A DNA stretch of 64,000 bases from assembly GCA_964392085.1 (NCBI GenBank), contig CAYMOV010000005.1, forward strand, positions 5,343-69,342. The letters are read 5' to 3'. The first letter of the stretch is position 1. The number at the start of each line of letters is the position of its first letter. The notes below the pieces were generated by a model that saw nothing but the letters and a program-made list of their open reading frames with translations, was not told the DNA's origin and did no database searches. This stretch comes from an uncultured bacterium (GTDB lineage: Bacteria > Oederibacteriota > Muellerivitia > Muellerivitales > Muellerivitaceae). A program made the translations under genes and the position numbers. Shown piece after piece: positions 1-64,000 of this stretch.

Positions 1-9
1 GCTGTTTTC

Positions 10-1161
10 TTATGAAGCGGAAATCTTGACCCACCAGGGGGGTTGCAGCGGGTGGGGTTCCCTCCCGATCCGGAAAGGATCCAGGGACAGGTCGGTTTTT
101 TCACCCATGACCGCCTGGGCGATCAAGTGTCCTGAGGCCGGAGCCAAAAGGTGACCATGGGTGTGGTGACCCGCCGCCAAAAACAAACCCTCCACGCCCG
201 GCAGGGGGCCCAAGGTCGGATGGCCGTCCACTGAACCCGGGCGGAACCCGGAGAACATTCCCGATACCTTCAACGGTTCCAAACCCGGAACCATTTGCCG
301 GGCGGCGGCGGTGAGGGCTTCCAGCGCCGCGGGGGTCACGGACCGGTCAAACCCCACTTTTTCCAGGGTGCTCCCCACGTAAAGTTCCCCATCCCGGCGC
401 GGCACGATGTAGTAGCCCGAGGCGAAGAGGATGTGCTTCAACCGGCCCGAGGGTCCTTTCAAGAGGAGTACCTGGCCCTTGAGGGGATAGACCGGAAAGT
501 CCCAACCGAGCGGCTTGAGGAGGTCCGCCGACCAGGCCCCGGCCGCCACCACCACCCGTTCGGATTCGATGCGGCCCACGCAGGTCCGGACGCCCCGGAC
601 CCGGCCTCCCTCCACCAGGATTTCCTCGATCGCCTCATGGGTGTGGATCGGCACCCCCTCGACCCGGAGGGCCTCAATGAGGGACCGGCATAGCCGGACC
701 GGCCGGATCTGGACCGCGTCGGGCAGGCGAAGGGCCGACCGGACGTCGGGGGAGATGACCGGCTCCTTTTTCCGCGCCTCGGAACCGGTGATCCACTCGA
801 CCTTCAGTCCCAGTTCCTCGAGCTTTCCCCCCAAGTTTCGGGCGGTGGTTTCCTCCCGCTCGTTGAACAAAAGCCCCAGGGAACCGGACTCCATCCATTC
901 AGGGTCCATCCCCGAGGCCTTCTGGATCTCACGGATCCAGTCGGGGTAAAGCCCATAGGAGTAACGGCTGAGCTCAAACAGGGCCGGCGGGTCAAAGGCC
1001 ACGCTGTGAAGGGGCAGCATCCCCGCCCCGGCGGCGGATGCTTCCTGTCCGGCGGGACGGCGGTCATAGATCTCGACCGAAACCCCCCGGCGATGGAGGA
1101 ACCAGGCCGTCGCGAGGCCCATGAGGCCGCCGCCCGCCACGATGACTTTGTTTTTCGACAC
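10..1161 (-). CDS. FAD-dependent oxidoreductase, glycine/D-amino-acid oxidase (ThiO/DAO) family
   Basis: The ORF 10..1299 contains the Rossmann motif KVIVAGGGLMGLATAWFL immediately after the 46-aa N-terminal segment, followed by a DAO-family body that is GH-rich near the C-terminus. The first 46 aa of the tracked ORF are not protein-like and overlap the divergent gene at 1272. A GTG at 1161 preceded by AGGAAGG is the likelier start. Confidence 0.7.
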   Translation of the reverse strand: MSKNKVIVAGGGLMGLATAWFLHRRGVSVEIYDRRPAGQEASAAGAGMLPLHSVAFDPPALFELSRYSYGLYPDWIREIQKASGMDPEWMESGSLGLLFNEREETTARNLGGKLEELGLKVEWITGSEARKKEPVISPDVRSALRLPDAVQIRPVRLCRSLIEALRVEGVPIHTHEAIEEILVEGGRVRGVRTCVGRIESERVVVAAGAWSADLLKPLGWDFPVYPLKGQVLLLKGPSGRLKHILFASGYYIVPRRDGELYVGSTLEKVGFDRSVTPAALEALTAAARQMVPGLEPLKVSGMFSGFRPGSVDGHPTLGPLPGVEGLFLAAGHHTHGHLLAPASGHLIAQAVMGEKTDLSLDPFRIGREPHPLQPPWWVKISAS

Positions 1162-1271
1162 CGGAAGGCCTTCCTGTGTGTTTAGTGGAACCCGAATGTA
1201 CTGGGAGGGGTCCGAAGCGTATGTGACGGCTGTCAAGTTCCGCGCCCGCCACCGGAAGGTATATTGCTGAA

Positions 1272-1757
1272 ATGGATACCCAAATGGAAGAACTTTCAAT
1301 CGCCGTCCTCCAACAAACCCACCAGGAACTTCGGACCGTCATGGCCCGCCACCAGCTCGCGCTTTTGGCGGGCGACCTGCCCCTGGCCCGCGAACGGTTT
1401 TTGGAGGTCATGGACGCCCTGGAGACCCATGCCTTCGAGGAGGACAACGTCCTGGTCCCGCCCTATAAGGACCGTTGCCATCCGTCCCCCGGGGGGGATT
1501 CGCGGAACTTCACCGGCGAGCACGAGAAGGTCCGGTTGTTCCTGGCCCGGATCTGGCAGAAGGTGGAGGACCTGCCGAAGTCCGTGGACGCCAAGTCGGC
1601 GACGATCGCCTTGTTCGACGACGAGGCCCGGTTCAAGGAACTCTTGGAGCACCACTTCAAGCGTGAGGAGATCTTCCTCTTCCCCGAACTGGACCGGGTG
1701 TTGACGGACGACGAGAAGCGCGCGGCCCTCGGCAAGCTCACCCTCCACTTCACCTGA
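1272..1757 (+). CDS. hemerythrin HHE cation-binding domain protein
   Basis: 161 aa. It carries the HHFKREEIFLFPELD HHE-type motif, has His/Glu spacing typical of bacterial hemerythrin-like proteins, and starts with an ATG. Confidence 0.65.
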   Translation: MDTQMEELSIAVLQQTHQELRTVMARHQLALLAGDLPLARERFLEVMDALETHAFEEDNVLVPPYKDRCHPSPGGDSRNFTGEHEKVRLFLARIWQKVEDLPKSVDAKSATIALFDDEARFKELLEHHFKREEIFLFPELDRVLTDDEKRAALGKLTLHFT

Positions 1758-1768
1758 CCGGAACCAAT

Positions 1769-1857
1769 ATCCACCACAGGGACACTGGGACGGCTAAATA
1801 AAATCTTATGAAGATTTTCCGCTTCAAGTTATTCCTTCGGTCTCTGTGGTCCATGTG
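1769..1857. repeat. intergenic inverted-repeat element, copy 1 (CCACAGGGACAC...CTCTGTGG termini)
   Basis: The left arm atccaccacagggacactgggacgg (1769-1793) and right arm cggtctctgtggtccatgtg (1838-1857) match the arms of the elements at 26206-26322 and 27447-27611. A perfect nested palindrome AAAATCTT-atg-AAGATTTT lies at about 1800-1818. Confidence 0.5.
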
Positions 1858-1871
1858 TTTCAAATGTTTCC

Positions 1872-2642
1872 TTGGATATGATGTTTGAAATGGATATAAG
1901 CCCCGGCCTGTCGAAGACCTTCCCGACTAGTGACGGGGTTTCCATCGCCGTGACCCTCTCCCCCTCCGCGAATTCCGGTCGCCTGGTCATCCTCTCCCCC
2001 GGGTTCGCCCAACACCGGAACACTCCCGTGATGCGCCAACTGGCCCAGGGCCTCACGGACTTCGGGGAAGTCGCGGCGTTGGACCACCGGGGGACCGGCG
2101 GAAGCGGGGGCCGTTACGGCTTCGGCTGGAAGGAATACCTGGACCTGGAACCGCTCCTGGAATGGGGACGCCGTCGGGGAAAACAAACGGTCCTGGTCGG
2201 CTGTTCCATGGGCGGTTACCACTGCCTGAGGGCCGCGGCCGCCTGGCCCCAGTTCGTGGACCGACTGTTGATGGTATCTCCCCCGTCGGTTTTCGAGGAT
2301 GTCCTGGGGTCCGGCGGCGCTTGGCGGCAGGCCCTCCACGTCTCGAAGGATTGGAAGCTTTGGACCGTCCGGCTCCGGACCCGGCCCAACGTCTTCTTCC
2401 GCTACGGCCACCCCTTCCGGCCCAAACCCCCGGGCCGGGAACTGGCGGCCCAAATCCGGTGCCCCGCCCATATCTTGGCGGGCGAACGGGACCATTTGGT
2501 GTTCCCGTCTTTGAGCCGGGAGATCCATCGCGGCTTGGCCGGGAAGCGGAGTTGGACCTTGCGGAAGGGCGGCGAGCACGCCGAGGTGATGTATTTGCAG
2601 GACCCGGCGAGGTTTTTACGGTGGGTTGAACTGCATTTATAA
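1872..2642 (+). CDS. alpha/beta-fold hydrolase
   Basis: 256 aa. It has a GCSMGG nucleophile elbow (GxSxG) and the typical alpha/beta-hydrolase length and order. Confidence 0.75.
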   Translation: MDMMFEMDISPGLSKTFPTSDGVSIAVTLSPSANSGRLVILSPGFAQHRNTPVMRQLAQGLTDFGEVAALDHRGTGGSGGRYGFGWKEYLDLEPLLEWGRRRGKQTVLVGCSMGGYHCLRAAAAWPQFVDRLLMVSPPSVFEDVLGSGGAWRQALHVSKDWKLWTVRLRTRPNVFFRYGHPFRPKPPGRELAAQIRCPAHILAGERDHLVFPSLSREIHRGLAGKRSWTLRKGGEHAEVMYLQDPARFLRWVELHL

Positions 2643-2701
2643 ACCCGCGTCTTCAACGCCGACCCAGAAACCAGCCACACCAGTAAGTACCCCTCACCCA
2701 A

Positions 2702-2770
2702 CCCTCTCCCTCAAGGGGAGAGGGATAAAAAAAAACGCCCCGGCGGTTCCCCGCCGGGGCGTTTTTTTTA
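2702..2770. terminator. bidirectional Rho-independent terminator (two hairpins)
   Basis: There is a ccctctccc-tcaa-ggggagaggg hairpin. It is followed by an A-run, then the GC hairpin cgccccggcgg-ttcc-ccgccggggcg, then T8. Confidence 0.7.
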
Positions 2771-2812
2771 TTGCTTGGCCATCCGCTACCCGCTATCCCC
2801 CATCAGCGATTT

Positions 2813-3211
2813 TCAGCCCCCGCTTCCCACCTTGCGCGGAGCGCTGACCTGCTTCACCGACACCGTAGGGGGCTTCACCGCGGCGTTCGGGGCGTAACCG
2901 TGCGGCTTCTGCTGGTCGTGGCCGTGGTCGGTTTCATGGGGATGGTCATGATCGTGGGCGTGGTCGTGCCCATGTTCCTTCTCGTGTTCTTCCGCTTCCT
3001 TCTCGGCCTTGGCCTTGGCCGCCGCGTTCGTCTTGGCCATCTCGGCGCTTTGGGCCTCTTCGTCGATCCTCAGGTGGCACTTCTTATATTTCTTCTTGGA
3101 CCCACAGGAGCACTCGTCGTTGCGTCCCAAGGACTTGAGCCGTTCCTGCCAGCCCTCGCTGCCCAGGGCTTTCGCCGGGGCATCGGATTTCGCCTTTTTC
3201 TTGTCCGCCAT
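2813..3211 (-). CDS. SEC-C metal-binding motif protein with His-rich C-terminal tail
   Basis: Contains CSCGSKKKYKKCH (SEC-C motif) followed by a lysine/alanine-rich segment and EHEKEHGHDHAHDHDHPHETDHGHD. The internal ATG at 3211 is preceded by a GGTGGAG RBS. The longer ORF to 3421 has a non-protein-like N-terminus. Confidence 0.6.
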   Translation of the reverse strand: MADKKKAKSDAPAKALGSEGWQERLKSLGRNDECSCGSKKKYKKCHLRIDEEAQSAEMAKTNAAAKAKAEKEAEEHEKEHGHDHAHDHDHPHETDHGHDQQKPHGYAPNAAVKPPTVSVKQVSAPRKVGSGG

Positions 3212-3470
3212 GAATCTCCACCGTCCTTTCGTGCCGCCTATCCTAACCGCCTTTAACCCGCCTGAAAAGCTTCCCTCGACTGCCGCCAGGGTATTTAAGC
3301 CCCGGAATGGTCTTTCCAAGTTTGTCGTCTCTACATTCCAGGCTTTGCCTACTTTGGGTTGTGCCGTGGCTAACCGCCAACCGCTAACCGCTTGCGGTGC
3401 CGAGGCCACGAGCCGAGTCACATGCTTGGCATGTGCCGCGCAAATAGCGCGGTTCCACCTGCTGTCGTTC

Positions 3471-5138
3471 TTATTTTTTTCCCGACTTCTTCCCCTTCTT
3501 CACTTCCCGCTCCTGCCATTCCTGGTAGTCCTTGAAGGTGCCCGGGAAGTCGTTCCACTCCCCGTCGGCCTTCAGTTCCACGATTCGGGTGGCCACCTTG
3601 TCGATGAGGTCCTGGTCGTGGGTGGTGAAGAGCACCGTCCCCGGGTACTCCGCGAGGGCGTTCGAGAGCGACTCGATGGACTCCAGGTCCATGTGGTTCG
3701 TGGGCTCGTCCAACAGCAGGGTGTTGCCGCCCATCATCATCATGCGGCTGAGCATGAGTCGCTGGCACTCGCCCCCGGACAGGACCGTCACCTTCTTATC
3801 CTGTTCCTCGCCCGTGAAGAGCATCCGGCCGAGGATGCCCCGGATGAACTGGATATCCTCGTAGGGCGCGAATTGCTTGAGCCACTCGGCGCCGCTCATT
3901 TCCTCCTGCAGCTCCTCCTTGGCGTCCTGCGGCATGTAGGACAGCCTGACCGACTTGCCCCATTTGATCTCGCCCTCGTCGATGGGATGTCCCCACTTGC
4001 GGATGTACTCGCCCTTGCCGCCCTCGGGGTTGTAGGCGCCGATCAGGCTCTTGAGGAGCGTGGTCTTGCCGAAGCCGTTGGGCCCCAGGATGGCCACGCG
4101 CTCGCCCTGGCCCACCAGGAAGCTCATCCGCTTGATGACCTTCAGGTCGCCGTAGGACTTGGAGATGCTGCGGACCTCCAGCACGTCCTTGCCGAGGGGG
4201 TCCTTGGCCTTGAAGGCCAGCTTGGGGTACATCCGGCTGGAGGGGACGATCTCCTCGAGCTCGATCTTCTCGAGAAGCCGGGCGCGGCTGGTGGCCTGGG
4301 CGCTCTTGGAGGCGTTGGCGCTGAACCGGGCGATGAAGGCCTTCAGCTCCCCGATGCGCTTTTCCTTGCGCTCGTTCTCGGCCAATCGGGCCCCCAGCAC
4401 CTGGTCGCTGGCCATCTTGAAGTAGTCGTAGTTTCCCGGGTAGATGGTGATCTTCTGGCGGTCCACGTCGGCCATGTGGGTGCAGATGTTGTTGAGGAAG
4501 TGACGGTCGTGCGACACCACCAGGATGGTGCCCTCGAAGGCGTTGAGGTAGTCCTCCAGCCACTTGATGCTCCGGATATCCAGGTGGTTGGTCGGCTCGT
4601 CGAGGAGCATGAGGTCCGGCGAGGCGTAGAGGATCTGGGCCAGCAGCACCCGCAGCTTCCAACCCCCGGCCAACTGCTTCATCTGCCATTCGTGCTTGGA
4701 CGACTCGATGCCCAGGTTTTCGAGGAATTCCCCGGCCCCCGCCGTGATGGCGTAGCCGTTCTTGGCGGCGAACTCGTCCTCCAGCTCGGCGATCTTGTGG
4801 CCCTCGGCGTCGGTGAGGTTGGCCTTGGCGTACAGCCGGTCCCGCTCCTCCTGGAGCTTCCAGAGGTCTTCCCGGCCCATCAGGACCGTGTCGATGATCT
4901 TCATCTCGTCGTAGGCGTACTGGTCCTGCTTCAGCATCCCCATCTTGACGCCGCGGTCGAGGTCGATCTTCCCCTCGTCGGCGGCCATCTGCCCGGAGAG
5001 GACCTTCAGGAAGGTGGATTTGCCGGAGCCGTTGGCGCCGATGATGCCGTAGCAGTAGCCGGGCTTGAACTTCAACGTGACGTCGTCGAAGAGCGCCTTC
5101 TTGCCGAAGCGAAGGGTGAGGTTGGAGACGGAAATCAT
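3471..5138 (-). CDS. ABC-F family ATPase (tandem ABC domains, ribosome-associated translation factor type)
   Basis: 555 aa with two Walker A motifs (GANGSGKST; GPNGFGKTT), ABC signature motifs, an inter-domain linker, and a lysine-rich C-terminus. Confidence 0.9.
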   Translation of the reverse strand: MISVSNLTLRFGKKALFDDVTLKFKPGYCYGIIGANGSGKSTFLKVLSGQMAADEGKIDLDRGVKMGMLKQDQYAYDEMKIIDTVLMGREDLWKLQEERDRLYAKANLTDAEGHKIAELEDEFAAKNGYAITAGAGEFLENLGIESSKHEWQMKQLAGGWKLRVLLAQILYASPDLMLLDEPTNHLDIRSIKWLEDYLNAFEGTILVVSHDRHFLNNICTHMADVDRQKITIYPGNYDYFKMASDQVLGARLAENERKEKRIGELKAFIARFSANASKSAQATSRARLLEKIELEEIVPSSRMYPKLAFKAKDPLGKDVLEVRSISKSYGDLKVIKRMSFLVGQGERVAILGPNGFGKTTLLKSLIGAYNPEGGKGEYIRKWGHPIDEGEIKWGKSVRLSYMPQDAKEELQEEMSGAEWLKQFAPYEDIQFIRGILGRMLFTGEEQDKKVTVLSGGECQRLMLSRMMMMGGNTLLLDEPTNHMDLESIESLSNALAEYPGTVLFTTHDQDLIDKVATRIVELKADGEWNDFPGTFKDYQEWQEREVKKGKKSGKK

Positions 5139-5365
5139 GAAATCCTCAAGGGAATCAAAATGGGAGGCTGGGGGGCCCCGGGCCGGTCCTGGAAGCCGGG
5201 ATGATACACCTTCAGGGCCCTTTCACAACACCCGCCGGGACCGAAAAGAAGGCGGCGCGGGGCCCCAACGGCCCAGCCCATCCCCCGGGGGACGTTGGAC
5301 CGAAAACCCCCCAAGGGAGGTCCCAAAGAAAGGATAATGCGCGGACACCAACGGAAGTCACGGAC

Positions 5366-8300
5366 ATGGCCGACCCCCCCAAACGATCCCACCGCAAAGC
5401 CCTTCGACGGCTGGGGTATGCCCTCCTCTTGTTGGTTGCCCTCTTGGCGGCATTTTTAGGGTTCCTCACCACGCCCCCGGGCGAGAGGCTCCTGAAGGGC
5501 TGGGCCGAGGAATCCCTCTCCTCGGCGCTTCGGACCCGGGTCAAAATCGGGTCCATCGAGACCGACCTCTTGAGCCGCCTGGTCCTCCGGGACGTGCGGT
5601 TGGAAGCGGGCCCACCGGACCACCCCGACCCCTTCGTCCGTTTCTCCGTGGGCCGGGTGGATTACCAGCCCCTCGCCTTCCTGTCGAAACGGTGGTTTGT
5701 GCGCAATGTCCGGGTGGAGGACCTCGACGCGGTGCTCCGGCGCCAGGAGGACGGCACCTGGGAGTGGCCGTTCCTCCGCAAGAGCCCGGGGTCCCCATCC
5801 CAGGCCCCGAAGCCCAAGGGCTCGGGGTTCCAGGTCGACCTCCAAAAGGTGGAGTTGGCCCGTTTCAAGGTCCGGTACGACAATGAGGCCACCGGCCTCC
5901 GGGCCGCGATCGAGGGACCCGGGGGATCCTTGGAGAAAACCGGCGCCGGATGGAAAGCCTCGATGGACCTCACCCAGGTCCGCCTCCAAAACCAACGGGG
6001 GGCCGTGGTGGATGGCCAGGACCAGGGCCGGGTTGAGGCCGTCTGGTCACCGGAGAAGATCGAGTTGGAGCGCCTGGCCCTCACCCTCTTCGGCGGGAAG
6101 CTCTCGGCCCAAGGCACACTCTACCCGGGCGGGGTCATGAGGAAATTCCACCTCGCCCTGGCGGACGCCGACGCGGGGACCTTGGCGGCCTTCGCGCTCG
6201 GGAAAAAAACACCCTTTGAGGGTCGGCTCTCCTTCGACGCCGACCTCGACGGTTTGGTCTCGAAACCCCACAGCCTCACCTCAAGGGGACGCCTCACCCT
6301 GGACGACCAAACCCTCGGCGGTGATCCCCTGTTCACCTTGAACGCCGACTGGTCCCTCGCCCAAGGCCGCTTGGCCCTTTCCGCTTCCCAAGGCCCCAAC
6401 GAGATCCTGCTGAGGGCCAGCTTGGACCGGGCCGACCGGTGGAGCGGGCTTTTCACCGGGTCCATCGCGGATCCCGGGCCGCCGGCCGGCCTCCTGGGGA
6501 TCCCGAACGCCACGGGCCGTTTGGCCGCCACCGGCGACATCCGGGGATCCTTTTCCCGCCCTGAGGCGGACTTGGTCCTGTCGGGCGACAACGTCCGGTT
6601 GGACGGTTTCCCGGTGGACAGCCTGTCCGGCGGCCTCCTCCTCGGGACCGCGGGCGTCACGTTCCGCAAGGTCCAGGTCGACGGCGCCCTCCGTTCCCCC
6701 GATCCCGACCATCCGCTTTTGGGGCTCAAGTCCTGGTCCGGGGGCTTCCGTTACCACGCCGAGTTGGATGGGCCCTTGTCCGGACCCGAAGCCTCCCTGC
6801 GGGTTGATTTCACCCGGCCCGGCTTCGGCGGGATCAAGCTGGACCGGGCGGCCCTGCGGGCCACGATCCACCGGGGTGAACTCAAGCTGGACCTCTTCAA
6901 GGGCCAGCGGGATTTTGTGGTGGCCCAAGCCGTCGGGAGCCACTCCCTGAAAAAACGGACGGGTTCCCTCACGCTCTCCTTCCTGGAGGTCAAGACCAAC
7001 AAACGCAAGGGACGGAACGACGCGGGTTTCGACCGCCTGATCCCGTTGGAGAAGCTGGGGCCCGGCCGGTCGGAAAACCTGGAACTGAAATGGGCCCTCC
7101 AGGACTCCGGGGGCTTCCGTTTGGAAGCCCAAGCCGACAGCCTCAAGCTGGACAAGGTCTGGGCCTTGGCCCCCTCCGCGGCCCAAGCCGAAGGCCTCCT
7201 GGGTGTCCGCTTGGTCCTCCAACGCGAGCCCGGGGTTCCCCATCCCGGCCCGCTTGAGGTCTCCGGGGGGGTCACCCTGAGGGACGGCGCCTGGCAGGCC
7301 CAACGGGACACGGCTCCGGTGGAGAACCTCCAAGCCGTGGTCTTGTTGGATAAGTCCCGGTTGGTCCTCCAGAAGCTCCAGGGAACCGTCCACGGCCTCG
7401 CCTTGGAGCTCAAGGGATCGGCGAACCTACCAGGGTCCCGTTCGGAGAGGAAATGGGGCCTCACGCTCCTGGCGGACCGCCGGGAAGCCGCGACGGCCTC
7501 GGGCACCTTCGCCCCGGATCGGTTGGAACTCCAGGTCGGCCTGGCGAAACTTCCCGCCCAGGCGTTGGAACCCTTCCTCCCTTTCTTTTCCGGCATGGGT
7601 GGGGAACTCACCGGGCGGTTCAAGATCTCGGGAACCCCTTCTTCCCCCCGGTTGAACGGTCCCCTCACCGTGGAGGACCTCTCGTTCTTTCTCCCGATCC
7701 TCAACGCGAAAATCACCCAAGGAAACCTCACGGCGGCGTTCAACGGGCAACGGCTTGACTTGGCGGAATCCAAGCTCCTGTTCAACGGGGGCCCCGTCAC
7801 CCTCCAAGGCGGGTGGGACTGGGGCCAGGGTCAGGAGGATTTCGGGGTCGAGGCGAACTTCGCCAAGGTCAAGGTCGACCTGCCCCACCTCCTGTCCGGG
7901 ACCATCGATACCGGGCGGGCATCCTGGAAATCCTCCGAGGGAGGGTACCTCCTGGAGGGCGACCTGGATCTGGCCTCCGCGAAATGGCAGAAGGACTTCG
8001 CGGTTTCGGAGCCTTCCTCCCCGCCGGACCTGCCGCCTTTCCTGGCCCAAACGCGGTTTTCGGTCCGCTTCCGGGGGACCCATGACGCCTACCTCGACAA
8101 CAACTGGGGACGGATCGAGGTGGACGCCGACGCCGCCCTGGCCGGCACCTGGGCCGCCCCGACCCTGCTGGGCCAGTTCCAGGCCCTGGGCGGCAAGGTC
8201 TTCTACCTCGACCGGAAGTTCAACGTGGCCGAGGGGTCGGCGCAGTTCAACGACGCCACCCAGGTAAACCCCCTTCTTCACCTTTTGGCGGAAACCACCG

Positions 8301-8827
8301 TCCGGTCCTACGGCCTCACGGGAACGCCCTTGGACTACTCCGTCGTCCTGTCCATCGACGGTCCACTGGACCAGATGAGGCTCAACCTCATCTCCGACCC
8401 CGTGCTGGACTCCGCCGACATCGTCTCGCTCCTCACCCTGGGAGCCACCCGCAACCAGATCCTCGTGAGGAACCCCGGGGGGCCCGCCGCCGGGGACCAG
8501 ATCGTCAGCCGGGCGGGGTCCTTCACGACGAACACCCTGGCGGACTATTCCGCCCGGAAGGTCGGGCGGATCATCGGTTTGGAGGACCTCAGCGTGGAGG
8601 GCAACCTCTGGGGGGCCGGGGGCGCGTCCACCACCGATCCACGAATCAGCGCCACCACCCGGGTCAGCGACCGGATCAGCGTGACCTACAGCACTTCAGC
8701 GGGCCGGGACCTCAACCAATCGGTCAAGGTCGGTTATTACCTATCCAACCGGTTCTCCGTGGTCACCCAGGCCGGCCAAACGGGCGCCTCCAGCCTCGAC
8801 CTCAGCTATCGGATGCTCTTCAAATGA
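5366..8827 (+). CDS. tamB: TamB-like translocation and assembly module protein (AsmA-like, DUF490 C-terminus)
   Basis: The ATG at 5366 gives MADPPKRSHRK followed by a single N-terminal TM helix. The roughly 1150-aa body is repetitive and beta-rich. The C-terminus reads GYYLSNRFSVVTQAGQTGASSLDLSYRMLFK, typical of TamB. The stop overlaps the next start as ATGA. Confidence 0.85.
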   Translation: MADPPKRSHRKALRRLGYALLLLVALLAAFLGFLTTPPGERLLKGWAEESLSSALRTRVKIGSIETDLLSRLVLRDVRLEAGPPDHPDPFVRFSVGRVDYQPLAFLSKRWFVRNVRVEDLDAVLRRQEDGTWEWPFLRKSPGSPSQAPKPKGSGFQVDLQKVELARFKVRYDNEATGLRAAIEGPGGSLEKTGAGWKASMDLTQVRLQNQRGAVVDGQDQGRVEAVWSPEKIELERLALTLFGGKLSAQGTLYPGGVMRKFHLALADADAGTLAAFALGKKTPFEGRLSFDADLDGLVSKPHSLTSRGRLTLDDQTLGGDPLFTLNADWSLAQGRLALSASQGPNEILLRASLDRADRWSGLFTGSIADPGPPAGLLGIPNATGRLAATGDIRGSFSRPEADLVLSGDNVRLDGFPVDSLSGGLLLGTAGVTFRKVQVDGALRSPDPDHPLLGLKSWSGGFRYHAELDGPLSGPEASLRVDFTRPGFGGIKLDRAALRATIHRGELKLDLFKGQRDFVVAQAVGSHSLKKRTGSLTLSFLEVKTNKRKGRNDAGFDRLIPLEKLGPGRSENLELKWALQDSGGFRLEAQADSLKLDKVWALAPSAAQAEGLLGVRLVLQREPGVPHPGPLEVSGGVTLRDGAWQAQRDTAPVENLQAVVLLDKSRLVLQKLQGTVHGLALELKGSANLPGSRSERKWGLTLLADRREAATASGTFAPDRLELQVGLAKLPAQALEPFLPFFSGMGGELTGRFKISGTPSSPRLNGPLTVEDLSFFLPILNAKITQGNLTAAFNGQRLDLAESKLLFNGGPVTLQGGWDWGQGQEDFGVEANFAKVKVDLPHLLSGTIDTGRASWKSSEGGYLLEGDLDLASAKWQKDFAVSEPSSPPDLPPFLAQTRFSVRFRGTHDAYLDNNWGRIEVDADAALAGTWAAPTLLGQFQALGGKVFYLDRKFNVAEGSAQFNDATQVNPLLHLLAETTVRSYGLTGTPLDYSVVLSIDGPLDQMRLNLISDPVLDSADIVSLLTLGATRNQILVRNPGGPAAGDQIVSRAGSFTTNTLADYSARKVGRIIGLEDLSVEGNLWGAGGASTTDPRISATTRVSDRISVTYSTSAGRDLNQSVKVGYYLSNRFSVVTQAGQTGASSLDLSYRMLFK

Positions 8828-9012
8828 CCCGGCCCCCTTCACCGAATCCTCAACAGGACGGTTTGTCCTGGGTCCATGAAATGGGGGCCGCCCTCATTTC
8901 CCCGCGCGGGCCCTGCCCGCGGATGCCCAAAACAATGGTGAGGGGGCGGAAAATGAACCCCAACGACACAATGGCCCGGGTTGGGCGATCCCTGAATTTC
9001 CCATGCTCCAAG

Positions 9013-10911
9013 ATGCGCGGTCATTCCGAGGGAGGGGACGACTTGCCCGGCGTAACCGAAGGCGAAGATGGGAACGGCGCCGACGGGGAATCCGCATTTG
9101 CCGGGGGCGCATTAGGCCTTCCGGTTAAAGCGGTCCTGCTTTGCCTCCTCTTTTTATGGCCCGCCCTCCCGGCCCGCGCGGTCCTGGTCGCCTCCCGGAA
9201 CCTCCGGGTCGGTTCCTTGACGTTCGAGGGGAACGAGGCCTTTTCCGACGGGACCCTCCGGAAGGTCTGCCTCACCCAACCTTCCGGGCTCTTCCACAAG
9301 ACGGAATACCTTCCCGACGTCCTGGAAAAGGACCTGGTCCGCCTGGCCGATTTTTACCACCGACGTGGATTCCTCCAGGCGGGCGTGGAGGACAAGGAGG
9401 TCACGGTCTCGAAGGACGGCCGGAAGGCCGACCTGACCGTCTGGGTCTATGAGGGGCCCGAAAGCCGGATCGGCGCCATCCGGTTCGAGGGCATCCACGC
9501 CTTCACGGCGAAGAAGATTTTGGGGTTGTCCGGGTTGAAAACCGGTGAACCATTGGACCGGGACCAGGTGGAATCGGCCATCCGGAACCTGTCCCAGGCC
9601 TACCTTAATGAAGGTTACCTGGAAGCCGTGATCCTCCCCGAGAACCGGTGGGAACCGCCGAAGACAGACCCGGTGCTGGTCTTCAAGATCTCCGAGGGTC
9701 CCCTCTGCCGCCTTTGGGGCATCACCCTGTCGGGTCTCACCCGGTCCCGGGACTGGGTCGTGCGGAGGGAATTCAGGATCCGACCGGGCGAAGCGCTCAA
9801 GTGGAACCAGGTGGAAAAAGCCCAACAACGGCTCTACCTCACCGGAATCTTCCAAACCGTCTACGCGCGGCCGGTCACCGCGCCTTCCCCCGCACCGGAG
9901 GGGTCCCGCGTCCTGGCGCTGGAGGTCCGGGAAAACAAGCCGAAGGAACTCGACCTCAGCACCGGCTGGAGCACCGAGGAGCACCTCCGGGGCAAGGCCA
10001 CCTTCTCGAACATCAACCTGTTCGGGCGCGCCCGCCAGTTCACCGTCACGGCCACGGCCAGCCGCCTGCTCCAAAGGCTCGACGGGACCTACACCGTCCC
10101 CTGGACCCTCGGGGTGCCCTGGTTCACCAGCCTGAACCTTTTCGGCGAGATCCAGAACCAGCCGGGCTATTCCCTCCGCACCGGGGGCGGCCTCTTCTCC
10201 TTCGGCCGCCACCTGTCCTCGATCTCCCAGGTCCAACTGACCTACCGGCACGAGAACGCCTTCCTTTCCTCGGTGGTGGTGGTGCCGGCGCCCGACATCT
10301 CCCTGAACTTCATCCGGTCCTTCGGCCTTTCCCTCTTATTGGACGAACGGGACAACTTCGTGAGCACCCAGCGCGGCCTTTACCTCAACGCCTCCGCCGA
10401 GATGTCCGGGTCGTTCCTCCATGGGTCGGACACCTTCTTCAAGGCCACGGGGGCCTTCAAGTGGTTCCATCCCGTCACCTCCTCCACGGTCATCGGCACC
10501 GCGGCCCAGGTCGGTTGGGTCGGGAACTACCGGAGCCTGAACCCGATCCCCTTGAGCGAGCTCTTCTACGCCGGCGGGTCCAACGCCCTTCGGGGGTTCC
10601 CCTACCAGGGCGCGGGCCCGCTGGACCCGCAGCGCGTCCCCCTCGGCGGCCAGTTCGAGCTGGTGTTGAACGCCGCGGAACTGCGCCAGAGGGTCTGGAA
10701 ATGGTTGGGGGTCGTGGGGTTCTTCGACGCGGGCAACATCTTCCCCAACCTCGACAAGATCCGTTGGGGGGACATCCGCACCACCGGGGGCTGGGGCCTC
10801 CGCCTCACGACCAAGTTGGGCGTGCTCCGGGCGGACCAAGGGTTCATCGTGAACCCGCGCCCGGGCGAAAAGCGGCAGGTGATCTATTTGAACGTGGGGC
10901 AGGCGTTTTGA
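9013..10911 (+). CDS. tamA: Omp85-family outer membrane protein (TamA/BamA-like: POTRA domains plus a bacterial surface antigen D15 barrel)
   Basis: It has a signal-like hydrophobic stretch KAVLLCLLFLWPALPARA, POTRA-like repeats, and a C-terminal beta-barrel ending YLNVGQAF. The start is ambiguous: an ATG at 8824 is coupled to the tamB stop, an ATG lies at 9013, and a TTG at 9043 is preceded by a GGGAGGGG RBS. Confidence 0.8.
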   Translation: MRGHSEGGDDLPGVTEGEDGNGADGESAFAGGALGLPVKAVLLCLLFLWPALPARAVLVASRNLRVGSLTFEGNEAFSDGTLRKVCLTQPSGLFHKTEYLPDVLEKDLVRLADFYHRRGFLQAGVEDKEVTVSKDGRKADLTVWVYEGPESRIGAIRFEGIHAFTAKKILGLSGLKTGEPLDRDQVESAIRNLSQAYLNEGYLEAVILPENRWEPPKTDPVLVFKISEGPLCRLWGITLSGLTRSRDWVVRREFRIRPGEALKWNQVEKAQQRLYLTGIFQTVYARPVTAPSPAPEGSRVLALEVRENKPKELDLSTGWSTEEHLRGKATFSNINLFGRARQFTVTATASRLLQRLDGTYTVPWTLGVPWFTSLNLFGEIQNQPGYSLRTGGGLFSFGRHLSSISQVQLTYRHENAFLSSVVVVPAPDISLNFIRSFGLSLLLDERDNFVSTQRGLYLNASAEMSGSFLHGSDTFFKATGAFKWFHPVTSSTVIGTAAQVGWVGNYRSLNPIPLSELFYAGGSNALRGFPYQGAGPLDPQRVPLGGQFELVLNAAELRQRVWKWLGVVGFFDAGNIFPNLDKIRWGDIRTTGGWGLRLTTKLGVLRADQGFIVNPRPGEKRQVIYLNVGQAF

Positions 10912-11104
10912 CGGCAGCTGTCAGCGGTCAGCTCTCGGCGGTTGGCATAAATGCAGAAAACGAACAGCACCGGCTGGCGGTCAACTCAAAGCCGGAATAC
11001 CCCCAAATACATTTGTTTCCGCCGTCATGAGGGTTTAGCCGACGGCCGACCACTGACAGCCGACCGCCGCTTGTCATAGAATCTTCCATTCCCCCGGAGG
11101 CCCC

Positions 11105-11584
11105 ATGGACGCCGAAGCCAAGAAACACCTTCTCCGCCAGATCCCCCACGCGGTGTACGTGATCACCTGCCAGGCCCATGGCCAAACGGTCGCCTCCACG
11201 GTCACTTGGGCGACCCAGGCCTCCTTTGAGCCGCCCTTGGTGGCGATCTGCCTGAAGCGCGATTCCGCCACCTACCATGCCGTCCAGGCCGCCCAGTGCT
11301 TCGTCCTCAACTTTTTGGGGGAGGGCCAGAAGGACCTGGCGCAGAAGTTCTTCAAGCACGTGGAACCTGAGGGATTCACCCTGGCCGGGGTGCCCTTCCA
11401 GCCGAGCCCCACCTTCCGGTTCCCCGTCTTCCCCGACATGGCGGGCCACCTGGAGTGCCGGGTCCTGTCGGCGGTGGAGAAGGGCGACCATGGCGTGGTG
11501 GTGGCCGAATGTCTGGAGGCCGCGAAAGGCGAAGGTAAGGGGATCCTTCTGCTTTCGACCACCGGCTGGAACTACGGGGGATAA
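11105..11584 (+). CDS. flavin reductase-like FMN-binding split-barrel protein
   Basis: 159 aa. It has the HAVYVITC...VASTVTWATQAS...AICL pattern of the flavin reductase domain. Confidence 0.75.
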   Translation: MDAEAKKHLLRQIPHAVYVITCQAHGQTVASTVTWATQASFEPPLVAICLKRDSATYHAVQAAQCFVLNFLGEGQKDLAQKFFKHVEPEGFTLAGVPFQPSPTFRFPVFPDMAGHLECRVLSAVEKGDHGVVVAECLEAAKGEGKGILLLSTTGWNYGG

Positions 11585-11596
11585 AGACGACCCCTA

Positions 11597-11640
11597 AAAC
11601 GCAAAAGGCCCCCGGGGTTCCCCAGGGGCCTTTTGCGTTT
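11597..11640. terminator. bidirectional Rho-independent terminator
   Basis: aaacgcaaaaggcccccgggg-ttcc-ccaggggccttttgcgttt: a perfect GC stem flanked by an A-run and a T-run. Confidence 0.7.
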
Positions 11641-11656
11641 AGGATCCAAACGACGG

Positions 11657-11743
11657 TTATTTCTTGTCGATTTGTCCTTCAGCGTCGGAGGCGATTTCGT
11701 CGGCAATGGACCGGAGGATTTCGCGGAGTTGGTCGTCGAGCAT
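11657..11743 (-). CDS. small acidic protein (28 aa) MLDDQLREILRSIADEIASDAEGQIDKK
   Basis: The ATG is preceded by GGAGGACACC (a perfect SD at 7 nt spacing). The ORF ends TAA immediately upstream of the 11597-11640 terminator. It is below the ORF-track length cutoff. Confidence 0.35.
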   Translation of the reverse strand: MLDDQLREILRSIADEIASDAEGQIDKK

Positions 11744-11965
11744 GGTGTCCTCCCCAACTTGGACTAAAACCGGATTGAGGTGTTGCCTCGGGGCACATAG
11801 AGGCAGAGCCCCTACGAGAGTGCGCATCAGAGATCCGCGCTACAACTTTTAGACCACCCTCAAGGGTTTTATTCCCTGAATCCAGTCGGAATTATTCGGA
11901 ACCTCGGGGACGTCAAAGCGCTTCCCGGCGGGACACCGGAATGGGAGGGAATATGGGCCGGGAGA

Positions 11966-12346
11966 TCAGACGGAGAACTTCATCCGGATCAGGAGGATGA
12001 TCGAGGCCACCGCCAGGAACAGCAGGAGCATCAAGGCGATGGCTTTCAGGCTCTCAATGACGGTCTTGGTGACTTCCAAGATCCACTCGTCCCGGGACAT
12101 GTCGTCCGACCGGTCCTTCTTGGTCCTGGCGAAGCGGGTGAACCGCTCCAACTCGTCCACCAGCACGCCCCTCGACAGCCCCATGACATAGACCGAGAGG
12201 TAGATCAGGGTTTTCCAGGCGTTCCAGAAATCGAGGGTGAGGGCCTTGATCGCCAGGTCCTCGAAGGGGCCCCTGAAGACGGCCAGGGTCAGGAAGCAAA
12301 CCAGAAGCGAGACCAATATCTTGGCGAGCAGGAGGCTTTGGACCAT
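11966..12346 (-). CDS. hypothetical small membrane protein (2-3 TM helices)
   Basis: Hydrophobic segments LLLAKILVSLLVCFLTLAV and IALMLLLFLAVASIILLI. The second ATG (12346) has an AAGGAAA RBS. The overlapping ORF 12054..12377 is in another frame and not protein-like. Confidence 0.5.
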   Translation of the reverse strand: MVQSLLLAKILVSLLVCFLTLAVFRGPFEDLAIKALTLDFWNAWKTLIYLSVYVMGLSRGVLVDELERFTRFARTKKDRSDDMSRDEWILEVTKTVIESLKAIALMLLLFLAVASIILLIRMKFSV

Positions 12347-12461
12347 GGTGGCGTTTCCTTTCATACCGACGGCCCATTATCAGCGGATTTACCTGAATTG
12401 AACATGTCCGAAATCAATCGGATCCTCCCACACCCGTCTAGTGGCTGTGGAAATGGCGCCC

Positions 12462-12989
12462 TCAACCCAGCGTGAATCCGCAGCGGCGACATGGGTCCAT
12501 CTCAGGGTTCCAGGCGTAGGATTTGCCGGGCACCTTCACCGCCAGGAGTGGCTCCAGGGCCTTCCGAAATTCACCCCGGTGGGCCTCATCGTTGGGGGCC
12601 GCTAAACGGTCATTCAGGAAAATCTCAAAATGCCCCAAGTCGAACTGGAGTTTCCCCGCGGTGGCCTTCTCCAACAGGGCGGCGGCCTGTTGGGCCGTCC
12701 CGAAGGCGAACTCGAGGGCCGCTGCGGCATCGGGTTGTGGGGGCCTCTTGAGGGTCACCAGCAGTCCCCGTCGGCCGCCCTCCTCATCCAGGCTCACGTT
12801 GGCCTCATGGGCGATCAAGAGGATCCCGGGGCCCTGGTGCATATGGGTGTATTCGGCCACGTCGATCAACAGGAGGCCCGGCAGGAGTTGGTCCTGGATG
12901 ATCTTATGGAAATGGGGGATCAGGTCCCGAAGGGGCAGGGCCTGTCCCTTCGAGGCCAGGATCTTCACGCCGAGCTTGGTCAAATCCAT
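12462..12989 (-). CDS. hypothetical protein directly downstream of the sulfite reductase (possibly DUF934-like)
   Basis: 175 aa, non-repetitive, and well placed after the sir terminator. There is a weak pattern resemblance (LLPGLLLIDVAEYT...GILLIA) to the DUF934 proteins that commonly follow sulfite reductase genes. This is unverified. Confidence 0.45.
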   Translation of the reverse strand: MDLTKLGVKILASKGQALPLRDLIPHFHKIIQDQLLPGLLLIDVAEYTHMHQGPGILLIAHEANVSLDEEGGRRGLLVTLKRPPQPDAAAALEFAFGTAQQAAALLEKATAGKLQFDLGHFEIFLNDRLAAPNDEAHRGEFRKALEPLLAVKVPGKSYAWNPEMDPCRRCGFTLG

Positions 12990-13003
12990 TTAAGTCCCCT
13001 TCA

Positions 13004-13050
13004 AAAGCAGTTTTGAGTTTTAAATTTTAAGTCGGCTTAAAACTCAAAAT
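13004..13050 (-). terminator. AT-rich Rho-independent terminator of the sulfite reductase gene
   Basis: A perfect 13-bp inverted repeat ttttgagttttaa / ttaaaactcaaaa with a 14-nt loop. On the minus strand it is followed by cTGCTTTTg. The 80-bp spacer is strongly AT-rich relative to the genome. Confidence 0.55.
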
Positions 13051-13070
13051 TTAAAATCGAGAACTTCAGT

Positions 13071-15290
13071 TCAGGCGTTGAGGAACGTCTGGACCGCCTC
13101 GAGGAACAGCTGGGCTTCCTGCACCCGCCTCCCCGCCTCATCGCGGTCGGGGTTTTCCAGCTTCTGTTCGTGGTGCCTGAAGAAGTGGCCCGCGAACTGG
13201 GCGCTGGTGGCGTGCTTGGCGAAGTCCCCCGTCTCATGGAAGAGCGCGCGGAACTTCGAAACGGTCTCGTCGGCTCCGCCCACGTATTCCCGCAGGCGGC
13301 TCCTCACGCAGGCCTCCGCGGAGTGGATCATGGCCTGGTAGGCCAAACCGACGGCCCCCTTCTGGTTGCCCCCGTCGAGGGCCACCTGGGCCTCGAAGAT
13401 CTCGCTCTCGGCGGCGGTCACCGAGAACTCGGAGGGGGTCACCACTTCCCCGGCGCATTCCCCCTTGCCGATGTCACCGATGGTGAACTCCCGGGGATCT
13501 CCCCAGTCCTGGTAAAGGTCCGGCTCAACGTCGTGACTGGGCACCACCGCCAGGTCTTGGAGGCGGTTTTTGGTCTCCACCTTCCCCACCCGCTTCACGA
13601 ACCCGCCGAAGGACTCGCCGTCTTGGCGGTCCGAGGTGAACCACCCAAGGAGGCGGTCCACCACCTGGGGAATCCGCTTGGAGGGCACCGCGATCACGGC
13701 CTGGCCGTAGGCCCCCCCGTTGTTCTCCCATTGGCCCCCCAACACCACCTGGAAATGCGGCACCGCGTAACCGCCGGCTTTGCGGGACACCCCGAAGAAG
13801 CCCAAGTCCGAGAGGGGATGCTGGCCGCAGGAGTTGGGGCAACCCGACACCTTGATCTTCAGGTTCCGGACCTCGGGAGGCAGGGTTTGGAGCTTCGCGT
13901 CCATCTGTTCCGAGAGTCGGCGCCCCAGGCCCCGGGAGGCGGCGATTCCCAACTTGCAGGTGTCCGTCCCGGGGCAGGAGGTGATGTCCGAGATCGTCCC
14001 GGCGTTGGGGGCCGCCAGGCCGACGGCCCTCAAATCGGAGTAGAGGGCCGGCAGGTCCGACTGGGCGATCCAACGGAACAGCAGGTTCTGCTCGACGGTG
14101 GTGCGCACCGTGTCTTTCGTGTACTTGCGGGTCATTTCGGCCAACGCGCGGAGTTGGGAGCTGGTCAGGTCCCCCAGGGGCACCTGGACCGCCACCGTGG
14201 AATATCCGGCCTGGGCCTGGCCCCTTACGTTCTGGCGGGCGAAATCGAGGAAACCCTCCGGCAGCGAGGGGGGCAGGGTTCCGGAAACCCGGAGGGGGGA
14301 TTCCTTCTTATTCAATTGGGCGGCCGGCAGGCCCACCCACCGGGGGTCCGCCGGGAGGGTTTTCCGCTCCTCCAGGACCAGGCGGCGGAACTCGTCGATG
14401 CCCAGCTTGGCCACGAGGAACTTGATGCGGGCCGCGCCCCGGTTCTTCTTCTCGCCCAACCGGCCGAAGACCCGGGCCACAGCCTGTGTCAAGGGGAGGA
14501 TCTCGTCCGGGTCCACGAATTCCAGGAGTTTTTTAGCTTGGTAGGGCACGGGGCCGAGCCCGCCGCCCACGTAGGCGTCGAAGCCTCGTTTCCCGTCCCG
14601 GACCTTCGCGATGAAGCCCATGTCGTGCATCATCACGAGGCCGCAACCCTCGTTCTCGCAGCCCGAGAAGGCCACCTTGAACTTGCGGCCGAAATCCTGT
14701 GCGTCAGGGTGCCCGAGGAGGAAACGGAAGATGGCCTCGGCGTAGGGGGTCACATCGAAGGTCTCGCCGGCGCAGACGCCCGCCAGGGGGCAGGCCGTCA
14801 CGTTGCGAACCGAGTTGCCGCAGGCCTCCCGACTGGTGATGCCGCAAGCCGCCAAACGGCGCATCAGGTCGGGCGTGTCCTCGATATGGACGAAATGGAG
14901 CTGGAAGTCCTGGCGGGTGGTGATGTGGGCGACGCCGTCGGAATATTCCTCAGCGAGGTCGGCCATGGTCTCCAATTGCCCGGCGTTGGTGCCGCCCCAA
15001 GGGAGCTTGATGCGGATCATGCCGGGGGCGTGCCAATGGGTATCAGGGCCCTTCCAGGTGGAGGCGTCGGGATAGGCCAGTTGGCGGACCTGTTTCCCGT
15101 CGTTCCGGCGGCCGTTGTCGTACCGCTGGCCGTAGGCGCCCCGGCGAAGCCGCGTCTCGGCGAACACCCGGGGCTCGATCTTCCCCTGCTTATTCAGCTC
15201 GATCTGGGCCTCAAACCCGTCGATCTCCTGGGCCCAGTCCGGGGGCATCCGGCCTTCGAGTTTGGCTTTCCAGGTCTTCAGGTTCGGCAT
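13071..15290 (-). CDS. sir: nitrite/sulfite reductase hemoprotein (ferredoxin-dependent assimilatory sulfite reductase-like) with an extra ~130-aa C-terminal helical extension
   Basis: 739 aa with two NiR/SiR ferredoxin-like half-domain repeats. The siroheme/4Fe-4S Cys cluster is present: TSCPGTDTCKLG plus SGCPNSCGQH. A GAGGGA RBS precedes the ATG. Confidence 0.9.
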   Translation of the reverse strand: MPNLKTWKAKLEGRMPPDWAQEIDGFEAQIELNKQGKIEPRVFAETRLRRGAYGQRYDNGRRNDGKQVRQLAYPDASTWKGPDTHWHAPGMIRIKLPWGGTNAGQLETMADLAEEYSDGVAHITTRQDFQLHFVHIEDTPDLMRRLAACGITSREACGNSVRNVTACPLAGVCAGETFDVTPYAEAIFRFLLGHPDAQDFGRKFKVAFSGCENEGCGLVMMHDMGFIAKVRDGKRGFDAYVGGGLGPVPYQAKKLLEFVDPDEILPLTQAVARVFGRLGEKKNRGAARIKFLVAKLGIDEFRRLVLEERKTLPADPRWVGLPAAQLNKKESPLRVSGTLPPSLPEGFLDFARQNVRGQAQAGYSTVAVQVPLGDLTSSQLRALAEMTRKYTKDTVRTTVEQNLLFRWIAQSDLPALYSDLRAVGLAAPNAGTISDITSCPGTDTCKLGIAASRGLGRRLSEQMDAKLQTLPPEVRNLKIKVSGCPNSCGQHPLSDLGFFGVSRKAGGYAVPHFQVVLGGQWENNGGAYGQAVIAVPSKRIPQVVDRLLGWFTSDRQDGESFGGFVKRVGKVETKNRLQDLAVVPSHDVEPDLYQDWGDPREFTIGDIGKGECAGEVVTPSEFSVTAAESEIFEAQVALDGGNQKGAVGLAYQAMIHSAEACVRSRLREYVGGADETVSKFRALFHETGDFAKHATSAQFAGHFFRHHEQKLENPDRDEAGRRVQEAQLFLEAVQTFLNA

Positions 15291-15378
15291 GTATCCCTCG
15301 GGTCGATTGAAAAGATTGGGATGGCTAAACTAACCAATCGAGGGGGAAAAATCAACGGGAGGCCATTTCCGGGTGGGA

Positions 15379-17721
15379 TCAGGACCCCTCGATCACTAAC
15401 ACGCCCCGGGTGAGTTTCTCCGGGCCCTTGCGTACCACGTAATAGTGGATTCCCGGGGCCGCAGGTTTCCCTCCGGGGGATCGACCGTTCCAACGGACCC
15501 ATCCCCCGATTTCCATTTGGGTAAATACGGATTCGCCCGAAACCGTGTAAACGTCCAGTTCGGATCCCGGGGGCATGCACCATGCCTTCAGGGTCCCCCC
15601 AACCGCTTGGGAGGGGTTGTAGGGGTTGGGCCACACGTGAAGCGGTTGGACCGGGGTTGGGCTGGGGGGGATGGGGGTCACCGACCAGGTGGCCGTCGGG
15701 GTGTCCGTCCAGGTCATAGTCCAAGTGGCGGTGGGGGAATCGGTCGGGGTGTCCGAGGGTGAAGGGGTCGGGGTGAGGGTAGGGAAATCATCCACGACGA
15801 TGACCCCAGTTGGAGTGACGGTCCAGGTCGAGGTGAGGAGGGAGGTAAGAGTCGGGGTGAAGGTGGCCGTGGGGGTCGGGCTGGAGGTGGGCGTGGCGGC
15901 ACAGGAACGGACCACGAGGTTATCGAACCGGATCCGATTGATCCCTTGGATGAAATCGGCGTGAAATCCTACGCCCCCGGCCGGAAGGCTCATGTCGGTG
16001 AAATCGAAAAGGAGTGTCTCCCCCGAGCCAAAGTCCACGAAAGTCTGTTGCCGGGAACCCGACACCACCGTCCGGAAGTGGACCCAAGTCCCGGGGGGAT
16101 AAGCGGGGGTGGCCAATCCCGAACCGAAACCGACCCCATCCAGGTATCGGTACCCCTGGGTATCGGAAAACAACACCGCTTGCCAATGGGGGACCAGGTT
16201 CTCCGGGTTGGTGTTCATCAACACGCTGTAATAGTCCGCCACCGTCGGCGAGGTAATCGTCGCGCGGAAGGCCGAGCCGAAATCCCCATAGCCGTTATCC
16301 AGGTCCATCTCAGCGTCGAAATCGATGGTGTAATCCCGGCGGGACCAGCCCAGGAGCGAGTCCCCGGTGGGGGGCGACGTCACCTGTACAACGGGCCGTT
16401 GGTTGACCCCCAAGGGGGCGGACGCTGGGGCGCTGTTCCGGATGACCTGGGCGTTATCCGCGGCCGCGGGGCTTCCGATCGGGACGCCCGTTGCGGCGCC
16501 AAGGTAAGTCACGTTGGGATCGGAATAATAGGGGATATAGGATCCCGGCATGTAGGACATCAATGAAATGAACAACCCCGCCCCGGTGTTGATCTTGTAG
16601 CCGTAGTTATATCCGGACCCCGTGGGGATCCCCGCCGTCCCCCGGTCGTGGTTACAACCGTAGTTGTGGCCCAGTTCATGAGGGAACGCCACATCGGCCC
16701 AGGACGACAACACCACGGTCTGGTCACCCGGCATGTAGCCCACCCCCGCGATGGAGTTGTCGGACCGCCCCAGGAAAAGGCTCGCGTATTGCGCGCCATA
16801 GGTCGCCATCAGGCCGAACACCTCGTCCACATAGCCGTCGCCGTTGGCGGCGAATCGCCCAGGTCCAGGGGCAGGTTGCCCGAATCCGAATAGGGTGTTT
16901 CGGCGCAATAGACCAACCGGTCCTCGAGCCCGACCTGGCTGTTGTGCAGGGCCAAGTTCAGGACTCCCATGGCCAGGTCGATGACGGTCAGGATCCCCGG
17001 GGTCCCACCGGCGTAGGTCCTCGCGGTGGGGGTGTAGAGGATCAGGACTTGGTTGACCTTCAGGTTCTCGGCGTCCGGGCACATGCCGGAGGTGTCCTGT
17101 GGGACGACAGGCGGAAACCCCTCGGGGTTGTCGTAGGCCTCGGGCACGGCGGGCTCCCCCGGCCCCTCCGTTCCGCACTTGAACCGCGCGGACGGATCCT
17201 GGAGGAAGATCCGATGGACGCCTTCCCCCACATACCGGATTTGGAATCGTCCTCTCGTCGGATCAAAGACCGTGGCCGCGATCACCGGCCCCCGGGCGGC
17301 CAGGACCCACCAACCCCCATCCACCCCGTCGAGGGTTCCCGTCCAGACCACGCCTCCCCCGAGGGTCGGCCGCCGAAGGTCGCAGACCGCCCGGTAATCG
17401 GCTCCGACCAGGAGGTTCAGGGCCAGGGGCGGGGCTTCCCGAACGGGGACCAGGCCCGCCAGTTGACCGAGGAATTCGGGGGACACCCGCACGTACCGGG
17501 ATTGGAGGGCGGGGAGGTCAAGGGGCGGGACCTGGGCGGGTGGATCCACCGTGGGGAAAGCGGACGAAGGTGAGGGAGGCAAGGCGCCGGCAAAAAATGG
17601 TTCGCGCCCCGGGGGGGACAAGGGCCCACCCCAGGATCCCAACCACCGCAAACCATACCCGTCGTTTCGGTTCCATAGGTCCACTACACCATCCTACAGA
17701 ATAGGCATTCGGGGCATACAC
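15379..17721 (-). pseudogene. secreted metzincin (reprolysin/M12B-like) zinc metalloprotease with PT-rich linker and C-terminal sorting domain, split over three reading frames
   Basis: Frame C (17518..17721) encodes a plausible signal peptide, MEPKRRVWFAVVGILGWALVPPGA. Frame A (16809..17684) encodes the prodomain and the start of the catalytic domain, VLILYTPTARTYAGG...VYCAETPYSDSGN. Frame B (15379..~16860) continues ANGDGYVDEVFGLMATYGAQ...AFPHELGHNYGCNHD (HExxHxxGxxH), then SLMSY, a PT-rich linker, and VWPNPYNP...LVIEGS. The frame switches fall at a GGGG/CCCC run near 16850-16871 and a C4G7 run near 17600-17620. Confidence 0.6.
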
Positions 17722-17776
17722 TTGACCCCATCATACCCCGCGCCCCCCCATTCCGCCCCGTATGTAATGCATATTA

Positions 17777-17814
17777 AAAAAAAGGCCCGGCGCCCCCAAG
17801 GGGACGCCGGACCT
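17777..17814 (-). terminator. Rho-independent terminator of the 17835..19160 gene
   Basis: On the minus strand: ggtccggcgtcccc-ttg-ggggcgccgggcc followed by T8. Confidence 0.65.
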
Positions 17815-17834
17815 GGATTCAACCAACCGGGAAA

Positions 17835-19160
17835 TCAGCGGGCTTCGGCTTGCCCATCCGGATAGAAGAGTTTGTAGCTCCCGTCGCCCAGCAGCACCAT
17901 GACCTCGGTGATCCGGCCGTTGGCGTTCTCGGTGAACCGCGCGTCCGTGGCGCCGGACACCAGGAAGACCGGCGCGAAGGCCGGGGTGGCGCTCATGTCG
18001 TAGAGGAAGGCGTCGTTGGAGGCGCCGTAGATCTTGATGGCCCGGGTATTGTCGTGGCTCCAGAAAACCGTCCCGGAAGCCGAGCCCGAGGGGGCGGGGG
18101 CCGTCGCGGAATCCGGCTGGGTCACCGGATCAGCCGCGTCGCTGGCCGGGTAGTATTCCTTGTCCCGGTAGACATACACCACGTCCACCCGGGAGGGATC
18201 CTGCCACCACCAGTAGCCGTCGTTCCAGTAGCACCAACGGTCGAAGCTGTCGTCGTACCACCAATACCGGTCGCCGTAATAGCGGGTCCAGAAGCATTGG
18301 TCCCCGAGGTACCAGCCGTACCAGTTGTAACCCCACGGGTCGTTATAGTGGCAAAACCGGTTGCCGCCGTAATCGTGCCAGTAGTAGCGCCCCCGGACGT
18401 TTTCATCCCGGTTGTACCTTCCCACCTGGCCCAAGACCAAGCGGTTGTTCATGTAGACGTTCATGGACTTGGCGGCCGGCGGTCCGCCGGCGACGCGGGA
18501 CATCAGCGCCCTTCCGTCGGGTCCCCGTTGGGGCACCGCGACCCTCGATTCGGCCCGGGGGGTGCTCAACAGGTGGTCGCGCTCCCGGATCGGCGAGGGC
18601 CTTGGAACGCCCTGCAGGTGCGCCCGGTTCTGTTGATAGGTCCCAGGGTGGACGCCCGCCGGACGGCGGTATGAGTTGTCCCGTACCTGGTTCGACCGGT
18701 TTCCGGTCCTCGCGTCGTTCCCCAAACGAACCCGTGGGTTTTCCACGGGACGGGATTGCTGTCCGTTGTTCCCGGGACGGGCCTGCTGCCCGTTGGCCGC
18801 CGGGCGGACCCTTTGTCCCTGGACCCCGGCGTTTTGGCCGCCATTCGGGGCGACCCGGCCGATCAGGCCCGCGGGTTGTTCGCGTTGGGGCGCGGCCCTT
18901 TCCGTCCGCGATTGGGCGGCTCGGTGGGCCCGGACGGGCTGGTCCCCGGAAACCGTCCTGTCCACCCGGGTGTCGTCCCGGGTGGTCGACACGGTGTCGC
19001 GCGCCGGGGCATCCCCACGGTCATCGCTAGCCGAAGCCCGGTCGGGTCGGTCCACCCGGTCCGGACGGCTGTCTCCCGGGTCGTCCCGCCTGGCCAAAGC
19101 CGGAAGCGCGAGGGCAAACGCGAAAAAGGTGATGGCAAACAATTTGAGGTTCTGATTCAT
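17835..19160 (-). CDS. secreted hypothetical protein with an Arg/Asp/Gln-rich disordered region and an extremely Trp/Tyr-rich core
   Basis: Signal peptide MNQNLKLFAITFFAFALALPALA. Roughly 200 aa of low complexity follow. The aromatic core reads YYWHDYGGNRFCHYNDPWGYNWYGWYLGDQCFWTRYYGDRYWWYDDSFDRWCYWNDGYWWWQD and is followed by a ~100-aa beta-rich C-terminal domain. Confidence 0.7.
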   Translation of the reverse strand: MNQNLKLFAITFFAFALALPALARRDDPGDSRPDRVDRPDRASASDDRGDAPARDTVSTTRDDTRVDRTVSGDQPVRAHRAAQSRTERAAPQREQPAGLIGRVAPNGGQNAGVQGQRVRPAANGQQARPGNNGQQSRPVENPRVRLGNDARTGNRSNQVRDNSYRRPAGVHPGTYQQNRAHLQGVPRPSPIRERDHLLSTPRAESRVAVPQRGPDGRALMSRVAGGPPAAKSMNVYMNNRLVLGQVGRYNRDENVRGRYYWHDYGGNRFCHYNDPWGYNWYGWYLGDQCFWTRYYGDRYWWYDDSFDRWCYWNDGYWWWQDPSRVDVVYVYRDKEYYPASDAADPVTQPDSATAPAPSGSASGTVFWSHDNTRAIKIYGASNDAFLYDMSATPAFAPVFLVSGATDARFTENANGRITEVMVLLGDGSYKLFYPDGQAEAR

Positions 19161-19356
19161 GTCTATTCTCCCGATCCAATGGACTGCCTATAAGTTTAGA
19201 CGACAGGAAGCGCCTACGGTTCCAGTAAAAACGACTGAATAACCCCGCGCTTCCCTCCCCACGGTGATTTGACGAGGGCAAAGGACGGCGGGTGTCGCCC
19301 GGGAATGGCGCTAAAAACCGGTTATACCAACCACAAAGGGGGTTTTCATCCTCCGG

Positions 19357-19629
19357 CTAATGGCCCGACCCTGGGCTGAAAACGGGCGGGCGCGCTGGGG
19401 TCGAGACCGGGAAGACCGTATGGGGTTCGAAATGGAGATCCGATAACCGAACGACCAACCGGTAATCCCCCGGATGGGCCAGGTCCTCCACGAAGGCCCT
19501 GCGCCAAAGGTCGATGTCCAGGACCCGCACCTTCATCCCGCGAAACAAGGCCGTTTGCCCGACGAACCAGCGGCGCAATTCCTCCCGTCGAACCTGCGGG
19601 AGGGGTTCTTGGATATCCGGTTGGGCCAT
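19357..19629 (-). CDS. hypothetical protein
   Basis: About 90 aa, downstream of the PQQ-repeat gene on the same strand. The ATG at 19629 has a GAGGTG RBS, and a GTG at 19638 is also possible. No recognisable motif. Confidence 0.35.
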   Translation of the reverse strand: MAQPDIQEPLPQVRREELRRWFVGQTALFRGMKVRVLDIDLWRRAFVEDLAHPGDYRLVVRLSDLHFEPHTVFPVSTPARPPVFSPGSGH

Positions 19630-19707
19630 GGGAGACACCTCAGGCCGCCCATTCTACTCCCGGCCACGGCCTGACAAAAGATGGTTCTAGAAGGCCTTTT
19701 GTCGGGT

Positions 19708-22700
19708 TTATCGGAGCAGGACCAAAGGCAGGACATACCGGCGGACTGGAGTCGTCAACACCAGGTAATACAGGCCGTCCGAGAGCGGCGCGCCCCGCCG
19801 GTCCCGGGGATCCAAGGGGACGGACCATTCCCCCGCCTTGATATTCGTAAAGGACCACTCCGCGATTTTCCGGTAGGCCGTCGTGAAGACCGCGACGCGC
19901 ACCCAAGCCTGGGGACTTTCCCAGTTGGCCGAAAGGGTCAGGGGTCCCGTTCCCCGCCAGGGGTTTGGAAAGAGGACCGGGGGCTCCGGACCCACGCCCG
20001 CCGTCCCGGTCGGGGTCGGCGACGGGGACCCGGTCCAGGTCGGAGTGGCCGTCACGGAAGCCGTCGGCGTGCCCATAGGACTCGGTGACGGGGACGCAGT
20101 CTCGGTCGCGCTCGGTGTAACGGTCCAGGTGGACGACGGTGTTTCCGTCCACGAGGCCGTCGGGGTGGCGGTCCGGGTCGGCGGGGGCGGCGTTGCCGAA
20201 GGCGTAGGGCTTGAGGTGAGGGACGCCGTCCCGGTTGGAGAAGGCGTTGAAGTGTCGACCGGGGGCGCCGTCGGGCTAGGCGTCAACGTTGACGAATGGG
20301 TTGGGGTTGTTGTTGTAGTCGGCGTCCCACTCGCCGTCCCAGTCGGCGTTAAGGAAGCTGTCCCGCTCGCCGTGGGGCTTGGGGACGGGGACGCAGTCTC
20401 GGTCGCGCTTGGAGTCCGGGAGGGCGACGCCGTCGGCGTCCCGCTTGGGCTCGGGGAGGCGGTTGAACTGGCGGTCGCTGAAGCCGTGGGCGTAGCCGAC
20501 GGGGTCGGCGTAGTCGAATCCGTCGAGGTGCGGGTCGGCGAGGCGGTGGCGGTACTGGTCGCCGTCGCCGAAGCCGTGGCCGTCCGGGTCGGGGTCGCCG
20601 TAAACGTCGCGGATGGTGTCGGGGTGGCCGTGAGGGTCGAGGAATAGGTGGCCGTGAAGGTGGCTGTCCCAGTCGGCGTTGATGAAGCTGTCCCGCTCGC
20701 CGTGGGGCTCGGGGACGGTGACGGAGTCACGGTCGCACTTGGAGTCTGGGAGGGCGACGCCGTCGGCGTCCCGCTTGGGGTGGAGGTCCTGGTCGCCGAG
20801 GCCGTGGCCGTCCAGGTTCGGGTCGCCGTCAACGTCGCCGAGGAGGTCGGGGTGGCGGTGGGAGTCGAGGAAAAGGTAGCCGTGAAAGTACCCGTCCCAG
20901 TCGGCGTTAACGAAGCCGTCCCACTCGCCGTGGGGCTCGGGGACGGTGACGGAGTCACGGTCGCGCTTGGAGTCCGGGAGGGCGACGCCGTCGGCGTCCC
21001 GCTTGGGGTCGGGGACCGGGTGGACGTCGCCGTGGCCGTCAAGGTAGCCGTGGAGGTTCTGGTCGGGGTGGCGGTGGGCGTAGACGTCCAGGTCGGCGTG
21101 GCCCCCCCGATCAAGCCGTACACCACCAGCTGGCCGGCGGCCGGGACATAGACCTTCCCGTTGACGATGCTGGGCGGCGTGAACTTCACGTTGGCCGCCA
21201 CGGCGCTGTCCCGGGCCGCGTTTTGGGAGCTGTTGTAGAGCTCGGTGGCCAGGTTCGTGGCGTCGTAGGCGTGCAGGACCGCGGGGGTGCCGGGTTGGAT
21301 CGCCCAAACGATGCCGTTCGTCGTTCCGTTGGAGGACACGCTGGGAACGCAACCCGGGTAGGCGTAGGTGGCCGAGGTCTGGGAGGAGGCCGTGGTGTTG
21401 TAAAGGCCGTTCGCCAGGCTGAAGGCCCGGAGCACCTGCCCCGACATGCCCCAATAGACGAAGCCGTTGAAGATCGCGGGGTTGGTGAATCCCGCGTTGG
21501 TGGCGGCCGTCCCGACGTGGAATTCCTGGACGTCGTTGTCCGTCGCGGCGTTGTAATGTCCCATGTTGTCCCGGTCCACCAGGTACACCTCCCCCGTCTT
21601 GGCGCCTCCTGTCATGAGGTGGGGATGGGCCGCGCTGCCGTAGGAATCCGGCAAAAGCACGCCTCCGGTGGAGCCCAAGTCCTGGTCGGTGTTGCTGAGG
21701 GTGCCCTGGTTCGAGGGCGTGAAGTAGTCCGCCGGGGTGAGGGCCGTGACCCCGGCCGTCAGTTTGAGGAAGCTGTCGCCGTAGTCCCGCCCCCCCGTGT
21801 TGGCGTCGAAAGTGCCGTTCGCGGTGAGGACAAACAGGTTTCCTGAGGCATCCACCATCGGGGCCCCGCCGCTGTTCCAGAGGGACGCCTCGCTCCCGTC
21901 GGGCGCCACGTTGTAGACGATGGTCTGTTGGCTGATGTCCGAGGCGTTGTAGCCGATGATCCAGCCCTGGTAGGTGCCCCAGTTGTTCAGGTCACAGTGG
22001 GAGGTCCAGGAGGTGTAGATCACCCCGTTGGACTCGACCAATCCGCATCGTTCCTTGTAGGCCCGTGCATTGAAGGTATCCGTCGTCCCTCCCTGGCCCG
22101 TCCCCGGCACGCTGGCCTGGACCGTGGTGGGGCCGTTCGCCGCCTCGGCCCCGGAGGAGAGGTCGAGCGCGTGCAGGACCTGGTAGAACTGCGTCACGGG
22201 GCCCGCGGTCACCTGCTTGATCATCCCCACCAGGTAGATCTTCCCCTTCGCCGGGTCGATATAAGGCGTGTCGGTGATGCCGATCTCCGGGGTGATCTGG
22301 GTGCAATTCGCCACGTCGGCCAGGGCCACCGTGGTGACCCCGGCGGCCGCGTTCAGGAAACTGACCTGCCAAAGCGGCGCTTGGGGGGAATCGGCGTCGA
22401 AGGCGTAGACGCTGTCGTGCTCCGTGCAGACATAGACCACGTTGTGGTTGCCCTTGCCCAAAATCGCCTGGTTGGGGACGTAAAGGGGTTGGCCGTAAAT
22501 CTGGCCGTCGACCGCGTCGGAATACAGCTTGCCGAAGGTCGCTTGGTTGACGACCGACGTCGAGAGGATCGTCTCGTTGGGGTTGAGTCCCGTGCGGGAA
22601 TCGTCGTTATGGTAGGACAATAGGGGGGTCTGGCCCCAGGCGGCGCCCACGAGGGTGACCGAGAGGGCGAGGATCAAGTTGTGGGCAAGCCGCGCAGGAC

Positions 22701-22716
22701 GGAATAAGGGCGCCAA
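19708..22716 (-). CDS. secreted PQQ-like beta-propeller protein with triplicated Pro/Thr/Ser-rich repeats and a C-terminal sorting (T9SS/Por-type) domain
   Basis: Signal peptide MAPLFRPARLAHNLILALSVTLVGAAWG. The ~490-aa N-terminal domain has repeated PQQ-type blades (VYAFDADS, GKIYLVG, GNLFVLT, GEVYLVD, GFVYWGMSG, GKVYVPAAGQ). Three ~48-aa repeats TPSGTPTASPSRTPSATVTPSPSPSPTASGTASLTPTGTG follow. The C-terminus reads VLFPNPWRGTGPLTLS...LYYLVLTT. Confidence 0.85.
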   Translation of the reverse strand: MAPLFRPARLAHNLILALSVTLVGAAWGQTPLLSYHNDDSRTGLNPNETILSTSVVNQATFGKLYSDAVDGQIYGQPLYVPNQAILGKGNHNVVYVCTEHDSVYAFDADSPQAPLWQVSFLNAAAGVTTVALADVANCTQITPEIGITDTPYIDPAKGKIYLVGMIKQVTAGPVTQFYQVLHALDLSSGAEAANGPTTVQASVPGTGQGGTTDTFNARAYKERCGLVESNGVIYTSWTSHCDLNNWGTYQGWIIGYNASDISQQTIVYNVAPDGSEASLWNSGGAPMVDASGNLFVLTANGTFDANTGGRDYGDSFLKLTAGVTALTPADYFTPSNQGTLSNTDQDLGSTGGVLLPDSYGSAAHPHLMTGGAKTGEVYLVDRDNMGHYNAATDNDVQEFHVGTAATNAGFTNPAIFNGFVYWGMSGQVLRAFSLANGLYNTTASSQTSATYAYPGCVPSVSSNGTTNGIVWAIQPGTPAVLHAYDATNLATELYNSSQNAARDSAVAANVKFTPPSIVNGKVYVPAAGQLVVYGLIGGATPTWTSTPTATPTRTSTATLTATATSTRSPTPSGTPTASPSRTPSATVTPSPSPSPTASGTASLTPTGTGTFTATFSSTPTATPTSSATLTATRTWTATASATRTSTPSGTPTASPSQTPSATVTPSPSPSPTASGTASSTPTGTATFTATYSSTLTATPTPSATFTATPTRTATASATATSTATASPTRTSTDSTTPTPSATPTASATASSTASPSPSGTPTASPSRTPSATETASPSPSPTASGTASLTPTGTASGTPTTTTTPTHSSTLTPSPTAPPVDTSTPSPTGTASLTSSPTPSATPPPPTRTATPTASWTETPSSTWTVTPSATETASPSPSPMGTPTASVTATPTWTGSPSPTPTGTAGVGPEPPVLFPNPWRGTGPLTLSANWESPQAWVRVAVFTTAYRKIAEWSFTNIKAGEWSVPLDPRDRRGAPLSDGLYYLVLTTPVRRYVLPLVLLR
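20040..21120. repeat. tandem DNA repeats encoding the PT-rich linker of the 1002-aa gene
   Basis: Near-identical blocks at about 20348, 20688 and 20918, for example cgccgtggggctcggggacggtgacggagtcacggtcgc...gggagggcgacgccgtcggcgtcccgcttgggg. They generate the long alternate-frame ORFs in the track. Confidence 0.6.
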
Positions 22717-22985
22717 GGTTCCCTCGGACGGGATCCGCGAGGCGACCCCGTTTCATTGGATTGGAGAAGGGCGAATTGTACCGCAGGCCTGTTCAAATAG
22801 ATGGAAGGGGGCGAAAAGACGGGTTGGTGGGGGAAAACGCTCAACCCGGCGTTAACCTCAGGGGACCGACCATTTTTTGAGGTTGAATCCAAGGAATGAA
22901 CTGGGTCAGGCGGGGACCCATCGGTTTAAGGACGGGATTCCTGCCCTTGGGGCGACCCCGATCAAGCCGAACCGGGAGGTTCGAG

Positions 22986-23795
22986 CTATCCGCTTACCGG
23001 GCCGAACTGGGTGGAGACGTCCCCGGGGAAAATCGCGGGTCCGATGTGGGTCAAGCGGCTCTGGAGGTCCAACCAGATCTCGCCGCCCTTGTCCGTCCAG
23101 CGTTGGCAAAAGCTGAAATCCTCGCTGAGGTAGGTGTTCGTGGCCTGGTCCAGGATGCAGTTGAACAGGGCGTACCGCCAGGGGCTGTCGCGGAGGGAAT
23201 CCTGGTTCTGGTGGTGGCGCCCGTACTTGAGTTCCGGGTACCAGTCGACCATTTTCTCCAGGGCCCGGCGCTTCAGGAGCATGAACCCCGTACCGGCGTA
23301 GCGCACCTTCGCGAAACCGCCCTTCGACTCGATCCGAGCCGGGTTCTCAAACTCCATGACATAGGAAAGCGACGCGGATTCCAGGGAGCCCCGGCCCTCC
23401 TTCACGAGGGCCTCCACCTTCGGCCAATCGTATTTCTTGGCGGGATAAACCCCCGCTGAGAAGTCGGCCGCGAAGTCCAGGAGCCGGAAGGCCTGCTCGG
23501 GCTCAAACGCGATGTCGGCGTCCACGAACAACAGGTGGGTCGCGGAAGGGGTCCCGAGGAATCGCGCCGTCAGGTCCTGGCGGGCGCGGGTGATGAGGGC
23601 GTCCCCCCAGGACATCCAAATCGTGATCTCGATGCCCCGGGCCGTGCAGGCGGCCTGAAGTTTCAGGAGCGACGCCGCGTAGCTGCTCATGACTTGGCCG
23701 CCGTAACAGGGCGTGGCCACCACGAGGTGCATCTTTGGTTCGGACATGCGGCCCTCCCGGTCGCAAAACATCAATTCACCGCTCCTCGCGCTCAC
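22986..23795 (-). CDS. putative glycosyltransferase (GT-A-like, DxD)
   Basis: It carries MHLVVATPCYGG followed by a DAD motif (LLFVDADIAF) and a conserved C-terminal block YLSEDFSFCQRW. The true start is probably the internal ATG at 23732 (MHLVV). Confidence 0.5.
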   Translation of the reverse strand: MSARSGELMFCDREGRMSEPKMHLVVATPCYGGQVMSSYAASLLKLQAACTARGIEITIWMSWGDALITRARQDLTARFLGTPSATHLLFVDADIAFEPEQAFRLLDFAADFSAGVYPAKKYDWPKVEALVKEGRGSLESASLSYVMEFENPARIESKGGFAKVRYAGTGFMLLKRRALEKMVDWYPELKYGRHHQNQDSLRDSPWRYALFNCILDQATNTYLSEDFSFCQRWTDKGGEIWLDLQSRLTHIGPAIFPGDVSTQFGPVSG

Positions 23796-23804
23796 ATCAA
23801 CCCT

Positions 23805-23826
23805 TCATGAACGCGGGTCAGTCCCT
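23805..23826. repeat. 22-nt motif TTCATGAACGCGGGTCAGTCCC (copy 1 of 2)
   Basis: The motif recurs with 20/21 identity at 38922-38945 and includes the palindrome TTCATGAA. It lies in the 56-bp spacer between the helicase stop and the glycosyltransferase start. Confidence 0.4.
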
Positions 23827-23851
23827 GTGGTGATTTGTGGTTGTTGTTAGT

Positions 23852-25576
23852 TTAAAACCATTTTCCGAGCCACTTCTTGATCTGGGATTCCTTGTCCTGG
23901 CCCCCGGCGTTCCCGCGGTTGTCCGGCCGGCGGTTGCGGTCGTTGGGGAACCGGTTGCCCCGGTTGTCGTCGCGCGAGGAGGAGTTCCCGCCCCGACCGG
24001 CGCCCGGTCCCCTGCGGTTCGCGTCCTGGCCCGGGCGGTTTCGGTCACCGCCTTGTCCCGGGCGGTGTCCCGGGTTAGTCCCGGACGGCCTGCCGGAGTG
24101 GGGAGGGGCGTTGCGGTCGCGGCCGCGGAAAGGTCCCTGGTTCTGTCGGTGGGTCTCAAAACCCGCACGGTTCCCGTCCACCTCGTGGGGAGCGGCGCCG
24201 GCCGGAGCGCTGGAACCCGGCCGGGGGTTGCGGTCCCGGCCCTGGTTCGAACCCTGCCGGTGTCCTTGCGGTTGTCCCTGGTGCGGTTGGGAAGGACGCC
24301 CTTGGGGCCTGCCCTGGGACTGGCCTTCCGGACGCGAGGGACCCCTTGACGAATTCTGGGAACGTCCTTGGGGACGTTGTCCCTGGGAGTGGCGCTGGTT
24401 CGGCTGGGAGGAACCCGGCCGGAAGGCCGGCTGGGGATTGATCGCGGCGGCGTGGTCCGTGAAATGGGAGGGCAGGTTGGTGATGGCCACGCGGCCTTCG
24501 CCCAGTTCCTTCAGGATGTCCTTCCATTGACCGGCGTCCTCGGGCGTCAGGAAGGTCAGGGAATCCCCCTCGGCCCCCGCGCGCGCCGTCCGGCCGATCC
24601 GGTGCAGGTAGTCCTCGGGGTTCTGGGGCAGGTCGAAGTTGATGACGTGGGCGATGTGCTGGATGTCGAGCCCGCGGGCCGCGATGTCGGTGGCCACGAG
24701 GATGCGGCTCGACCCGTTCTTGAACTGCTCCAACGCCATGCGGCGCTGGCCCTGGGTGCGGCCGCCGTGGATTCGGACGGCCGACAGCCCCTTGTCCTTC
24801 AGCTTCTGGAGGGTGCGGTCCACGCGGTGTTGGGTGCGGGCGAAGAGCAGGACGGACCCCTCACGGGCCTGGAGCTCGGCGATCAGGTCGTCGAACTTGC
24901 GGCCCTGGCTGGTGTTCATGACCTTCTGGCGGATCTTCTCCACGGCCCGGGACTCGCCGCCCACGGCCACCCGCACCGGCGAGCGCAGGTACTGGTGGGC
25001 CAAGGACTGGATGTCCGGCGGGATCGTGGCGGAGAACATCAAGGTCTGGCGGTCATGGGGCAGTTTGACGCGGATCTTGTTGAGCTGGGGCGCGAAGCCC
25101 ATGTCCAGCATCCGGTCCGCCTCATCCAGCACCAGGAAACCGGTGCGGGACAGGTCCAGGGTGCGGCGTTCCATGTGGTCGATGATCCGGCCGGGCGTCC
25201 CGATGATGAGCCGGGTACCGCGCTTGAGGGCGTCCACCTGGGCGCCCATTCCCATGCCGCCGATCAGGAGGGCGGAATTCAGGTCGCCCCGGTTGCCGGC
25301 CAATTGGCGGAGCACTTCGCGCACCTGGTCCGCCAGTTCGCGGGTGGGAGTGAGGATGAGGGCCGTCTGGCCCGGGTGGGCGGCGAGGTAGCTCAACAGG
25401 GGGATGCCGAAGGCGGCGGTCTTGCCCGAGCCGGTTTCGGCGGAGGCCACGACGTCCTTGCCCTCGAGGCCGGGGGGGATGGACTGGGCCTGGATGGGGG
25501 TAGGTTTCTCAAACTTCATCTTCACCAGCGACTCGTGCAAAAAGGCGGGTAACGCCAACTCCTGGAAGCTTTCCAT
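23852..25576 (-). CDS. rhlE: DEAD-box ATP-dependent RNA helicase with ~200-aa RG/Q/N-rich disordered C-terminal tail
   Basis: Q-motif, AETGSGKT (Walker A), DEAD, SAT and HRIGRTAR motifs in order. The tail is RGG/QG-rich and ends KKWLGKWF. Confidence 0.9.
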   Translation of the reverse strand: MESFQELALPAFLHESLVKMKFEKPTPIQAQSIPPGLEGKDVVASAETGSGKTAAFGIPLLSYLAAHPGQTALILTPTRELADQVREVLRQLAGNRGDLNSALLIGGMGMGAQVDALKRGTRLIIGTPGRIIDHMERRTLDLSRTGFLVLDEADRMLDMGFAPQLNKIRVKLPHDRQTLMFSATIPPDIQSLAHQYLRSPVRVAVGGESRAVEKIRQKVMNTSQGRKFDDLIAELQAREGSVLLFARTQHRVDRTLQKLKDKGLSAVRIHGGRTQGQRRMALEQFKNGSSRILVATDIAARGLDIQHIAHVINFDLPQNPEDYLHRIGRTARAGAEGDSLTFLTPEDAGQWKDILKELGEGRVAITNLPSHFTDHAAAINPQPAFRPGSSQPNQRHSQGQRPQGRSQNSSRGPSRPEGQSQGRPQGRPSQPHQGQPQGHRQGSNQGRDRNPRPGSSAPAGAAPHEVDGNRAGFETHRQNQGPFRGRDRNAPPHSGRPSGTNPGHRPGQGGDRNRPGQDANRRGPGAGRGGNSSSRDDNRGNRFPNDRNRRPDNRGNAGGQDKESQIKKWLGKWF

Positions 25577-25807
25577 TCTTATCCTTAGGTGGGTTTATGG
25601 GCCTGCGGTAGGCGCCCACTTTACGCTATTAGGGGCCTTTTGGGGGGGTCTTCGTGGAAACGGGCTTCCCCTTTGGCCTTCCCGCCCATCCGGGAAGCCG
25701 GCGCGCTCCGACAAACCCCGGGAGGGCTGGACTTTACATTAGTAATATCTTATATACTAATACACGAAACAGCCGGGCCTTCCGGCCGTACCTAACAGGA
25801 GTCTCCC

Positions 25808-26191
25808 ATGAACAGCTGGATGATTGGGGCGGTTGTCGCGGTGGTGGTGTTCTTCTTCCTCAAGCCCTCGGTGCCGTCGGCGGCGCGGTTGTCCCCCACG
25901 AGGGTGCGGGAGGACATGAGGAGCGGGAAGGACCTCCAACTCATCGATGTCCGGACGCCGGAGGAGTTCCGCTCCGGCCACCTGCCCGGCGCCCGCAACC
26001 TGCCCCTCGACGGCCTCGACGCCGGCGCCAAGACCCTGGACCCGAACAGGCCGCTGATCGCCTATTGCCGCGGCGGCCACCGCAGTTCCATGGCCCTGAA
26101 GATTTTGGCCGCCAAGGGCTTCACCCAGGCCAAGCACATGGAGGGCGGGATCTCCGCCTGGTCCGCCGCCGGCTTCCCGGTCATCCGGTAA
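25808..26191 (+). CDS. single-domain rhodanese-like sulfurtransferase with N-terminal TM/signal anchor
   Basis: 127 aa, with the active-site loop YCRGGHRS. Confidence 0.8.
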   Translation: MNSWMIGAVVAVVVFFFLKPSVPSAARLSPTRVREDMRSGKDLQLIDVRTPEEFRSGHLPGARNLPLDGLDAGAKTLDPNRPLIAYCRGGHRSSMALKILAAKGFTQAKHMEGGISAWSAAGFPVIR

Positions 26192-26205
26192 CGGCAACCG
26201 CTTAT

Positions 26206-26322
26206 ATCACCACAGGGACACGGAGACACAAGAGTAAGCCCTCCAAAACGCAAATCATTTACCCTTTTAAAAAAAGGAAGTGCGTCCTTCGCTTTATTGT
26301 GCCCCTGTGTCTCTGTGGTGAA
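26206..26322. repeat. intergenic inverted-repeat element, copy 2
   Basis: Arms atcaccacagggacacggagacacaa (26206-26231) and ttgtgcccctgtgtctctgtggtgaa (26297-26322) flank a 65-bp AT-richer core. It sits between the rhodanese stop and the nmrA stop. Confidence 0.5.
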
Positions 26323-26339
26323 TCATCGTGGTTGTGGCC

Positions 26340-27239
26340 TTACGCCTTGGCGAAGGCAGGCGCCATGCCCCGCACAAACTCCTCCACCGAAGTCTTGCCC
26401 CGGTGGGTCCCCTCCAGTTTCTGCGTGGGTTCCACCCGCCCCTCGTTGAAGGCGCGGTTCATCTGGATCATCAATTCCGCCATATCCGGCTTCATGCCGC
26501 TCCCCACCATCCCCTGCTTGGCGTCCTCATAGGGGAACTGCACGTAGGGCAGGCCGAACTTGCCGATGACCGCGCCGATGAGCGAGGCCACCTCGGCCAG
26601 GGTCACGTCGCGCGGCCCGGCGAACTCGAACGGCACGTTTCCCTTGAACGACAGCTTGTCCAGGAAATCGGCGGCCGCGGCCCCGATGTCCCCCGTGGCC
26701 ACCATGCCGATGCGTAGGTCGGGGCGGATCGGCGTCCCCAAAACCCCCATGCCTTGGATCACCGGGATGGACCAAAGAAGGTTCTCCATGAAATACCCCG
26801 GCCGCAGTTGCAGGACGTTCAAGCCCGGGATCGAAGCCAGGCGTTCCTCCTGCCGGTGCAGGTTCACGATGGGCCCCGTCCCCTCGGTCCGGTCCGCCCC
26901 GATGGAACTTAGGTGCACGACGTACTTCACGCCGGAGTCTTTCACGGCCTTCGCGATGGCCTCCCCGGTTCGGTTCTGGTAGGCGGAGAAATCGGCCTCG
27001 TCGTAGGCGGGCGGGATCATGACGAACACCCCGTCCGTTCCCCGGAAGGCCGCCGTCAGGGCGGACGCGTCGTCGAACGCGAGGGGATGGGGCTCGGCGC
27101 CCTTGAGCCTGAGGGCCTCCATCTTGACCAGCGTGCGGCCCAGGGCGCGGACCCCGTGGCCCTTCTTCAGCAGTTCCTCGGTCAGGACCTGGCCGATATG
27201 GCCCGTGGCCCCCATGACGGCGTAAGTGCGGTTCGGCAT
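26340..27239 (-). CDS. NmrA-family NAD(P)-binding protein
   Basis: 299 aa. It starts with YAVMGATGHIGQ (GxxGxxG) and has the NmrA/SDR-atypical fold order. Confidence 0.85.
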   Translation of the reverse strand: MPNRTYAVMGATGHIGQVLTEELLKKGHGVRALGRTLVKMEALRLKGAEPHPLAFDDASALTAAFRGTDGVFVMIPPAYDEADFSAYQNRTGEAIAKAVKDSGVKYVVHLSSIGADRTEGTGPIVNLHRQEERLASIPGLNVLQLRPGYFMENLLWSIPVIQGMGVLGTPIRPDLRIGMVATGDIGAAAADFLDKLSFKGNVPFEFAGPRDVTLAEVASLIGAVIGKFGLPYVQFPYEDAKQGMVGSGMKPDMAELMIQMNRAFNEGRVEPTQKLEGTHRGKTSVEEFVRGMAPAFAKA

Positions 27240-27446
27240 GCTCGTTCCCCCTGGGTGGTTTGGATGGTTGGGGTAATTTGGCCTTTTCCCGCCTGGGTTT
27301 CAAGGGGTCCCATGAAACCAATCGATGTGACGCCACGCAGGCTTTCCAGGCAAACAGGCAACCAAAAACGGAAAACATCAAAAGTTATGGAGCCACCGAT
27401 GAACACGGATGAACGCCGATAATGCCATAACATCTGAATGAGAGGG

Positions 27447-27611
27447 AACCACAGATTCACACGGATGCACACCGATTTGGCGAAGGCTCATGGGATGGGA
27501 TCGAACGTCGCTCCCGTCAAATAAAAGAAACACTCACCAGAACTATTTCGCTTAGTTTCACAGTCAAATCATAAAGTTGTATCTGTGTGAATCCGTGTGC
27601 ATCTGTGGTTG
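27447..27611. repeat. intergenic inverted-repeat element, copy 3
   Basis: Arms aaccacagattcacacggatgcacacc (27447-27473) and ctgtgtgaatccgtgtgcatctgtggttg (27583-27611). It lies in the low-GC spacer upstream of nmrA and is followed by a terminator. Confidence 0.5.
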
Positions 27612-27636
27612 CAATCGTTTGGCGGTTTCAGGTCGT

Positions 27637-27670
27637 AAAAAAAAAGCGGGCCGTTGGGCCCGCCTTTTTT
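27637..27670. terminator. bidirectional Rho-independent terminator
   Basis: A9-gcgggcc-gttg-ggcccgc-T6. Confidence 0.7.
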
Positions 27671-27700
27671 CGCCAAACCGACAACAGGGTGAGGGTTTCG

Positions 27701-28696
27701 CTACGCCTTCGTCTCCTGCATCTCCCGGCGGATGAAGTGGAGGATGGCCGGCGCCAGGGGGATCCCGGCGAGCCCCAGGGTGGTCTCGCCGATCAGGATG
27801 GCCAACAGGATCTGCCACATGGGCATCTCCACGTTGGACCCCACGATCTTGCTGTTGAGGAAGTACTCGCCCTTGTGGATCACCACCAGGTAGGCCAGGG
27901 CGAACAGGGCGTGCTCGGGCGAGACCGTGAGGGCCGTGCCCAGGATGACCGAGTTGGAGATCAGGTTGCCGATGATGGGCAGGAGGCCCGCCAGGAACGT
28001 GGTGAGGACCAAAAAGATCACGTAGGGCATCCCCAGGACCGTGAGGAACACCGCGGTGAGGGCCGTGTTGATGGCGCTGATCAGCAACTGGGCCCCCATG
28101 ACCCGCCCGAAGCTCCCCAGGAAACCCTGGACCTGGCGCTCCATCTCGACCCCCACCGCCGCGTAGAGGCTGGAGCCCCTCTTCGCGGTGGAACCCTGGA
28201 GGAAGTAGAAGACCGCCGCGAAACCGCCCAGGAGGATCGTGAAGACCTCCTTGGTCAGGAGAAGGCTATAGCGCTTGACCACCCCCAGGTTCTGCCGGAA
28301 GGCGGACAGCATCGCCTGTTGCAGTTCCTCGATGGTGTCGAACTGGATGTCGAAGCCGAACTGGTCCGAAAGGTGGTTGAGGGTGGGGATCAGCTTGGCG
28401 AGGATCACCGGGACCGCCGCCAGGCTCTGTTTCACGAACTTCACGAACACCAAGCCCGCGAGGCCCAGGACGACCAGGAACACCGCGAGGGCGGCGTACC
28501 GCGCGATCCCCCGCCCCATGGACTTGGTCAGGTGTCGGTGCACTTGGTCGAGGAAGACGTAGAACACCAGCCCCGTCAGGATCGCCGGCGCCAAGTGGAA
28601 GAACCCGACCGCCAAGAGCGCCCCGCCCAGCAACAGGTAGACCAGGTGCTTGGTGGAAAGCTTGCGCTGGGGTGTCGCCGGGGTCCTCTTGGGCAT
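27701..28696 (-). CDS. AI-2E family transporter (PerM/UPF0118)
   Basis: 331 aa with about 8 TM helices. It has the typical AI-2E topology and conserved G/P-rich helices. Confidence 0.85.
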   Translation of the reverse strand: MPKRTPATPQRKLSTKHLVYLLLGGALLAVGFFHLAPAILTGLVFYVFLDQVHRHLTKSMGRGIARYAALAVFLVVLGLAGLVFVKFVKQSLAAVPVILAKLIPTLNHLSDQFGFDIQFDTIEELQQAMLSAFRQNLGVVKRYSLLLTKEVFTILLGGFAAVFYFLQGSTAKRGSSLYAAVGVEMERQVQGFLGSFGRVMGAQLLISAINTALTAVFLTVLGMPYVIFLVLTTFLAGLLPIIGNLISNSVILGTALTVSPEHALFALAYLVVIHKGEYFLNSKIVGSNVEMPMWQILLAILIGETTLGLAGIPLAPAILHFIRREMQETKA

Positions 28697-28697
28697 C

Positions 28698-29267
28698 CTA
28701 GTCCTTGACCTTCTTGAGGACGTTGCGGTCCTTGTGCTCGAACAGCTGGGTCCGGCCCTTGAGCAACATCACGGTATTCTCGGCGTAGGCGAGGGTCCCG
28801 TCGTCGCGGACCTCAATCTCCTGGTCGAACAAAACGGTCTTGAATTCCTCCTCGAGGAAGGGGTTGGACAGGATGCCGAAGGTGCCGTTCCCGACCCGGG
28901 CCGACACCTTGAACTTCTTGGCGTCCGCCGCGCAGGTGCCGCCCGCCAGGACCACCATGGCCCGGGGGATCGTCAGGCTCTTCATGATCCACTTGTTCTT
29001 GGCGTCCCAATACCAGTAGCCGATCTCGTCGTGGAAAGGGTCCCCCTCGCCCGGGTCGCGCCAGGCCTGCAGGTGGTACCGGAGGCCGTAGAGTACCTGC
29101 TCATGGTTCTCCGCCGGGCCGAAGGGCTCGAAAACCATCCGCTCGCGGAACTTGGTCTCCTCGACTTCCCGCGCGGCCGAGGGGCCGATGTCCAGGCCGC
29201 TTCCGCCCTCCCAGGTGCCGACGAGGGGACGCAAGGGTCCGAGCTTCTCGAGGATGGGGTTCGACAT
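28698..29267 (-). CDS. nitrobindin/THAP4-like heme-binding beta-barrel (DUF1794) protein
   Basis: The ATG at 29267 with an AAGGAG RBS gives MSNPILEKLGPLRPLVGTWEGGSGLD, the characteristic lipocalin-like barrel start. The ORF-track 544-aa ORF is an antisense run-on into the GH2 gene. Confidence 0.7.
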   Translation of the reverse strand: MSNPILEKLGPLRPLVGTWEGGSGLDIGPSAAREVEETKFRERMVFEPFGPAENHEQVLYGLRYHLQAWRDPGEGDPFHDEIGYWYWDAKNKWIMKSLTIPRAMVVLAGGTCAADAKKFKVSARVGNGTFGILSNPFLEEEFKTVLFDQEIEVRDDGTLAYAENTVMLLKGRTQLFEHKDRNVLKKVKD

Positions 29268-29396
29268 AGGGCGCTCCTTGGGGAGTGGATCCGGCCGGAT
29301 GGCCGACGGACCGCATTTTAACACGCCCCGCCCCGGCGGCAGGGGGCAAACGCTTGCACTCTTTCGGGGCCCCAACCCCTTTCGCCCCGCCTTACA

Positions 29397-32327
29397 ATGT
29401 CGCGGTTGCCCCTCGAACCCCGATTCAAGGAATCCCCCGTGACGAAGACCCTCCTCATCCTTTTGACCCTCGCGATCTTCCCCCGCTTGTCCCTGGGCGC
29501 CGTTGGGTCCGCCTCGCCCCGTGAACGCCTGTCGTTGGACAAAGGTTGGTTCTTCGCCCTGGGCCACGCCTACGACCCCACGAAGGACTTCGGCTTCGAC
29601 ACCGACTATTTCTCCACGATCACCAAGGCCGGCTACGGCAGCGGCCCCGTGACTTCCAGCTTCGACGACCGGGGCTGGCGCTCGGTGGACGTGCCCCACG
29701 ATTGGGCGGCGGAGCTTCCCTTCTCGCCCGAGGGAAGCCGCAGCCACGGCTACAAGGCCCTGGGCCGGAAGTTCCCGGGCGCCAGCGTGGGTTGGTACCG
29801 CCGTCATTTCTTCATCTCCGAGAAGGACCTGGGCCGCCGCGTCAGCGTGGTGTTCGACGGGGTCCAGCGGGACGCCGTGGTCTGGGTCAACGGCTTTTAC
29901 CTGGGCCGGGAAACCAGCGGCTACAGCGGCTTCCGTTATGACGTGTCCGAACTCCTGAATTACGGCGGCGACAACGTGGTGGTGGTTCGGGCCGACGTCA
30001 CGACGGAGGAAGGCTGGTTCTACGAGGGCGCCGGGATCTACCGCCATACCTGGCTCGAGAAGACCGACCCCCTCCACGTGGCCCCCGACGGCGTCTTCGT
30101 TGAATCCGAGGTGAAGGGCGATTCGGCCCGCCTCTCGACCGAGGCCACCGTCCGAAACGACGGCGCCACCCCGGTTTCGTACGAAGTCACCCAGGACGTC
30201 CGGGACGAGGACGGCCGGTCGGTCGCCACCGGCAAGGTGGGCGGCCTGAAACTGGCCCCCGGCGAAGAGGGGAAATCCCTGGGTTCCCTCCAGGTGTCCA
30301 AGGCCCTGCTTTGGTCCCTCGAATCCCCTCATTTATATACGTTGTTCACGGTTGTCCAATCCGGGTCCAAGGTCGTGGACCGGGTGGTCACGACCTTCGG
30401 CATCCGAACCCTGGGGTTCGACCCCGTCCAGGGGTTCCTCCTCAATGGGAAGCACGTCGAGCTCAAGGGCACCTGCGTCCACCAGGACTTCGCCGGGGTG
30501 GGGGCCGCCCTGCCGGACGCCCTGCAGGACTACCGGATCCGGGCCCTGAAGTCCTTCGGCTGCAACGCCTACCGCTGTTCCCACAACCCCCCGACCCCGG
30601 AGTTGCTGGACGCCTGCGACCGGCTCGGCATGCTGGTATTGGACGAGAATCGCCTCATGGGTGTCACCCCCGAGCTGACCGGACGCCTGGAGTGGCTGGT
30701 CAAGCGCGACCGCAACCACCCCTGCGTCTTCGCCTGGTCCCTGGGCAACGAGGAATGGACCATCGAGGGCAACGTGAGGGGCGAGCGCATCGGCGCGCTC
30801 ATGCAGGCCATCGTGAAGCGCCTGGACCCCACCCGGGGGATCACCGCGGCCGTCAGCGGCGGCTGGGGCAAGGGCCTGTCGGAGGTCTTGGAGGTCATGG
30901 GCTACAACTACTACACCCACGGCGACCTGGACGGCCACCACAAGAGCCATCCCCAACAACCCTCCTTCGGGAGCGAGGAATCCTCCACCCACTCGACCCG
31001 GGGCTGTTACGAGACCGTCCAGGCGGCCTGCCACCTGGCCCCCGCGGACCGGGCCGGGGAATTCAGCGCCGAGACATCCTGGAAGCACTACCTGGCCCGT
31101 CCCTTCCTGGGCGGCCTGTTCTATTGGACCGGGTTCGACTACCGGGGGGAACCCACGCCCTTCGACTGGCCGGCCATCGGCTCCCAATACGGCATCCTGG
31201 ACCTCTGCGGCTTCCCGAAGGACCAGGCCTATTACCTGAAGGCCTGGTGGACCGACGAACCCGTCCTGCACCTGTCGCCGCATTGGAACTGGAAGGGCCG
31301 TGAGGGGAAGCCCGTGACCGTCTGGGCCGATTCGAACTGCGCGGCGGTGGAATTGTTCCTGAACGGGAGGAGTCAGGGGCGCAAGGACATGCCCCTGAAC
31401 TCGCACCTGGAATGGGTGGTCCCTTATGAGCCGGGCGTCCTGTCCGCCGAGGGGTTCAAGGACGGCAAGCCGACGATGGAAACAAAGGTCGAGACCGCCG
31501 GCCCACCCGCCTCCCTCGCCCTCTCGGCCGACCGGATGGACCCGAAGGCCGATTCAGTGGACGTCTCGGTGGTGACGGTGAGCGCCCTGGACGCGAAGGG
31601 CGTCGCGAACCCCCTGGCGGGTGCGGAAGCCACTTTCTCGCTGGAAGGCCCCGGCAAGATCATCGGCGTGGGTAACGGCGACCCTTCCTGCCATGAGCCG
31701 GACCAGGTCGTGGACCAGGTGACTTCCCAGGACATCAAGAACCTGAAGTTCAAGAGGGTCGTGGGATGGGACGGGCTATCCGAGGTGGCGCCCGGGTTCA
31801 ACGACCAGGCTTGGCCCGAGGGCTTCTCGTTCCGGGGCAGGATCGACGGCAAGGCGCGGAACGTCCCCATGACGATGGTGATCCGGGGCGAATTCACCCT
31901 GGCCCCCTATGGGCCGGACACCGTCCTCACCTTCTACCCCAAGGCCATCGGGGAGGAACAGGACCTTTACATCAACGGCAAGCTCATCGTGAAGGGCCTG
32001 AAGAACGGCGACAAGACCCAAGCCTACAATCTGGAACACTCGATCCTCCACCCCGGCCGCAACACCTACGCCATGGTGGGGACGCCCCTGAGGATGCGCT
32101 GGGACTGGGACTACGGCAACACCCACCCGGGCACGATCGGGGCCTTCACGCCCCACGGGCCCTGGAAGCGCAGTCTCTTCAACGGTTTGGCCCAGGTATT
32201 GGTCCAGACGCAGGGGACGCCGGGGGAGATCATCCTGAAGGCCGAGGCGAAGGGCCTGGCCCCCGCGGTCTTGAAGTTGGAGTCGAAATCGGCGAACCTG
32301 CCGGTGGCCGCCCCCTCGGCACCCTAA
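29397..32327 (+). CDS. glycoside hydrolase family 2 protein (beta-galactosidase/beta-mannosidase-like), secreted
   Basis: Signal peptide LLILLTLAIFPRLSLGA. It has a GH2 sugar-binding domain, NHPCVFAWSLGNEEW (acid/base region), a TIM barrel, and C-terminal beta-sandwich domains. Confidence 0.9.
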   Translation: MSRLPLEPRFKESPVTKTLLILLTLAIFPRLSLGAVGSASPRERLSLDKGWFFALGHAYDPTKDFGFDTDYFSTITKAGYGSGPVTSSFDDRGWRSVDVPHDWAAELPFSPEGSRSHGYKALGRKFPGASVGWYRRHFFISEKDLGRRVSVVFDGVQRDAVVWVNGFYLGRETSGYSGFRYDVSELLNYGGDNVVVVRADVTTEEGWFYEGAGIYRHTWLEKTDPLHVAPDGVFVESEVKGDSARLSTEATVRNDGATPVSYEVTQDVRDEDGRSVATGKVGGLKLAPGEEGKSLGSLQVSKALLWSLESPHLYTLFTVVQSGSKVVDRVVTTFGIRTLGFDPVQGFLLNGKHVELKGTCVHQDFAGVGAALPDALQDYRIRALKSFGCNAYRCSHNPPTPELLDACDRLGMLVLDENRLMGVTPELTGRLEWLVKRDRNHPCVFAWSLGNEEWTIEGNVRGERIGALMQAIVKRLDPTRGITAAVSGGWGKGLSEVLEVMGYNYYTHGDLDGHHKSHPQQPSFGSEESSTHSTRGCYETVQAACHLAPADRAGEFSAETSWKHYLARPFLGGLFYWTGFDYRGEPTPFDWPAIGSQYGILDLCGFPKDQAYYLKAWWTDEPVLHLSPHWNWKGREGKPVTVWADSNCAAVELFLNGRSQGRKDMPLNSHLEWVVPYEPGVLSAEGFKDGKPTMETKVETAGPPASLALSADRMDPKADSVDVSVVTVSALDAKGVANPLAGAEATFSLEGPGKIIGVGNGDPSCHEPDQVVDQVTSQDIKNLKFKRVVGWDGLSEVAPGFNDQAWPEGFSFRGRIDGKARNVPMTMVIRGEFTLAPYGPDTVLTFYPKAIGEEQDLYINGKLIVKGLKNGDKTQAYNLEHSILHPGRNTYAMVGTPLRMRWDWDYGNTHPGTIGAFTPHGPWKRSLFNGLAQVLVQTQGTPGEIILKAEAKGLAPAVLKLESKSANLPVAAPSAP

Positions 32328-32463
32328 GCGCAACCACTTTAGAACCACGGGGAAGGCGGAGGGCACGGAGGAACAGAAACGCAAGCTTGGGGTTCATGTC
32401 CAAATTTGATTTCTCCGTGACCCCCTTTTACCCCGTGGTTAAATCGGATTTTTTGAGGCCATT

Positions 32464-32895
32464 TTGAACCAAGAACCAAGTCACCCGCCCTCCGACGCTG
32501 AGCTCCGGAAGAAGCTGTCCGAGGCCTCCAACGCCCTGCTCGACCTGCACCTGGCCCTGATGGAGGCCGTGAAGGCCGGCTATGAGAAGGTGAACGGACC
32601 CATCGCGGGCCCCGGCGCCATGCTCCATTTGTTGTTGAACGACCCCGCCTTCGCCTGGCTCAGGCCGATCTCCGGGATGATGGCGAAGTTGGACGAGTGG
32701 ACCGACGACAAGAAGACGCCGTTGGACCAAGCCCAGGTGGCCCTGGCCCTCCGCCAGGTCGAGGTCTGGACCAGCGAGTCCCCCTGCGGGGACGCCACCA
32801 ACGACAGTTACCGGGTTTATTTGGGGAACGATCACGCAGTCACCATGGCCCACGCGGTCCTACGCATCAAGCTGAAGGCCCTGCCCAAGCCTTAA
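32464..32895 (+). CDS. hypothetical protein (TTG start)
   Basis: 143 aa with no recognisable motif. Its codon usage is consistent with its neighbours. Confidence 0.45.
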   Translation: MNQEPSHPPSDAELRKKLSEASNALLDLHLALMEAVKAGYEKVNGPIAGPGAMLHLLLNDPAFAWLRPISGMMAKLDEWTDDKKTPLDQAQVALALRQVEVWTSESPCGDATNDSYRVYLGNDHAVTMAHAVLRIKLKALPKP

Positions 32896-32942
32896 TTTGA
32901 CGTCTTGACGTCACCGAAGTAACTTGGGGTGGGAGGTGGATC

Positions 32943-33167
32943 ATGAATGCCAAGGCCACCCTATATCTCGACCAGAAACTGTTGAAGGCCGCCAAAATCA
33001 AGGCCGCCCACCAGGACCAAAGCCTGTCCTACCTGGTGAATGAGGCCCTCCGGTTCTCGCTCAGCGAGGACGCGGCGGACAATGCGGCCACCGGTAAACG
33101 CGCGAAGGAACCTGTCCGCAGTCTGGAAGCCGTCCTCAAGGACCTCAAGCGCGACGGCCTGCTGTAA
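32943..33167 (+). CDS. type II antitoxin (ribbon-helix-helix-like)
   Basis: 74 aa. It is basic and helical at the N-terminus (ATLYLDQKLLKAAKIKAAHQ) and sits 6 nt upstream of a RelE/ParE toxin. Confidence 0.65.
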   Translation: MNAKATLYLDQKLLKAAKIKAAHQDQSLSYLVNEALRFSLSEDAADNAATGKRAKEPVRSLEAVLKDLKRDGLL

Positions 33168-33173
33168 AAATCC

Positions 33174-33440
33174 ATGCCACTCCCCCCTTATAGCGTTTCC
33201 CTCAAGAAAACCGCCGAAAAAGAACTCCGGGCGGTTCCCCCTCCCACCTTGGCCAAGGTGGTGGACCACATCAAGGCATTGGCCCACCAACCCAGGCCCC
33301 CAGGCGTCGAGAAAATGGCCGGCGGGGACCTTTATCGGATCCGTCAAGGGAATTGGCGGGTGTTGCATTCAATCCAAGACCAAGATAAAACGGTGTTTGT
33401 GATCGAGATCGGAAATCGCCGGGATGTTTATCGGCGATAG
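33174..33440 (+). CDS. RelE/ParE-family type II toxin
   Basis: 88 aa. It ends with YRIRQGNWRVLHSIQDQDKTVFVIEIGNRRDVYR, the canonical RelE/ParE C-terminus. Confidence 0.8.
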   Translation: MPLPPYSVSLKKTAEKELRAVPPPTLAKVVDHIKALAHQPRPPGVEKMAGGDLYRIRQGNWRVLHSIQDQDKTVFVIEIGNRRDVYRR

Positions 33441-33473
33441 TCATTCGATGGACAAACCTTCTCCAACTACTTT

Positions 33474-34481
33474 TTGACAGGAAACGACGCCATGGAAACC
33501 CGAAAACTTGGAAGCCAAGGCCTCAGCGTCCCCGTCCTGGGGCTCGGTTGCATGGGTATGGACTTCCAATACGGCCAGGCCGACGACGCCGAGAGCCGCC
33601 GGGTTTTGGACCGATCCCTCGACCTGGGGATGAACTTCTGGGACACCGCCGAGATGTACGGCCCCTTCGCCAACGAGACCCGGCTGGGAGAGGCCCTGAA
33701 GGGTAAACGGAACCAGGTCATCCTGGCCACCAAGTTCGCCTGGAAGATCCTACCGGACGGCAAAAGGGTGGGCCTAGACGGGAGCCCCGAGAATGTGAAG
33801 CGGGCCGTTGAGGGGTCGCTCCGGCGCCTCGGCACCGACCACTTGGACCTGCTTTATCAGCACCGCCTGGACCCCAACACTCCTATAGAAGAGACCGTGG
33901 GCGCCATGGCGGATTTGGTCAAGGAAGGAAAGGTCAAGTACCTGGGTTTAAGCGAAGTGGGGTCCCAGACGATCCGCCGGGCCCACGCGGTTCACCCCCT
34001 GTCGGCCCTCCAAAGCGAGTATTCCCTCTGGGAGACCGGCGTTGAGGAGAAGGTCTTGCCGACGTTGCGGGAACTGGGGATCGGCTTCGTGGCCTTCAGC
34101 CCCGCGGGACGGGGCTTCCTGTCGGGCGCGATCAGGAAATTCGAGGATCTCGCGCCGGAGGACGGGCGCCGGACGATCCCCCGGTTCCAGGGTGAGAACT
34201 TCGCCGCCAATATGAGGCTGGTGGACCAGATCCGGATCATCGCCGAGGGCAAGGGCGCCACCCCCACCCAAGTGGCCCTAGCCTGGCTCTTGACCCGGGG
34301 TAACGACGTGGTGGCCATCCCCGGCACCACGAAGGTGAAGCATTTGGAGGAGAACGCCCTGGCCGCCCAGCTCAAGCTGGACCAGTTCGACCAAGCCGCC
34401 ATCAGCGGCATCCTGTCGGGCTTCCGGGTTTCCGGCGAGCGCCACTCCCCCGCCATGCTGAAGACCGTCTCAAAAGATTAA
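33474..34481 (+). CDS. aldo/keto reductase
   Basis: It has the AKR catalytic tetrad context (D...Y...K...H), the GLGCMGM motif, and the IPGTTKVKHLEEN C-terminal signature. The start may be the ATG at 33492. Confidence 0.9.
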   Translation: MTGNDAMETRKLGSQGLSVPVLGLGCMGMDFQYGQADDAESRRVLDRSLDLGMNFWDTAEMYGPFANETRLGEALKGKRNQVILATKFAWKILPDGKRVGLDGSPENVKRAVEGSLRRLGTDHLDLLYQHRLDPNTPIEETVGAMADLVKEGKVKYLGLSEVGSQTIRRAHAVHPLSALQSEYSLWETGVEEKVLPTLRELGIGFVAFSPAGRGFLSGAIRKFEDLAPEDGRRTIPRFQGENFAANMRLVDQIRIIAEGKGATPTQVALAWLLTRGNDVVAIPGTTKVKHLEENALAAQLKLDQFDQAAISGILSGFRVSGERHSPAMLKTVSKD

Positions 34482-34624
34482 CAAATCCAAAATTCATTCA
34501 CCGCCAAGTCCACCAAGATCAAATAGGTAAGTCATGAAGTTCAAATCAATATTCCCCATAGAATATCCGCGGTCCAAACGTTATTGGGAGATAACCGACT
34601 CACACGTTTAGCCGAGGGACTCCG

Positions 34625-34897
34625 TTAGGTAACCTTTGGCTTCTTGTTATTGCGGGCGTAGTCCAGGGCGCGGTTCAAGCCGTCCATGAAGGCTTCCAGC
34701 TGGTCCTCGAACACCAGCACGGACGACTTGACGACCTTCCCGTTGCGCTCATGGGTGTCCGTCACGTTGAGGAAACGGTTGCCCCTCCCCGACTCGCGGT
34801 ACTCGAAGACGTATTCCCGGTTTCCCAGCTTCATGTTCTCCCAGTGGAGGCTTTTGGACTCCCCGGCGGGGGGTTTGGGGGCGGGGGTGGGTTCCAT
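34625..34897 (-). CDS. DUF3276 (bacterial Pur-alpha-like nucleic-acid-binding) protein
   Basis: 90 aa. It has the REYVFEYRESGRGNRFLNVTD...VLVFEDQLEAFMDGL pattern typical of DUF3276 / PUR-like repeats. Confidence 0.6.
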   Translation of the reverse strand: MEPTPAPKPPAGESKSLHWENMKLGNREYVFEYRESGRGNRFLNVTDTHERNGKVVKSSVLVFEDQLEAFMDGLNRALDYARNNKKPKVT

Positions 34898-35002
34898 GTT
34901 CTCAACCTTTCGACGGGTCTATTCCCCGCCTGTGCGGGGCCTGTTCAGGCCATCTTGCCACATAATCGCCCCGGTAAACCGGGGTCGCTTTTCGCCCAAA
35001 AC

Positions 35003-35031
35003 AAAAAGGCCGCCCGGGGGCGGCCTTTTTT
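35003..35031. terminator. bidirectional Rho-independent terminator
   Basis: A5-ggccgcccg-ggg-cgggcggcc-T6. Confidence 0.7.
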
Positions 35032-35059
35032 ACATCCAACCCGTCACGACGTCAGGGCC

Positions 35060-37399
35060 TCACGGGCACTTCTCCGCGTAGAAGGAGAAGTTCCAGTCCT
35101 GCGCGCCAGCCGGGCTGAACGTTGCCGGGAACGCCTGGTAGCTGTACCACTCGAACTGCCCCACCCCCGTCGGGGTGTTGGCCACCTGCATGTCGATCCC
35201 CGCGGCGGTGTTGTTGGACATGAAGGCGATCCAGTAGGTCCCGGTCGCGAGGGTCCCCGTGTTGGGGATGTCCACGGTGTTCCAACCGGTCACCGGGACC
35301 TGGTCGCCGGATTGGGACAACAACGCGGAGGGGCTCCCCGAGGCGTCGGTATAAAGGGCCATCCGGATCAATCCCGTGGGAGTGTTGGGGAGGTACACGT
35401 GGAGCTTGGTCACCACGCTGGACGTGCCCAGGGTGAACTTCGTGGCCAGTATGTTCCCCCCCGAGTAGTTGCTGGCGCTCCCCACGGGCGAGGTGTTGCC
35501 GAAGGTCGTGGGCGTGCACCCCGGGATCGGCGTCTCCGTCCGGGTAGGCGAGGGGGTGGAGGTGAAGGTCGGGGTGAAGGTCCAGGTGACCGTCGGGACC
35601 GGTGTGGGCGTCGCGGGCCCCACGCAGTAGTCCGCGTAAAAGGCGAAGGCCCAGTCGGTACCGCCGTAGCTGGAGAAGGGACTCGGGAAAGACCCCGTGA
35701 AGGACATGCCCTGGTACTGGCCGTCCCCGGTGGTCCCGTAATCCAGGGACATATCGATGCTGTTATCCGCCACCAGGGCGATCCAGTAGGTGCCCGGGTC
35801 CAGGGGCGAAGTGGTGGGGACCACCACGTTGTTCCACCCCACGACGGAGGTTTGGGGGTTCGAGGCGGCGATCAGGGTCCCCGGTTGGGAGGCGCCGTTG
35901 GAGTAGAGCGCCATGCGGATGTTCGCCCCGGCATTGGAGGGGATGTAGGCGTGGAGTTTGTTGACCTGTCCTGAGGTGGTCAGGGTGAAATGGGTGGCGA
36001 GGGCGTTACCCGGCGAGAAGCCGCTTCCCACGCTCCCCCCCTGGAAATTCTTTCCGAATGAGAAAAGGGTGCAGGCCGGGAGCGGCGTGAAAGTAAACGT
36101 CGCGGTGGGGGTGGAGGTAAAGGTCGGCGTCGGCGTCCAGGTGGCGGTCCGGACCGGCGTGGGCGTCCCGGCCCCCACGCAGTAGTCCGCGTAGAAGCTG
36201 AAGCTCCAGTCGGTGGCGCCCGAGCCGGTGAAGGGGCTTGGGAAGGAGCCGAACGAGGCGGACTGGTACTGCCCGTCCCCCGTCGTTTGGTTGTCCAGGG
36301 ACAGGTCGATCGGGTGGTCCGCCTCGAGCGCGATCCAATAGGTGCCGGGAGCGAGGGCAACGGTGTTGGGGATGTCCACGTTGTTCCACCCGTTCACGGC
36401 CGACTGGCTGGACGAGGCCGCCAGCACCGTCCCGGGTTGGGACGCCACGTCGTTGTAGATCGCCATCTCGAGGTTCGTCCCGGGGGTCGGGGCCGAGTGG
36501 ATATAGGCGTGCAAAACCGTCGCCTGGCCGACGGCGGTCAGGGTGAAACGCGAGGCGAAGATGTTCGGGTTGTTGTAGACGCCATTGGCGGCCCCGATCC
36601 AGTTCTTGCCGAAGGAGAAGGTGGAGCAACCGGGGAGCGGGGTCTGGGTGAAGGTGTGGGTGAAGGTCGGCGTGAAGGTCGGGGTGGGGGTCCAGGTGTC
36701 GGTGGGCACCGGGGTATCGGTGGCGGCCCCCACGCAATAGTCGGCGTAGGCCGAGAAGGCCCAGGTGTTTGCGGTGCCGCCCGAGAACGTCGGGGGGAAA
36801 GGGCCAAAGGCCATGCCGGAATACTGTCCGTCGCCCGTGGAACCGGTGTCGAAGGCCAGGCCGAGGTCGATATCGAAAGCCACGGCGATCCAGTAGGTCC
36901 CGGCGGGCAACGCCCCGGTATCCGGCACGTCCAGGGTGTTCCAGCCGACGGTGGTCACCCTCACGCTGGACTGGGTCAGCAGGTTGCCCGGTGCGGAACC
37001 GTTGTTGTCGTAGAGGGCCATCCGGACGCTGGAGCCCGAGGTGGTGGCGTAAACGTGGAGTTTGGTGACCTGGCCGGAGGTGGAAAGGGTGTAGCGCGAG
37101 GCGAAAAGGTTGCCCGACGAGAAGACCGAGCTGGAGGCACCCAGGAAGTTCTTGCCGAAGGTGAAGGGCGAGGCGCAAAGGGGCGTCTCGGTGATGGTTG
37201 GGGTGGCCGTGGGGGAACCAGGCGTCGGTGTCCGGGTGTTGGTGCTGGTCATGGTGGGCGTGCCCGTCAAGGGGTTGACGGTGAGGGTGTTCGTCGGGGG
37301 TTCCTGCCCGGGGGCGGTGGGCGAGGATTTTTTCTTGCAGCCCACGTAGGCCAAGGCCACAAGGGTCAACAGGATGGCCGTCAGGCGGAAGCGTTTCAT
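35060..37399 (-). CDS. lipoprotein with four tandem ~190-aa repeat domains separated by TPTPTFT linkers
   Basis: The ATG at 37399 gives MKRFRLTAILLTLVALAYVGC (lipobox). Each repeat follows the pattern CxxFxFGKNxxGxxxxxxxxNxxAxxFTLTTSGQVxKLHAYxxS...MALYxxxxSxPGxLxAxS...VxGWNxVxxPxTxxLxxGTYWIA...TGDGQYxxxSF...W-FxFYADYC. The ORF track's extra N-terminus (to 37495) is probably untranslated. Confidence 0.8.
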   Translation of the reverse strand: MKRFRLTAILLTLVALAYVGCKKKSSPTAPGQEPPTNTLTVNPLTGTPTMTSTNTRTPTPGSPTATPTITETPLCASPFTFGKNFLGASSSVFSSGNLFASRYTLSTSGQVTKLHVYATTSGSSVRMALYDNNGSAPGNLLTQSSVRVTTVGWNTLDVPDTGALPAGTYWIAVAFDIDLGLAFDTGSTGDGQYSGMAFGPFPPTFSGGTANTWAFSAYADYCVGAATDTPVPTDTWTPTPTFTPTFTHTFTQTPLPGCSTFSFGKNWIGAANGVYNNPNIFASRFTLTAVGQATVLHAYIHSAPTPGTNLEMAIYNDVASQPGTVLAASSSQSAVNGWNNVDIPNTVALAPGTYWIALEADHPIDLSLDNQTTGDGQYQSASFGSFPSPFTGSGATDWSFSFYADYCVGAGTPTPVRTATWTPTPTFTSTPTATFTFTPLPACTLFSFGKNFQGGSVGSGFSPGNALATHFTLTTSGQVNKLHAYIPSNAGANIRMALYSNGASQPGTLIAASNPQTSVVGWNNVVVPTTSPLDPGTYWIALVADNSIDMSLDYGTTGDGQYQGMSFTGSFPSPFSSYGGTDWAFAFYADYCVGPATPTPVPTVTWTFTPTFTSTPSPTRTETPIPGCTPTTFGNTSPVGSASNYSGGNILATKFTLGTSSVVTKLHVYLPNTPTGLIRMALYTDASGSPSALLSQSGDQVPVTGWNTVDIPNTGTLATGTYWIAFMSNNTAAGIDMQVANTPTGVGQFEWYSYQAFPATFSPAGAQDWNFSFYAEKCP

Positions 37400-37565
37400 G
37401 GTCGGCTCCGGGAAAGGGGTTATGAAGTTCCCGAAGGTTAGCGGAAGACCACGACAAAAAACCAGGGGGGGACGGTGGAAATCCCACGGATTCACGCCGA
37501 TTTAACCGTGGGATCCCGGCCAGGGGTGGGGGATTCCCGTGGGCGCTCCGGAAGGCTTCCGACCT

Positions 37566-38363
37566 CTAGATCGAGAGTTCGCCGCGGCCCACGGTGAGGG
37601 CCCGGCCCAGGATCTCCACCCGCTCGCCGTGGTGGATCACCTCCAGGTCACCGCCCCGGGGGGAGACCTGCCGAGCGTTCAGGACGGTCTTGCCGAGCTT
37701 GGCGGCCCAATAGGGCGCCAGGCGGCAATGGGCGGAACCCGTCACGGGGTCCTCGGACACGCCCTTGCGGGGCGCGAAGAACCGGGACACGAAATCGCCG
37801 CCCCACGAGGCGCGAGCCGTCACGATCGTCCCCCACTCCTCCAACTGGGACAACACATCGAAGTCGGGCCGGATCGCCCGGACGGCCGTTTCGGTTTCGA
37901 CCTCGATTAATAGGTAGGTGCCATCCGTGGCCGCCAAGGCGTGATCCAATCCCAGGGCACCCAGCGCGGGCCGGGGGGCCTGGATCGGTCGGACCGGGAT
38001 CGAGGGGAAATCCATCCCGATCCGCCCGTCCTCCCGGCGCCGGCAGGTCAGGCGACCGCTTCGGGTATCGAAGGAGGCCGCGGCGGTCGGCTCGAGGGTC
38101 CCGGTCGCCCAAAGGACATGGGCGGAGGCCAGGGTGGCGTGGCCGCAGAGATCGACCTCGGCGGTGGGGGTCATCCAACGCAAGCCGAAGGGTTCCCCGG
38201 CTTTCCGCAGGACGAAGGCCGTCTCAGAAAGGTTGAACTGGGCCGCCACACCTTGCATCCAGGCGACGTCCGGCCAGTTCGGGGATTCCAGGACCATGAC
38301 CGCCGCGGGGTTCCCCCCGAAGGGGTCCGTGGTGAAGGCGTTCACCAGGTGGAAAGGTTTCAT
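37566..38363 (-). CDS. PhzF-family phenazine-biosynthesis-like isomerase
   Basis: The ATG at 38363 with a GGAGGGG RBS gives MKPFHLVNAFTTDPFGGNPAAV, the PhzF N-terminus. The start overlaps the marR stop as ATGA. The tracked 402-aa ORF is a 5-prime run-on. Confidence 0.8.
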   Translation of the reverse strand: MKPFHLVNAFTTDPFGGNPAAVMVLESPNWPDVAWMQGVAAQFNLSETAFVLRKAGEPFGLRWMTPTAEVDLCGHATLASAHVLWATGTLEPTAAASFDTRSGRLTCRRREDGRIGMDFPSIPVRPIQAPRPALGALGLDHALAATDGTYLLIEVETETAVRAIRPDFDVLSQLEEWGTIVTARASWGGDFVSRFFAPRKGVSEDPVTGSAHCRLAPYWAAKLGKTVLNARQVSPRGGDLEVIHHGERVEILGRALTVGRGELSI

Positions 38364-38809
38364 GGTTTCCCCTCCATAAGAATGCCCGCCATCTCCTCCA
38401 TGATCTCCCGCCAGGCCGATTCCTTCGCCGCGCCGGCCTTCCGGAAGACCGCCTCCAGGTGTTCCATCTGGGTGCCGCTCAGGCGCGACTCCAGGTCCCG
38501 GCCCTCGGGGGTGAGTTCCAACCTCTTGACCCGTCCGTCGTAGGGAGCGGCCTGGGCCGAGACCAGCTTCAGGGCCACCAGCCGGCGGAGGGGGGCGTGG
38601 AGGGCCTGCTTGCTGACGGCCAGGGTCTTCAGGAGGGCGGCCACCGACCGTCCGGGGTCCCGGCCCACGAAATAAATGATCCGGTGGTGCACCCGGCCCA
38701 GGCCCTTTTTCTCCAGGATCCGGTCGGGACGGGCCGTGAAGTCCCGGTAGGCGAAAAAAAAGAGTTCCAGGCAACGTCGGAGCGCGGCTTGTCTTTTTGA
38801 GTCAACCAT
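38360..38809 (-). CDS. MarR-family transcriptional regulator
   Basis: 149 aa with a winged-HTH core: LLKTLAVSKQALHAPLRRLVALKLV...DGRVKRLELTPEG. Confidence 0.85.
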   Translation of the reverse strand: MVDSKRQAALRRCLELFFFAYRDFTARPDRILEKKGLGRVHHRIIYFVGRDPGRSVAALLKTLAVSKQALHAPLRRLVALKLVSAQAAPYDGRVKRLELTPEGRDLESRLSGTQMEHLEAVFRKAGAAKESAWREIMEEMAGILMEGKP

Positions 38810-38846
38810 ATTGACATAATAATACCCCGGCGGTACCTTGGCAACA

Positions 38847-38863
38847 GGTCAATGTCATTGACC
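38847..38863. promoter_or_regulatory. candidate MarR operator palindrome GGTCAATG-T-CATTGACC
   Basis: A perfect 8-bp dyad 38-54 nt upstream of the marR start, next to ttgacataataatac. Confidence 0.5.
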
Positions 38864-38921
38864 AATAAGGATTCACCGGGTTTGTTTTACCACGGAGGCC
38901 AAGTCCCGCGCCCGATCAAGC

Positions 38922-38945
38922 GTTCAATGAACGCGGGACAGTCCC
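38922..38945. repeat. 22-nt motif GTTCAATGAACGCGGGACAGTCCC (copy 2 of 2), embedded in the 8-bp dyad GTCCCGCG...CGCGGGAC
   Basis: It is near-identical to the motif at 23805-23826 and lies in the divergent marR / aminotransferase intergenic region. Confidence 0.4.
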
Positions 38946-39081
38946 GTCCTCCATCATGGAAACTCGGACGGGACGGGGACGGCGGGGGAAGGCATTGAGG
39001 TCTCAGCGCATACGCTTTTAGATCGTTCCCCGTGAACTCCGGCTTACCCCCGGTTCAAACTTTTAAGGTTGGTGCCGTACG

Positions 39082-40230
39082 ATGGCCACCCCAGTCCGTT
39101 TTTCGAAGAGGATCCGGGATTTAAGGGGCTCCCCGATCCGGGAGATCCTCCAGGCGGCCTCACGCCCCGGCATGGTCTCCTTCGCGGGAGGCCTCCCGAC
39201 GCCTGAGTCCTTCCCCCCGCTCGGGACCAGGGGAGTCCCCCGGCGCTTCCTCCAATACGGCCCCTCCGAGGGCGAGCCCGAGTTGCGCCGTTTCATCGCC
39301 CGGGACCTGCGGCGCCGGGGCCTCGATTGCGGGCCCGGCCAAGTGCTGGTCCTCTCCGGCTCCCAGCAGGGCATCGACCTGGCGGCCAAGCTTTTCATCG
39401 ACCCGGGGAGCGTCGTGGCCGTGGAGTCCCCCACTTACCTGGCCGCACTGCAAGTCTTCCGCTTTTTCGGAGCGGCCTTCCAGAACGCGGACATGGACCG
39501 GGGCGGGCTGGGGCCCCGGAAGCCGGTCCTCTCCTATATAAACCCCACTTTCCAAAACCCAACCGGGCGTTGCCTGCCCCTGGAGGAGCGAAGGGCCTTG
39601 GCCCTGGAATGCGACCGTCGGGGAGTCCCCCTCTTTGAGGATGATCCCTACCGGGACCTGGCCTTCGGTCCCTGTGACCGGACGCCGGTGGCCTCGCTCC
39701 TCCGGAAGGCCGATTGGATCTACCAGGGCTCCTATTCCAAGACCCTGGCCCCCGGGCTCCGGATCGGGTACCTGGCGGCCTCCCCGAACCTCGTGCGTCC
39801 ACTCACCCGCTTGAAACAGGCGGCGGATCTCCACACGAACCGGATCAGCCAATGGATCGTCCTCCAACGCCTTCGGGACGGGGGATGGGAAAAACGCGCG
39901 GGGAAACTGGCGGGGATCTACCGGGGGAGGAGGGACGCGTTCGCGGACTCCCTCGACAGGCACTTCAGGGGTATGGCGGACTGGTCGGTGCCGGAGGGCG
40001 GCTTGTTTTTCTGGTTGCGGCTGAAAAAGCGGTTGGACACGCGGCGGTTGTTCCCGTTGGCGCTGGAAAAGGGGGTGACCTTCATGCCGGGTGAGCATTT
40101 CTTCGCGGAACGCCGTCCCCCGGCGGGATATCTCCGGCTGAACTTCAGCCACGCTTCACCCGCGGAATCCGAACGGGGCCTTTCCCGGTTGGCCGGCTTG
40201 GTGGGGAGCTTCAACCCTTCAGGGCCTTGA
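39082..40230 (+). CDS. PLP-dependent aminotransferase (class I/II fold; MocR C-terminal-domain-like)
   Basis: 382 aa. SYSKTLAPGLRIGY (Schiff-base Lys) and NPTGRCLPLEER are present, with the overall aminotransferase fold order. Confidence 0.8.
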   Translation: MATPVRFSKRIRDLRGSPIREILQAASRPGMVSFAGGLPTPESFPPLGTRGVPRRFLQYGPSEGEPELRRFIARDLRRRGLDCGPGQVLVLSGSQQGIDLAAKLFIDPGSVVAVESPTYLAALQVFRFFGAAFQNADMDRGGLGPRKPVLSYINPTFQNPTGRCLPLEERRALALECDRRGVPLFEDDPYRDLAFGPCDRTPVASLLRKADWIYQGSYSKTLAPGLRIGYLAASPNLVRPLTRLKQAADLHTNRISQWIVLQRLRDGGWEKRAGKLAGIYRGRRDAFADSLDRHFRGMADWSVPEGGLFFWLRLKKRLDTRRLFPLALEKGVTFMPGEHFFAERRPPAGYLRLNFSHASPAESERGLSRLAGLVGSFNPSGP

Positions 40231-40429
40231 ACTTCAGGTCTGAAAGCCGGACCAGCATCCTCAAGGGCATGGAACCGTTTTGGTAGGTGATGGAAGCCCG
40301 CTTCCAGCGGTCCACGGCGTGGACCACGATGGGGCTGCTTTCGAGGAACCCGGTTCGGCCGATATAACGCTCGTTCAGTTCATAGTGTTCGGTGGGGGTC
40401 AGTGGATGGGGGATATCGGGTTTCGCCAT
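40211..40429 (-). CDS. hypothetical small protein
   Basis: 72-aa ORF with an ATG start and no recognisable motif. It overlaps the aminotransferase 3-prime end by 20 nt. Confidence 0.3.
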   Translation of the reverse strand: MAKPDIPHPLTPTEHYELNERYIGRTGFLESSPIVVHAVDRWKRASITYQNGSMPLRMLVRLSDLKFKALKG

Positions 40430-40586
40430 GAGGGGACCCCACGCAAGCCATGGACCAGTCCACCTAATTTACCGCGGGGACCGTCAAAGTTGGTGCGCAA
40501 GATGAATTTTGAAAGAAAGCCCTTTTTCGCGACCTAAGTTGAAGTCAGGGCCCGGCAGGACCGGCGGATCAACGGGCAAACCCAGT

Positions 40587-40928
40587 TCAGCAGAGCTCGG
40601 GAATCTTCCGCTTGGTCCGGAGCAGGTCCTGGAAGAGCCGCTCAAAGCGCTCGGCGGCCTGGCGGTTTGGGACCTTGCAGGTGAAATGGTAGCTGAGTTC
40701 GGTGACCAATTGGAGGTTCGCGGGATCCAACTCATGGGCCTTGAGGAGGCACCGCTCCAACTCGGGAAGCATCGCGGGGCTGTCCATGTACTTGATCACC
40801 GCGATTTTATGGCGGATAAGGTGGTAATCGGCGCCGTTCTTCTCGATCAGGCTCTCGAGGATCTCCAAGGCATCCATGTAATCACCGGCCTGGATCAGTT
40901 CATGAACGACTTGGGTGGCGGTGGACAA
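40587..40928 (-). CDS. hypothetical helical protein
   Basis: 113 aa with an all-helical composition (TPR-like?). Confidence 0.45.
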   Translation of the reverse strand: MSTATQVVHELIQAGDYMDALEILESLIEKNGADYHLIRHKIAVIKYMDSPAMLPELERCLLKAHELDPANLQLVTELSYHFTCKVPNRQAAERFERLFQDLLRTKRKIPELC

Positions 40929-41164
40929 GCGGCCCCTCCGGATATCGATTGAAGTCCGAAAAAGGATAGGTCCCGATCCGTTTCCCCCTCATGACGAGCG
41001 TCATAGTCCGGCCAGATGGGGTTCCGGGACCCATGTCGAGGCGGCGCCAGCAAGACACGACACCACTTTTGACCTTGTCCCGATGGCAAAGGAAAGCGGG
41101 ACGTCCCCCGACCGCTCGCGGCAGGGGGGAGAAGCCCCTTCAGTTCGACTTTCGCATCCACCCG

Positions 41165-42256
41165 CTAATTCCAGACGACTTGCAGGACCGCGGTCCCCTG
41201 GATGGACACGCGGATCTCGATCCCCTCCTCGTCCGCGAAGGCGTCGATCACCTTGAACGATTTCGCCTGGGTCTTGAGCCGGGCGAAGCGGCCGATCGGC
41301 TTGTTCAGGGCCAGGTCGATTCTCCCCTTCATCCAGTCCAGCTTCAGGCCGATGGGCACCTTCGCGAGCCGCCGCAGCATGGTCCGGAAGTGGTTCTTGT
41401 AGAGCAGATCCATCAGCTTGACCAGCAAGTTCCCGGACTCGACGTCGAAGTCCAGGTCCGGGAAGTCGAACACCCGCTGTTTCGGGAGGAACCGGGGCTT
41501 GCCCCAAAGATGGACCGTCATCTCGGACGGATGGCCTGTCAGGTTCAGGATCGGCGGGTCGTATAGAAGCTTGGCGTCGAGTTCCACCTTCCCTCCCTCC
41601 CCATGGAAGGCCAGCCCCACCAGGGTCAGCTTCCGTTCACCCTTGGCCGAAAGCACGCGGCCGAGGATCTTCTGTTCGGGCTTCCGGAAATAATCATTGG
41701 CCTCCGCGTAACTGAAACGCGCGTTGCTCATGGCCCGGAAGATCGCGGGGCCCGCCTGGAATTTTTGGAGCGGCGGCATGGGGATCGGGACGACTTCGGG
41801 CTTGGGGCCGAAGACGATCTCCGGTCGGGCGGTCATCTCCAGCACGAAGCGCGTGGAGTCGGCCCGTTTCAGGTCGCTCCGGGCCCGGCCGATCCCCAGG
41901 GTCACGGGGCGGAGCACCAGCCAGAAATCATCGTCCAGGAAGATCGGTTCCTGCATCCTCGCCCACAGCTGGGTCAAGTGGGGTTCCGTACCCGCCTCCG
42001 GGACGGCGCTGAGGTCGGGGACGAACAGGTTGAGTCCCCCTTGGTAAAGCCGCGCGAGGTGCTTGAGGACTTCGACGCCCCCCGGGAAAACCAGGTGGAC
42101 CGGCAGGCGGACGATCGCCGGCCCGACCGGTGGGAAACTCCGGACACACTTCGCCACCGGACGCGACCTCACCTGCACTGTGCGGCATCCCGTCGTCAAC
42201 ACCAGAACCGACAGCCCGAGGGCGACCCAGACTACCAGGCGGTTCGGGGAGGTCAC
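41165..42256 (-). CDS. hypothetical lipoprotein
   Basis: MTSPNRLVVWVALGLSVLVLTTGC (lipobox). 363 aa. Its start overlaps the upstream AI-2E gene's stop by 4 nt. Confidence 0.6.
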   Translation of the reverse strand: MTSPNRLVVWVALGLSVLVLTTGCRTVQVRSRPVAKCVRSFPPVGPAIVRLPVHLVFPGGVEVLKHLARLYQGGLNLFVPDLSAVPEAGTEPHLTQLWARMQEPIFLDDDFWLVLRPVTLGIGRARSDLKRADSTRFVLEMTARPEIVFGPKPEVVPIPMPPLQKFQAGPAIFRAMSNARFSYAEANDYFRKPEQKILGRVLSAKGERKLTLVGLAFHGEGGKVELDAKLLYDPPILNLTGHPSEMTVHLWGKPRFLPKQRVFDFPDLDFDVESGNLLVKLMDLLYKNHFRTMLRRLAKVPIGLKLDWMKGRIDLALNKPIGRFARLKTQAKSFKVIDAFADEEGIEIRVSIQGTAVLQVVWN

Positions 42257-43527
42257 GGGGCGGCCTTTTTCGAGGTTTCCAGGTCGACCTTTTTGAGCGC
42301 TTCCAGGTCGTCCTTTTTCGAGGCTTCGAGGTCGTCCTTCGCCCGGTCCCCGGAGATCTCCACCGCGATGGCGGCCGACAGCTCCGCCGACACGCCCTCC
42401 GTCCGGCGCTCGTACTCCTCCTCCGCCCGGTCGTCACCCTCCCGCAACACCTCATCCGCCACCAGTTCCTGCTCGCCGGGCAACTGCACCCGCAGTTCCT
42501 CGATGAGCATCATGGCGACCGCCGCGAAGGGGATCGCCAGCAGGATCCCGGTCACGCCCATCAGGGTCCCCCCCGCCAAGAGGGAGAACAGGACCACCGT
42601 GGAAGGAAGGCGCATCACCTTTCCGTAAACCCAGGGCACCAGGACCCGGCTTTCAAACTCCATGTAGAAGAGCATCAGGGCCAGGACGACGATGGTGACC
42701 ACCGGGCCCTGGGGAACGGCGGAGAGGACCGCGATGACCATCGGGAGGAAGATGCCGATATAAGGGAGGATGTCCGCCACGGCCCCGAAAAGCGCGAGCG
42801 CCATGGCGTTCTCGATGCCGCAGGAGACCATCAGGACCAGGACGAACGCCCCGAGGGCCACGCTGGTGATGACCTGTCCGCGGATATAGGCGCCCACGAT
42901 GGTTTCCAGGTTCATCAGGACCCTCGAGAGCCGGATGTGGTGGGTCCGGGGGACGAGCGCGAAAAGCCCGCCCCGGAGCCGATCCCGGTCCAACATGATG
43001 TAGAGCGCCAGGAAAAGCGCGCTGACCGCGTAGGCCACGAACTCCAGCGCATGCATGGAATAGGCGAATGCCGTTGCGCCGGCCGAATTGACGGAGCCGC
43101 CGTACTGGAAATTGCGGAGCCACATCCCCAAGGCGTTGCTCAGGGGGTAGACGGCGAGTCGGTCGGCGAGTTGGGCCCTGAGGATCGGTTCCTGGGCCAT
43201 GATGGACGAGGACTGGGCCAGGAGCGCCGGGATCGTCAGCACGGCGCTCACCACGGTGACGAGGATCAGCGTGATGAAGACGATCGCGATGGATTGGGTC
43301 CGGCCGATCCCCTTGCGTTCCATCCAATGGACGAGGGGGTTCAGGGTCCCCACCAGGAAAAAGGCCGCGATCAGCACGAGCAAGATCGGCAGGAGCTTGA
43401 ATAAAAGCCAGAGGACGGCCATCACGCCGACCAGGGTCCACATCGTGGCGGCCGCCAATTCAAACCGGAGAGTGTGGACGCCGGGCCGGATCGGGTTGCC
43501 CGCCTCGGGTTTGGGGTAGACGCTCAT
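42253..43527 (-). CDS. AI-2E family transporter (second paralog) with acidic coiled C-terminal tail
   Basis: 424 aa with about 8 TM helices. The tail reads DDLEASKKDDLEALKKVDLETSKK. Confidence 0.85.
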   Translation of the reverse strand: MSVYPKPEAGNPIRPGVHTLRFELAAATMWTLVGVMAVLWLLFKLLPILLVLIAAFFLVGTLNPLVHWMERKGIGRTQSIAIVFITLILVTVVSAVLTIPALLAQSSSIMAQEPILRAQLADRLAVYPLSNALGMWLRNFQYGGSVNSAGATAFAYSMHALEFVAYAVSALFLALYIMLDRDRLRGGLFALVPRTHHIRLSRVLMNLETIVGAYIRGQVITSVALGAFVLVLMVSCGIENAMALALFGAVADILPYIGIFLPMVIAVLSAVPQGPVVTIVVLALMLFYMEFESRVLVPWVYGKVMRLPSTVVLFSLLAGGTLMGVTGILLAIPFAAVAMMLIEELRVQLPGEQELVADEVLREGDDRAEEEYERRTEGVSAELSAAIAVEISGDRAKDDLEASKKDDLEALKKVDLETSKKAAP

Positions 43528-43595
43528 GGGGAAGACCCGCCAATCGTGTGTTTTTCCTGAAAATCGCGTTCCGGCCGGGCTTTTCCGGCGGGGGG

Positions 43596-43631
43596 AAATA
43601 AAAAGAGCGGGCGTCTTCAGGACGCCCGCCC
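43596..43631 (-). terminator. Rho-independent terminator of the 43656..44174 gene
   Basis: On the minus strand: gcgggcgtc-ctgaa-gacgcccgc followed by TCTTTTTATTT. Confidence 0.65.
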
Positions 43632-43655
43632 GACGAAGGCCCGGAGGTTCCAGCC

Positions 43656-44174
43656 TTACTTCGCGACGGCGTCCTGCTTCTTCTCGTCGATCTTCTCGTT
43701 GGTCTTGTCCAGCTCTTTTTGGTCCGCGTTGAGGTTCTTGACGTGGGTGCGGCGGTGCTTGTGGTCGGCCTTCAGCTGGTCGACCTTCACGTCACGCTGA
43801 TCACGGTGTTCCTTCAGGTCCGCCGCGTCCCGGTTGATGGCTTTCTGGTCCTTGTGCAGGTCGGCTTTCTCGTCCGCGACGCCCTCATGGTCGCCTTCCA
43901 TCTTGGCGTCCTTCAACTGGGCCTTGTCCTTCGTCCTCTGTTTCGCGTGGTGGTTGAGGGCCTTTTTGCTGGTCTTCACCCCTTCGTTGTGCTCCTGGAC
44001 CGCGGCCTTGTCCCGGTCGATCTTGGCGTCCGCCTGGACCACGCCCTTCTCGTCCGCGCGGATGTCCTGCTTAAGGTCCTTCTTGTCCGACTGGAGGGAG
44101 GCCTCATCCGCCTTCACGATCCCGGTGGCCGACAACAGCATCAAACCCATCACAACCGCCCATTGCTTCTTCAT
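43656..44174 (-). CDS. secreted Lys/Asp-rich coiled-coil repeat protein
   Basis: Signal peptide MKKQWAVVMGLMLLSATGIVKA, followed by about 150 aa of KDxK/ADxK heptad-like repeats (LEA- or stress-protein-like). Confidence 0.7.
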   Translation of the reverse strand: MKKQWAVVMGLMLLSATGIVKADEASLQSDKKDLKQDIRADEKGVVQADAKIDRDKAAVQEHNEGVKTSKKALNHHAKQRTKDKAQLKDAKMEGDHEGVADEKADLHKDQKAINRDAADLKEHRDQRDVKVDQLKADHKHRRTHVKNLNADQKELDKTNEKIDEKKQDAVAK

Positions 44175-44280
44175 GCTTTTGGATTCCTTTTAAATTTGGT
44201 CGGGGAAGGACCGCCCCGTGGTTTCGCTTCCAACGGCCTCCCGCAGATGCGGGGGCGGATCCGGTGGTCGGGTCCTCCGG

Positions 44281-44709
44281 TCAGAAGTAGTTGAGGGGAA
44301 GCGGATCCCTCGGGAATTGGTGGGACATGTAGGCGGGGGTGTCCTTGGCCAATTGGCGGGCCTTGTCCAGTTGGGCGTCCGTCTGGCCCTTCTTGATCAG
44401 GAGGATTTGGCCCGGGGTGAGGAGGTCGGGATCCTGGATCTGGTCCCGATTGGCCTTGAAGACCAGCGGCCAAACCGCCGACTCCGCGTAGACGCGTTCC
44501 TGGAAGGAGATCGCCCAGAGGGTGTCCCCCTTCTTGACCTCGTACTTCTCCAGGTCGGGCGCCTGGACATTTTCCACCTTCGCGGTTTCCTGGGCCGGCG
44601 GCTGGGCCGGCGCCTCGGTCTTCACGGTTTTCTTCCCCCCGCAGCCGTAGACCAACAGGGCCATCGCCCCCATGCCCAGCAAAATCCCGGCTTTCTTGTT
44701 CTTTCGCAT
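44281..44709 (-). CDS. LysM-domain lipoprotein
   Basis: Lipobox LLVYGC and the LysM core YEVKKGDTLWAIS...LLTPGQILLI. Confidence 0.8.
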   Translation of the reverse strand: MRKNKKAGILLGMGAMALLVYGCGGKKTVKTEAPAQPPAQETAKVENVQAPDLEKYEVKKGDTLWAISFQERVYAESAVWPLVFKANRDQIQDPDLLTPGQILLIKKGQTDAQLDKARQLAKDTPAYMSHQFPRDPLPLNYF

Positions 44710-44798
44710 TTCAAGGTCCTTTTAAACGGTTTGGAGTCCGAGGCGGGGTGGCCGTGGTGTTTCCCGGTCCACCGGTTTCGCCAGCCCGAGCCGACCCC

Positions 44799-45749
44799 TC
44801 AAGGCGCCGGCTCGGTGATGGTATTGGACAAAAGCGTGACCTCGTCGATCTCGGAGAACGCCCGGCCCACCAACACGGCGCCGGTGTTCAGCGTGACCTG
44901 GTTGTAAGCCATGATCGTCCCCACGAAGGAGGTCGTGGTGTCCAGGGCGCACATGCTGCCCACCTGCCAAAAGACGTTGGTGGCCTTGGCGCCCCCGGCC
45001 AGGAGGACCTGACGGCCCGGGGTCGTGGTGAGGGTGGAGGCGATCTGGAAGATGAAGACCGCGTTCGGGTCGCCCTGGCCGTCAAGGGTGAGGTCCCCCG
45101 AGGAGACCTCCAGGGATCCGGTGGATTTGTAGAGGCCCGGAGCCAGCGTCTGGCCCCCGATGTTCCCCGCCAACACGGTGGGATTGGTCCGGCCGGCGGC
45201 GTCGTTATAGGCGATCGTCAGGTCCGCCATGGCGTTGGCCGCGGCGGTGTCGGTCACGTGGTAGACCCCGCCGCAACTCACGACGGGCGCCCCCACGACC
45301 GCGCTGCCGGGCGAAAGGCCCAGGTCGCCGCAAAGCGTGGTGGGGCCGCTGTTGGTGATCGTGGTGTAACCCAGGACCACGAACCCCACCGCGGAACCGA
45401 GGTTCACCGGGAGTTGGGACGTTTGGGATGTCGGGGTGGATGTGACGATCAGGGTCGCGGTCGCGGTCGTCGTGTCGGTTGTGGAGGGGGTCGGAGTGGG
45501 CGTCCCGGTGGGGGTTGAAGTCCACAGGGAGGTGGAGGTCTTCGACGGGGTGGGGGTCTGGGTCCGTGCGGGGGTGGCGGTGGGGCTTGAAGTCCAAGTC
45601 GCGGTCGCGCCGAGGGTCCTCGTCGCGGTCACTGTCGCGGCGAGCGGCCCCACCGGGGGGCTCGGGGAGTCGATTTCACGGCGACAGCCGACGAAAAGGA
45701 CGGCCGGAATGAGCGCAAGGAGGGATAAACGGCCGATGTTTTTTTTCAC
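44799..45749 (-). CDS. DUF3494 (ice-binding-like family) lipoprotein, paralog 1
   Basis: GTG start with a GGAGAC RBS, lipobox LFVGC, and a TPT-rich linker. The DUF3494 core reads [18 protein letters not shown]...AYNDAAGRT...LTLDGQGDPNAVFIFQ...FWQVGS...TLNTGAVLVGRAF...NTIT. Confidence 0.85.
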   Translation of the reverse strand: MKKNIGRLSLLALIPAVLFVGCRREIDSPSPPVGPLAATVTATRTLGATATWTSSPTATPARTQTPTPSKTSTSLWTSTPTGTPTPTPSTTDTTTATATLIVTSTPTSQTSQLPVNLGSAVGFVVLGYTTITNSGPTTLCGDLGLSPGSAVVGAPVVSCGGVYHVTDTAAANAMADLTIAYNDAAGRTNPTVLAGNIGGQTLAPGLYKSTGSLEVSSGDLTLDGQGDPNAVFIFQIASTLTTTPGRQVLLAGGAKATNVFWQVGSMCALDTTTSFVGTIMAYNQVTLNTGAVLVGRAFSEIDEVTLLSNTITEPAP

Positions 45750-45807
45750 GGGGAGTCTCCGGGGAATCTTTCGACAAGCCGATTTGACTTTTAGGACATC
45801 CGTAAGA

Positions 45808-45821
45808 GCAAGGAACGTGCC
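45808..45821 (-). promoter_or_regulatory. sigma-54-type promoter (-24 GGCACG / -12 TTGC) upstream of DUF3494 paralog 1
   Basis: The minus strand reads gGGCACGttccTTGCtctta, with 4-nt spacing as in TGGCACG-N4-TTGCW. It lies about 59 nt upstream of the start codon. Confidence 0.5.
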
Positions 45822-46041
45822 CCGCCCCCCGGTTTTTTATATAAACGTTTTGTGGCAGGTCACCATTATTCCGGAGCCCCCCGGCACCCCTGTTTTCAAT
45901 TCCCGATTTGGTTCGAGACGACGCCTCCCGGACTCGGGCTTCGTTCAAGGCGGTGCCCGTGGACCATCCGGGCCGGATCAAAATGGTAGCCATTTCCCCG
46001 AATTGATTCCCTGGGGCGGGGCTGATCGGCGCCCTCCGGGT

Positions 46042-46083
46042 AAAAAAAGAGCGGCGGACCCGGTTCATTCCAGGTCCGCCGCT
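46042..46083 (-). terminator. Rho-independent terminator of DUF3494 paralog 2
   Basis: gcggcggacc...ggtccgccgc stem with T7 on the minus strand. Confidence 0.6.
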
Positions 46084-46110
46084 TCTAACGACCCACCTCA
46101 ATCCGGTCCC

Positions 46111-47100
46111 TTAGGGAGCGGGTTTGGTGATGGTATTGGCCAAAAGGGTGACGTTGCCGTTCGAACCGAAGGCCCGGCCTTCCAGGAACGCGCCCGTGTT
46201 CAGGGTGACCGAGTTATAGGCCAGGATGTTGCCCACCATGGAGACCGTGGTCCCGAGCGAGCAATAATCCGACACCTGCCAGAACACCCGGTCGGCTTTC
46301 GCGCCACCCGAGAGGAGGACCTGCCGTCCCGACGTCACGTCCAGCACGCCGGAGACCTGGAAGATGAACACCGCGTTCACGTCACCCAGGGCGTCCAGGG
46401 TGAGGTCCGCCGAGGAGATCGACAGGTTCCCACCATCGGTATAGAGGCCGGGATACAGCGTGAGGCCCCCCAGGTCATCGCCCGTCGGCAGGATCGCGCC
46501 TCCCGTGCGGCTCGCCGCGTCGGTATAGGCGTTCGAAAGGTCCAATTTGGCCGTATTGGCCGCGCCGTTGGCCACATCGGTGGTTCCCCCGCAAAGCACA
46601 ACGATCCCCCCATCCACCTGGCTACCCGGGTAAAGCCCGAGGCTGCCGCAAAAGGTGGAAGCCCCGGAGTTGGTGATCTGGGAATAGGCCAGGCCCACGT
46701 AATTCAAGGCGGAGCCCAGCAACACCATCCCCTGGACGTTTTGGGGCGTTGGGGACAATGTCGCCGTCGGGGTCATGGTCATGGTCGCGGTCTCCGTCGG
46801 CGTCAGGGAATCCGTGGAGGTCGAAGTCACCGTGGGCGTCAAGGTGAGCGTGGACGTCGCGGTGGCTGTGGGGGTGTGCGTGAACGTCGCGGTGGCGGTG
46901 GGTGTGGGCGAAGCCGTCCGGGTCATGGTGGCCGACGCGGTCATCGTCCGGGTCGATGTCACGGTGGCGGTCCGGGTGGAGGTAAAGGTCGCGACGGGGG
47001 CCTGCGGCGCCGCCGGAGTGGTGGTCGTATGCTTACAGCCCGCCAGGAAGGCGGCTGAAAGGCCCAACAAAGCCATGAAAGTCCCGATTAACTTTTTCAT
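46111..47100 (-). CDS. DUF3494 (ice-binding-like family) lipoprotein, paralog 2
   Basis: The ATG at 47100 with an AGGAGC RBS gives MKKLIGTFMALLGLSAAFLAGC. A PT linker is followed by the DUF3494 core (GSLGLYPG...LTLDALGDVNAVFIFQ...NTITKPAP). Confidence 0.85.
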   Translation of the reverse strand: MKKLIGTFMALLGLSAAFLAGCKHTTTTPAAPQAPVATFTSTRTATVTSTRTMTASATMTRTASPTPTATATFTHTPTATATSTLTLTPTVTSTSTDSLTPTETATMTMTPTATLSPTPQNVQGMVLLGSALNYVGLAYSQITNSGASTFCGSLGLYPGSQVDGGIVVLCGGTTDVANGAANTAKLDLSNAYTDAASRTGGAILPTGDDLGGLTLYPGLYTDGGNLSISSADLTLDALGDVNAVFIFQVSGVLDVTSGRQVLLSGGAKADRVFWQVSDYCSLGTTVSMVGNILAYNSVTLNTGAFLEGRAFGSNGNVTLLANTITKPAP

Positions 47101-47145
47101 CGTCACCGCTCCTAGGTTCTTTTGTAGTCGAGGGGATGGGTAAGA

Positions 47146-47159
47146 GCAAGGAACGTGCC
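47146..47159 (-). promoter_or_regulatory. sigma-54-type promoter upstream of DUF3494 paralog 2
   Basis: The minus strand reads tGGGCACGttccTTGCtcttaccc, about 46 nt upstream of the ATG. Confidence 0.5.
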
Positions 47160-47305
47160 CAACCCCGTTACCGGGAAGACTGCCTTCCTTCGCTCCGGAA
47201 GCCCCTGAAAACCCAGTTTGACCGGCCCAGTGCCGGAAGCCGTCGATCAATTTGAGCCGTCGCCTCTCTTTATGATCCGCTTCGGTTCCGGTCCCGGACC
47301 GGTAT

Positions 47306-47349
47306 AAAAAAAGAACGGCGGGCCGGGGACCGTCCCCAACCCGCCGTTC
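47306..47349 (-). terminator. Rho-independent terminator of DUF3494 paralog 3
   Basis: gaacggcggg...cccgccgttc stem with T7 on the minus strand. Confidence 0.6.
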
Positions 47350-47372
47350 CCAAGAACCAGCATCCCAATCCC

Positions 47373-48350
47373 TTACGGGGTAGGCATGGTGATGGTGTTG
47401 GACAACATCGTGACCTGGGCGGTCATCGAGAAGGCCCGGCCGTTCAGGACGGCGCCCGTGTTGAAGGCGATCTGGGTGTAGGCCATGATCGTGCCGACGA
47501 ACGACGAGGTCGTATCGAACGCGCAGGAAGTACCCACCTGCCAGTAGACCTGGGAAGGCTTGGCGCCGTTGATCAAGAGCACCGATCGCGCCGAGGCGGC
47601 GCTGAGGGTGGTGGCGATCTGGAAGATGAAGACCGGATTGGCGGCGTTCTGGCCGTCCAGGACTAGGTCGGCCGAGGTGACTTCCAGCGAGCCGTTGGAC
47701 TGGTAAAGGCCCGGCGTGAGGGTCAAGCCCCCCAAATCGCCCGTGATCAGGGTGGGGTTGGTCCGCCCCGCCGCGTCGTTATAGGCGGTCGTCACGTCAC
47801 CTTGGGCTGTCGCCGCGGTGCCGTCCGTGATGTGCTCGACTCCACCGCAGCCGAAGAGGTACCCGGCGCCCTGCGAGGTTCCCGGCGAAAGTCCTAGGTC
47901 GCCGCAAATCGAGGTGGCGCCTGAGTTCGTCAGGGCCGCGTAGGCCAAAACGACGAAACCGGCCGCCGAATTCAGGTTGACCGGGGCTTGGGTCGCCTGG
48001 ATGGTGCCGGTCGAGGTGGGGGTAAAGGTCACCGTCGCGGTCTCGGTCGGGGTCGACGTCAACGTCGCGGTGGCCGTAACCGTCGGCGTGAAGCTGGCCG
48101 TCTTGGTCGGCGTCGCCGACAGGGTCGCGCTGGGCGTCGAGGTGGGGGTGGAGGTCGCGGAGGACGTCGCCGTGAACGTCCTGGTCGCGGTGGGCACCAA
48201 GGTGGAGGTGCGGGTGATGGTCGGGGTGGAGGTGGCGGTGTCCACCGGGGGAACCGGCGCCGCCGGGTTCGAATCCTTGTGCTTGCAGCCCACCATGACG
48301 GCGGCCGAAAGCGCCAGCACGACCATGAAACGTCCTAAGATCTTTTTCAC
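47373..48350 (-). CDS. DUF3494 (ice-binding-like family) lipoprotein, paralog 3
   Basis: GTG start with an [31 protein letters not shown], a TPT linker, and the DUF3494 core. Confidence 0.85.
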
Positions 48351-48409
48351 TTTCGCTTCTCCTGGTTGATTTTTTATCCGCGTCGTGCGAGCTGAGGGAA
48401 GGGGCTAAA

Positions 48410-48423
48410 GCAAGGACCGTGCC
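48410..48423 (-). promoter_or_regulatory. sigma-54-type promoter upstream of DUF3494 paralog 3
   Basis: The minus strand reads aGGCACGgtccTTGCtttag, about 60 nt upstream of the GTG. Confidence 0.5.
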
Positions 48424-48549
48424 TCATTTCCACCGCCTTCCAAGTCCGTGAAACCGGCCGGATCTCCTTAAACCCCCCCCGGTGAATTACCCCGCGGGTT
48501 CCCTGGCGGATCAAAACGAGACGACTCATCCCAAGGTGATCCGGGTTCC

Positions 48550-49329
48550 TCAAGGGGCCGGTCGGGTGACTTGGTTGGTCTTGAAGGTCACCTGCTCGAT
48601 CTCCGACAGGGCCCGGCCCTCCAGATGGACGCCGGTGTCCAGGTTGATTTGCGTGTGGGCCATGATGGTCCCCACGAAGGATGTGCCGGTCGCGAGGGAA
48701 CAGGAACTGCCCACCTGCCAATAGACGTTCGTGGCCTTCGCGCCCCCGGCCAGATGGACCCGGCGGTTCGGCAGGGTGCTGAGGGTGGAGGCGATCTGGA
48801 AGATGAAGACGCCGTTGGGGTCGCCCTGGGCGTCCAGGGTCAAGTCCCCCGCGGAGATCTCCAGCGAGCTGGTGGATTTATAGAGCCCCGGATACAGGGT
48901 CTGGCCCGCCAAATCCCCCGCCACGAGGGCCGGATTTGTCCGCCCCCCCGCGTCCGTATAGGCCGCCGCGAGGTCCACCTTGGCGCCGGCCGCGGCGCTG
49001 TCGGTCACGTGGTACACGCCGCCGCAACCCACCACGGGCGCCCCCACCACCGCGCTTCCAGGGGACAGGCCGAGGTCGCCGCAGAGCGTGGTGGCTCCGG
49101 TGTTGGTGATGGTGGTGTAGGCCAGGGCCACGAAACTCGAGGCGGACAGGAGGTTGACCGGTGTCTGGGCCGCCTGGGGCGTCGCGGTATTCACGGGCGT
49201 CGGGCTGTTCGTCGGGGTTCCCACCGGGCCCCCCGGGCCCATGGGCGCCTGGTTATCGTGCTTACAACCGGCCAAAAAGGCGGCCGAGAGGAGCGCCGCC
49301 GAAGCCAAACCGACGATGAGTTTCTTCAT
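48550..49329 (-). CDS. DUF3494 (ice-binding-like family) lipoprotein, paralog 4
   Basis: The ATG at 49329 with a GGGGAGA RBS gives MKKLIVGLASAALLSAAFLAGC, followed by the DUF3494 core. The ORF-track N-terminal extension is not protein-like. Confidence 0.85.
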   Translation of the reverse strand: MKKLIVGLASAALLSAAFLAGCKHDNQAPMGPGGPVGTPTNSPTPVNTATPQAAQTPVNLLSASSFVALAYTTITNTGATTLCGDLGLSPGSAVVGAPVVGCGGVYHVTDSAAAGAKVDLAAAYTDAGGRTNPALVAGDLAGQTLYPGLYKSTSSLEISAGDLTLDAQGDPNGVFIFQIASTLSTLPNRRVHLAGGAKATNVYWQVGSSCSLATGTSFVGTIMAHTQINLDTGVHLEGRALSEIEQVTFKTNQVTRPAP

Positions 49330-49457
49330 CTTGATTCTCCCCTTGCCGTTGAGGGACCTGGATCCCAAAAGGAAACCCGCGTTCGGGGATCCCCGCCCAC
49401 GGGTTCCGTCAAGCCGGACGCGATTCCAAACGGATGCCCCGCTCCGCCCCCAACCCA

Positions 49458-50240
49458 TCAGGGCGCGGGCTTGGTGATCGTGTTGGACAGCAAGGTCACC
49501 TGCTCGATTTGCGACAGGGCCCGGCCTTCCAGCACAACGCCCGTGTTGAGCGTGATCTGGTTGTGGGCCATGATCGTGCCCTTGAAGGACGTGGTGGTGT
49601 CCAGGTTGCATTGGCTGCCCACCTGCCAGAACACGTTGGCGGCCTTCGCGCCGCCGGCCAGGATCACCGCGCGGCCCGGGGTGGTGGTGAGGGTGGAGGC
49701 GACCTGGAAGATGAAGACGCCGTTGGGGTTGCCCTGCGCGTCCAGGGTCAGGTCACCCGACGAGACCTCCAGCGAGCCGCTCGACTTATAGAGGCCCGGA
49801 TAGAGCGTCCTGCCGCCCAGGTTGCCGGCCACGAGGGCCGGGGTGGTCCTTCCCGCGGCGTCGTTATAGGCGGTGGTGAGGTCGCCTTGGGCGACCCCCG
49901 CTGCGGTGTCGGTGATGTGCGCGACGCCCCCGCAGGCGAGGACGTACCCACCGCCCCCGGCGGAGCCCGGCGAAAGGCCGACGTCCCCGCAAAGGGTCGA
50001 GGGGCCGCTGTTGGTGATCTGGGTGTAGGCCAGCACCACGAAGCTCGCGGCCGAATTAAGGTTGACCGCCGCTTGGGCGGCCTGGGGCGTCGCCGTGGGC
50101 CCCGGGGTGAAGGTCCGGGTCGGTGTGGCCGCCGGGGGGCCCGATGGCGCGGCCGGGCTGGAGTCCTGATGCTTGCAACCCACCGCGATCAACGCCGGCA
50201 AGAGCGCCAGCAGGAAAAAACCGGTCAGTTTCTTTTTCAA
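49458..50240 (-). CDS. DUF3494 (ice-binding-like family) lipoprotein, paralog 5
   Basis: Probable TTG start at 50240 with a GGGAGA RBS, giving (M)KKKLTGFFLLALLPALIAVGC. No in-frame ATG precedes the signal peptide. The DUF3494 core ends NTITKPAP. Confidence 0.8.
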   Translation of the reverse strand: MKKKLTGFFLLALLPALIAVGCKHQDSSPAAPSGPPAATPTRTFTPGPTATPQAAQAAVNLNSAASFVVLAYTQITNSGPSTLCGDVGLSPGSAGGGGYVLACGGVAHITDTAAGVAQGDLTTAYNDAAGRTTPALVAGNLGGRTLYPGLYKSSGSLEVSSGDLTLDAQGNPNGVFIFQVASTLTTTPGRAVILAGGAKAANVFWQVGSQCNLDTTTSFKGTIMAHNQITLNTGVVLEGRALSQIEQVTLLSNTITKPAP

Positions 50241-50328
50241 TTTCTCGTCTCCCGGACTGCGTTTTGCCGCACCCAAAATGGACTCCAGCTTGTCCCAAGG
50301 CCGACGGCCCGTCCCAGCGCGGACACGG

Positions 50329-50811
50329 TCAATCCGCGGCTTGGCCGTGCGCTTCCACGAACCACAATTGCTTGTCCACCGACCTCGAGATCTCCGTGAG
50401 GATGTCCGCGGTGTCGGCGTCATTCATCTCGACGGCCTGGGCCAGGGTCGTCCCGAGGGACTCCCCGTAAAAGGCCAGGGCGTGGGACAGGGCCGCCACG
50501 TGCTCCTTGCCGCTGGAGATCGTCACGGGATAGACGGGCAGGCTGGACTTGCGGTCCACCGGTCCCCGGGTCCCCACGGCGGTGCCGCCCAGCTGGACGA
50601 TGCGCTCCGCGATCAGGTCCACGTAACCCTCGGACGCCTCGGCGATCTTGTCGAACAGCTCGTGCAGGGACATGAAGCTGGGCCCCTTGACGTTCCAATG
50701 GGCCTGTTTGGCCTGGAGCGACAGGTCGATCGAGTCCACCAGCCGTTCCTGCAGGTCGGTGGCCATCTGGACCCGGACCTTCTCGGGGAGGCTGTTCTTG
50801 GTCGGATGCAC
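50329..50811 (-). CDS. dps: Dps (DNA starvation/stationary-phase protection protein, ferritin-like)
   Basis: 160 aa with the Dps ferroxidase-site pattern HWNVKGPSFMSLHELFD...E. Confidence 0.9.
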   Translation of the reverse strand: MHPTKNSLPEKVRVQMATDLQERLVDSIDLSLQAKQAHWNVKGPSFMSLHELFDKIAEASEGYVDLIAERIVQLGGTAVGTRGPVDRKSSLPVYPVTISSGKEHVAALSHALAFYGESLGTTLAQAVEMNDADTADILTEISRSVDKQLWFVEAHGQAAD

Positions 50812-50836
50812 GTTTTTTCTCCTTGGCCGAGGGGAC

Positions 50837-51121
50837 TTAGCCCTCGAACACCAGCTCCATGTTGTTTTTGGGCGCGCCGCAGGAAGGGCAGGGGCCCAAG
50901 ACCCAATGGTTCCGGGTCCTCAGTTCCCCGCAACCCAGGCACTTCCACTGCAGTTCAGCCCGGTCGGCGATGCCGCCGTGCCCATAATCCCCGTCGAATG
51001 ACCCGAGCTCGGTGAAGGGCGATCCGACGGCCCTTTTACGGCGGGCGGGATCCGAGGCTTCGACCGTCCAGGGCGAAGGGGTTAAAACCGGTTTCTGAGG
51101 GTGGGCCTTAGACCGCATCAA
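50837..51121 (-). CDS. rubredoxin-like zinc-ribbon protein
   Basis: It has CxxC...CxxC (KCLGCGELRTRNHWVLGPCPSCG). Its start overlaps the SOD stop by 4 nt. Confidence 0.5.
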   Translation of the reverse strand: MMRSKAHPQKPVLTPSPWTVEASDPARRKRAVGSPFTELGSFDGDYGHGGIADRAELQWKCLGCGELRTRNHWVLGPCPSCGAPKNNMELVFEG

Positions 51122-51696
51122 CTCGCCTCCGCAAAGCGTTTTTCAACGACCGTCCAATTGACCGCGTTCATGAACGCCTCGATGTAGCCCTTCCGGTCGG
51201 ACCCGTAATCCGCGGCGTAGGCGTGCTCGAAGACGTCGTTGACCAGGAGAGCGACGGAGTAGTAAAGGATCCCAACGTCGTGCTCGTTGACCCACAGGTT
51301 GAAGAGGTTCTTCCCCTCCGGGTCCCAGGCTAGGACCGCCCACCCGATTCCCCGCATGGCGGAAACCGCCCGGAAGTCCTTTTCCCAGGCGGCGAACGAC
51401 CCGAAGGACTTGAGGATCTGGGCCGCCAACAGCGACTTGGGGTCCGGGTCCGTGGAACGCTTGGAGAGGTTGCCGAAATAGGCCTCGTGCAGCCTCATGC
51501 CGTTGAACTCCCAGGCGAAGCGGCGCTTCATGTCCGCGAACTCAGGGGTCTCATCGTCCGATTTCGCGATCGAGAGGATCAACCGGTTGATGTTGTGGAC
51601 ATAGGCCTCATAGAGCCGGAAATGGGCGTTCAGCATGAGGTCGCTGAAACCCTTGGTCCCCAACAACCGGTCGAAGTTTTTAGCGAGGTAGGCCAT
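51118..51696 (-). CDS. Fe/Mn-family superoxide dismutase (divergent N-terminal His region)
   Basis: It has the C-terminal DVFEHAYAADYG (DxWEH-type) motif and an HEAYFGNL mid-motif. The N-terminal region shows only one of the usual paired His residues (NAHFRLYEAYVHNINRL). Confidence 0.75.
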   Translation of the reverse strand: MAYLAKNFDRLLGTKGFSDLMLNAHFRLYEAYVHNINRLILSIAKSDDETPEFADMKRRFAWEFNGMRLHEAYFGNLSKRSTDPDPKSLLAAQILKSFGSFAAWEKDFRAVSAMRGIGWAVLAWDPEGKNLFNLWVNEHDVGILYYSVALLVNDVFEHAYAADYGSDRKGYIEAFMNAVNWTVVEKRFAEAS

Positions 51697-51792
51697 CGGT
51701 CACCGCCTTCCCGACCCGCGGGAAAGCCGCGGTTCGGACTCAGGGGGGTCCGGGGCGGCTCCCCGAGGGACGCCGCCCGTTCCTCCCATCGA

Positions 51793-52368
51793 TTAGAGGA
51801 TCGAGAATCCCACCATCAAGGTGAAGGTGCCGTTCTTGATCTTCTGGTTGTCGTTCACGTCCAAAAGCCCGATCTCGTAACGGGCGCTGACCAGGAACTT
51901 GGTGATCGCCACCTGCCCGCCCAGGACCAGCCCGACGTCGGACTTCTTGACGTCGATCACGCCATGGCTCGCCACGTTGGAGTTGAAGGCGGGCCCCGCC
52001 AGGATTCCCGGGTTGAAGCTGTTGTTCCCCAGGCAGATCTCCAGGAGCACCGGCACTTCCACGTAGTCCATCTGGTAATCGTTGCCGTTGATCTTGCCGC
52101 CCTTCTGGGCGTAGAGGAGTTCCGGCTGGATCGCCAGGCTGGAGGTGATGTGGAAGTTCGCGAAGGCGCCCCCCACGAACCCCAGGCGCGACGTATAGAC
52201 CTGGTTGGCGTTCGAACCGTGGAGGTTCGCGACGTTGATCCCGCCCTCCAAACCGAGGAGGGGTGAGCCGACGCTCGACGTTGAGCTCGACCCGTCCGCG
52301 CCCATCGCGGCCGAACCGCCCATCAGGAGGAGCAACAGGCAACCGGCTAATCTTGAGGTCTTTTTCAC
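51793..52368 (-). CDS. outer-membrane beta-barrel protein (OmpA-like/OMP_b-brl family)
   Basis: It has a signal peptide, alternating amphipathic beta-strands, and a Gly/aromatic-rich composition. Confidence 0.7.
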   Translation of the reverse strand: MKKTSRLAGCLLLLLMGGSAAMGADGSSSTSSVGSPLLGLEGGINVANLHGSNANQVYTSRLGFVGGAFANFHITSSLAIQPELLYAQKGGKINGNDYQMDYVEVPVLLEICLGNNSFNPGILAGPAFNSNVASHGVIDVKKSDVGLVLGGQVAITKFLVSARYEIGLLDVNDNQKIKNGTFTLMVGFSIL

Positions 52369-52437
52369 TTTGGCTTCTTTCTGAGGCGTTTATTTTTCCG
52401 ACCAACCGGCGGCACGGCTTGAAACCAGGCCCGATTT

Positions 52438-52947
52438 TCAGAAGTAGTAATGGGCCCCCAGTTCGCCGTAGATCTTGAAGTCCGTCACGCTGTTCGTGAG
52501 GAACCAAAGGGTCGGGACGGCCTGGAGGTAGAGGTCGATGGGGGCGGTGCTCCGGTCGAAGATGTAGGAGATCCCCAGGGGAATCCGCCCGGCGAAAGCG
52601 GTCGGGTCCGAGAACTGGACGTTCCCTCCCAAACCGATATAGAGGGGCAACTGGCCCTTGGTGTCCTCCATGTGGATGATCCCGAAGGTGTGCCAAAGGT
52701 AATCCACTTGGGCGGTCGCCGAGTCCCCCGCGGAGAACTTCATGGCGAACTGGAAGGCGGTCCGGTGGCTCGTCCAGAGCTTCGCCGTCGCGCCCCAATC
52801 CCCGGGCCCTCCGACCTCCAAGCCCAGGCCGAAATTCCCGCCGTGGATGACGTGGCCGTTCGACTCCGCCTTGACGATCTTCACTTGCGAAACCAAACCG
52901 GCCGCCAGCAAGACGGCCACCAATGTTTTCTTGACGTTCGTGGACAT
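52438..52947 (-). CDS. outer-membrane beta-barrel protein
   Basis: It has a signal peptide, beta-strand periodicity, and the C-terminal YYF typical of BAM substrates. Confidence 0.7.
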   Translation of the reverse strand: MSTNVKKTLVAVLLAAGLVSQVKIVKAESNGHVIHGGNFGLGLEVGGPGDWGATAKLWTSHRTAFQFAMKFSAGDSATAQVDYLWHTFGIIHMEDTKGQLPLYIGLGGNVQFSDPTAFAGRIPLGISYIFDRSTAPIDLYLQAVPTLWFLTNSVTDFKIYGELGAHYYF

Positions 52948-53065
52948 GCAAACCCCATTTCAGTCGGTTGGACGAAATCCGCCGATGGGCTTCCCCATTC
53001 GGTCAGGTTCCGGAAGGTGCGAAGAAACATCACGGGTCCGCGTAAGGGGACCCGGAACGCCCCGT

Positions 53066-53461
53066 TCAGGGGGTGGTGGCATGGGCCGCGGCCGGGACGG
53101 CGGCGGCCGGGACCTGGGCCTTCACGCCGGTTCCCTCGGTGGGGTACCCCGCGTCCGCCCATTCCTGGGTCCCGCCCAGGTAGTCATCGGCCTTGAAGCC
53201 CCGCTTTTGCAGGGCCAAGGCCGCCGCCGGACCCGCCTTGCAGGTCAGTCCGGCGCAATAAGTGATGAGGAACCGGTCTTTCCCGAACCGCTTCTCGACC
53301 GCGTGGGCGAATTCGTCCACGCTGGTCCCGAAGGGGATGTTTTCCGAGCCCGTGATATGGCGCATCTCAAACTCGCCCTCGGGCAGGACGTTCAGGACCA
53401 CGACGTTCTTATTCTTCATCTTGGCCAACACGCTTTGCTTGGTCATCGGCATCTTCGTCAC
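53066..53461 (-). CDS. rhodanese-domain protein
   Basis: 131 aa with the active-site Cys loop YCAGLTCKAG. Confidence 0.7.
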   Translation of the reverse strand: MTKMPMTKQSVLAKMKNKNVVVLNVLPEGEFEMRHITGSENIPFGTSVDEFAHAVEKRFGKDRFLITYCAGLTCKAGPAAALALQKRGFKADDYLGGTQEWADAGYPTEGTGVKAQVPAAAVPAAAHATTP

Positions 53462-53760
53462 CTCGGGAGGCGTTCGTTATGGGGAGTGCTAAAGCAAGTT
53501 CCATACCGACCCCTCATCGCCCAAAAACAGTCCTACCCAACCGCGCCCTTATAGGAACGGGAACCCGGGGCGGGGAAAGGGCATCGACCGGGCCGGGAAA
53601 CGGGCGATCAATGTGATCGTCTGGAGGCCTCAATTTGATTCCCGGCGCCCACCCCAACGCCGAACAGCCCCAAGGGCCTGGTTCTTTCCCGCGACGCCAT
53701 GGCCCGCTTCTTGCTCTCGGGGTCGGTGCGGTCCTTTCCAGAAATAAAACAGGAGTCCCC

Positions 53761-54036
53761 ATGTACGAAAATCACGGTTTCCACAATTTGCTCTGGTTCC
53801 TGGTCGTCGGCGGAGCCGCCGGTTGGTTGGCGAGCCTCTTGGTCCAAGGCGGCGGGATGGGGATCGTGGCGGACATCGCCGTGGGGATCCTGGGGGCGTT
53901 CCTGGGCGGTTGGTTGATCGACTTCTTCAACCTCAACGTCTGGGGCTTCTGGGGATCATTCTGCATGTGGGTCTTGGGCGCCGCGATCCTGCTGGTGGTG
54001 TTTAGGGCCCTCTCGGGCAAACGCGCAACCCGGTAA
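53761..54036 (+). CDS. GlsB/YeaQ/YmgE-family transglycosylase-associated stress membrane protein
   Basis: The ATG at 53761 with a CAGGAG RBS gives LLWFLVVGGAAGWLASLLVQGGGMGIVADIAVGILGAFLGGWL. The upstream part of the tracked ORF is not protein-like. Confidence 0.75.
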   Translation: MYENHGFHNLLWFLVVGGAAGWLASLLVQGGGMGIVADIAVGILGAFLGGWLIDFFNLNVWGFWGSFCMWVLGAAILLVVFRALSGKRATR

Positions 54037-54116
54037 CCAGACGCCCGCTCGACGGGCCGGCGAATTCGGCCGACCCTTCTCATCCATGGGACCCATGACC
54101 CGAACGAAGGAATGAA

Positions 54117-55193
54117 ATGGCCACGACCATCCAGGAAGAGCCTAAAATCGCCGTGATGAAGGCCTTGGTCTACCACGGACCCAATCGTCGGGCGTGGGAA
54201 GACAAGCCGAAACCGTCGGTCCGGGAAACGACGGACGCCTTGGTGCGGATCACCACCACGACCATCTGCGGCACCGACCTCCACATCATCAAGGGCGAGG
54301 TGCCCACCGTACAGGCCGGGCGGATCTTGGGCCATGAGGGCGTCGGCGTCGTGGAGGCCCTCGGGTCCGCCGTGACCGGTTTCACCGTGGGTGACCGGGT
54401 CCTCATCTCCTGCGTCTCGTCCTGCGGCAAATGCGACACCTGCAAGCGGGGCATGCCTTCCCATTGCCGGGACGGCGGTTGGATCCTGGGCAACACCATC
54501 GACGGCACCCAGGCCCAATACGTCCGGGTCCCCCACGCCGACAACAGCCTTTACCATTCCCCGGCGGGCATCGACGAGGACGCCCTGGTGATGATGTCCG
54601 ACATCTTCCCCACGGGTTTCGAGTGCGGGACCCTCAGCGGCCAGGTGAAACCCGGGGACTCGGTGGCCATCGTGGGCGCCGGCCCCATCGGCCTGGCGGC
54701 CCTATTGACGAGCCAGTTCTTCTCACCGGCCAAGCTGATCGTGATCGACCAGGACCCGAACCGGCTCAAGGTGGCCCTGTCCTTTGGGGCGACCCACGTC
54801 GTCAACTTCAAGACCGAGAAGGCCGTGGAGAAGGTCCGATCCCTGACCAAGGGCGAGGGCGTGGACGTGGCCATCGAGGCCGTGGGTTCCCCCGGGTCCT
54901 TCGAGACCTGCCAAAACATCGTGGCCCCGGGCGGGCGGATCGCGAATATCGGGGTCCACGGCAGATCGGTGGAATTGCACCTGGAAAAGCTCTGGAGCAT
55001 GAACCTGACCCTCACCACCCGGTTGGTGGATACGACGAGCATCCCCCTGCTGTTGAAGGTGCACCAGTCCGGCAAGTTGGACGCCAAGCGGATGAGCACC
55101 CACAAGTTCGCGCTGTCCGACATCCTGAAGGCCTACGACACCTTCGGGAACGCCGCTCAGGAAAACGCCTTGAAGGTGCTTTTGAAGGCCTGA
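54117..55193 (+). CDS. zinc-dependent alcohol dehydrogenase (MDR family)
   Basis: It has GHEGVGVV, the structural-zinc Cys cluster CVSSCGKCDTCKRG, and the NAD(P) motif GAGPIGLA. Confidence 0.9.
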   Translation: MATTIQEEPKIAVMKALVYHGPNRRAWEDKPKPSVRETTDALVRITTTTICGTDLHIIKGEVPTVQAGRILGHEGVGVVEALGSAVTGFTVGDRVLISCVSSCGKCDTCKRGMPSHCRDGGWILGNTIDGTQAQYVRVPHADNSLYHSPAGIDEDALVMMSDIFPTGFECGTLSGQVKPGDSVAIVGAGPIGLAALLTSQFFSPAKLIVIDQDPNRLKVALSFGATHVVNFKTEKAVEKVRSLTKGEGVDVAIEAVGSPGSFETCQNIVAPGGRIANIGVHGRSVELHLEKLWSMNLTLTTRLVDTTSIPLLLKVHQSGKLDAKRMSTHKFALSDILKAYDTFGNAAQENALKVLLKA

Positions 55194-55631
55194 GGCGGGC
55201 GGAAGGTTACCGGGCTCCGTCGGGACGTCCGGATTCCCGGGTTTATTGACGATTCAGCCGCTTTTTAGGTCCCCGCCCCCTACAACGTCAAAACAATGCC
55301 CTTGTAGGGGCTCGATCCATCGAACCCACAGGCGCCATGACTCGGGTTCACGTTTTTACGCCGAGGCTTGCCGGCGCCCCCCCGAAATCCGCGCGTCAAT
55401 CCCGGTCTGCGGAAGTCGGGCAAAAGCGGCTGAACCGCCACAGGTTTATTTTGCGCGACTATTTTCGGTCAAGCCATTTTTGGGCCAGGATGAATAACGG
55501 GTTCAGGATTCCACGGATAAGCGGCCGACGGGGGACCTGGCTTCGGGTTCCCGGGGCTGGGCGGGAGACGGTTAGGTCGCCGTCGTCGCCCAGGCGGCGT
55601 TTCCCGTTCCGGGAGCCCGGTCCAGGGGTGG

Positions 55632-56321
55632 TCATTCCGCCAACCGCCGCTTCAGCCCCTCGAGGTTGAGCACCGTGAAACGGCCCCGGCCGGCGGCGAT
55701 CAACCCCGACTCCTCGAAACGGAGGAAGGTCCGGATGCAGGTTTCCTCGGTGGTGCCCGCCATCTCCGCGACGGCCTTGCGGGTCATGGGAACCCTGGGA
55801 CCGTACTCCCGCGCCATTTCGATGATCACGTGGATCACGCGTTTCTCGACCGTCTCCCGGGAAAAGACATGCCGGTTCCTCATGGCGCGCAGGAGGTTCG
55901 ACATACGGGAGACCATGCCCCAGGCCATCTCGGGGCATTTTCCCATGAGGAACTTGAACCGCAGGATCGGGAAGGAGACCGCCACGGCGTCGGTTTCCGC
56001 CAGGCAGTAACAGCCGTATTCGCCGCCGTTGAAGGACGCGGTCCCGAACATCCCCCCCACCCCGATGAGTCCGAGGGTCAAGTCCCGTCCCTCCACCGTG
56101 TGGAGCCCCTCCTTCACGTAACCCTCCTTGACGAACCAGATGGAGGCCGCCTCGTCATCCTCCTGGAAGAGGGAATCCCCCTCGGCGTATTTGCGCTCGA
56201 TCCCCCCGTCCTCGACTTCCCGGAAAGCCCAAGCCGGCAGGCTTCTGAAGACCTCCATGGCGGAGAGGAGGTTCCTTGAGGCGGACGGGACGGCCCCGAG
56301 CCTGGGTTTCGTCGTGGGCAT
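55632..56321 (-). CDS. Crp/Fnr-family transcriptional regulator
   Basis: It has a cNMP-binding beta-roll and a C-terminal HTH (TRKAVAEMAGTTEETCIRTFLRFEESGLI). Confidence 0.85.
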   Translation of the reverse strand: MPTTKPRLGAVPSASRNLLSAMEVFRSLPAWAFREVEDGGIERKYAEGDSLFQEDDEAASIWFVKEGYVKEGLHTVEGRDLTLGLIGVGGMFGTASFNGGEYGCYCLAETDAVAVSFPILRFKFLMGKCPEMAWGMVSRMSNLLRAMRNRHVFSRETVEKRVIHVIIEMAREYGPRVPMTRKAVAEMAGTTEETCIRTFLRFEESGLIAAGRGRFTVLNLEGLKRRLAE

Positions 56322-56636
56322 AATGCCTTCTTTCGGGCAGAGTGATCGCCTTGACAGGTTACCCCCCGCGGGCCCGGTGGGTATCTTTAATTAATGATTT
56401 AAGTCGGGTCGGGTCACGCGGTCCGCGCGCCCAACACCGGCGCGATCAATTTGAGACCCGCGAAAATCATTTTGATTATTTTCGGCGGGTCCGCGGGATC
56501 GAACGCCCCATTCGGGGCCGCGCGCACCATTCCCGAGGGGAATCCAGTTCCCCTTGTGGCCCGCTTCTTGCTTTCAACTACAACAACAAGGGCGCATTCC
56601 CGGCCCTGATGTCCCTGATTCCTTCAAGGAAGATCC

Positions 56637-56990
56637 ATGGCCAAGAACCTTCGCGAGAGACCCGTCCCTTCCACCTTCTTGGACACGATGATCCGGATAG
56701 GCGGCGCCTTCATCGGCGGCGCGAAGCCCCTGGTCCACCGGTTGCGTGACGGCCTGGAGTCCCAGGCGGACCTCTACACCCAAGCCCTGGAGCGCCGCCT
56801 GGTGGCTTTGGCCCTCCGGGGATTCGCCCTTTTCCTGGGCGTGTGCTTCATCGGGTTGGGGATCCTTTTCACCCTGATCGACAAGGGGGGCGTCCCCCGG
56901 GGGATCGCCTTCCTTGGCGGCGGGTTGTTCGGCCTGTTGGTTTATGCCTTTTTACTCAAATACAGCAAGGAAAGCGGGTGGACGACGTGA
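56637..56990 (+). CDS. YqjE/holin-X-like (PF07332-type) two-TM membrane protein
   Basis: 117 aa with two TM helices and the conserved N-terminal amphipathic region. It pairs with the downstream DUF883 gene, as in E. coli yqjE-yqjD. Confidence 0.55.
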   Translation: MAKNLRERPVPSTFLDTMIRIGGAFIGGAKPLVHRLRDGLESQADLYTQALERRLVALALRGFALFLGVCFIGLGILFTLIDKGGVPRGIAFLGGGLFGLLVYAFLLKYSKESGWTT

Positions 56991-57007
56991 CCCAAAACAA
57001 CGTGGCC

Positions 57008-57295
57008 ATGAAGAAGCAGATCCTGAAGCACCTCGAGGCGGGCAAGGCCAAGCTGGCCTGGCTGGAGGCCAAGGTCCTCGACGAGAAGAAGATCCAAAAG
57101 CTCCGGGACGAGTTCGAGAAGTCGAAGCAAAAAATGGCCGACCTCAAGGACAAGTTCAACGCCTACGAGGAAAAGGCCGTCCAATACATCGAGTTGAACC
57201 CCAAGAAGGCCCTGGCCATGGCCACCGCCGCCGGTGTCTTGGCGGGCGCCCTTTGGGGTTCCTCCGGCAAGACAACCGTCAAGAGGAAGAAATAA
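57008..57295 (+). CDS. DUF883/ElaB/YqjD-family membrane-anchored protein
   Basis: A coiled N-terminal region and a C-terminal anchor NPKKALAMATAAGVLAGALWG. A GTG at 56986 overlapping the upstream stop is an alternative start. Confidence 0.6.
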   Translation: MKKQILKHLEAGKAKLAWLEAKVLDEKKIQKLRDEFEKSKQKMADLKDKFNAYEEKAVQYIELNPKKALAMATAAGVLAGALWGSSGKTTVKRKK

Positions 57296-57356
57296 CCCTC
57301 CGCATCGTGCCGGTCGCAATCGGCGTGTTGTTCACGACGCCCCGGAAGTGTGAATC

Positions 57357-58118
57357 ATGTTGACTGTCCGAAGGTCCGAAGAGCGCCATCACATCCAAAA
57401 CGACGGGCAAAACACCTGGGTGACGTTTGATTGGGGAAACAAGGCCGATCCCCTGCGGGACGGCTTCGGGGTGCTGAAGATCCTCAATGAGGAAACCCTG
57501 TCCCCGGGTCGGGGCTTCATCCTCCATACGCACAACGACATGGTGGTGGTGACCTACGTGCAGGCGGGCATGGTCATCTACAAGGGCACGCTTGAGGAAC
57601 CCGATTTCCTGGAGACCAAGGAATTCCAGCGGATCAACTCCACGCCCGACACGAAGCAGTACGTCTTCAACCCCTCCCAATCCGAGGACGCCCATGTCTT
57701 CCAAAGCGGGTTCACCCCCCAAGCGGGCGCTTTGAGGCCCGGGAGCCTGAAGAAGCTCTTCACCCACGCGGAACGGCAGGGGATCCTGAAACTTATCGCC
57801 TCCCCCGACGGCCGGGAGGGTTCCCTCCCTATCCAACAGGACGTCTACATGTATTCCACCTACGCGCACAATGGGAACCATGTCGTCCACGAGATCACCG
57901 CCGGAAGGACCACCTGGCTCCACGTGGTCAAGGGAGAGGTCCAGATGGCGGACCTTCATCTCAAAACAGGGGACGCTGTCGGCGTCTCGGATGAAAGGTC
58001 CATCTCCTTCACGGCGAAGGGCCCGACCGAGATATTGCTCTTCGACCTTTGCGCCCCGGTACCCGACAAGCTCACCAAGAACTCCGACGTCAACCGCCAG
58101 AACGCCATGATGAATTAG
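57357..58118 (+). CDS. pirin-family (cupin) protein
   Basis: It has the HTHNDMVVVTYVQAG metal-binding region and a bicupin architecture. Confidence 0.85.
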   Translation: MLTVRRSEERHHIQNDGQNTWVTFDWGNKADPLRDGFGVLKILNEETLSPGRGFILHTHNDMVVVTYVQAGMVIYKGTLEEPDFLETKEFQRINSTPDTKQYVFNPSQSEDAHVFQSGFTPQAGALRPGSLKKLFTHAERQGILKLIASPDGREGSLPIQQDVYMYSTYAHNGNHVVHEITAGRTTWLHVVKGEVQMADLHLKTGDAVGVSDERSISFTAKGPTEILLFDLCAPVPDKLTKNSDVNRQNAMMN

Positions 58119-58365
58119 CGGGATGATGAGGAATCCGGACTCAAGTGGCCCCCCCAACCGATCACAGTAGGGGGACTTCCGGCTTCCCATTGTCATTGGG
58201 AACAAAGTCAAAAGCGGGGTCGTGTCGCACGAGCGAATCACCCAAAAAACCGGGATTTACGGCCATTCGCACGAACCAAGTGGTTGTCGACTCGCCTTGA
58301 GAAAGCCTTTTTTCGCCAGGGTCGTCAGGGGGTTGTGTCGCCTGACTTTGGGCCAGGGGTCGGTT

Positions 58366-59658
58366 TTAGAATATATTTACCTTATGAGAGTTCCCTTCCC
58401 GCTTTCCGGCCACTCCGTAATAATTCAACAGATATCGCATGGTAAGGCCCTGAACCAAAACGGAGAAGAGAACAACCCCGTAAGTGGCTGCCAGGATTAA
58501 ATCCTTTTCCGGCAGGTCCGGCAAGGAAAGGGCCATTGCGATCGAAAGCCCACCCCTCAAACCTCCCCACGTGAGAATAGAAACGATTCCTCTTCGGCTT
58601 TCGTTCCATTGGATGAATCGAATGGGAAGGATGACCGAAAGAAACCTTGAAGCCAAAACAACGGGTACGGCCCCCAGGCCTATCAGCAGGTTGCGCCCAC
58701 CTACAAAAGTGTCAAAAACCTTCAGACCGATTAAAAGGAATAACACAGCATTCAAGATGTCGTCCATCATTCCCCAAAAAGCATCAAAATGCTCCGCGGT
58801 TTTTTGACTCATGGCATATCGCTTGCCGTGGTTGCCGATCAAAAGCCCCGCCACCACCACCGCGATGGGGCCGGATACACCCAACCGGAAAGAAAGGGAG
58901 TACATAAACATGACCAAAGCCAACGTGATCAAAAGTTCTAACTGGTGATAATTGATGCTTTTGAGCATCCTGAACGCCATGTAGCCCAAACCTAATCCTA
59001 AGAGAACACCACCAACCACTTCCCGCAGGAACAACCAAAACACATAGAGAGGGGATAAGGAAAGGGCAGATCCTTCCCCCCCGATTCCCGCCAAAGAGGT
59101 TAGGGCGAAAAAAACGACGACTCCCACACCATCATTGAAAAGGGATTCACCGGCGATGGTGGCCTCCAATTCCTTCGGGGCCCTTAGTTCTTTTAGCAGT
59201 CCCAAGACCGCGATTGGATCAGTGGGTGAAATAAGCGCCCCAAATACCATGCAAACCAAAAGGGAGACCTCCATTCCCGAGGCTTTGAGAAGCGCATAAC
59301 TCAGTCCCCCTACCATTGCCGTTGAAAAGAGGACACCTAGGGTCGCCAATACGAGGATGGTCCATCGGTTGGCCTTCAAGTCCTTGAATTTGACGTGGAG
59401 GGCCCCCGCAAACAAAAGAAAACAAAGCATGCCATGCATTAAAACCCGGTTGAAGTCGATGCCCGCCAGGAAAGTATTCAGGCCCGCCTTCAGGTGCCAC
59501 TGGGGTAGAAGCCAGCCGGTCGCCAACATGAAGAGAGAACTGAAGAGGGCAATGCTCATGATGCCTGTGGTGGCCGGAAGCCGTAAGAACCGGTAATTGA
59601 GGTAGCCGAACGCCGCCGCCAGGGCGATCAAAACAGCCGCGATATCGAAAACAGTCAT
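58366..59658 (-). CDS. cation:proton antiporter (CPA1, NhaP-type Na+/H+ exchanger)
   Basis: 430 aa with about 12 TM helices and the TDP/ND motif region (ISPTDPIAVLGLL...GESLFNDGVGVV). Confidence 0.9.
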   Translation of the reverse strand: MTVFDIAAVLIALAAAFGYLNYRFLRLPATTGIMSIALFSSLFMLATGWLLPQWHLKAGLNTFLAGIDFNRVLMHGMLCFLLFAGALHVKFKDLKANRWTILVLATLGVLFSTAMVGGLSYALLKASGMEVSLLVCMVFGALISPTDPIAVLGLLKELRAPKELEATIAGESLFNDGVGVVVFFALTSLAGIGGEGSALSLSPLYVFWLFLREVVGGVLLGLGLGYMAFRMLKSINYHQLELLITLALVMFMYSLSFRLGVSGPIAVVVAGLLIGNHGKRYAMSQKTAEHFDAFWGMMDDILNAVLFLLIGLKVFDTFVGGRNLLIGLGAVPVVLASRFLSVILPIRFIQWNESRRGIVSILTWGGLRGGLSIAMALSLPDLPEKDLILAATYGVVLFSVLVQGLTMRYLLNYYGVAGKREGNSHKVNIF

Positions 59659-59659
59659 T

Positions 59660-61099
59660 TTAAGAATCCCCAGCTCTTCTTCGGCTTAACGATTCCAACC
59701 GGACAAGAGCCGGCTTAGTTGTCCCGGGTTTTCCCTCCGAGCTTTTTACGTGGAAAGCAAGGTGACGATACAAAGGGACCGGCATGATCAGTTTTCCCAC
59801 CCCTTGCGCCAGGAAAGCGCCGATCATGAAGGGAATCAAAAGCATGCTTTGATCCGTCATTTCCATAATAATGATGACTGCCGTCAATGGAGCCTGAACC
59901 ACTCCTGAAAAGAAAGCCACCATTCCAATCAATGCGCAAGCCTTTAATCCCGCCACTTGAAATAACTGGCCGGTGGTAAAACCCAATCCGGCTCCAATGG
60001 ACAAACAAGGGGAAAATATCCCCCCCGCCATGCCGGACAAATAGGAAAAGGCAGTGGTGAGCAGTTTTTCAGGGAAATAAAGGGATGGCAGGGTTCCCTG
60101 TGCGTTATCCATAAAACGCCGGGTCACTTCATAGCCCGATCCCGCCGTGTCACCGTTGGTAAGAACGTTGATCAAAGCGCAAATAATTCCACACACGAGG
60201 GCTTTTCCCCACCAGGACGAAGGAAGAATTCGGTATTTAGGGTGAGTTAGTATCTTTGAAAAAACACCTCCAAATATCCCGCCCAAGAGACCGAGTAGTA
60301 TGGCGATTGGAATCAGGCTTAATGCCGATCCCTTTACAACAGGGTGGCCAAAGTAAAGGTAATTGCCTCCGATGGCTTGTGCGGTAATTCCACCAACAAT
60401 GACGGCCAACATGACTATTCGCTTGAACTGGGCGAAGGAATGTTCGGCGATCTCCTCTAACGCGAAGGTAATGCCCGCCAATGGGGTGTTAAAAGCCGCC
60501 GAAATCCCAGCTGATGCACCCGCAATAAGGTAGGACTGAAGATCCAAAGTGCCGAAATAGCGGCGTGCATGCCGTGCCGTAAAGGCAAAAACTGAAGAAG
60601 CCACTTGCACCGTCGGGCCTTCCCGGCCAATAGAAGCCCCGCCCAGGATTCCGACAACACTTGATATGATTTTCCAAGCGGCTGTTTTAATGGACACCAA
60701 CGGCCCTGTCATTTCACCGCGTTTTCCGTTTTCCACCCCATCAATCGCCTGAAGCACTTGAGGTATGCCGCTCCCTTTGGCTTCAGGCGCAAATTTCACT
60801 ACCAGCCATGTCGCCATAAGGAACAGGCACGGCCCAAGCAGAAGCGCCAAATAAGGATGGCTCTGTAATCCTTTATTAAATACGCCCTGGGTCAAAGTTA
60901 TAAGTTCCGCATAGAAATAGGCGATGATACCCACCACGACAGCCGCCAACAATAATGAAGCCTGCATCGTCGTCTTAGGGTGGATGGGGTTCAATTCCCT
61001 AGCACCGGCAGAAATACCCTTTCCAATATGTGAAACCGACTTCGATAATTCGTCCTTGGCTTTCCTCAGATTCATCTTCCTTTGATTCTTAGGCGCCAC
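59660..61099 (-). CDS. ClC-family chloride channel / H+-Cl- antiporter
   Basis: It has the GSGIPQ, GREGPTVQ and GxFxP selectivity-filter motifs and about 10-12 TM helices. Confidence 0.9.
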   Translation of the reverse strand: MAPKNQRKMNLRKAKDELSKSVSHIGKGISAGARELNPIHPKTTMQASLLLAAVVVGIIAYFYAELITLTQGVFNKGLQSHPYLALLLGPCLFLMATWLVVKFAPEAKGSGIPQVLQAIDGVENGKRGEMTGPLVSIKTAAWKIISSVVGILGGASIGREGPTVQVASSVFAFTARHARRYFGTLDLQSYLIAGASAGISAAFNTPLAGITFALEEIAEHSFAQFKRIVMLAVIVGGITAQAIGGNYLYFGHPVVKGSALSLIPIAILLGLLGGIFGGVFSKILTHPKYRILPSSWWGKALVCGIICALINVLTNGDTAGSGYEVTRRFMDNAQGTLPSLYFPEKLLTTAFSYLSGMAGGIFSPCLSIGAGLGFTTGQLFQVAGLKACALIGMVAFFSGVVQAPLTAVIIIMEMTDQSMLLIPFMIGAFLAQGVGKLIMPVPLYRHLAFHVKSSEGKPGTTKPALVRLESLSRRRAGDS

Positions 61100-61593
61100 A
61101 ATTACCTCTTGATCCGACTTTCAGTCGCATGTGACTCGATTTTCTGATGCCTTAATACAGTTTAAAGCCATTTCACTAACAATTTATACACCCACCCTAT
61201 AATAAATTCACTCCATCAGTTTACGACCACCCTGGCCTTCGACATGAAGACCTCTTGCTTCAGGACCCTTCACCGAACTTCCAGTTGAAGCTCTCGATAG
61301 CCTACGTTGTCCATGCCCCTTTGACGGCGGATATCAAGATGGAATGACCTACCAGAGCATGCTTTGGATCCCCTTCATGACTGGCCTTCCCAGATCCAAT
61401 AGTCGTAAAATTCATCCTGCTGGTCCAACTTTATCGTCATCCGGCTTTTCAAAAAACCGTGAAGGAAGGACAATGATAGCTTGAAATCATGATTTCTAAA
61501 ACCAGGAGGAATACCATTATGATCATTCTTGGGGTTGTCCGTGCTTTTCCTGTCATTCCGTTTTTCTGAACTGGATTGTTGATCCTTTTCGCC
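61100..61593. other. low-GC (~45%) 0.5-kb non-coding or decayed region between the ClC gene and atpG
   Basis: It contrasts sharply with the genome's GC content. It contains only short ORFs, for example a 16-aa ORF at 61519 with an AGGAGG RBS and a 38-aa minus-strand ORF. Confidence 0.5.
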
Positions 61594-62478
61594 CTATGCC
61601 TTGACCGCCTCAAACCCGGATATAACGTCGAAAAGTTCCTCGTCGATGGTCATCTGGCGTTGCCGTCGGAACTTTCCGTTGAGGTCGACCAACAGGTCCC
61701 CAATGTTTTTTTCGGCCCGTTGCATCGCGGCCAACCGGCTCGCGTTCTCGCTCGCGAGGGACTCGGCGCAGGCCCGGAACAGGGAAACGAAAAGGTACTC
61801 CCGCAGGAACGCCCGCAAAGCCCCAGAGACGTCCCCCACGACATCGGGCGGCGACTTCGTCGGCCAGGGAAGTCCCTCCAGGTCCCGCCTCCAGGTTTCA
61901 TCCAAGGGAAGCAGCCGCTGGTGGACGGGCTCGTAAACCGCCCCGGTGGAGGGACGGTTGTAGAAAAGGTGGAGTTCAGGGGCCGGAACCCGGTCGCTCC
62001 CCGTTCCCTGTTCCACGAGGATCCGGCCGACCAGCGGCGCGATGGTCCCGACGGAGTTCGGCACATGATGGAGACCCACCGGCCGCAGGCCTTCGTCCGT
62101 CAGGCGGGCGTGAACCCTTTCCCCGATAGCCCACAACTCGGGTGGGCCCTTCAAGGCCGCCAACGTCCCGGCCGCGAACCGGGATACCCGCTCGTTGAAG
62201 GATCCCACCAGACCCTGGTCCGAACCAAACACGATGGCGCGCACCGGCGCCCCAGTCTTCCTCGGCTTCCAAGCGGGAAATTTGCGGCCCCTACCTTGTT
62301 GCCGGAGGAGGAGGCCCAGCCCCAGTTCCACCCCGCGGGTGTAGTCCTTGGTCGCCCGTACCGATTTCTCGTATTGCCCAATGCTGGAGGCGGCCATCGC
62401 CTTCATCGCCCGGACGACCGATCCAAGGTCACCGGCCGAACGGATCTTCCGCTTCAAGACCGCCGTGGAATCGCTCAT
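61594..62478 (-). CDS. atpG: F1F0 ATP synthase gamma subunit
   Basis: N-terminal [25 protein letters not shown] and C-terminal [26 protein letters not shown] match the gamma-subunit ends. The start overlaps the atpA stop as ATGA. Confidence 0.85.
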
Positions 62479-64000
62479 GGTGGGGCCTTGGGGCCGGCAA
62501 CCGCGTCCGCCTGGACCGCGGGTCCTGTTTTTGACCCCGGTTCGGCCGTTGGTTTCGGGTCAACCTTCGTTTCAGGCTTCGGTCCCGGCTCGGTGGAGGG
62601 CGGGGGTTCCTTCGGTGCGTCGGGTTTGGGGTCGGCTTTCTCCCCCGGCTTGGTTACAGGTTTCGCCCCTTCTTTCGTTTCCGGCTTCGGTCCCGTCTCG
62701 GCGCCGGGCGGGGGTTCCTTGGGGGCGTCGGGCTTGGGGTCGGCCTTCTCCCCCGGCTTGGTATCCGGTTTGGAACTGAAGCCCGCCAGCGCTCCCCGGG
62801 CGGTTTGGAGGATTTTCTCACGGTCCTCCCCGCCCAATTCCGGGGCGGTCAACAGCCTTCCGCGAAGTCCCTCCTCCATCTTCTCCGCCGCTTCACGCAA
62901 GGCCTTCTCCGCGTCCTTCATCTTGTCCATCGGCACCGCGTCGAAGAGGTCCGCGGAAAGGGCCAACAGGACCGCGATCTGCGCGGCCACCGTGACCGGG
63001 GAGGCCTCGGGTTGTTTGAGGCAGGCTCGGATCCGCCGCCCGTGTTCCAGCGTCTTTCGCGTGGCCTCATCCAGGCGGGCCCCGAACCGGGAGAAGGCCT
63101 CCAATTCCTCGAATTGCGCGAAGGCGAGCTTGAGGTTCCCCGCCACCGCTCGGTAGGCCGCGTGTTGGGCCTTGCCGCCGACGCGCGAAACAGACTTCGC
63201 GACGTCGACCGCCGGCAGCACGCCCGACTCGAAAAGGGTCGGTGAAAGGTAGATCTGCCCGTCGGTGATGGAGATCAGGTTCGTCGGGATATAGGCGGAG
63301 ATGTCTTGGGCCTCAGTCTCGATGATGGGCAAGGCGGTGAGGGAGCCCCCACCCAGTTCACCCCGGAGGTGGGTGGCCCGTTCGAGAAGGCGCGAGTGGA
63401 TGTAGAAGATGTCCCCCGGAAAAGCCTCCCGGCCCGGCGGTCGGCGCAGCAGCAGGGACAACTCACGGTAGGCCCGCGCGTGGTGGGTCAGGTCGTCGTA
63501 AACGATCAATACATCGCGCCCCGCCTCCATGAAGGCCTCCGCGACGCTGGTCGCGGCGTAAGGGGCGATGTAGGCGAGGCCCGGCGGGTCATTGCCCGCG
63601 GCCACGATGACGACGGTATAGCGCAGGGCGTCCTTTTCCCGAAGGGTCGCGATGGCCTTCGCGACGGCGGACGCGCGCTGGCCGATGGCGCAATACACGC
63701 AGAGGACCCCCTGTTCCCCTTGGTTGATGATGGCGTCGATGGCCAGGGTGGTCTTGCCTGTCTGGCGGTCGCCGAGGATCAGTTCGCGTTGGCCCCGCCC
63801 CACGGGAATGAGCGCGTCGATGACCTTCCAACCCGTTTGGAGGGGAACCTGGACGGGCGCGCGGTCCATGATGGGCGGGGCGGGACGCTCAATCGGAAGG
63901 CGCCGCCCAGCGGCCGGCGCCTCCCCGCCATCGAGGGGGCGGCCGAGCGGGTCGATCACGCGCCCCAGCAACCCCTTTCCGACCGCCACGTCCATGACCC
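62475..64000 (-). CDS. atpA: F1F0 ATP synthase alpha subunit (5-prime partial, runs off window) with ~110-aa Pro/Lys-rich C-terminal extension
   Basis: GDRQTGKT (P-loop) and the alpha-subunit body are present. After the canonical C-terminus the protein continues [35 protein letters not shown]..., which is repeated twice. Confidence 0.9.
62490..62790. repeat. tandem ~108-bp repeat encoding the atpA PK-rich tail
   Basis: Two near-identical copies of ggtttc.ggcttcggtcccg.ctcgg.g..gggcgggggttcctt.g.gcgtcgggtttggggtcggc.ttctcccccggcttggt. Confidence 0.55.

Follow-up and report, generated by a model that had tools for sequence, protein, structure and literature searches.

The stretch of DNA analysed here (64,000 nt, hereafter the window) carries on its minus strand a gene for a protein with an unusual content of tryptophan and tyrosine. 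The features of the gene and its product are listed in Table 1. The identical protein, embedded in the same gene order, was also found in an independent ENA assembly. The terminator that the earlier note had assigned to the gene was found again as a 14-bp stem, which together with its T-run spans 17814-17783 of the minus strand. No RNA family above threshold was detected by an Rfam scan of the window.

Table 1. Features of the gene and of the encoded protein, with positions in the window
Feature	Position	Strand	Description and basis
-35 box	19218..19223	-	GGAACC; read from sequence, family PWM
-10 box	19196..19202	-	CGTCTAA; 15 nt past the -35 box, 35 nt before the ATG
Ribosome binding site	19168..19172	-	GGGAG, 7 nt 5' of the ATG; read from sequence
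Coding sequence	17835..19160	-	441 aa plus stop, ATG start; identical to database protein P0018
Putative Sec-type signal peptide, aa 1-24	19089..19160	-	Probable cleavage after ALA24; sequence pattern
Basic disordered arm, aa 25-185	18606..19088	-	Composition
N-terminal strap, aa 186-229, and helical hairpin, aa 230-252	18405..18605	-	AF2, coevolution, alignment
Span with conserved Glu253-His262-His271 triad	18348..18404	-	Codons 18402-18404, 18375-18377 and 18348-18350
Predicted nine-strand Trp/Tyr beta-meander, aa 258-338	18147..18389	-	40% W+Y+F, 6% I/L/V/M; two AF2 models
18-aa hairpin repeat, first copy, aa 291-304	18249..18290	-	WTRYYGDRYWWYDD; profile self-comparison
18-aa hairpin repeat, second copy, aa 309-322	18195..18236	-	WCYWNDGYWWWQDP; profile self-comparison
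Variable linker, aa 341-362	18075..18140	-	P/A/S/D-rich; pLDDT 55-57, length varies in alignments
C-terminal all-beta module of ~75 aa, aa 363-437	17850..18074	-	7 predicted strands; block-mean pLDDT ~76-96
Intrinsic terminator	17773..17814	-	14-bp stem (11 GC pairs), 4-nt loop, T-run

The gene had been described as lying between two secreted enzymes with C-terminal domains. This applies to the downstream neighbour as far as its enzymatic nature is concerned, a reprolysin-like protein of the M12B type with a HELGHNYGCNH motif. The upstream neighbour (1002 aa), however, is not recognisable as an enzyme, its N-terminal part having no family or PDB match, and the C-terminal-domain matches of both neighbours (FlgD_ig, CHU_C) score below the Pfam cut-offs. 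For a wider view of the context, ORFs from 82 fetched related loci (80 GTDB loci) were clustered, and no conserved neighbour or operon partner was found across these 82 loci. One orthologue group adjoins genes for acetyl-CoA synthetase, glycerate kinase and MutY.

The putative signal peptide, MNQNLKLFAITFFAFALALPALA followed by RR, was judged by eye. Read as MNQNLK-LFAITFFAFALALP-ALA with cleavage before RR, it has the organisation of a Sec/SPase I substrate, namely a basic n-region, a hydrophobic h-region of 10-17 residues and AxA at -3/-1. Similar n-, h- and c-regions with AxA-type sites are present at the N-termini of relatives, and a hydrophobic-run test was passed by 83 of the 112 members that have a long N-terminus. 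This pattern in the window protein and its relatives supports the secretion that had been proposed. The following arm consists of R (17%), A (11%), G (11%), D (10%), Q (9%) and P (9%) as its most frequent residues, contains almost no His and has a net charge of +9. Across the family, the length of the arm has a median of ~140 aa, and its composition includes 12% R, 11% G and 10% P; the arm is net positive in 95% of the members (median +9), and several paralogues have H/R/G-rich mature N-termini. About 200 residues of low complexity had been reported for this part of the protein. Low complexity was found for residues ~25-185, whereas residues ~186-257 fold with the aromatic strands.

The aromatic core was located exactly at residues 259-321 (18198-18386). 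These 63 residues contain 13 Y, 12 W and 3 F, which corresponds to 44.4% W+Y+F, or 47.6% if His is included. No other 63-aa stretch is as aromatic in any of the 295 frames of the window that run for at least 100 aa without a stop; the runner-up reaches a fraction of 0.27, and the maxima of the individual frames have a median of 0.095. In 162 family representatives, the 81-column strand region has a mean of 38% W+Y+F (range 25-50%). The core is neither a chance feature nor an artefact of one lineage, because the strand region remains 25-50% aromatic in all these representatives and many of its W/Y/H columns are invariant or nearly so. The exceptional composition recorded in the earlier note is therefore real and kept in orthologues and paralogues, and the search for orthologs, named there as a test, did not bear out the refutation as a lineage artefact. 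Profile self-comparison revealed one significant pair of internal repeats, WTRYYGGRWWWYDP and WCYWNDGYWWWQDP, at an offset of 18 and with a score of 43.5, while shuffled columns gave a maximum of 18.7 +/- 4.3 (highest 32). Disulfides were rejected as part of the fold, as the three Cys of the core are not conserved and members contain 0-7 Cys.

An AF2 model of residues 176-345, computed with 143 sequences, reached a pLDDT of 92.4 and a pTM of 0.87. The strap carries a conserved I..R..IL.T....S.I..P..G..G motif in the family alignment, and strap and hairpin show block-mean pLDDT values of 90-97 across most of their length. Direct coupling analysis (DCA) recovered the hairpin pairs W261-C270, G282-W291 and R298-N313. 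Coevolving pairs between strap or helices and the sheet include L219-C289, P188-W318, Y236-W283, Y236-T292 and V242-W301. In the DCA signal, noisy at ~142 effective sequences, one face of the sheet is coupled to the helices and the other to the strap. The predicted arrangement, in which strap and helices of the protein itself cover both faces, suggests that the aromatic sheet is a structural core and not an exposed binding platform; this burial is deduced from the noisy DCA signal and the confidence values of the model. At the junction of helix and hairpin lies the Glu253-His262-His271 cluster, which is present in 124 of the 143 sequences and in which E253 coevolves with both His residues. It is the leading candidate for a functional site and may either bind a metal or ligand or form hydrogen bonds in the interior of the domain.

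The C-terminal domain, which had been described as folded-looking, is also predicted to be folded, with block-mean pLDDT values of ~76-96. It occurs once in 146 of 165 members and twice in some, and one protein (P0158) contains three such modules but lacks the aromatic domain. No Pfam family or PDB match was obtained for this module.

Relatives of the protein are numerous. A profile search yielded 370 clusters (50% identity) at E<=1e-3, and 196 of these reached E<=1e-30. The hosts are mostly MAGs of 'candidate division FCPU426', Elusimicrobia and Firestonebacteria, and a single genome often carries 2-5 copies. Bacteria of candidate phyla from soil and peat are the main carriers of the family. 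The literature on FCPU426 comprises community surveys and one paper on cellulose-degrading Goldbacteria, which ties the host lineage to cellulose degradation (PMC7031533). The earlier note had not recognised the protein as belonging to any described family, and the remote-homology and structure checks that it had suggested agree with this, since no clear homology to a known domain family was obtained. The window protein gave no Pfam or NCBIfam hit at E<=10; 18 relatives gave no consistent Pfam hit, only scattered single ones with E>=0.012. The 10 longest members gave only low-complexity matches to Extensin_1 below the cut-off and showed no domain fusions. Sequence searches against the PDB, both with the single sequence and with the family profile, led to no family assignment. 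The best Foldseek matches had E=0.2 with TM<=0.22 against the PDB and E=0.11 against BFVD. None of the papers searched contains the motifs WYGWY, WWWQDP or WWWYDP. Metagenomes hold thousands of uncharacterised families; judged by its sequence, the window protein is a real, exported member of an undescribed one.

Several known systems resemble parts of the protein. WW domains and designed tryptophan-zipper hairpins likewise have short antiparallel strands, tight turns and cross-strand Trp/Tyr, and the last hairpin, W-x(18)-W-Q-D-P, echoes the WW signature W...W-x-x-P. The spacing of W300/W301...W319-Q-D-P322 is 18-19, shorter than the canonical 20-22, and such a pattern is expected from the Trp-rich composition alone. 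In addition, a WW domain has ~35 aa, whereas nine strands, a strap and two helices are predicted here in ~155 aa, and nothing points to binding of proline peptides. Homology to WW or DUF2510-like domains, a lead suggested by WWWYDP...RW.YW.DG.WWWQDP, was rejected, with hhalign probabilities of 0.4-0.6% for the family core against 15 WW sequences and no Pfam hit. A PDB profile search at E<=10 contained no WW chain. The resemblance is kept as a structural analogy only. Choline- or cell-wall-binding repeats (CW_binding_1, PF01473) are also secreted bacterial modules made of aromatic beta-hairpin units of ~18-20 aa. They form an open solenoid with ligand sites between repeats, whereas the family described here is predicted to have 2-residue turns and one continuous meander packed on strap and helices, with two clear repeats; PF01473 did not match the window protein or 18 relatives.

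Hemopexin-like repeats share W/Y/D/G-rich beta repeats with the protein, and a single-sequence phmmer search aligned residues 294-337 with hemopexin chains at E=0.016. The hit was lost with the family profile and in Pfam, propellers gave a TM of ~0.2 and an rmsd >8 A, and the match was treated as compositional. OspA-type single-layer beta-sheets and small up-and-down beta proteins (PliC, NlpE-N, lipocalin-like lipoproteins) have the same next-neighbour antiparallel meander and were among the top Foldseek rows, all of them non-significant (E>=1e-3, TM 0.15-0.39 by target length). Unlike in OspA-type proteins, N-terminal elements of the protein itself are here predicted to cover both sides of the sheet. 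Functional amyloids such as curli (Csg) and Fap differ by imperfect Q/N-rich repeats and adjacent dedicated secretion and nucleator genes, neither of which was found in the protein, the window or the 82 related loci. Spy, CpxP and ZraP (LTXXQ) are, like the window protein, small exported non-enzymatic proteins. They are all-alpha, whereas the protein here appears beta-rich with a disordered arm, and the link is regulatory only, with no relationship in sequence or fold.

This regulatory link comes from the promoter. A conserved promoter of the ECF sigma type, which the earlier note had missed, appears to precede the gene and is the best available clue to function. Its -35 element GGAACC contains AAC, and a -10 element with CGTC follows after a 15-nt spacer. 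AAC at -35 is a hallmark of ECF promoters (PMC8103513) and CGTC a common -10 feature (PMC3397946), CGT/CGTC at -10 being likewise described as a hallmark (PMC8103513, PMC3397946). On both strands of the 64-kb window, this promoter is the sole match to [GA]AAC-N15-18-CGTCYA[AT], and it scores 16.8 bits with the family PWM compared to 12.05 for the 99th percentile of non-family genes. CGTCTAA was found upstream of 25 of 74 family genes (0.8 expected). The variant CGTC[TC]AA precedes 30 of the 74 but only 23 of 784 other genes (p=4e-21), and a bipartite motif of the type GAAAC-N16-CGTCTAA precedes 17 versus 1 (p=2e-18). PWM scores above the 99th percentile of other genes were obtained for 29 of the 74 family genes, and ~60% of the family genes carry no recognisable copy of the motif. 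In the family PWM, the -35 element reads tG(A/G)AAC(T/C), the spacer is mostly 16-17 nt, and the -10 box lies in most cases 42-61 nt before the start codon.

A cognate pair of ECF sigma and anti-sigma factor is usually autoregulated from the same motif. The 64-kb window holds no gene for either partner, and the motif is missing from the ECF genes in the vicinity of three related loci (L002, L018 and L065). The same motif was found 5' of two other genes. One of them (locus L024) encodes a periplasmic protein matching LTXXQ (PF07813, 44 bits) as well as Metal_resist (PF13801), the other (locus L023) a secreted DUF6515 protein. For the LTXXQ gene, this single locus suggests that it and the family genes are controlled together and serve in a similar physiological setting. 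The window gene is probably induced by envelope stress, as suggested by the class of its promoter and by the one co-regulated LTXXQ gene. ECF sigma factors also govern unrelated functions, for example iron uptake and glycan utilisation.

As the best explanation overall, we tentatively propose a Sec-exported, non-enzymatic envelope protein of an undescribed family, probably induced under stress via an ECF-type sigma factor. A non-enzymatic role is most likely because no catalytic motif or enzyme homology was detectable in the window protein. With its putative ECF-type promoter and its own terminator, the gene would form a single-gene transcription unit, which we assume with the same reserve as the explanation to which it belongs. 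Transcription would start from GGAACC-N15-CGTCTAA by an ECF-type sigma factor, probably under envelope stress; the motif, its conservation and its family specificity were observed, the sigma factor and the stimulus we infer. The pre-protein would then be exported by Sec and, as its sequence pattern suggests, cleaved after Ala24. The basic R/G/P-rich disordered arm of ~160 aa may tether the protein electrostatically to anionic envelope polymers or may serve as a spacer. In the following domain of ~155 aa (pLDDT 92 model and coevolution), a Trp/Tyr meander of 9 strands would be clamped by strap and helical hairpin, with aromatic residues replacing an aliphatic core. The beta module of ~75 aa, duplicable in paralogues, would be attached by a flexible linker. 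The mature product would act as a binding or protective, non-enzymatic protein of the periplasm or cell surface, with several diversified paralogues per genome. A more far-reaching version appears doubtful when its three parts are taken jointly. It holds that the ~155-aa domain is a new fold, an 'aromatic sandwich' in which nine strands with Trp/Tyr ladders, a natural extended tryptophan zipper, replace the aliphatic core and are clamped by strap and helical hairpin, that it is the signature product of an envelope-stress regulon under an ECF sigma factor, so far unrecognised and confined to FCPU426, Elusimicrobia and Firestonebacteria, and that Glu-His-His is a ligand or metal site.

For the carbohydrate or polyphenol binding, adhesion and amyloid roles proposed in the earlier note, no positive evidence was obtained. 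Binding of glycans or polyphenols, its leading idea, would mean that exposed Trp/Tyr residues stack on sugars or phenolics of plant or peat polymers or of the own cell wall. An aromatic-rich, secreted, non-enzymatic protein with conserved Asp, Arg, His and Gln beside the aromatics would fit this role, as would a host lineage linked to cellulose degradation (PMC7031533), and fucose lectins and a chitin-binding domain are among the weak Foldseek rows (TM<=0.25). However, no significant Pfam, PDB-sequence or Foldseek match connects the protein to any CBM or lectin, the 10 longest members are never fused to a glycoside hydrolase, and the 82 loci show no conserved neighbour, CAZyme genes included. 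Moreover, nearly all aromatics on both faces are conserved and coupled to the protein's own strap and helices, which is the pattern of a core and not of a platform of 3-4 residues. The DCA coupling of both faces argues against a large exposed aromatic platform and is compatible with a small site. We consider this reading unlikely. Somewhat less probable still is a periplasmic metal-binding or metal-stress protein, in which a metal ion would be bound by Glu253-His262-His271 together with the His-rich arms of some paralogues, the protein belonging to a regulon for metal or envelope stress. The frequency and coevolution of the triad, the Metal_resist match of the gene with the same motif and the H/R/G-rich N-termini of several paralogues speak for it. 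But the triad could just as well serve as a buried network of hydrogen bonds for indole and phenol groups, the arm of the window protein has almost no His, and neither PDB sequence searches nor Foldseek revealed similarity to a known metalloprotein.

Self-assembly into a matrix, adhesive or amyloid-like material has a small probability in our view. Sheets could stack between molecules, or aromatics could form cation-pi contacts with the Arg-rich arms of neighbours, to build extracellular material. The combination of a basic R/G/P-rich arm with an acidic Trp/Tyr-rich domain, the multiple paralogues, edge strands of the meander that could pair between molecules and the weak Foldseek match of model 1 to OspA, a single-layer beta-sheet protein, are consistent with this. 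AF2, however, predicts a compact, closed, monomeric domain (pTM 0.87), no amyloid secretion, nucleator or accessory genes lie in the window or the 82 related loci, and the protein has none of the long imperfect Q/N repeats typical of curli or Fap, only two clear 18-aa repeats. A spurious ORF or lineage-specific low-complexity expansion without meaningful features might be suspected, as many long spurious ORFs arise in high-GC DNA and the N-terminal third of the protein is of low complexity. This reading, with a negligible remaining probability, is already refuted by hundreds of homologues with position-specific conservation, by the high-confidence structure prediction for the aromatic domain, by the ribosome binding site, promoter motif and terminator of the gene and by its identical copy in an independent assembly.

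If the structural model of the aromatic domain is right, the domain would have a natural hydrophobic core made almost wholly of Trp and Tyr (~40% aromatic, 6% aliphatic). Such an extreme composition is otherwise familiar mainly from designed Trp-zipper peptides, and the domain would offer a useful example to studies of protein folding, design and spectroscopy. FCPU426, Elusimicrobia and Firestonebacteria have few or no cultured members. The family opens a first way into their envelope biology and their regulation by ECF sigma factors, as it supplies a defined promoter motif, a set of multi-copy targets and, in at least one case, a co-regulated gene of the Spy/CpxP-like type. With these in hand, the putative regulon could be mapped in existing MAGs and in metatranscriptomes from peat and soil.

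The 441-aa ORF of the window belongs to a real, conserved family of signal-peptide-bearing proteins. Its residues 259-321, which match exactly the aromatic core string quoted in the earlier note, are 63 amino acids with 13 Tyr, 12 Trp and 3 Phe (44% aromatic). No other 63-aa stretch in the 295 stop-free frames (>=100 aa) of the window is as dense in aromatics; the runner-up frame reaches 0.27 and the per-frame maxima have a median of 0.095. By inspection, the N-terminus (MNQNLK-LFAITFFAFALALP-ALA/RR) is organised like a Sec/SPase I signal peptide, and the protein is probably exported and its signal peptide cleaved.

Features of the aromatic-core gene and of two genes behind the same promoter motif (window positions unless a fetched locus, L, or aa is named)
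Feature	Position	Strand	Details
Coding sequence	17835..19160	-	441 aa, ATG start
Ribosome-binding site	7 nt before ATG	-	GGGAG
Promoter motif	19196-19223	-	GGAACC-N15-CGTCTAA; no other match in the 64-kb window (both strands)
Intrinsic terminator	17814-17783	-	strong, past the stop codon; 14-bp stem, 11 GC pairs, T-run
Disordered arm	aa 25-185	-	R 17%, net charge +9
Motif of LTXXQ / Metal_resist gene	L024 7171-7198	+
DUF6515 gene	L023 7800-8324	-	Gly/Tyr-rich secreted product; motif upstream

A word-indexed search revealed 17 relatives with 34-57% identity, every one of them unnamed or "hypothetical". In their alignment the conserved positions are the aromatic ones; W261, H262, H271, D274, W280, Y281, G282, W283, Y284, W291, W300, Y302, R308, W309, W317, P322, Y331 and Y336 are invariant. 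When 1.84 billion cluster representatives were searched exhaustively with a profile, 370 clusters matched at E<=1e-3, 196 of them at E<=1e-30. The sequence collection includes the window protein as P0018, and an independent ENA assembly holds it with its neighbours unchanged. Loss of the core in orthologues, which would have made it a lineage-specific artefact, was looked for, and the core was found there: over 162 representatives, W, Y and F make up on average 38% of the strand region (range 25-50%; W 15.7%, Y 18%). The number of Cys varies from 0 to 7 among these representatives, and disulfides are therefore no part of the design.

Neither Pfam nor NCBIfam gave a match for the window protein at E<=10. 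Pfam gave no consistent match for 18 relatives, and the ten longest members contain no fused domain, just extensin-like low complexity below the cut-off. PDB sequences yielded no credible match with single-sequence or profile queries. A hemopexin hit (E=0.016) was rejected, since the profile search does not repeat it. A WW-like lead, prompted by the pattern W...W-Q-D-P, had an hhalign probability of <1% and is kept as an analogy, not as membership; the predicted aromatic hairpins resemble structurally those of the WW domain and of designed Trp zippers. The strings WYGWY, WWWQDP and WWWYDP were absent from the papers searched. The family is missing from curated libraries and, by sequence and Foldseek, from solved structures. 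It is a new domain family, and the fold of its aromatic domain is possibly new.

The layout is fixed across the family: signal peptide, disordered arm, a conserved segment (I..R..IL.T....S.I..P..G..G), two helices, aromatic strands, a variable P/A/S-rich linker and a ~75-aa all-beta module. The arm (median ~140 aa; R 12%, G 11%, P 10%) has a net positive charge in 95% of members (median +9) and may tether the protein electrostatically. The distribution of the C-terminal module is that of an independent unit: it is present once in most members, twice in some (P0094, P0120 and P0136), and three times in P0158, where the aromatic domain is absent. A C-terminal tail, ...(L/F)xxLxxGxx(W/F)-COOH, is conserved in P0004, P0009, P0012, P0120, P0136 and P0158 (e.g., LDALKVGFVW, FKALESGAPNW, YKTLKSGVRW) and lacking in the window protein; it is reminiscent of sorting or recognition signals with a terminal aromatic residue.

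Two AF2 runs modelled a compact aromatic domain with confidence. The first (aa 225-441, 18 sequences, pLDDT 80) predicted nine short strands, linked by turns of 2 residues, as well as a confidently modelled C-terminal module; the second (aa 176-345, 143 sequences) reached a pLDDT of 92.4 and a pTM of 0.87. In the latter, the ~70 residues preceding the strands have block-mean pLDDT values of 90-97 and thus belong to the same predicted domain, at about aa 186-340. Of the ~200 residues of low complexity described before, the last ~70 are thus part of the modelled aromatic domain, and low complexity is confined to the arm. Mean-field DCA on the 143-sequence alignment recovered the hairpin registers W261-C270, G282-W291 and R298-N313. 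It also coupled helix residues Y236, V242 and Q245 to W283, T292, W301 and C289, and L219 and P188 of the strap, the conserved segment before the helices, to C289 and W318. These couplings, together with strand parity, put the helices and the strap on opposite faces of the sheet. I, L, V and M account for just 6% of the strand region, compared with 40% for W, Y and F. In the simplest reading, the aromatics would pack as the hydrophobic core of a domain with three layers (strap, sheet and helices). In a profile self-comparison, a single 18-residue internal repeat was significant (consensus WTRYYGGRWWWYDP matching WCYWNDGYWWWQDP; score 43.5, shuffle maximum 18.7 +/- 4.3), so that the sheet arose at least partly by hairpin duplication.

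Scanning a single genome for each GTDB species gave 103 loci, almost all in MAGs labelled candidate division FCPU426. Other loci carry Elusimicrobia or Firestonebacteria labels, and for some the label is vague or probably mistaken. Many MAGs have 2-5 family copies, at times in tandem. The FCPU426 16S cluster was argued to fall within Goldbacteria, a phylum that includes a cellulose degrader (PMC7031533). ORF clustering of 82 fetched loci revealed no shared neighbour. One orthologue group (L003-L006, L009, L021, L022, L050, L054, L064, L068, L081) sits in a conserved block, directly 3' of an acetyl-CoA synthetase gene (660 aa) with glycerate kinase, MutY and a dienelactone-hydrolase-like gene nearby; this block of housekeeping genes looks like plain synteny, not an operon.

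The gene was thought to lie between two CTD-bearing enzymes. This holds for the downstream M12B (reprolysin-like) metalloprotease (15379-17684, -), but the 1002-aa secreted protein at 19708-22716 (-) cannot at present be called an enzyme: its N-terminal ~560-aa domain has no Pfam or PDB sequence match. It also has a ~350-aa Thr/Ser/Pro-rich linker built from TPTxSPSxTPSAT repeats and, at the C-terminus, a domain with weak similarity to FlgD_ig (E=0.0016, under the cut-off). The M12B gene is divided between two ORFs that overlap in different frames, 16809-17684 (-; 291 aa, the N-terminal portion) and 15379-17178 (-; 599 aa, carrying HELGHNYGCNH and, at the C-terminus, a CHU_C/FlgD-like domain), which looks like a frameshift near 16830-16900. 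Since the independent ENA assembly has the identical 291-aa gene call, a true pseudogene or a programmed shift is possible rather than a sequencing error. A 93-aa ORF without family match (19357-19638, -; 90 aa in the ENA assembly) separates the 1002-aa gene from the promoter of the 441-aa gene. A low-GC island (58366-61099, -; 0.51-0.52 vs ~0.64 elsewhere) encodes, by eye from the translations, Na+/H+ antiporter-like (430 aa) and ClC chloride-channel-like (479 aa) proteins; the two genes may have been acquired horizontally and serve ion or acid homeostasis. Long low-complexity extensions seem common in this genome: a DEAD-box helicase (23852-25576, -) has a disordered ~200-aa R/G/N/Q/P-rich C-terminal tail, and an F-type ATPase alpha-like subunit (62475-63995, -) a disordered ~110-aa P/K/E-rich repeat tail.

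The family has its own ECF-type promoter motif. Of 74 family genes, 25 have CGTCTAA upstream (0.8 expected), and alignment on this heptamer gave the bipartite motif tG(A/G)AAC(T/C), 15-17 nt, (A/G)CGTC(T/C)AA. Within 150 nt upstream, this motif is found in 17/74 family genes and 1/784 other genes (Fisher p=2e-18); the -10 box CGTC[TC]AA alone is found in 30/74 and 23/784 (p=4e-21), its end usually 42-61 nt from the start codon. By PWM, 29/74 family genes score above the 99th percentile of other genes. A -35 element with AAC and a -10 element with CGT or CGTC are recognised hallmarks of ECF sigma promoters (PMC8103513, PMC3397946). The 64-kb window contains no ECF sigma gene, and the motif is missing from three ECF genes close to related loci. 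The few non-family genes that the motif precedes code for exported proteins: a periplasmic LTXXQ / Metal_resist protein (Spy/CpxP/ZraP family, PF07813, 44 bits) and a DUF6515 protein, both candidate co-regulon members, and possibly a TolC-like protein. Induction by envelope stress appears likely.

The carbohydrate or polyphenol binding, adhesion and amyloid-like assembly suggested earlier are less likely alternatives: no evidence in their favour emerged, and a sheet predicted to be covered on both faces speaks against any large aromatic surface being exposed. A functional site is suggested by Glu253-His262-His271, which is E-H-H in 124/143 sequences with E253 coevolving with both His; a D303-R308 pair is present in 125/143. 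Metal binding by this cluster is a live alternative, favoured by the conserved triad itself and by the Metal_resist-type gene behind the same promoter motif. Overall, we favour a non-enzymatic binding or protective role. The aromatic core noticed in the earlier note is confirmed, and structurally the protein goes beyond "low complexity plus sticky core": it represents a domain family with its regulatory signature in place, in candidate phyla where uncharacterised families are frequent.

Follow-up and report, generated by a model that had tools for sequence, protein, structure and literature searches.

Five paralogous genes on the minus strand, g1 to g5, fill positions 44799-50240 of the window, the 64,000-nucleotide stretch of DNA from an uncultured diderm bacterium that was analysed here. 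Our results suggest, with moderate confidence, that these genes encode anciently diverged ice-binding-type lipoproteins of the DUF3494 family and that a sigma-54-dependent stress regulon takes in at least three of the five. The initial annotation had placed five same-strand genes at exactly these bounds, and all of the sequence motifs that it quoted were found in the proteins.

44799-45749, minus strand: g1, DUF3494 lipoprotein, 316 aa, GTG start, lipobox LFVGC with Cys22, 91-aa Thr-rich tether; PF11999 E 4e-58
46111-47100, minus strand: g2, DUF3494 lipoprotein, 329 aa, lipobox FLAGC, 102-aa tether; PF11999 E 3e-46
47373-48350, minus strand: g3, DUF3494 lipoprotein, 325 aa, lipobox VMVGC, 100-aa tether; PF11999 E 2e-53
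48550-49329, minus strand: g4, DUF3494 lipoprotein, 259 aa, lipobox FLAGC, 34-aa tether; PF11999 E 6e-56
49458-50240, minus strand: g5, DUF3494 lipoprotein, 260 aa, TTG start after GGGAG, lipobox IAVGC, 35-aa tether; PF11999 E 2e-56

No sixth DUF3494 gene was found elsewhere in the 64-kb window. Nucleotide identity among the copies, as given by a repeat finder, is 62-80%; full-length protein identity to g1 is 54-70% and pairwise identity within the domain 50-76%, so that the earlier estimate of about 60-70% was roughly right. Genes bordering the array encode a Ferritin-family (Dps-like) protein, Fe-SOD and outer-membrane barrels.

The domain assignment is firm. All five proteins match PF11999 (DUF3494 / Ice_binding) at 158-197 bits (E 1e-46 to 1e-58) against a gathering cut-off of 28.7 bits, and the matches span model positions 1 or 2 to 208 of 208, confirming the family originally proposed. 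The NCBIfam ice-binding equivalog IBP_CFB (NF045625) has a cut-off of 400 bits; the five proteins score 99-134 and are not members. A phmmer search of the PDB with g5 retrieved EfcIBP (6EIO) at E 1e-59. The structure of g5, the one paralog that was modelled, was predicted with a pLDDT of 89.4 and has three strands per coil and a single helix (112-129), giving the triangular discontinuous beta-solenoid braced by one alpha-helix that is characteristic of the family. Foldseek superposed this model on 6EIO with a TM score of 0.90, an rmsd of 1.6 A and 50% identity, and each of its top 31 PDB matches was a DUF3494 ice-binding protein. Sequence and computation together establish, at the level of a model, that each protein ends in a capless EfcIBP-type triangular beta-solenoid with one bracing alpha-helix.

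Upstream of this domain, all five proteins begin with MKK, followed by a hydrophobic stretch of 15-17 residues and a lipobox of the form (F/L/M/A)(V/A)GC. The signal peptide comprises 21 residues and the lipobox Cys is residue 22, as judged by a manual pattern (basic n-region, hydrophobic h-region, [LVI..][ASTVI..][GAS]C, Cys 15-35 residues from the start). Residue +2 after Cys22 is Lys or Arg and hence, by the E. coli rule, there is no inner-membrane retention signal. A low-complexity linker rich in Thr, Pro, Ser and Ala then leads to the solenoid, and its length falls into two classes, 91-102 aa in g1-g3 and 34-35 aa in g4-g5. The combination of lipoprotein signal, linker and beta-solenoid that had been claimed is present in all five proteins, and close homologs have the same signal peptide, lipobox and linker. 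The proteins would be exported by Sec, lipidated at Cys22 and anchored on the outer face of a membrane, where the tethers may place the solenoids at two stand-off distances.

A near-identical predicted sigma-54 promoter, GGCACG-N4-TTGCT, precedes each of g1, g2 and g3. The 64 kb contain three exact copies of GGCACG-N4-TTGC, one upstream of each of these genes at a distance of 44-58 nt; the elements agree with TGGCACG-N4-TTGCW at 11 of 12 specified positions, and the -24 GG and -12 GC are exactly 10 nt apart. A conserved 35-nt dyad, GGATCAAAATG-N13-CATTTTGATCC, lies 84-153 nt upstream of the three promoter elements.

45808-45821, minus strand: predicted sigma-54 -24/-12 element of g1, GGCACGTTCCTTGC, 57 nt before the start codon
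45975-46009, no strand assigned: g1 dyad, putative activator site, 153 nt upstream of the promoter element, 18/22 consensus positions
47146-47159, minus strand: predicted sigma-54 -24/-12 element of g2, GGCACGTTCCTTGC, 44 nt before the ATG
47244-47278, no strand assigned: g2 dyad, putative activator site, 84 nt upstream of the promoter element, 17/22
48410-48423, minus strand: predicted sigma-54 -24/-12 element of g3, GGCACGGTCCTTGC, 58 nt before the start
48508-48542, no strand assigned: g3 dyad, putative activator site, 84 nt upstream of the promoter element, 18/22; the hairpin within it had initially been taken for a weak g4 terminator

Dyads matching at 17 or more of 22 positions number five in the window, as against 0.1 in simulations. 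In 1.81 Mb there are 19 dyads, 16 of which have a -24/-12-like element no more than 260 nt away (0.024 per dyad by chance), and the strict promoter motif precedes 11 of 257 DUF3494 genes where 1.5 are expected, all 11 being among the nearest relatives. The order is fixed: dyad (35-37 nt), 59-201 nt, -24/-12 element, 40-65 nt, start codon, which is the classic enhancer-dependent layout. The same unit is found before ice-binding-like genes in related metagenome loci, including a g4 ortholog (locus L166), and is kept in relatives of 50-56% GC, compared with 63% GC in the window. The gaps upstream of g4 and g5 (128 and 88 nt) contained neither a sigma-54 element nor recognisable promoter elements and, as these two genes lack the promoter unit, the regulon reaches only part of the array. 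The Dps-like (Ferritin-family) gene is located 88 nt upstream of g5; g4 and g5 are probably transcribed from the region of that gene or from an unrecognised promoter.

The five genes had been described as separately terminated, and this is borne out in part.

46050-46083, minus strand: intrinsic terminator of g2, 14-bp GC stem with U7, z -3.7
47311-47351, minus strand: intrinsic terminator of g3, 19-bp GC stem with U7, z -5.5
49372-49407, minus strand: possible terminator of g5, imperfect hairpin with UUUU (palindrome I2), z -1.5, not significant against shuffles

The g2 and g3 terminators are clear and that of g5 is plausible; for g1 a search as far as the next gene found none, and the weak g4 hairpin (48517-48533) falls within the conserved dyad upstream of g3. 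Likewise, upstream regions of their own, with promoter elements in intergenic stretches of 199-361 nt, can be ascribed to g1-g3 but not to g4 and g5. We conclude from sequence and computation that g1, g2 and g3 form separate transcription units from predicted promoters and that the g2 and g3 units close at strong terminators. The individual regulation that had been suggested is not supported. The shared promoter and dyad, which also occur before other genes of the window and in relatives, are the signature of one regulon and indicate co-regulation of g1-g3 rather than individual control.

Three further genes in the window are preceded by a dyad and promoter unit.

53493-53507, minus strand: sigma-54-like element GGTATGGAACTTGCT; a rhodanese-domain gene (about 53066-53452, minus strand) follows after 40 nt
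53605-53641, no strand assigned: dyad between two divergent sigma-54-like elements, 17/22
53701-53714, plus strand: sigma-54-like element (T)GGCCCGCTTCTTGC(T); the Transgly_assoc stress-membrane-protein gene follows after 45 nt
53761-54036, plus strand: Transgly_assoc (PF04226) small membrane protein, putative regulon member
56443-56478, no strand assigned: dyad, 17/22, 79 nt upstream of a sigma-54-like element
56558-56571, plus strand: sigma-54-like element with the identical 16-mer TGGCCCGCTTCTTGCT; a 117-aa membrane-protein gene (56637-56990) follows after 64 nt

An activator gene with XylR_N, V4R, Sigma54_activat and HTH_8 domains is present in the related, partly syntenic neighbourhood of two relatives (L167 and L168), and the L167 activator is a candidate partner of the dyad, linked to it by proximity alone. 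An enhancer-binding AAA+ activator may bind the dyad and turn on g1-g3 together, co-inducing envelope and stress genes (Transgly_assoc, rhodanese and the small membrane protein). On the solenoids, a Thr-x-Thr/Asp ladder on one flat face may bind ice, which would keep recrystallisation and the growth of ice at the cell surface in check during freezing and thawing.

Two parts of this explanation have direct competitors. It is improbable, in our estimation, that the motif and dyad are something other than a sigma-54 promoter with its activator site, such as a Crp/Fnr-type operator acting on sigma-70 promoters. A Crp/Fnr-family gene (55632-56321) does lie between two of the dyad-promoter units, as it does in L167; the dyad half-sites contain TTGAT/ATCAA, which resembles FNR half-sites; and the 64-kb window yielded no rpoN (no RpoN box), no GAFTGA motif and no homolog of the L167 activator. 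However, the dyad differs from FNR or CRP sites in that its half-sites face outward and are separated by 25 nt, and sigma-70-like hexamers were not found in the array region. The GG-N10-GC spacing and the 11/12 matches to TGGCACG-N4-TTGCT are, moreover, exact across loci whose surroundings have diverged, and the fixed order of dyad, element and start argues for enhancer-dependent control. The second competitor concerns the ligand: the proteins may be surface adhesins for a substrate other than ice (a mineral, a crystalline polysaccharide or another ordered surface) within the same stress regulon, "ice-binding" reflecting only family history. We consider this rather unlikely, although several observations fit it. 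The five proteins fall under the NCBIfam cut-off, their relatives are spread over many soil-type metagenomes and phyla, and activators of the XylR/V4R type usually sense a small molecule, not cold. When the proteins were aligned to EfcIBP, with the face placed by alignment and the published motif description rather than by coordinates, Thr was found at five of six row positions in g1, g2 and g5, at four in g4 and at three in g3, so part of the ladder is lost in g3 and g4. The rows in question follow the T-x-T / T-x-D motif described for EfcIBP (PMC7277481); ordered rows of small or hydroxyl residues on a flat face are characteristic of functional type 1 ice-binding proteins. DUF3494 proteins are also known from non-freezing habitats and may bind other substrates (PMC11645318), and the family has been characterised as both ice- and substrate-binding (PMC12337378). 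Against this, the paralogs share 47-53% identity in the domain and a near-superposable fold with EfcIBP, which shows thermal hysteresis activity and cell protection (PMC10992025); nIBP, the one cited protein at a comparable distance from EfcIBP (52% identity), is active and binds ice (PMC7783341); the strand IASTLTTTPGR of EfcIBP is identical in g1 and g5; and the neighbouring stress genes (Dps-like Ferritin-family, SOD and Transgly_assoc) suit freeze or desiccation stress.

The history of the copies bears on two other readings. The initial annotation saw in the array a family of diversified and individually regulated surface proteins, and compared it to antigenic or adhesin families. In favour of this view, the five surface-type paralogs are divergent, have separate intergenic regions and, in some cases, their own terminators, and surface strands are among the places where they differ. 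Nevertheless, we regard a functional likeness to antigenic-variation or variable adhesin families as highly improbable. A neighbour-joining tree does not group the five copies as one another's nearest relatives; each has closer orthologs elsewhere, which upholds the view that the array is more than a simple duplication; orthologs of g1, g4 and g5 in other metagenomes are 81-86% identical, compared with 50-76% among the paralogs, and g2, the most divergent copy, forms a separate subfamily with loci L031 and L085. Pairwise dN/dS among the paralogs is 0.22-0.55. The paralogs are old and under purifying selection, and each is conserved in other organisms. Conversion tracts were not found among the paralogs, nor were invertible elements, promoter-flanking inverted repeats, homopolymer or SSR tracts at the starts, or silent cassettes found in the array. 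The bacterium, from an environmental sample, appears free-living, with no host to evade, and g1-g3 have one promoter type and one upstream dyad in common. These results point to a co-ordinated surface-protection gene family, not an antigen-variation system. It is also quite improbable that the tandem copies are a dosage device, serving only bulk output of one secreted activity. Tandem ice-binding genes are common in MAGs, where bulk production has been proposed (PMC9957290), and a single switch common to g1-g3 would also suit such a role. Yet the copies, at only 50-76% identity, represent distinct orthologous groups that predate the species, their tethers differ in length and their putative binding faces carry different residues, and with a lipid anchor signal present free secretion is not predicted.

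Tandem DUF3494 genes and lipoprotein-anchored ice-binding-like proteins have been described before, whereas the sigma-54 wiring and the two tether lengths have not. [quoted passage not shown] It shares the capless single-domain beta-solenoid with one helix, the T-x-T/T-x-D rows and an N-terminal export signal, but the sequence compared lacks the lipobox Cys, the Thr/Pro tether and the three Cys residues that all five paralogs have in common, and its setting is Antarctic and marine. SfIBP_1 of Shewanella frigidimarina is anchored as a lipoprotein. Its structure (PDB 6BG8) matches the g5 model with a TM score of 0.74-0.80 at an identity of only 27%. This protein has been proposed to be an "ice adhesin" (Vance et al. 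2018, cited in PMC7783341 and PMC11645318); as described in those citing papers, it is cell-attached, with an extender that holds the C-terminal DUF3494 domain off the cell, but its extender is built from folded Ig-like domains where g1-g5 have a low-complexity Thr/Pro tether, and the gene is single rather than arrayed. Winder et al. (2023, PMC9957290) found that ice-binding genes in Arctic Ocean MAGs were most often flanked by other ice-binding genes and suggested co-regulation or bulk production; of the loci related to the present array, 47 of 162 likewise have 2-6 DUF3494 copies. That study dealt with marine Flavobacteria and Alteromonadales, in which other domain architectures predominated, and named no promoter or regulator, whereas g1-g5 are old paralogs with predicted lipid anchors, g1-g3 being on separate predicted sigma-54 units. 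Severe cold strongly induces PL002-1792 of an Antarctic Flavobacterium, a lipoprotein-type antifreeze-like protein that inhibits recrystallisation and for which surface-anchored protection was proposed; it is a distinct, larger protein (402 aa) from another phylum, encoded by a single gene with no sigma-54 control described (PMC13413566). XylR/DmpR-type sigma-54 regulons resemble the present arrangement in their upstream dyad, -24/-12 promoter and AAA+ activator with HTH_8, the activator having been seen here in L167 and L168. Known members control the catabolism of aromatic compounds and sense their substrate directly, whereas here the activator gene is not in the window and the predicted targets are envelope and stress proteins.

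The array consists of five minus-strand genes for DUF3494 lipoproteins:

44799-45749, minus strand: g1, 316 aa, GTG start
46111-47100, minus strand: g2, 329 aa, ATG start
47373-48350, minus strand: g3, 325 aa, GTG start
48550-49329, minus strand: g4, 259 aa, ATG start
49458-50240, minus strand: g5, 260 aa, TTG start with GGGAG in front

Each product covers the whole of the PF11999 model (DUF3494, Ice_binding) in Pfam, with scores of 158-197 bits where the cut-off is 28.7. Against the narrow NCBIfam equivalog for ice-binding proteins they reach 99-134 bits, far under its 400-bit cut-off, and NCBI labels the close relatives 'ice-binding family protein'. The HMM search proposed in the initial annotation bears out the DUF3494 assignment, and the five-gene array is confirmed as observed there, with the exception of the claim about terminators. 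An HMM made from the five domains detected no sixth copy in the 64-kb window. Full-length identity to g1 is 54-70% and pairwise identity within the domain 50-76%; the copies were also seen by a repeat finder, at 62-80% nucleotide identity and spacings of 1312, 1262, 1177 and 908 nt.

As a gene family the array is otherwise unremarkable, its tandem copies, lipid anchoring and fold each having precedents. In Arctic Ocean MAGs, ice-binding genes mostly have other ice-binding genes as neighbours (PMC9957290); in our own sample, 47 of 162 loci carried two to six DUF3494 copies. A lipoprotein-type ice-binding-like protein is on record (PMC13413566), and cell-attached DUF3494 'ice adhesins' with extenders were proposed by Vance et al. 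2018, as cited in PMC7783341. The value of the array lies in a testable circuit of sigma-54 promoters and a conserved dyad. DUF3494-type ice-binding proteins are widespread, and their control in bacteria is undescribed in the literature that we found. Nothing in our searches described promoters or regulators for the DUF3494 genes of bacteria, or linked these genes to sigma-54 or rpoN, a negative that is not proof because most papers in subscription journals are outside the coverage.

The sigma-54 -24/-12 consensus is TGGCACG-N4-TTGCT. Exact copies of GGCACG-N4-TTGC occur three times in the window, all on the minus strand, and are placed 44-58 nt ahead of the g1, g2 and g3 start codons; these elements agree with the consensus at 11 of 12 specified positions. 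Upstream of g4 and g5, and in the other intergenic gaps of the minus-strand cluster, the best match reaches 8 of 12, with the GG/GC core misplaced. A sigma-70 consensus scan found nothing relevant within the array, and no inverted repeats around the promoters came up in tandem-repeat and repeat searches. An Rfam scan of 43-52 kb at E<=1 returned two matches only, both at chance level, and the long intergenic regions therefore appear to hold no riboswitch or known leader.

A k-mer comparison found CATTTTGATC and GATCAAAATG upstream of the window promoters and of their counterparts in related loci. Together these half-sites form a dyad of 35-37 nt, GGATCAAAATG-N13-15-CATTTTGATCC, which is a putative activator site. 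Five dyads matching at least 17 of 22 consensus positions are present in the window, as against 0.1 in simulated sequences of the same composition. They are listed here with the sigma-54-like elements found outside the array:

45975-46009: dyad, 153 nt upstream of the g1 element
47244-47278: dyad, 84 nt upstream of the g2 element
48508-48542: dyad, 84 nt upstream of the g3 element
53493-53507, minus strand: sigma-54-like element GGTATGGAACTTGCT, 40 nt before a rhodanese-domain gene (about 53066-53452)
53605-53641: dyad, flanked by two divergent sigma-54-like elements
53700-53715, plus strand: sigma-54-like element TGGCCCGCTTCTTGCT, 45 nt before a Transgly_assoc membrane-protein gene (53761-54036)
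56443-56478: dyad, 79 nt before the 16-mer TGGCCCGCTTCTTGCT
56557-56572, plus strand: sigma-54-like element TGGCCCGCTTCTTGCT, 64 nt before a gene for a 117-aa membrane protein (56637-56990)

The two plus-strand elements are one and the same 16-mer in unlike surroundings. A GGATC...GATCC palindrome before g4 was considered as a further dyad and rejected, with about 12 of 22 positions matching by eye. A YqjE/YqjD-type identity for the two small proteins after 56637 was likewise dropped, there being no significant Pfam match.

The association of dyad and promoter extends beyond the window. A survey of 1.81 Mb, comprising the window and 160 related loci, found 19 dyads, of which 16 have a -24/-12-like element within 260 nt (chance expectation, 0.024 per dyad). 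The genes downstream of these pairs include 11 for DUF3494 proteins, 10 of which have a lipobox. Of 257 DUF3494 genes, 11 have the strict promoter motif in front (1.5 expected), and all 11 are among the closest relatives. This dyad-promoter unit has been kept despite a gap in base composition, the relatives having 50-56% GC and the window 63%. As g1, g2 and g3 have the same promoter type and the conserved dyad, they are likely to be separate transcription units under one common switch; the initial view that the genes are individually regulated was therefore wrong.

Separate termination, which had been claimed for every gene, holds clearly for two. Textbook intrinsic terminators follow g2 (14-bp stem and U7, z -3.7) and g3 (19-bp stem and U7, z -5.5). 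No terminator was found for g1 in the 89 nt up to the LysM lipoprotein gene downstream, and the weak hairpin 3' of g4 lies inside the conserved dyad at 48508-48542. The 3' side of g5 has an imperfect hairpin with UUUU (z -1.5).

Related metagenome loci provide a candidate for the activator. The window is a metagenome contig, and genes identical to its own are present in ENA ERZ27245408, JGI 3300028800 and JGI 3300028556. On one JGI contig, a tandem run of at least three DUF3494 genes leads into genes for LysM, an AI-2E transporter and DUF4403, which matches the gene order of the window. For a conserved ABC-F protein, metagenome relatives reach 82-84% and the nearest named match, 'candidate division FCPU426 bacterium', 62%, which marks the lineage as poorly known. 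One locus (L031) has four DUF3494 copies, three of them with dyad and promoter. Another, L166, is the contig of P0022, an 81% ortholog of g4, and contains three dyad-promoter units, one of which precedes the P0022 gene; because this ortholog has the unit, its absence before g4 looks like a loss. Inspection of L014 revealed no clear additional regulon members. Two loci, L167 and L168, have in common with the window a block of outer-membrane protein, SOD and DUF7130 genes, and next to this block lies a gene for a 541-aa sigma-54 activator with XylR_N, V4R, Sigma54_activat and HTH_8 domains and the GAFTGA motif. It is followed by response regulators, pirin, a GGDEF protein and a Crp-type regulator, with three DUF3494 genes beyond them. 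Two of the DUF3494 genes, the pirin gene and the divergent Crp gene each have a dyad-like site with a -24/-12 element in front, one site matching at 17 of 22 positions and the remainder at 16. This activator is the obvious candidate for the protein acting at the dyad, the link being one of proximity only. Within the window, motif searches found no activator (GAFTGA and ELFGH) and no RpoN box, and tblastn found no homolog of the L167 activator.

A Crp/Fnr-family regulator gene (55632-56321, minus strand) lies in the window between two dyad-promoter units. Its ortholog in L167 has a divergent sigma-54-like element in front, beside a dyad-like site (16/22), and this regulator may be a second tier of the circuit. 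In four lower-GC loci (L031, L085, L115 and L119), the DUF3494 leaders after the -12 element contain conserved blocks, ...CCTGGATTCCAT...GTGG..TTC.AAAAA...AGGAGAAGTGAAAGTGAAAAAGCTTAT, which may hold a short stem; the GC-rich window copies show no obvious sign of these blocks.

The products of the five genes are predicted lipoproteins, and we infer their lipidation, sorting and surface exposure from sequence. Each N-terminus has MKK, a hydrophobic stretch and a lipobox (FVGC, LAGC, MVGC, LAGC and AVGC from g1 to g5), with the Cys at residue 22 and Arg or Lys at +2. Low-complexity tethers follow, which are long in g1, g2 and g3 (91, 102 and 100 residues; 34-40% Thr) and short in g4 and g5 (34 and 35 residues; 17-18% Thr and 21-23% Pro). 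Tandem-repeat and repeat searches detected a 6/12/18/30-nt periodicity in the tether-coding DNA, in imperfect form only. The two tether classes would set the solenoids at two distances from the membrane. The organism is diderm, because the window encodes a translocation-and-assembly module, a pair of TamB-like (1208 aa) and Omp85/POTRA (695 aa) genes at 5201-10911 on the plus strand. The initial description of these products as surface-type proteins agrees with the predicted lipobox and tether architecture. A 172-aa protein encoded at 43656-44174 (minus strand) has a signal peptide followed by a highly charged, repetitive body rich in Lys, Asp, Glu and Gln, and gave no Pfam match; its signal peptide, MKKQWAVVMGLMLLSATG..., resembles those of non-lipoprotein DUF3494 homologs such as P0021, P0044 and P0089.

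The modelled fold of g5 resembles that of known ice-binding proteins. In a phmmer search of PDB sequences the best match of g5 is 6EIO (EfcIBP; E 1e-59), followed by IBPv, Cryosericum IBPs, FfIBP, ColAFP and others. An AlphaFold model of g5 from a 55-sequence alignment (mean pLDDT 89.4, pTM 0.81) has a single long helix and three strands per coil, and Foldseek superimposes it on 6EIO with a target-normalised TM of 0.90, an rmsd of 1.6 A and 50% identity; the best 31 PDB matches of the model are all ice-binding proteins. EfcIBP shows thermal hysteresis and protects cells on freezing (PMC10992025), and nIBP of Nostoc, 52% identical to it, is active too (PMC7783341). The ice-binding site of EfcIBP consists of T-x-T or T-x-D repeats (PMC7277481). 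Structure prediction had been suggested for judging conservation of this face; g5 was modelled, and the Thr rows of all five copies were assigned to the face from an alignment, not from coordinates. On this basis the first Thr is kept in five of six EfcIBP-matched rows in g1, g2 and g5, in four in g4 and in three in g3, and the strand IASTLTTTPGR is the same in g1, g5 and EfcIBP. Three domain Cys are common to the five copies, whereas EfcIBP lacks them. These residues (84, 103 and 211 in g5, within TLCGD, xCGG and SxCxL) are also conserved in most close homologs; a stabilising disulfide could link the first two, which lie on either side of the loop that leads into the helix.

A neighbour-joining tree of the DUF3494 domain shows that g1-g5 are not monophyletic. 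The partners of g1, g4 and g5 are P0007 (83%), P0022 (81%) and P0002 (86%), respectively; g2 belongs to a subfamily with P0089, L085b, L031b and L031c (63-70%), and g3 is isolated, with a top match of 65%. Pairwise dN/dS among the copies (Nei-Gojobori; rough values) is 0.22-0.55, throughout below 1, with dS of 0.5-1.0 and GC3 of 0.84-0.90. A sliding-window comparison found no long high-identity tracts indicative of gene conversion, nucleotide identity peaking only over the conserved NAVFIFQ motif. Judged by these sequence comparisons, the array is old and maintained, not a recent amplification. The phylogeny, proposed in the initial annotation together with a dN/dS analysis, upholds its view of more than a simple duplication; the likeness to antigenic families that it drew is contradicted by dN/dS values below 1 and by the lack of conversion tracts.

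The best-supported reading is a set of ice-binding proteins, tethered to the membrane, that would act at the cell surface; a sigma-54 activator would switch on at least three of their genes along with genes for envelope and stress functions. The array is flanked on one side by a Ferritin-family (Dps-like) gene, DUF7130, Fe-SOD and outer-membrane barrels and on the other by the LysM lipoprotein gene, all of which fit a setting of stress from freezing, drying or oxidation. As the main rival reading, the soil DUF3494 proteins of the array may bind an ordered surface other than ice, which the literature permits (PMC11645318, PMC12337378). The array offers a natural comparison here: five old paralogs share one fold, have tethers of two lengths and keep the Thr ladder to graded degrees. 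Such a set would help to relate sequence to ice-plane specificity, or to determine whether soil DUF3494 proteins bind ice at all.

A more specific form of the surface ice-binding reading is possible, and we put it forward tentatively as somewhat unlikely in full: that soil bacteria of a poorly known candidate lineage have a dedicated regulon of sigma-54 and an enhancer-binding protein, marked by the dyad GGATCAAAATG-N13-CATTTTGATCC, which turns on lipid-anchored ice-binding and envelope-stress proteins, with tethers of about 35 and about 100 residues placing the solenoids in two layers as a regulated surface ice shield. If this is true, bacterial ice-binding proteins would gain their first defined transcriptional circuit. 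The locus and its relatives present a concrete and testable circuit, with a defined promoter type, a defined putative 35-nt operator and a candidate activator in a related genome. With the operator as query, the whole regulon can be sought in metagenomes, and metatranscriptomes of freeze-thaw soils could then reveal the inducing signal.

In six Bacteroidota loci (L040, L041, L051, L052, L055 and L057), a single short DUF3494 gene has two or three much longer genes with DUF3494 directly after it, a conserved tandem arrangement unlike that of the window. Elsewhere in the window, two long minus-strand ORFs in stretches of high GC skew, 19708-22716 (1002 aa) and 35060-37495 (811 aa), gave no Pfam match at E<=1e-5. 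At 58001-62000, GC falls to 51-52% over about 4 kb, compared with about 63% in the remainder of the window. This block has minus-strand genes for a Na+/H+ exchanger (58366-59658) and a CLC chloride channel (59660-61099), and its GC content, which is like that found in the lower-GC relatives, may reflect acquisition by transfer.

Follow-up and report, generated by a model that had tools for sequence, protein, structure and literature searches.

Three of the five tandem DUF3494 lipoprotein genes in the 64-kb stretch of DNA from an uncultured soil bacterium analyzed here (the window) are likely preceded by genuine sigma-54 (RpoN) promoters, each driving its own transcription unit, served by a palindromic enhancer (dyad) and belonging to a wider gene set, for which a XylR/DmpR-type protein is the most likely activator. 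This module is a known type of regulation in a new instance. DUF3494 is among the most widespread 'ice-binding' folds, and for most of its bacterial members the place of origin is one without freezing.

The five genes, par1 to par5, lie on the minus strand, and their products matched PF11999 (Ice_binding) over the full length of the model in a profile search (E 1e-46 to 1e-58; 158–197 bits, gathering cut-off 28.7). The proteins share 54–70% mutual identity, and their N-termini, judged by eye, follow the pattern MKK...[LV][AV]GC, as in a lipoprotein signal peptide that ends in a lipobox; the lipobox cysteine (Cys22) is invariant in all five.

44799–45749, minus strand: par1, DUF3494/Ice_binding lipoprotein, 316 aa, long Thr-rich linker
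46111–47100, minus strand: par2, DUF3494 lipoprotein, 329 aa, long Thr-rich linker
47373–48350, minus strand: par3, DUF3494 lipoprotein, 325 aa, long Thr-rich linker
48550–49329, minus strand: par4, DUF3494 lipoprotein, 259 aa, short linker, without a sigma-54 element of its own
49458–50240, minus strand: par5, DUF3494 lipoprotein, 260 aa, TTG start, short linker, without a sigma-54 element of its own

The initial annotation had placed an RpoN-consensus motif in front of paralogs 1 to 3, and the strings it quoted are indeed present on the minus strand, 46–60 nt upstream of the starts. Measured on the coding strand from the 3' end of TTGC to the start codon, the distances are 59 nt (par1), 46 nt (par2) and 60 nt (par3).

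45807–45822, minus strand: sigma-54-type −24/−12 promoter of par1, GGGCACGTTCCTTGCT, predicted start site ~45796, 5'UTR of ~47 nt
47145–47160, minus strand: sigma-54-type promoter of par2, GGGCACGTTCCTTGCT, predicted start site ~47134
48409–48424, minus strand: sigma-54-type promoter of par3, AGGCACGGTCCTTGCT, predicted start site ~48398

Each site matched TGGCACG-N4-TTGCW at 14 or 15 of 16 positions, with GG and GC invariant at the exact spacing. The exact string GGCACG-N4-TTGC occurs three times in the 64-kb window, against 0.26 expected, and three or more copies were reached in 0/100 shuffles; all three copies sit before par1–par3 and there is no other, the motif being rare in the window. 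The N5 variant, GGCACG-N5-TTGC, had no match in the window, N4 being the right spacing. Upon scoring of the window for GG-N10-GC elements, six matches of at least 7/8 were obtained (0.70 expected), five of which have a dyad upstream. As the initial annotation had stated, par4 and par5 lack the motif, with no GG-N10-GC element scoring even 3/8 in their upstream regions.

When the five paralog upstream regions were aligned, the promoter element of ~20 nt was the sole conserved block. Since this block alone is conserved and the proteins are only 54–70% identical, it is not a leftover of recent duplication. The plus-strand string given earlier for the conserved surrounding 20 nt, TAAGAGCAAGGAACGTGCC, is common to par1 and par2 only, par3 reading CTAAAGCAAGGACCGTGCC. 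Promoter prediction in these intergenic regions gave nothing sigma-70-like on the coding strand, and an Rfam scan of the window gave no match. All sequence-level criteria for sigma-54 promoters support this assignment for the par1–par3 elements. Near-perfect consensus match, appropriate strand and distance, rarity and conservation across diverged paralogs and across relatives that differ widely in GC content likewise speak for the sigma-54 reading first proposed. That such control had not been described for DUF3494 also agrees with our literature search, in which no paper joining 'DUF3494' and 'sigma-54' was found.

The par units are bounded by strong intrinsic terminators, and we propose one unit per promoter: par3 alone, par2 alone, and par1 followed by the genes for a LysM lipoprotein and a secreted, charged protein. 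Co-transcription of the LysM lipoprotein gene with par1 is probable, given that neither a promoter nor a terminator occurs in the 89 nt between them.

47311–47351, minus strand: intrinsic terminator 3' of par3, 19-bp stem and T-run
46050–46083, minus strand: intrinsic terminator 3' of par2
44281–44709, minus strand: LysM lipoprotein gene downstream of par1
43656–44174, minus strand: gene for a secreted, highly charged 172-aa protein, last of the putative par1 unit
43605–43631: terminator closing the putative par1 unit, after the 172-aa gene

Upstream of each of the par1–par3 promoters lies a dyad of 33–35 bp with the consensus RATCAAAAYGA-N11-13-TCRTTTTGATY, at distances of 153 nt (par1), 84 nt (par2) and 84 nt (par3). 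It is built from a pair of 11-bp palindromes, ATCA-N3-TGAT, spaced by roughly two turns of the helix (~21 bp).

45976–46008: putative par1 enhancer dyad (UAS), upstream of the promoter 16-mer by 153 nt, with an A/T-rich stretch between
47245–47277: putative par2 enhancer dyad, GATCAATTTGAG...TCTTTATGATC, at a distance of 84 nt from the promoter
48509–48541: putative par3 enhancer dyad, at a distance of 84 nt from the promoter and immediately following the stop codon of par4

Nine dyad-like sites were counted in the window, compared to 0.37 in Markov shuffles, and two half-site positions were conserved though they lay outside the search pattern (G in 35/36, A in 31/36). An FNR/CRP-type site was rejected as the identity of the dyad because of half-site order and spacing. 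Dam methylation or phase variation through a GATC within the dyad is unlikely, as many left half-sites read AATC.

Three more sigma-54-type promoters, with two more dyads, are located elsewhere in the window before rhodanese, Transgly_assoc and small-ORF/pirin genes.

53606–53640: dyad common to two divergent sigma-54-type promoters
53493–53508, minus strand: promoter CGGTATGGAACTTGCT, 97 nt from dyad 53606–53640, before the rhodanese gene 53066–53452
53700–53715, plus strand: promoter TGGCCCGCTTCTTGCT, 59 nt from dyad 53606–53640, before the Transgly_assoc gene 53761–54036, 3' of which lies a Zn-ADH gene
55632–56321, minus strand: Crp/Fnr-type regulator gene
56444–56477: dyad with 2 mismatches to the consensus, between the Crp/Fnr-type gene and promoter 56557–56572
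56557–56572, plus strand: promoter TGGCCCGCTTCTTGCT, 79 nt from dyad 56444–56477
56637–56990: 117-aa ORF behind promoter 56557–56572
56978–57295: 105-aa ORF behind the same promoter
57357–58118: pirin/quercetinase-like gene behind the same promoter

The promoter at 53493–53508 may drive the entire minus-strand run, in which case par5 and par4 would be the distal genes of an operon starting at position 53508. The DUF3494 genes would belong to a wider set sharing the same module, which in the window includes the rhodanese and Transgly_assoc genes, the two small ORFs and the pirin-like gene.

The module of promoter and dyad recurs in relatives with a GC content of 0.52–0.57. Independent support comes from six loci retrieved by protein similarity alone (L030, L147, L148, L151, L161 and L163), in which nearly every dyad is flanked, on one side or both, by a GG-N10-GC element containing CTTGCT at a distance of 40–205 nt. 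An unbiased count of 7-mers in the dyad flanks ranked CTTGCTT and TTGCTTT at the top (20/54 flanks). Five further loci (L090, L117(+), L129, L130 and L138(+)) were retrieved with the dyad and promoter pattern and do not count as independent support. A metagenome pattern scan yielded 58 loci, ~50 of them chance matches with unrelated downstream genes. Across 38 promoters of the lineage, GG-N10-GC was present in all, TT at −15/−14 and T at −11 were invariant, and C at −16 was found in 37 although this position was not scored, while positions −23 to −17 varied (GGCACG, GGTATG, GGCCCG, GGAACG) and T at −26 occurred in only nine. Judged from these sequences, a variable −23 to −17 stretch alongside an invariant TT, T and near-invariant C is the sigma-54 pattern. 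The gene set behind the module in relatives also takes in LysM/AI-2E/DUF4403 genes, a Crp-type regulator and HEAT-repeat genes.

Outside these relatives the association is sparse. Among 97 DUF3494 genes of other species with usable upstream sequence, the motif was found on the sense strand in 4/97 compared to two on the antisense strand, which rules out family-wide sigma-54 control of DUF3494; the carriers were only one relative and two Eisenbacteria, and the actinobacterial DUF3494 genes had the motif in 0/11. As far as upstream sequences indicate, the sigma-54 link is specific to the lineage and does not extend to the DUF3494 family at large. For TamA, just 13 homologues turned up across the collection, with 38% identity for the next best.

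Neither rpoN nor an enhancer-binding protein gene was found in the window or in ~10 kb past its right end, as covered by a second assembly of the organism (L084). On the left side, a look-up of the DAO and ABC-F genes for a longer contig gave no record. In relatives, by contrast, a XylR/DmpR-type activator gene accompanies the gene set. It encodes 541 aa with the Pfam architecture XylR_N-V4R-Sigma54_activat-HTH_8 and contains GAFTGA. The gene adjoins SOD/DUF7130/pirin/Crp/DUF3494 genes in L151/L152, pirin/rhodanese/Transgly_assoc/Dps/LysM/AI-2E/DUF4403 genes in L163 and pirin/Transgly_assoc/ferritin genes in L161. The protein aligned end to end (residues 9–472) with the solved regulator CapR (6iy8), which we take to be a structure of DmpR, and also with 5fru, its sensor domain aligning with PoxR and MopR. 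A stretch of the form E-x2-C-x7-C, EDKCIGKGDTAC, resembles the zinc site of MopR. More than 120 protein clusters are 70–100% identical to this activator. Three candidates for the organism's own copy were rejected: P0205 comes from the same JGI sample (L159), but its GC content of 0.59 and a tetranucleotide correlation with the window of 0.87–0.90 point to another organism, and neither P0189 nor P0195 comes from the organism of the window. Judged solely from gene neighborhood, the XylR/DmpR-type protein is the most likely activator at the dyad.

We infer a mechanism in which an AAA+ enhancer-binding protein assembles on the dyad and, through DNA looping, remodels the closed complex of the sigma-54 holoenzyme. 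The activator would combine a V4R small-molecule sensor, an AAA+ domain with GAFTGA and an HTH_8 domain. Since enhancer-dependent promoters precede the DUF3494 genes, these would be expressed only on a specific signal, remaining off until a small-molecule or stress cue is sensed. They would have this control in common with stress and envelope genes, as part of a stress gene set that a signal switches on.

Two other accounts of the promoter block itself were considered. The block of 16–20 nt might be read by a factor other than sigma-54, either as the operator of a repressor or activator or as an ECF-type sigma promoter; variants such as CGGAACGGAACTTGCT (L148) carry GGAAC, typical of ECF −35 boxes, and the failure to find rpoN within the DNA covered would fit such a factor. 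However, the block is contiguous, with GG and GC exactly 10 nt apart rather than two boxes around a variable spacer of 16–17 nt, and it lacks palindromic symmetry. In every case it is found on the coding strand, 35–90 nt before the start codon, with a separate palindromic site upstream of it, and a sigma-54 activator gene travels with the gene set in relatives, so that we regard this reading as very unlikely. Even less credit, amounting to next to none, is given to the idea that the matches are functionless, arising by chance in a GC-rich genome or inherited passively by paralogs along with their upstream sequence: the shuffles never reached three matches, the flanking intergenic sequence is unalignable, and relatives with GC contents of 0.52–0.57 carry the same element in front of homologous genes.

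A rather unlikely, though more serious, alternative accepts the sigma-54 promoters and assigns the dyad to a Crp/Fnr-type regulator or to a different enhancer-binding protein, leaving the XylR-type protein to regulate something else. A Crp/Fnr-type gene adjoins a dyad both in the window (55632–56321) and in L151 (8839–9534), and in L156–L160 the XylR-type gene adjoins no dyad. Against this, the half-sites (ATCA-N3-TGAT, two copies ~21 bp apart) are unlike the 5-N6-5 site of CRP or the TTGAT-N4-ATCAA site of FNR, and the Crp gene of L151 is itself behind a module promoter, which puts it among the targets and not in the role of master regulator. Further, an AAA+ activator is required at sigma-54 promoters, where a Crp-type protein is no substitute, and no activator gene other than the XylR-type one was seen close to the gene set, where it occurs in three different relatives. 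Sigma-54 promoters under a XylR/DmpR-type activator thus remain our preferred reading.

More tentatively, the module may represent a core regulon of a soil or peat lineage, in which one highly conserved sigma-54 activator with a V4R domain for sensing aromatics or small molecules, acting through a new 34-bp dyad, responds to a chemical signal, perhaps phenolics from plants or peat, by switching on DUF3494 lipoproteins, quercetinase-like pirins, rhodanese, Transgly_assoc and possibly SOD/Dps. If so, DUF3494 proteins would have a role unrelated to ice in such bacteria, for instance as an inducible protective or ligand-binding coat of tethered beta-helix lipoproteins.

The system also offers a handle on DUF3494 function, in the form of a defined promoter, a 34-bp enhancer and a candidate sensor with a screenable ligand, while promoter and dyad together give a regulon motif ready for annotating this uncultured lineage.

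Compared with known systems, the general mechanism is that of NtrC-type promoters such as glnAp2, in which a closed sigma-54 complex is contacted by looping from paired upstream dimer sites on one helix face; the candidate activator differs in having no receiver domain, and the dyad is unrelated to TGCACC-N5-GGTGCA. Characterized DUF3494 ice-binding proteins have the same PF11999 domain and are secreted or on the cell surface (reviewed in PMC11645318 and PMC9957290); the literature found reports no comparable regulatory mechanism for them, and the proteins described here, by contrast, are ice-binding-like by sequence only, are lipoproteins on long Thr-rich tethers and occur as five tandem copies. 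In the Candidatus Eisenbacteria MAGs L014 and L035, TGGCACGRAACTGGCG precedes a DUF3494 lipoprotein gene by 63–83 nt, and in L014 a divergent gene encodes a sigma-54 activator with receiver, AAA+ and HTH domains, i.e. an NtrC-like response regulator. This activator type differs from the one proposed here, the −12 box of these MAGs reads TGGC and the dyad is absent. Sigma-54 control of DUF3494 would have arisen in at least two lineages, this one and Eisenbacteria.

The closest counterparts are the XylR/DmpR-type regulators (MopR, PoxR, CapR) and their promoters, such as Pu and Po, in the aromatic catabolism of Pseudomonas and Acinetobacter, which likewise combine a −24/−12 promoter with palindromic upstream sites and whose V4R sensor, AAA+ and HTH_8 architecture is shared by the relatives' activator. 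The XylR site, as we take it, has TTGATCAA-like half-sites, which resemble TTTTGATC of the dyad. The palindromic sites of this regulator type lie ~100–200 bp upstream of sigma-54 promoters (PMC7264223). Unlike those systems, the module described here is directed at surface lipoproteins (DUF3494, LysM) and stress-type genes (Transgly_assoc, rhodanese, pirin and possibly SOD/Dps) rather than catabolic operons, its activator gene is not adjacent to the targets in this window, and it comprises many promoters per genome, often as divergent pairs on one dyad, in an uncultured, deeply branching lineage.

All five tandem DUF3494 paralogs of the window (par1–par5) gave full-length matches to PF11999 (158–197 bits, Pfam) and carried a lipoprotein signal with an invariant lipobox cysteine at the N-terminus. 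The motifs that the initial annotation had read as sigma-54 (RpoN) promoters of par1, par2 and par3 were found on the coding strand at all three places, with 59, 46 and 60 nt, respectively, between the 3' end of TTGC and the start codon. Also as annotated, no GG-N10-GC element was detected upstream of par4 or par5.

DUF3494 paralogs and proposed promoters
44799–45749, minus strand, par1, PF11999 Ice_binding/DUF3494
46111–47100, minus strand, par2, PF11999 Ice_binding/DUF3494
47373–48350, minus strand, par3, PF11999 Ice_binding/DUF3494
48550–49329, minus strand, par4, PF11999 Ice_binding/DUF3494
49458–50240, minus strand, par5, PF11999 Ice_binding/DUF3494
45822–45807, minus (coding) strand, promoter of par1, GGGCACGTTCCTTGCT
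47160–47145, minus (coding) strand, promoter of par2, GGGCACGTTCCTTGCT
48424–48409, minus (coding) strand, promoter of par3, AGGCACGGTCCTTGCT

The motif is rare: GGCACG-N4-TTGC matched exactly three times in 64 kb, always before par1–par3, against 0.26 expected, and three matches were reached in none of 100 shuffles of the window. When the five upstream regions were aligned, the promoter block of ~20 nt was the sole conserved part; since the remainder is unconserved and pairwise protein identity is only 54–70%, this block has been kept by selection and not by recent duplication. The linker between lipobox and domain comprised 75–90 Thr/Pro/Ser-rich (Thr-rich) residues in par1–par3 and only ~20–25 in par4 and par5, so that a long linker coincides with an own sigma-54 promoter and a short one with none.

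A candidate enhancer, GGATCA-N23-TGATC, was located exactly 85 nt upstream of the promoter GG at par2 and par3, and par1 had a one-mismatch copy 154 nt upstream. Sites gathered from relatives yielded the dyad consensus RATCAAAAYGA-N11-13-TCRTTTTGATY, in which the inner-end G and A of the half-sites were conserved in 35 and 31 of 36 cases although they lay outside the search pattern. Each half is itself palindromic (ATCA-N3-TGAT), with centres 20–22 bp apart, as would be expected if two dimers bound the same face of the helix. Nine dyad-like sites were counted in the window vs. 0.37 in Markov shuffles; four of them (11643, 49302/49303 and 59834) had no nearby promoter and were taken as chance. 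Scoring of GG-N10-GC over the whole window returned six matches at 7 or more of 8 positions (0.70 expected), five with a dyad. The window holds further modules.

Further dyads and proposed promoters
53606–53640, dyad between two divergent promoters
53508, minus strand, promoter CGGTATGGAACTTGCT before a rhodanese gene
53700, plus strand, promoter TGGCCCGCTTCTTGCT before a Transgly_assoc gene
56444–56477, dyad paired with the promoter at 56557
56557, promoter TGGCCCGCTTCTTGCT, identical to that at 53700, before two small ORFs and a pirin/quercetinase-like gene

A Crp/Fnr-type regulator gene adjoins a dyad both in the window (55632–56321) and in the related locus L151 (8839–9534). The latter has its own sigma-54-type promoter (TGGCTTATTTCTTGCT at 9606, minus strand); none was found on the side of the window gene.

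Promoter prediction gave nothing sigma-70-like on the coding strand of the par gaps; together with the terminators, this defines three putative units: par3 alone, par2 alone, and par1 with the genes for a LysM lipoprotein and a 172-aa protein.

Terminators and genes of the putative par1 unit
47351–47311, minus strand, strong intrinsic terminator after par3
46083–46050, minus strand, strong intrinsic terminator after par2
44281–44709, minus strand, LysM lipoprotein gene
43656–44174, minus strand, gene for a secreted, highly charged 172-aa protein
43631–43605, minus strand, strong intrinsic terminator after the third gene of the par1 unit

From the rhodanese gene down to par4, the minus strand has no convincing terminator, so par5 and par4 may be distal genes of a long unit starting at 53508 (rhodanese, 169 aa, OMP, SOD, DUF7130, Dps, par5, par4). 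An oxidative-stress cluster (Fe/Mn SOD, rubredoxin-like DUF7130, Dps/ferritin; 50329–51696) sits immediately before par5 in the same orientation, and no terminator separates the two.

Loci fetched by protein similarity alone served as an independent test of the promoter–dyad link. In L030 (GC 0.52), four lipoprotein genes, three of them DUF3494, all had a GG-N10-GC element with CTTGCT and a perfect dyad 94–147 nt upstream. L148–L150 share synteny with the window (DUF3494, LysM, AI-2E, DUF4403), and all six dyads in L148 had a promoter of this kind on one or both sides; the pairing recurred in L147, L151, L161 and L163. L090, L117, L129, L130 and L138 came from a metagenome pattern scan, alongside ~50 chance matches, and are circular for this link. 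They added HEAT-repeat and LysM/cupin/AI-2E/DUF4403 targets, and L117 matched the window in composition (tetranucleotide correlation 0.983).

In the 38 promoters compared, positions -23 to -17 varied, TT(-15/-14) and T(-11) were invariant, and the unscored C(-16) occurred in 37; CTTGCTT and TTGCTTT were the commonest 7-mers in dyad flanks. Two classes were distinguished: GGCACGTTNCTTGCT, about 85–105 nt from the dyad, and YGGCYYGYTTCTTGCT, about 43–80 nt away and often on the opposite side. Downstream, 5'UTRs of lower-GC relatives have in common CCTGGATTYCATGA...GTGG...TTCAAAAA (L030 5547–5600 and 6884–6940; L147 9925–9990; L148 9940–9990 and 13560–13620), which may be a conserved leader element and is not evident in the window.

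Neither rpoN nor an enhancer-binding protein gene was present in the window or in L084, a second assembly of the same organism, beyond the window's right end. Relatives encode a 541–542-aa XylR_N-V4R-Sigma54_activat-HTH_8 protein beside genes surrounding or belonging to the set found here, showing that sigma-54 activators are used in the lineage.

Gene order around the candidate activator in relatives
L151/L152: OMP, SOD, DUF7130, activator, then pirin, Crp, DUF3494
L163: activator, pirin, dyad and promoters, rhodanese, Transgly_assoc, DUF7130, Dps, LysM, AI-2E, DUF4403
L161: activator, pirin, Transgly_assoc, ferritin

The protein contains GAFTGA, aligned end to end with the solved regulator CapR (6iy8) and, in its sensor domain, with PoxR and MopR, and is unusually conserved (>120 clusters at 70–100% identity). 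XylR/DmpR-type proteins bind palindromic sites ~100–200 bp upstream of sigma-54 promoters (PMC7264223). The XylR_N-V4R protein is a candidate regulator that may act via the dyad. Among the homologues compared, none was identified as the orthologue of this organism.

Elsewhere in the window, GC falls to 0.51–0.52 at 58000–62000 (~0.64 elsewhere) across Na+/H+ exchanger and CLC chloride channel genes, a segment that may be horizontally acquired. An N-type ATPase operon (window 61594–64000 and L084 1–10885: AtpR, ATPase_gene1, a, c, b, alpha, gamma; beta further on) adjoins phosphoketolase (XFP) and aldolase genes. A TamB/TamA (Omp85) pair lies at 5201–10911; among 5.8 billion proteins, its TamA-like protein had just 13 homologues at E<=1e-20 (next best, 38% identity), which points to a lineage that is divergent or sparsely sampled. 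Three large high-GC3 ORFs (17835–19160, 441 aa; 19708–22716, 1002 aa; 35060–37495, 811 aa) matched no Pfam family apart from one sub-threshold DUF2141 hit, and the ENA assembly splits the 402-aa ORF at 37566–38774 into genes for a 149-aa MarR-type regulator and, after it, a 265-aa PhzF-like protein.

Family-wide sigma-54 control of DUF3494 was rejected: among 97 genes with usable upstream sequence in the 80 loci listed (one genome per species), only four had the sense-strand motif, two in L030 and two in Eisenbacteria, and none of the 11 actinobacterial genes among the matches listed did. In two Candidatus Eisenbacteria MAGs, a DUF3494 lipoprotein gene is preceded at 63–83 nt by TGGCACGRAACTGGCG (L014 3782–5600; L035 2100–2330), in what looks like a second, independent case; in L014, an activator gene of the NtrC type (receiver-AAA+-HTH) is also present in divergent orientation.

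Taken together, motif rarity, conservation, upstream dyads and the same module in relatives support the sigma-54 reading. The best description is one of enhancer-dependent sigma-54 promoters that belong to a lineage-specific regulon comprising surface lipoprotein genes and stress-type genes, with the V4R-sensor activator as its probable regulator. In line with the annotation's view that such control is undescribed for DUF3494, our literature search returned no paper joining this family with sigma-54. The class of mechanism is already well known; novelty lies in the targets, in the enhancer motif and in the host lineage.
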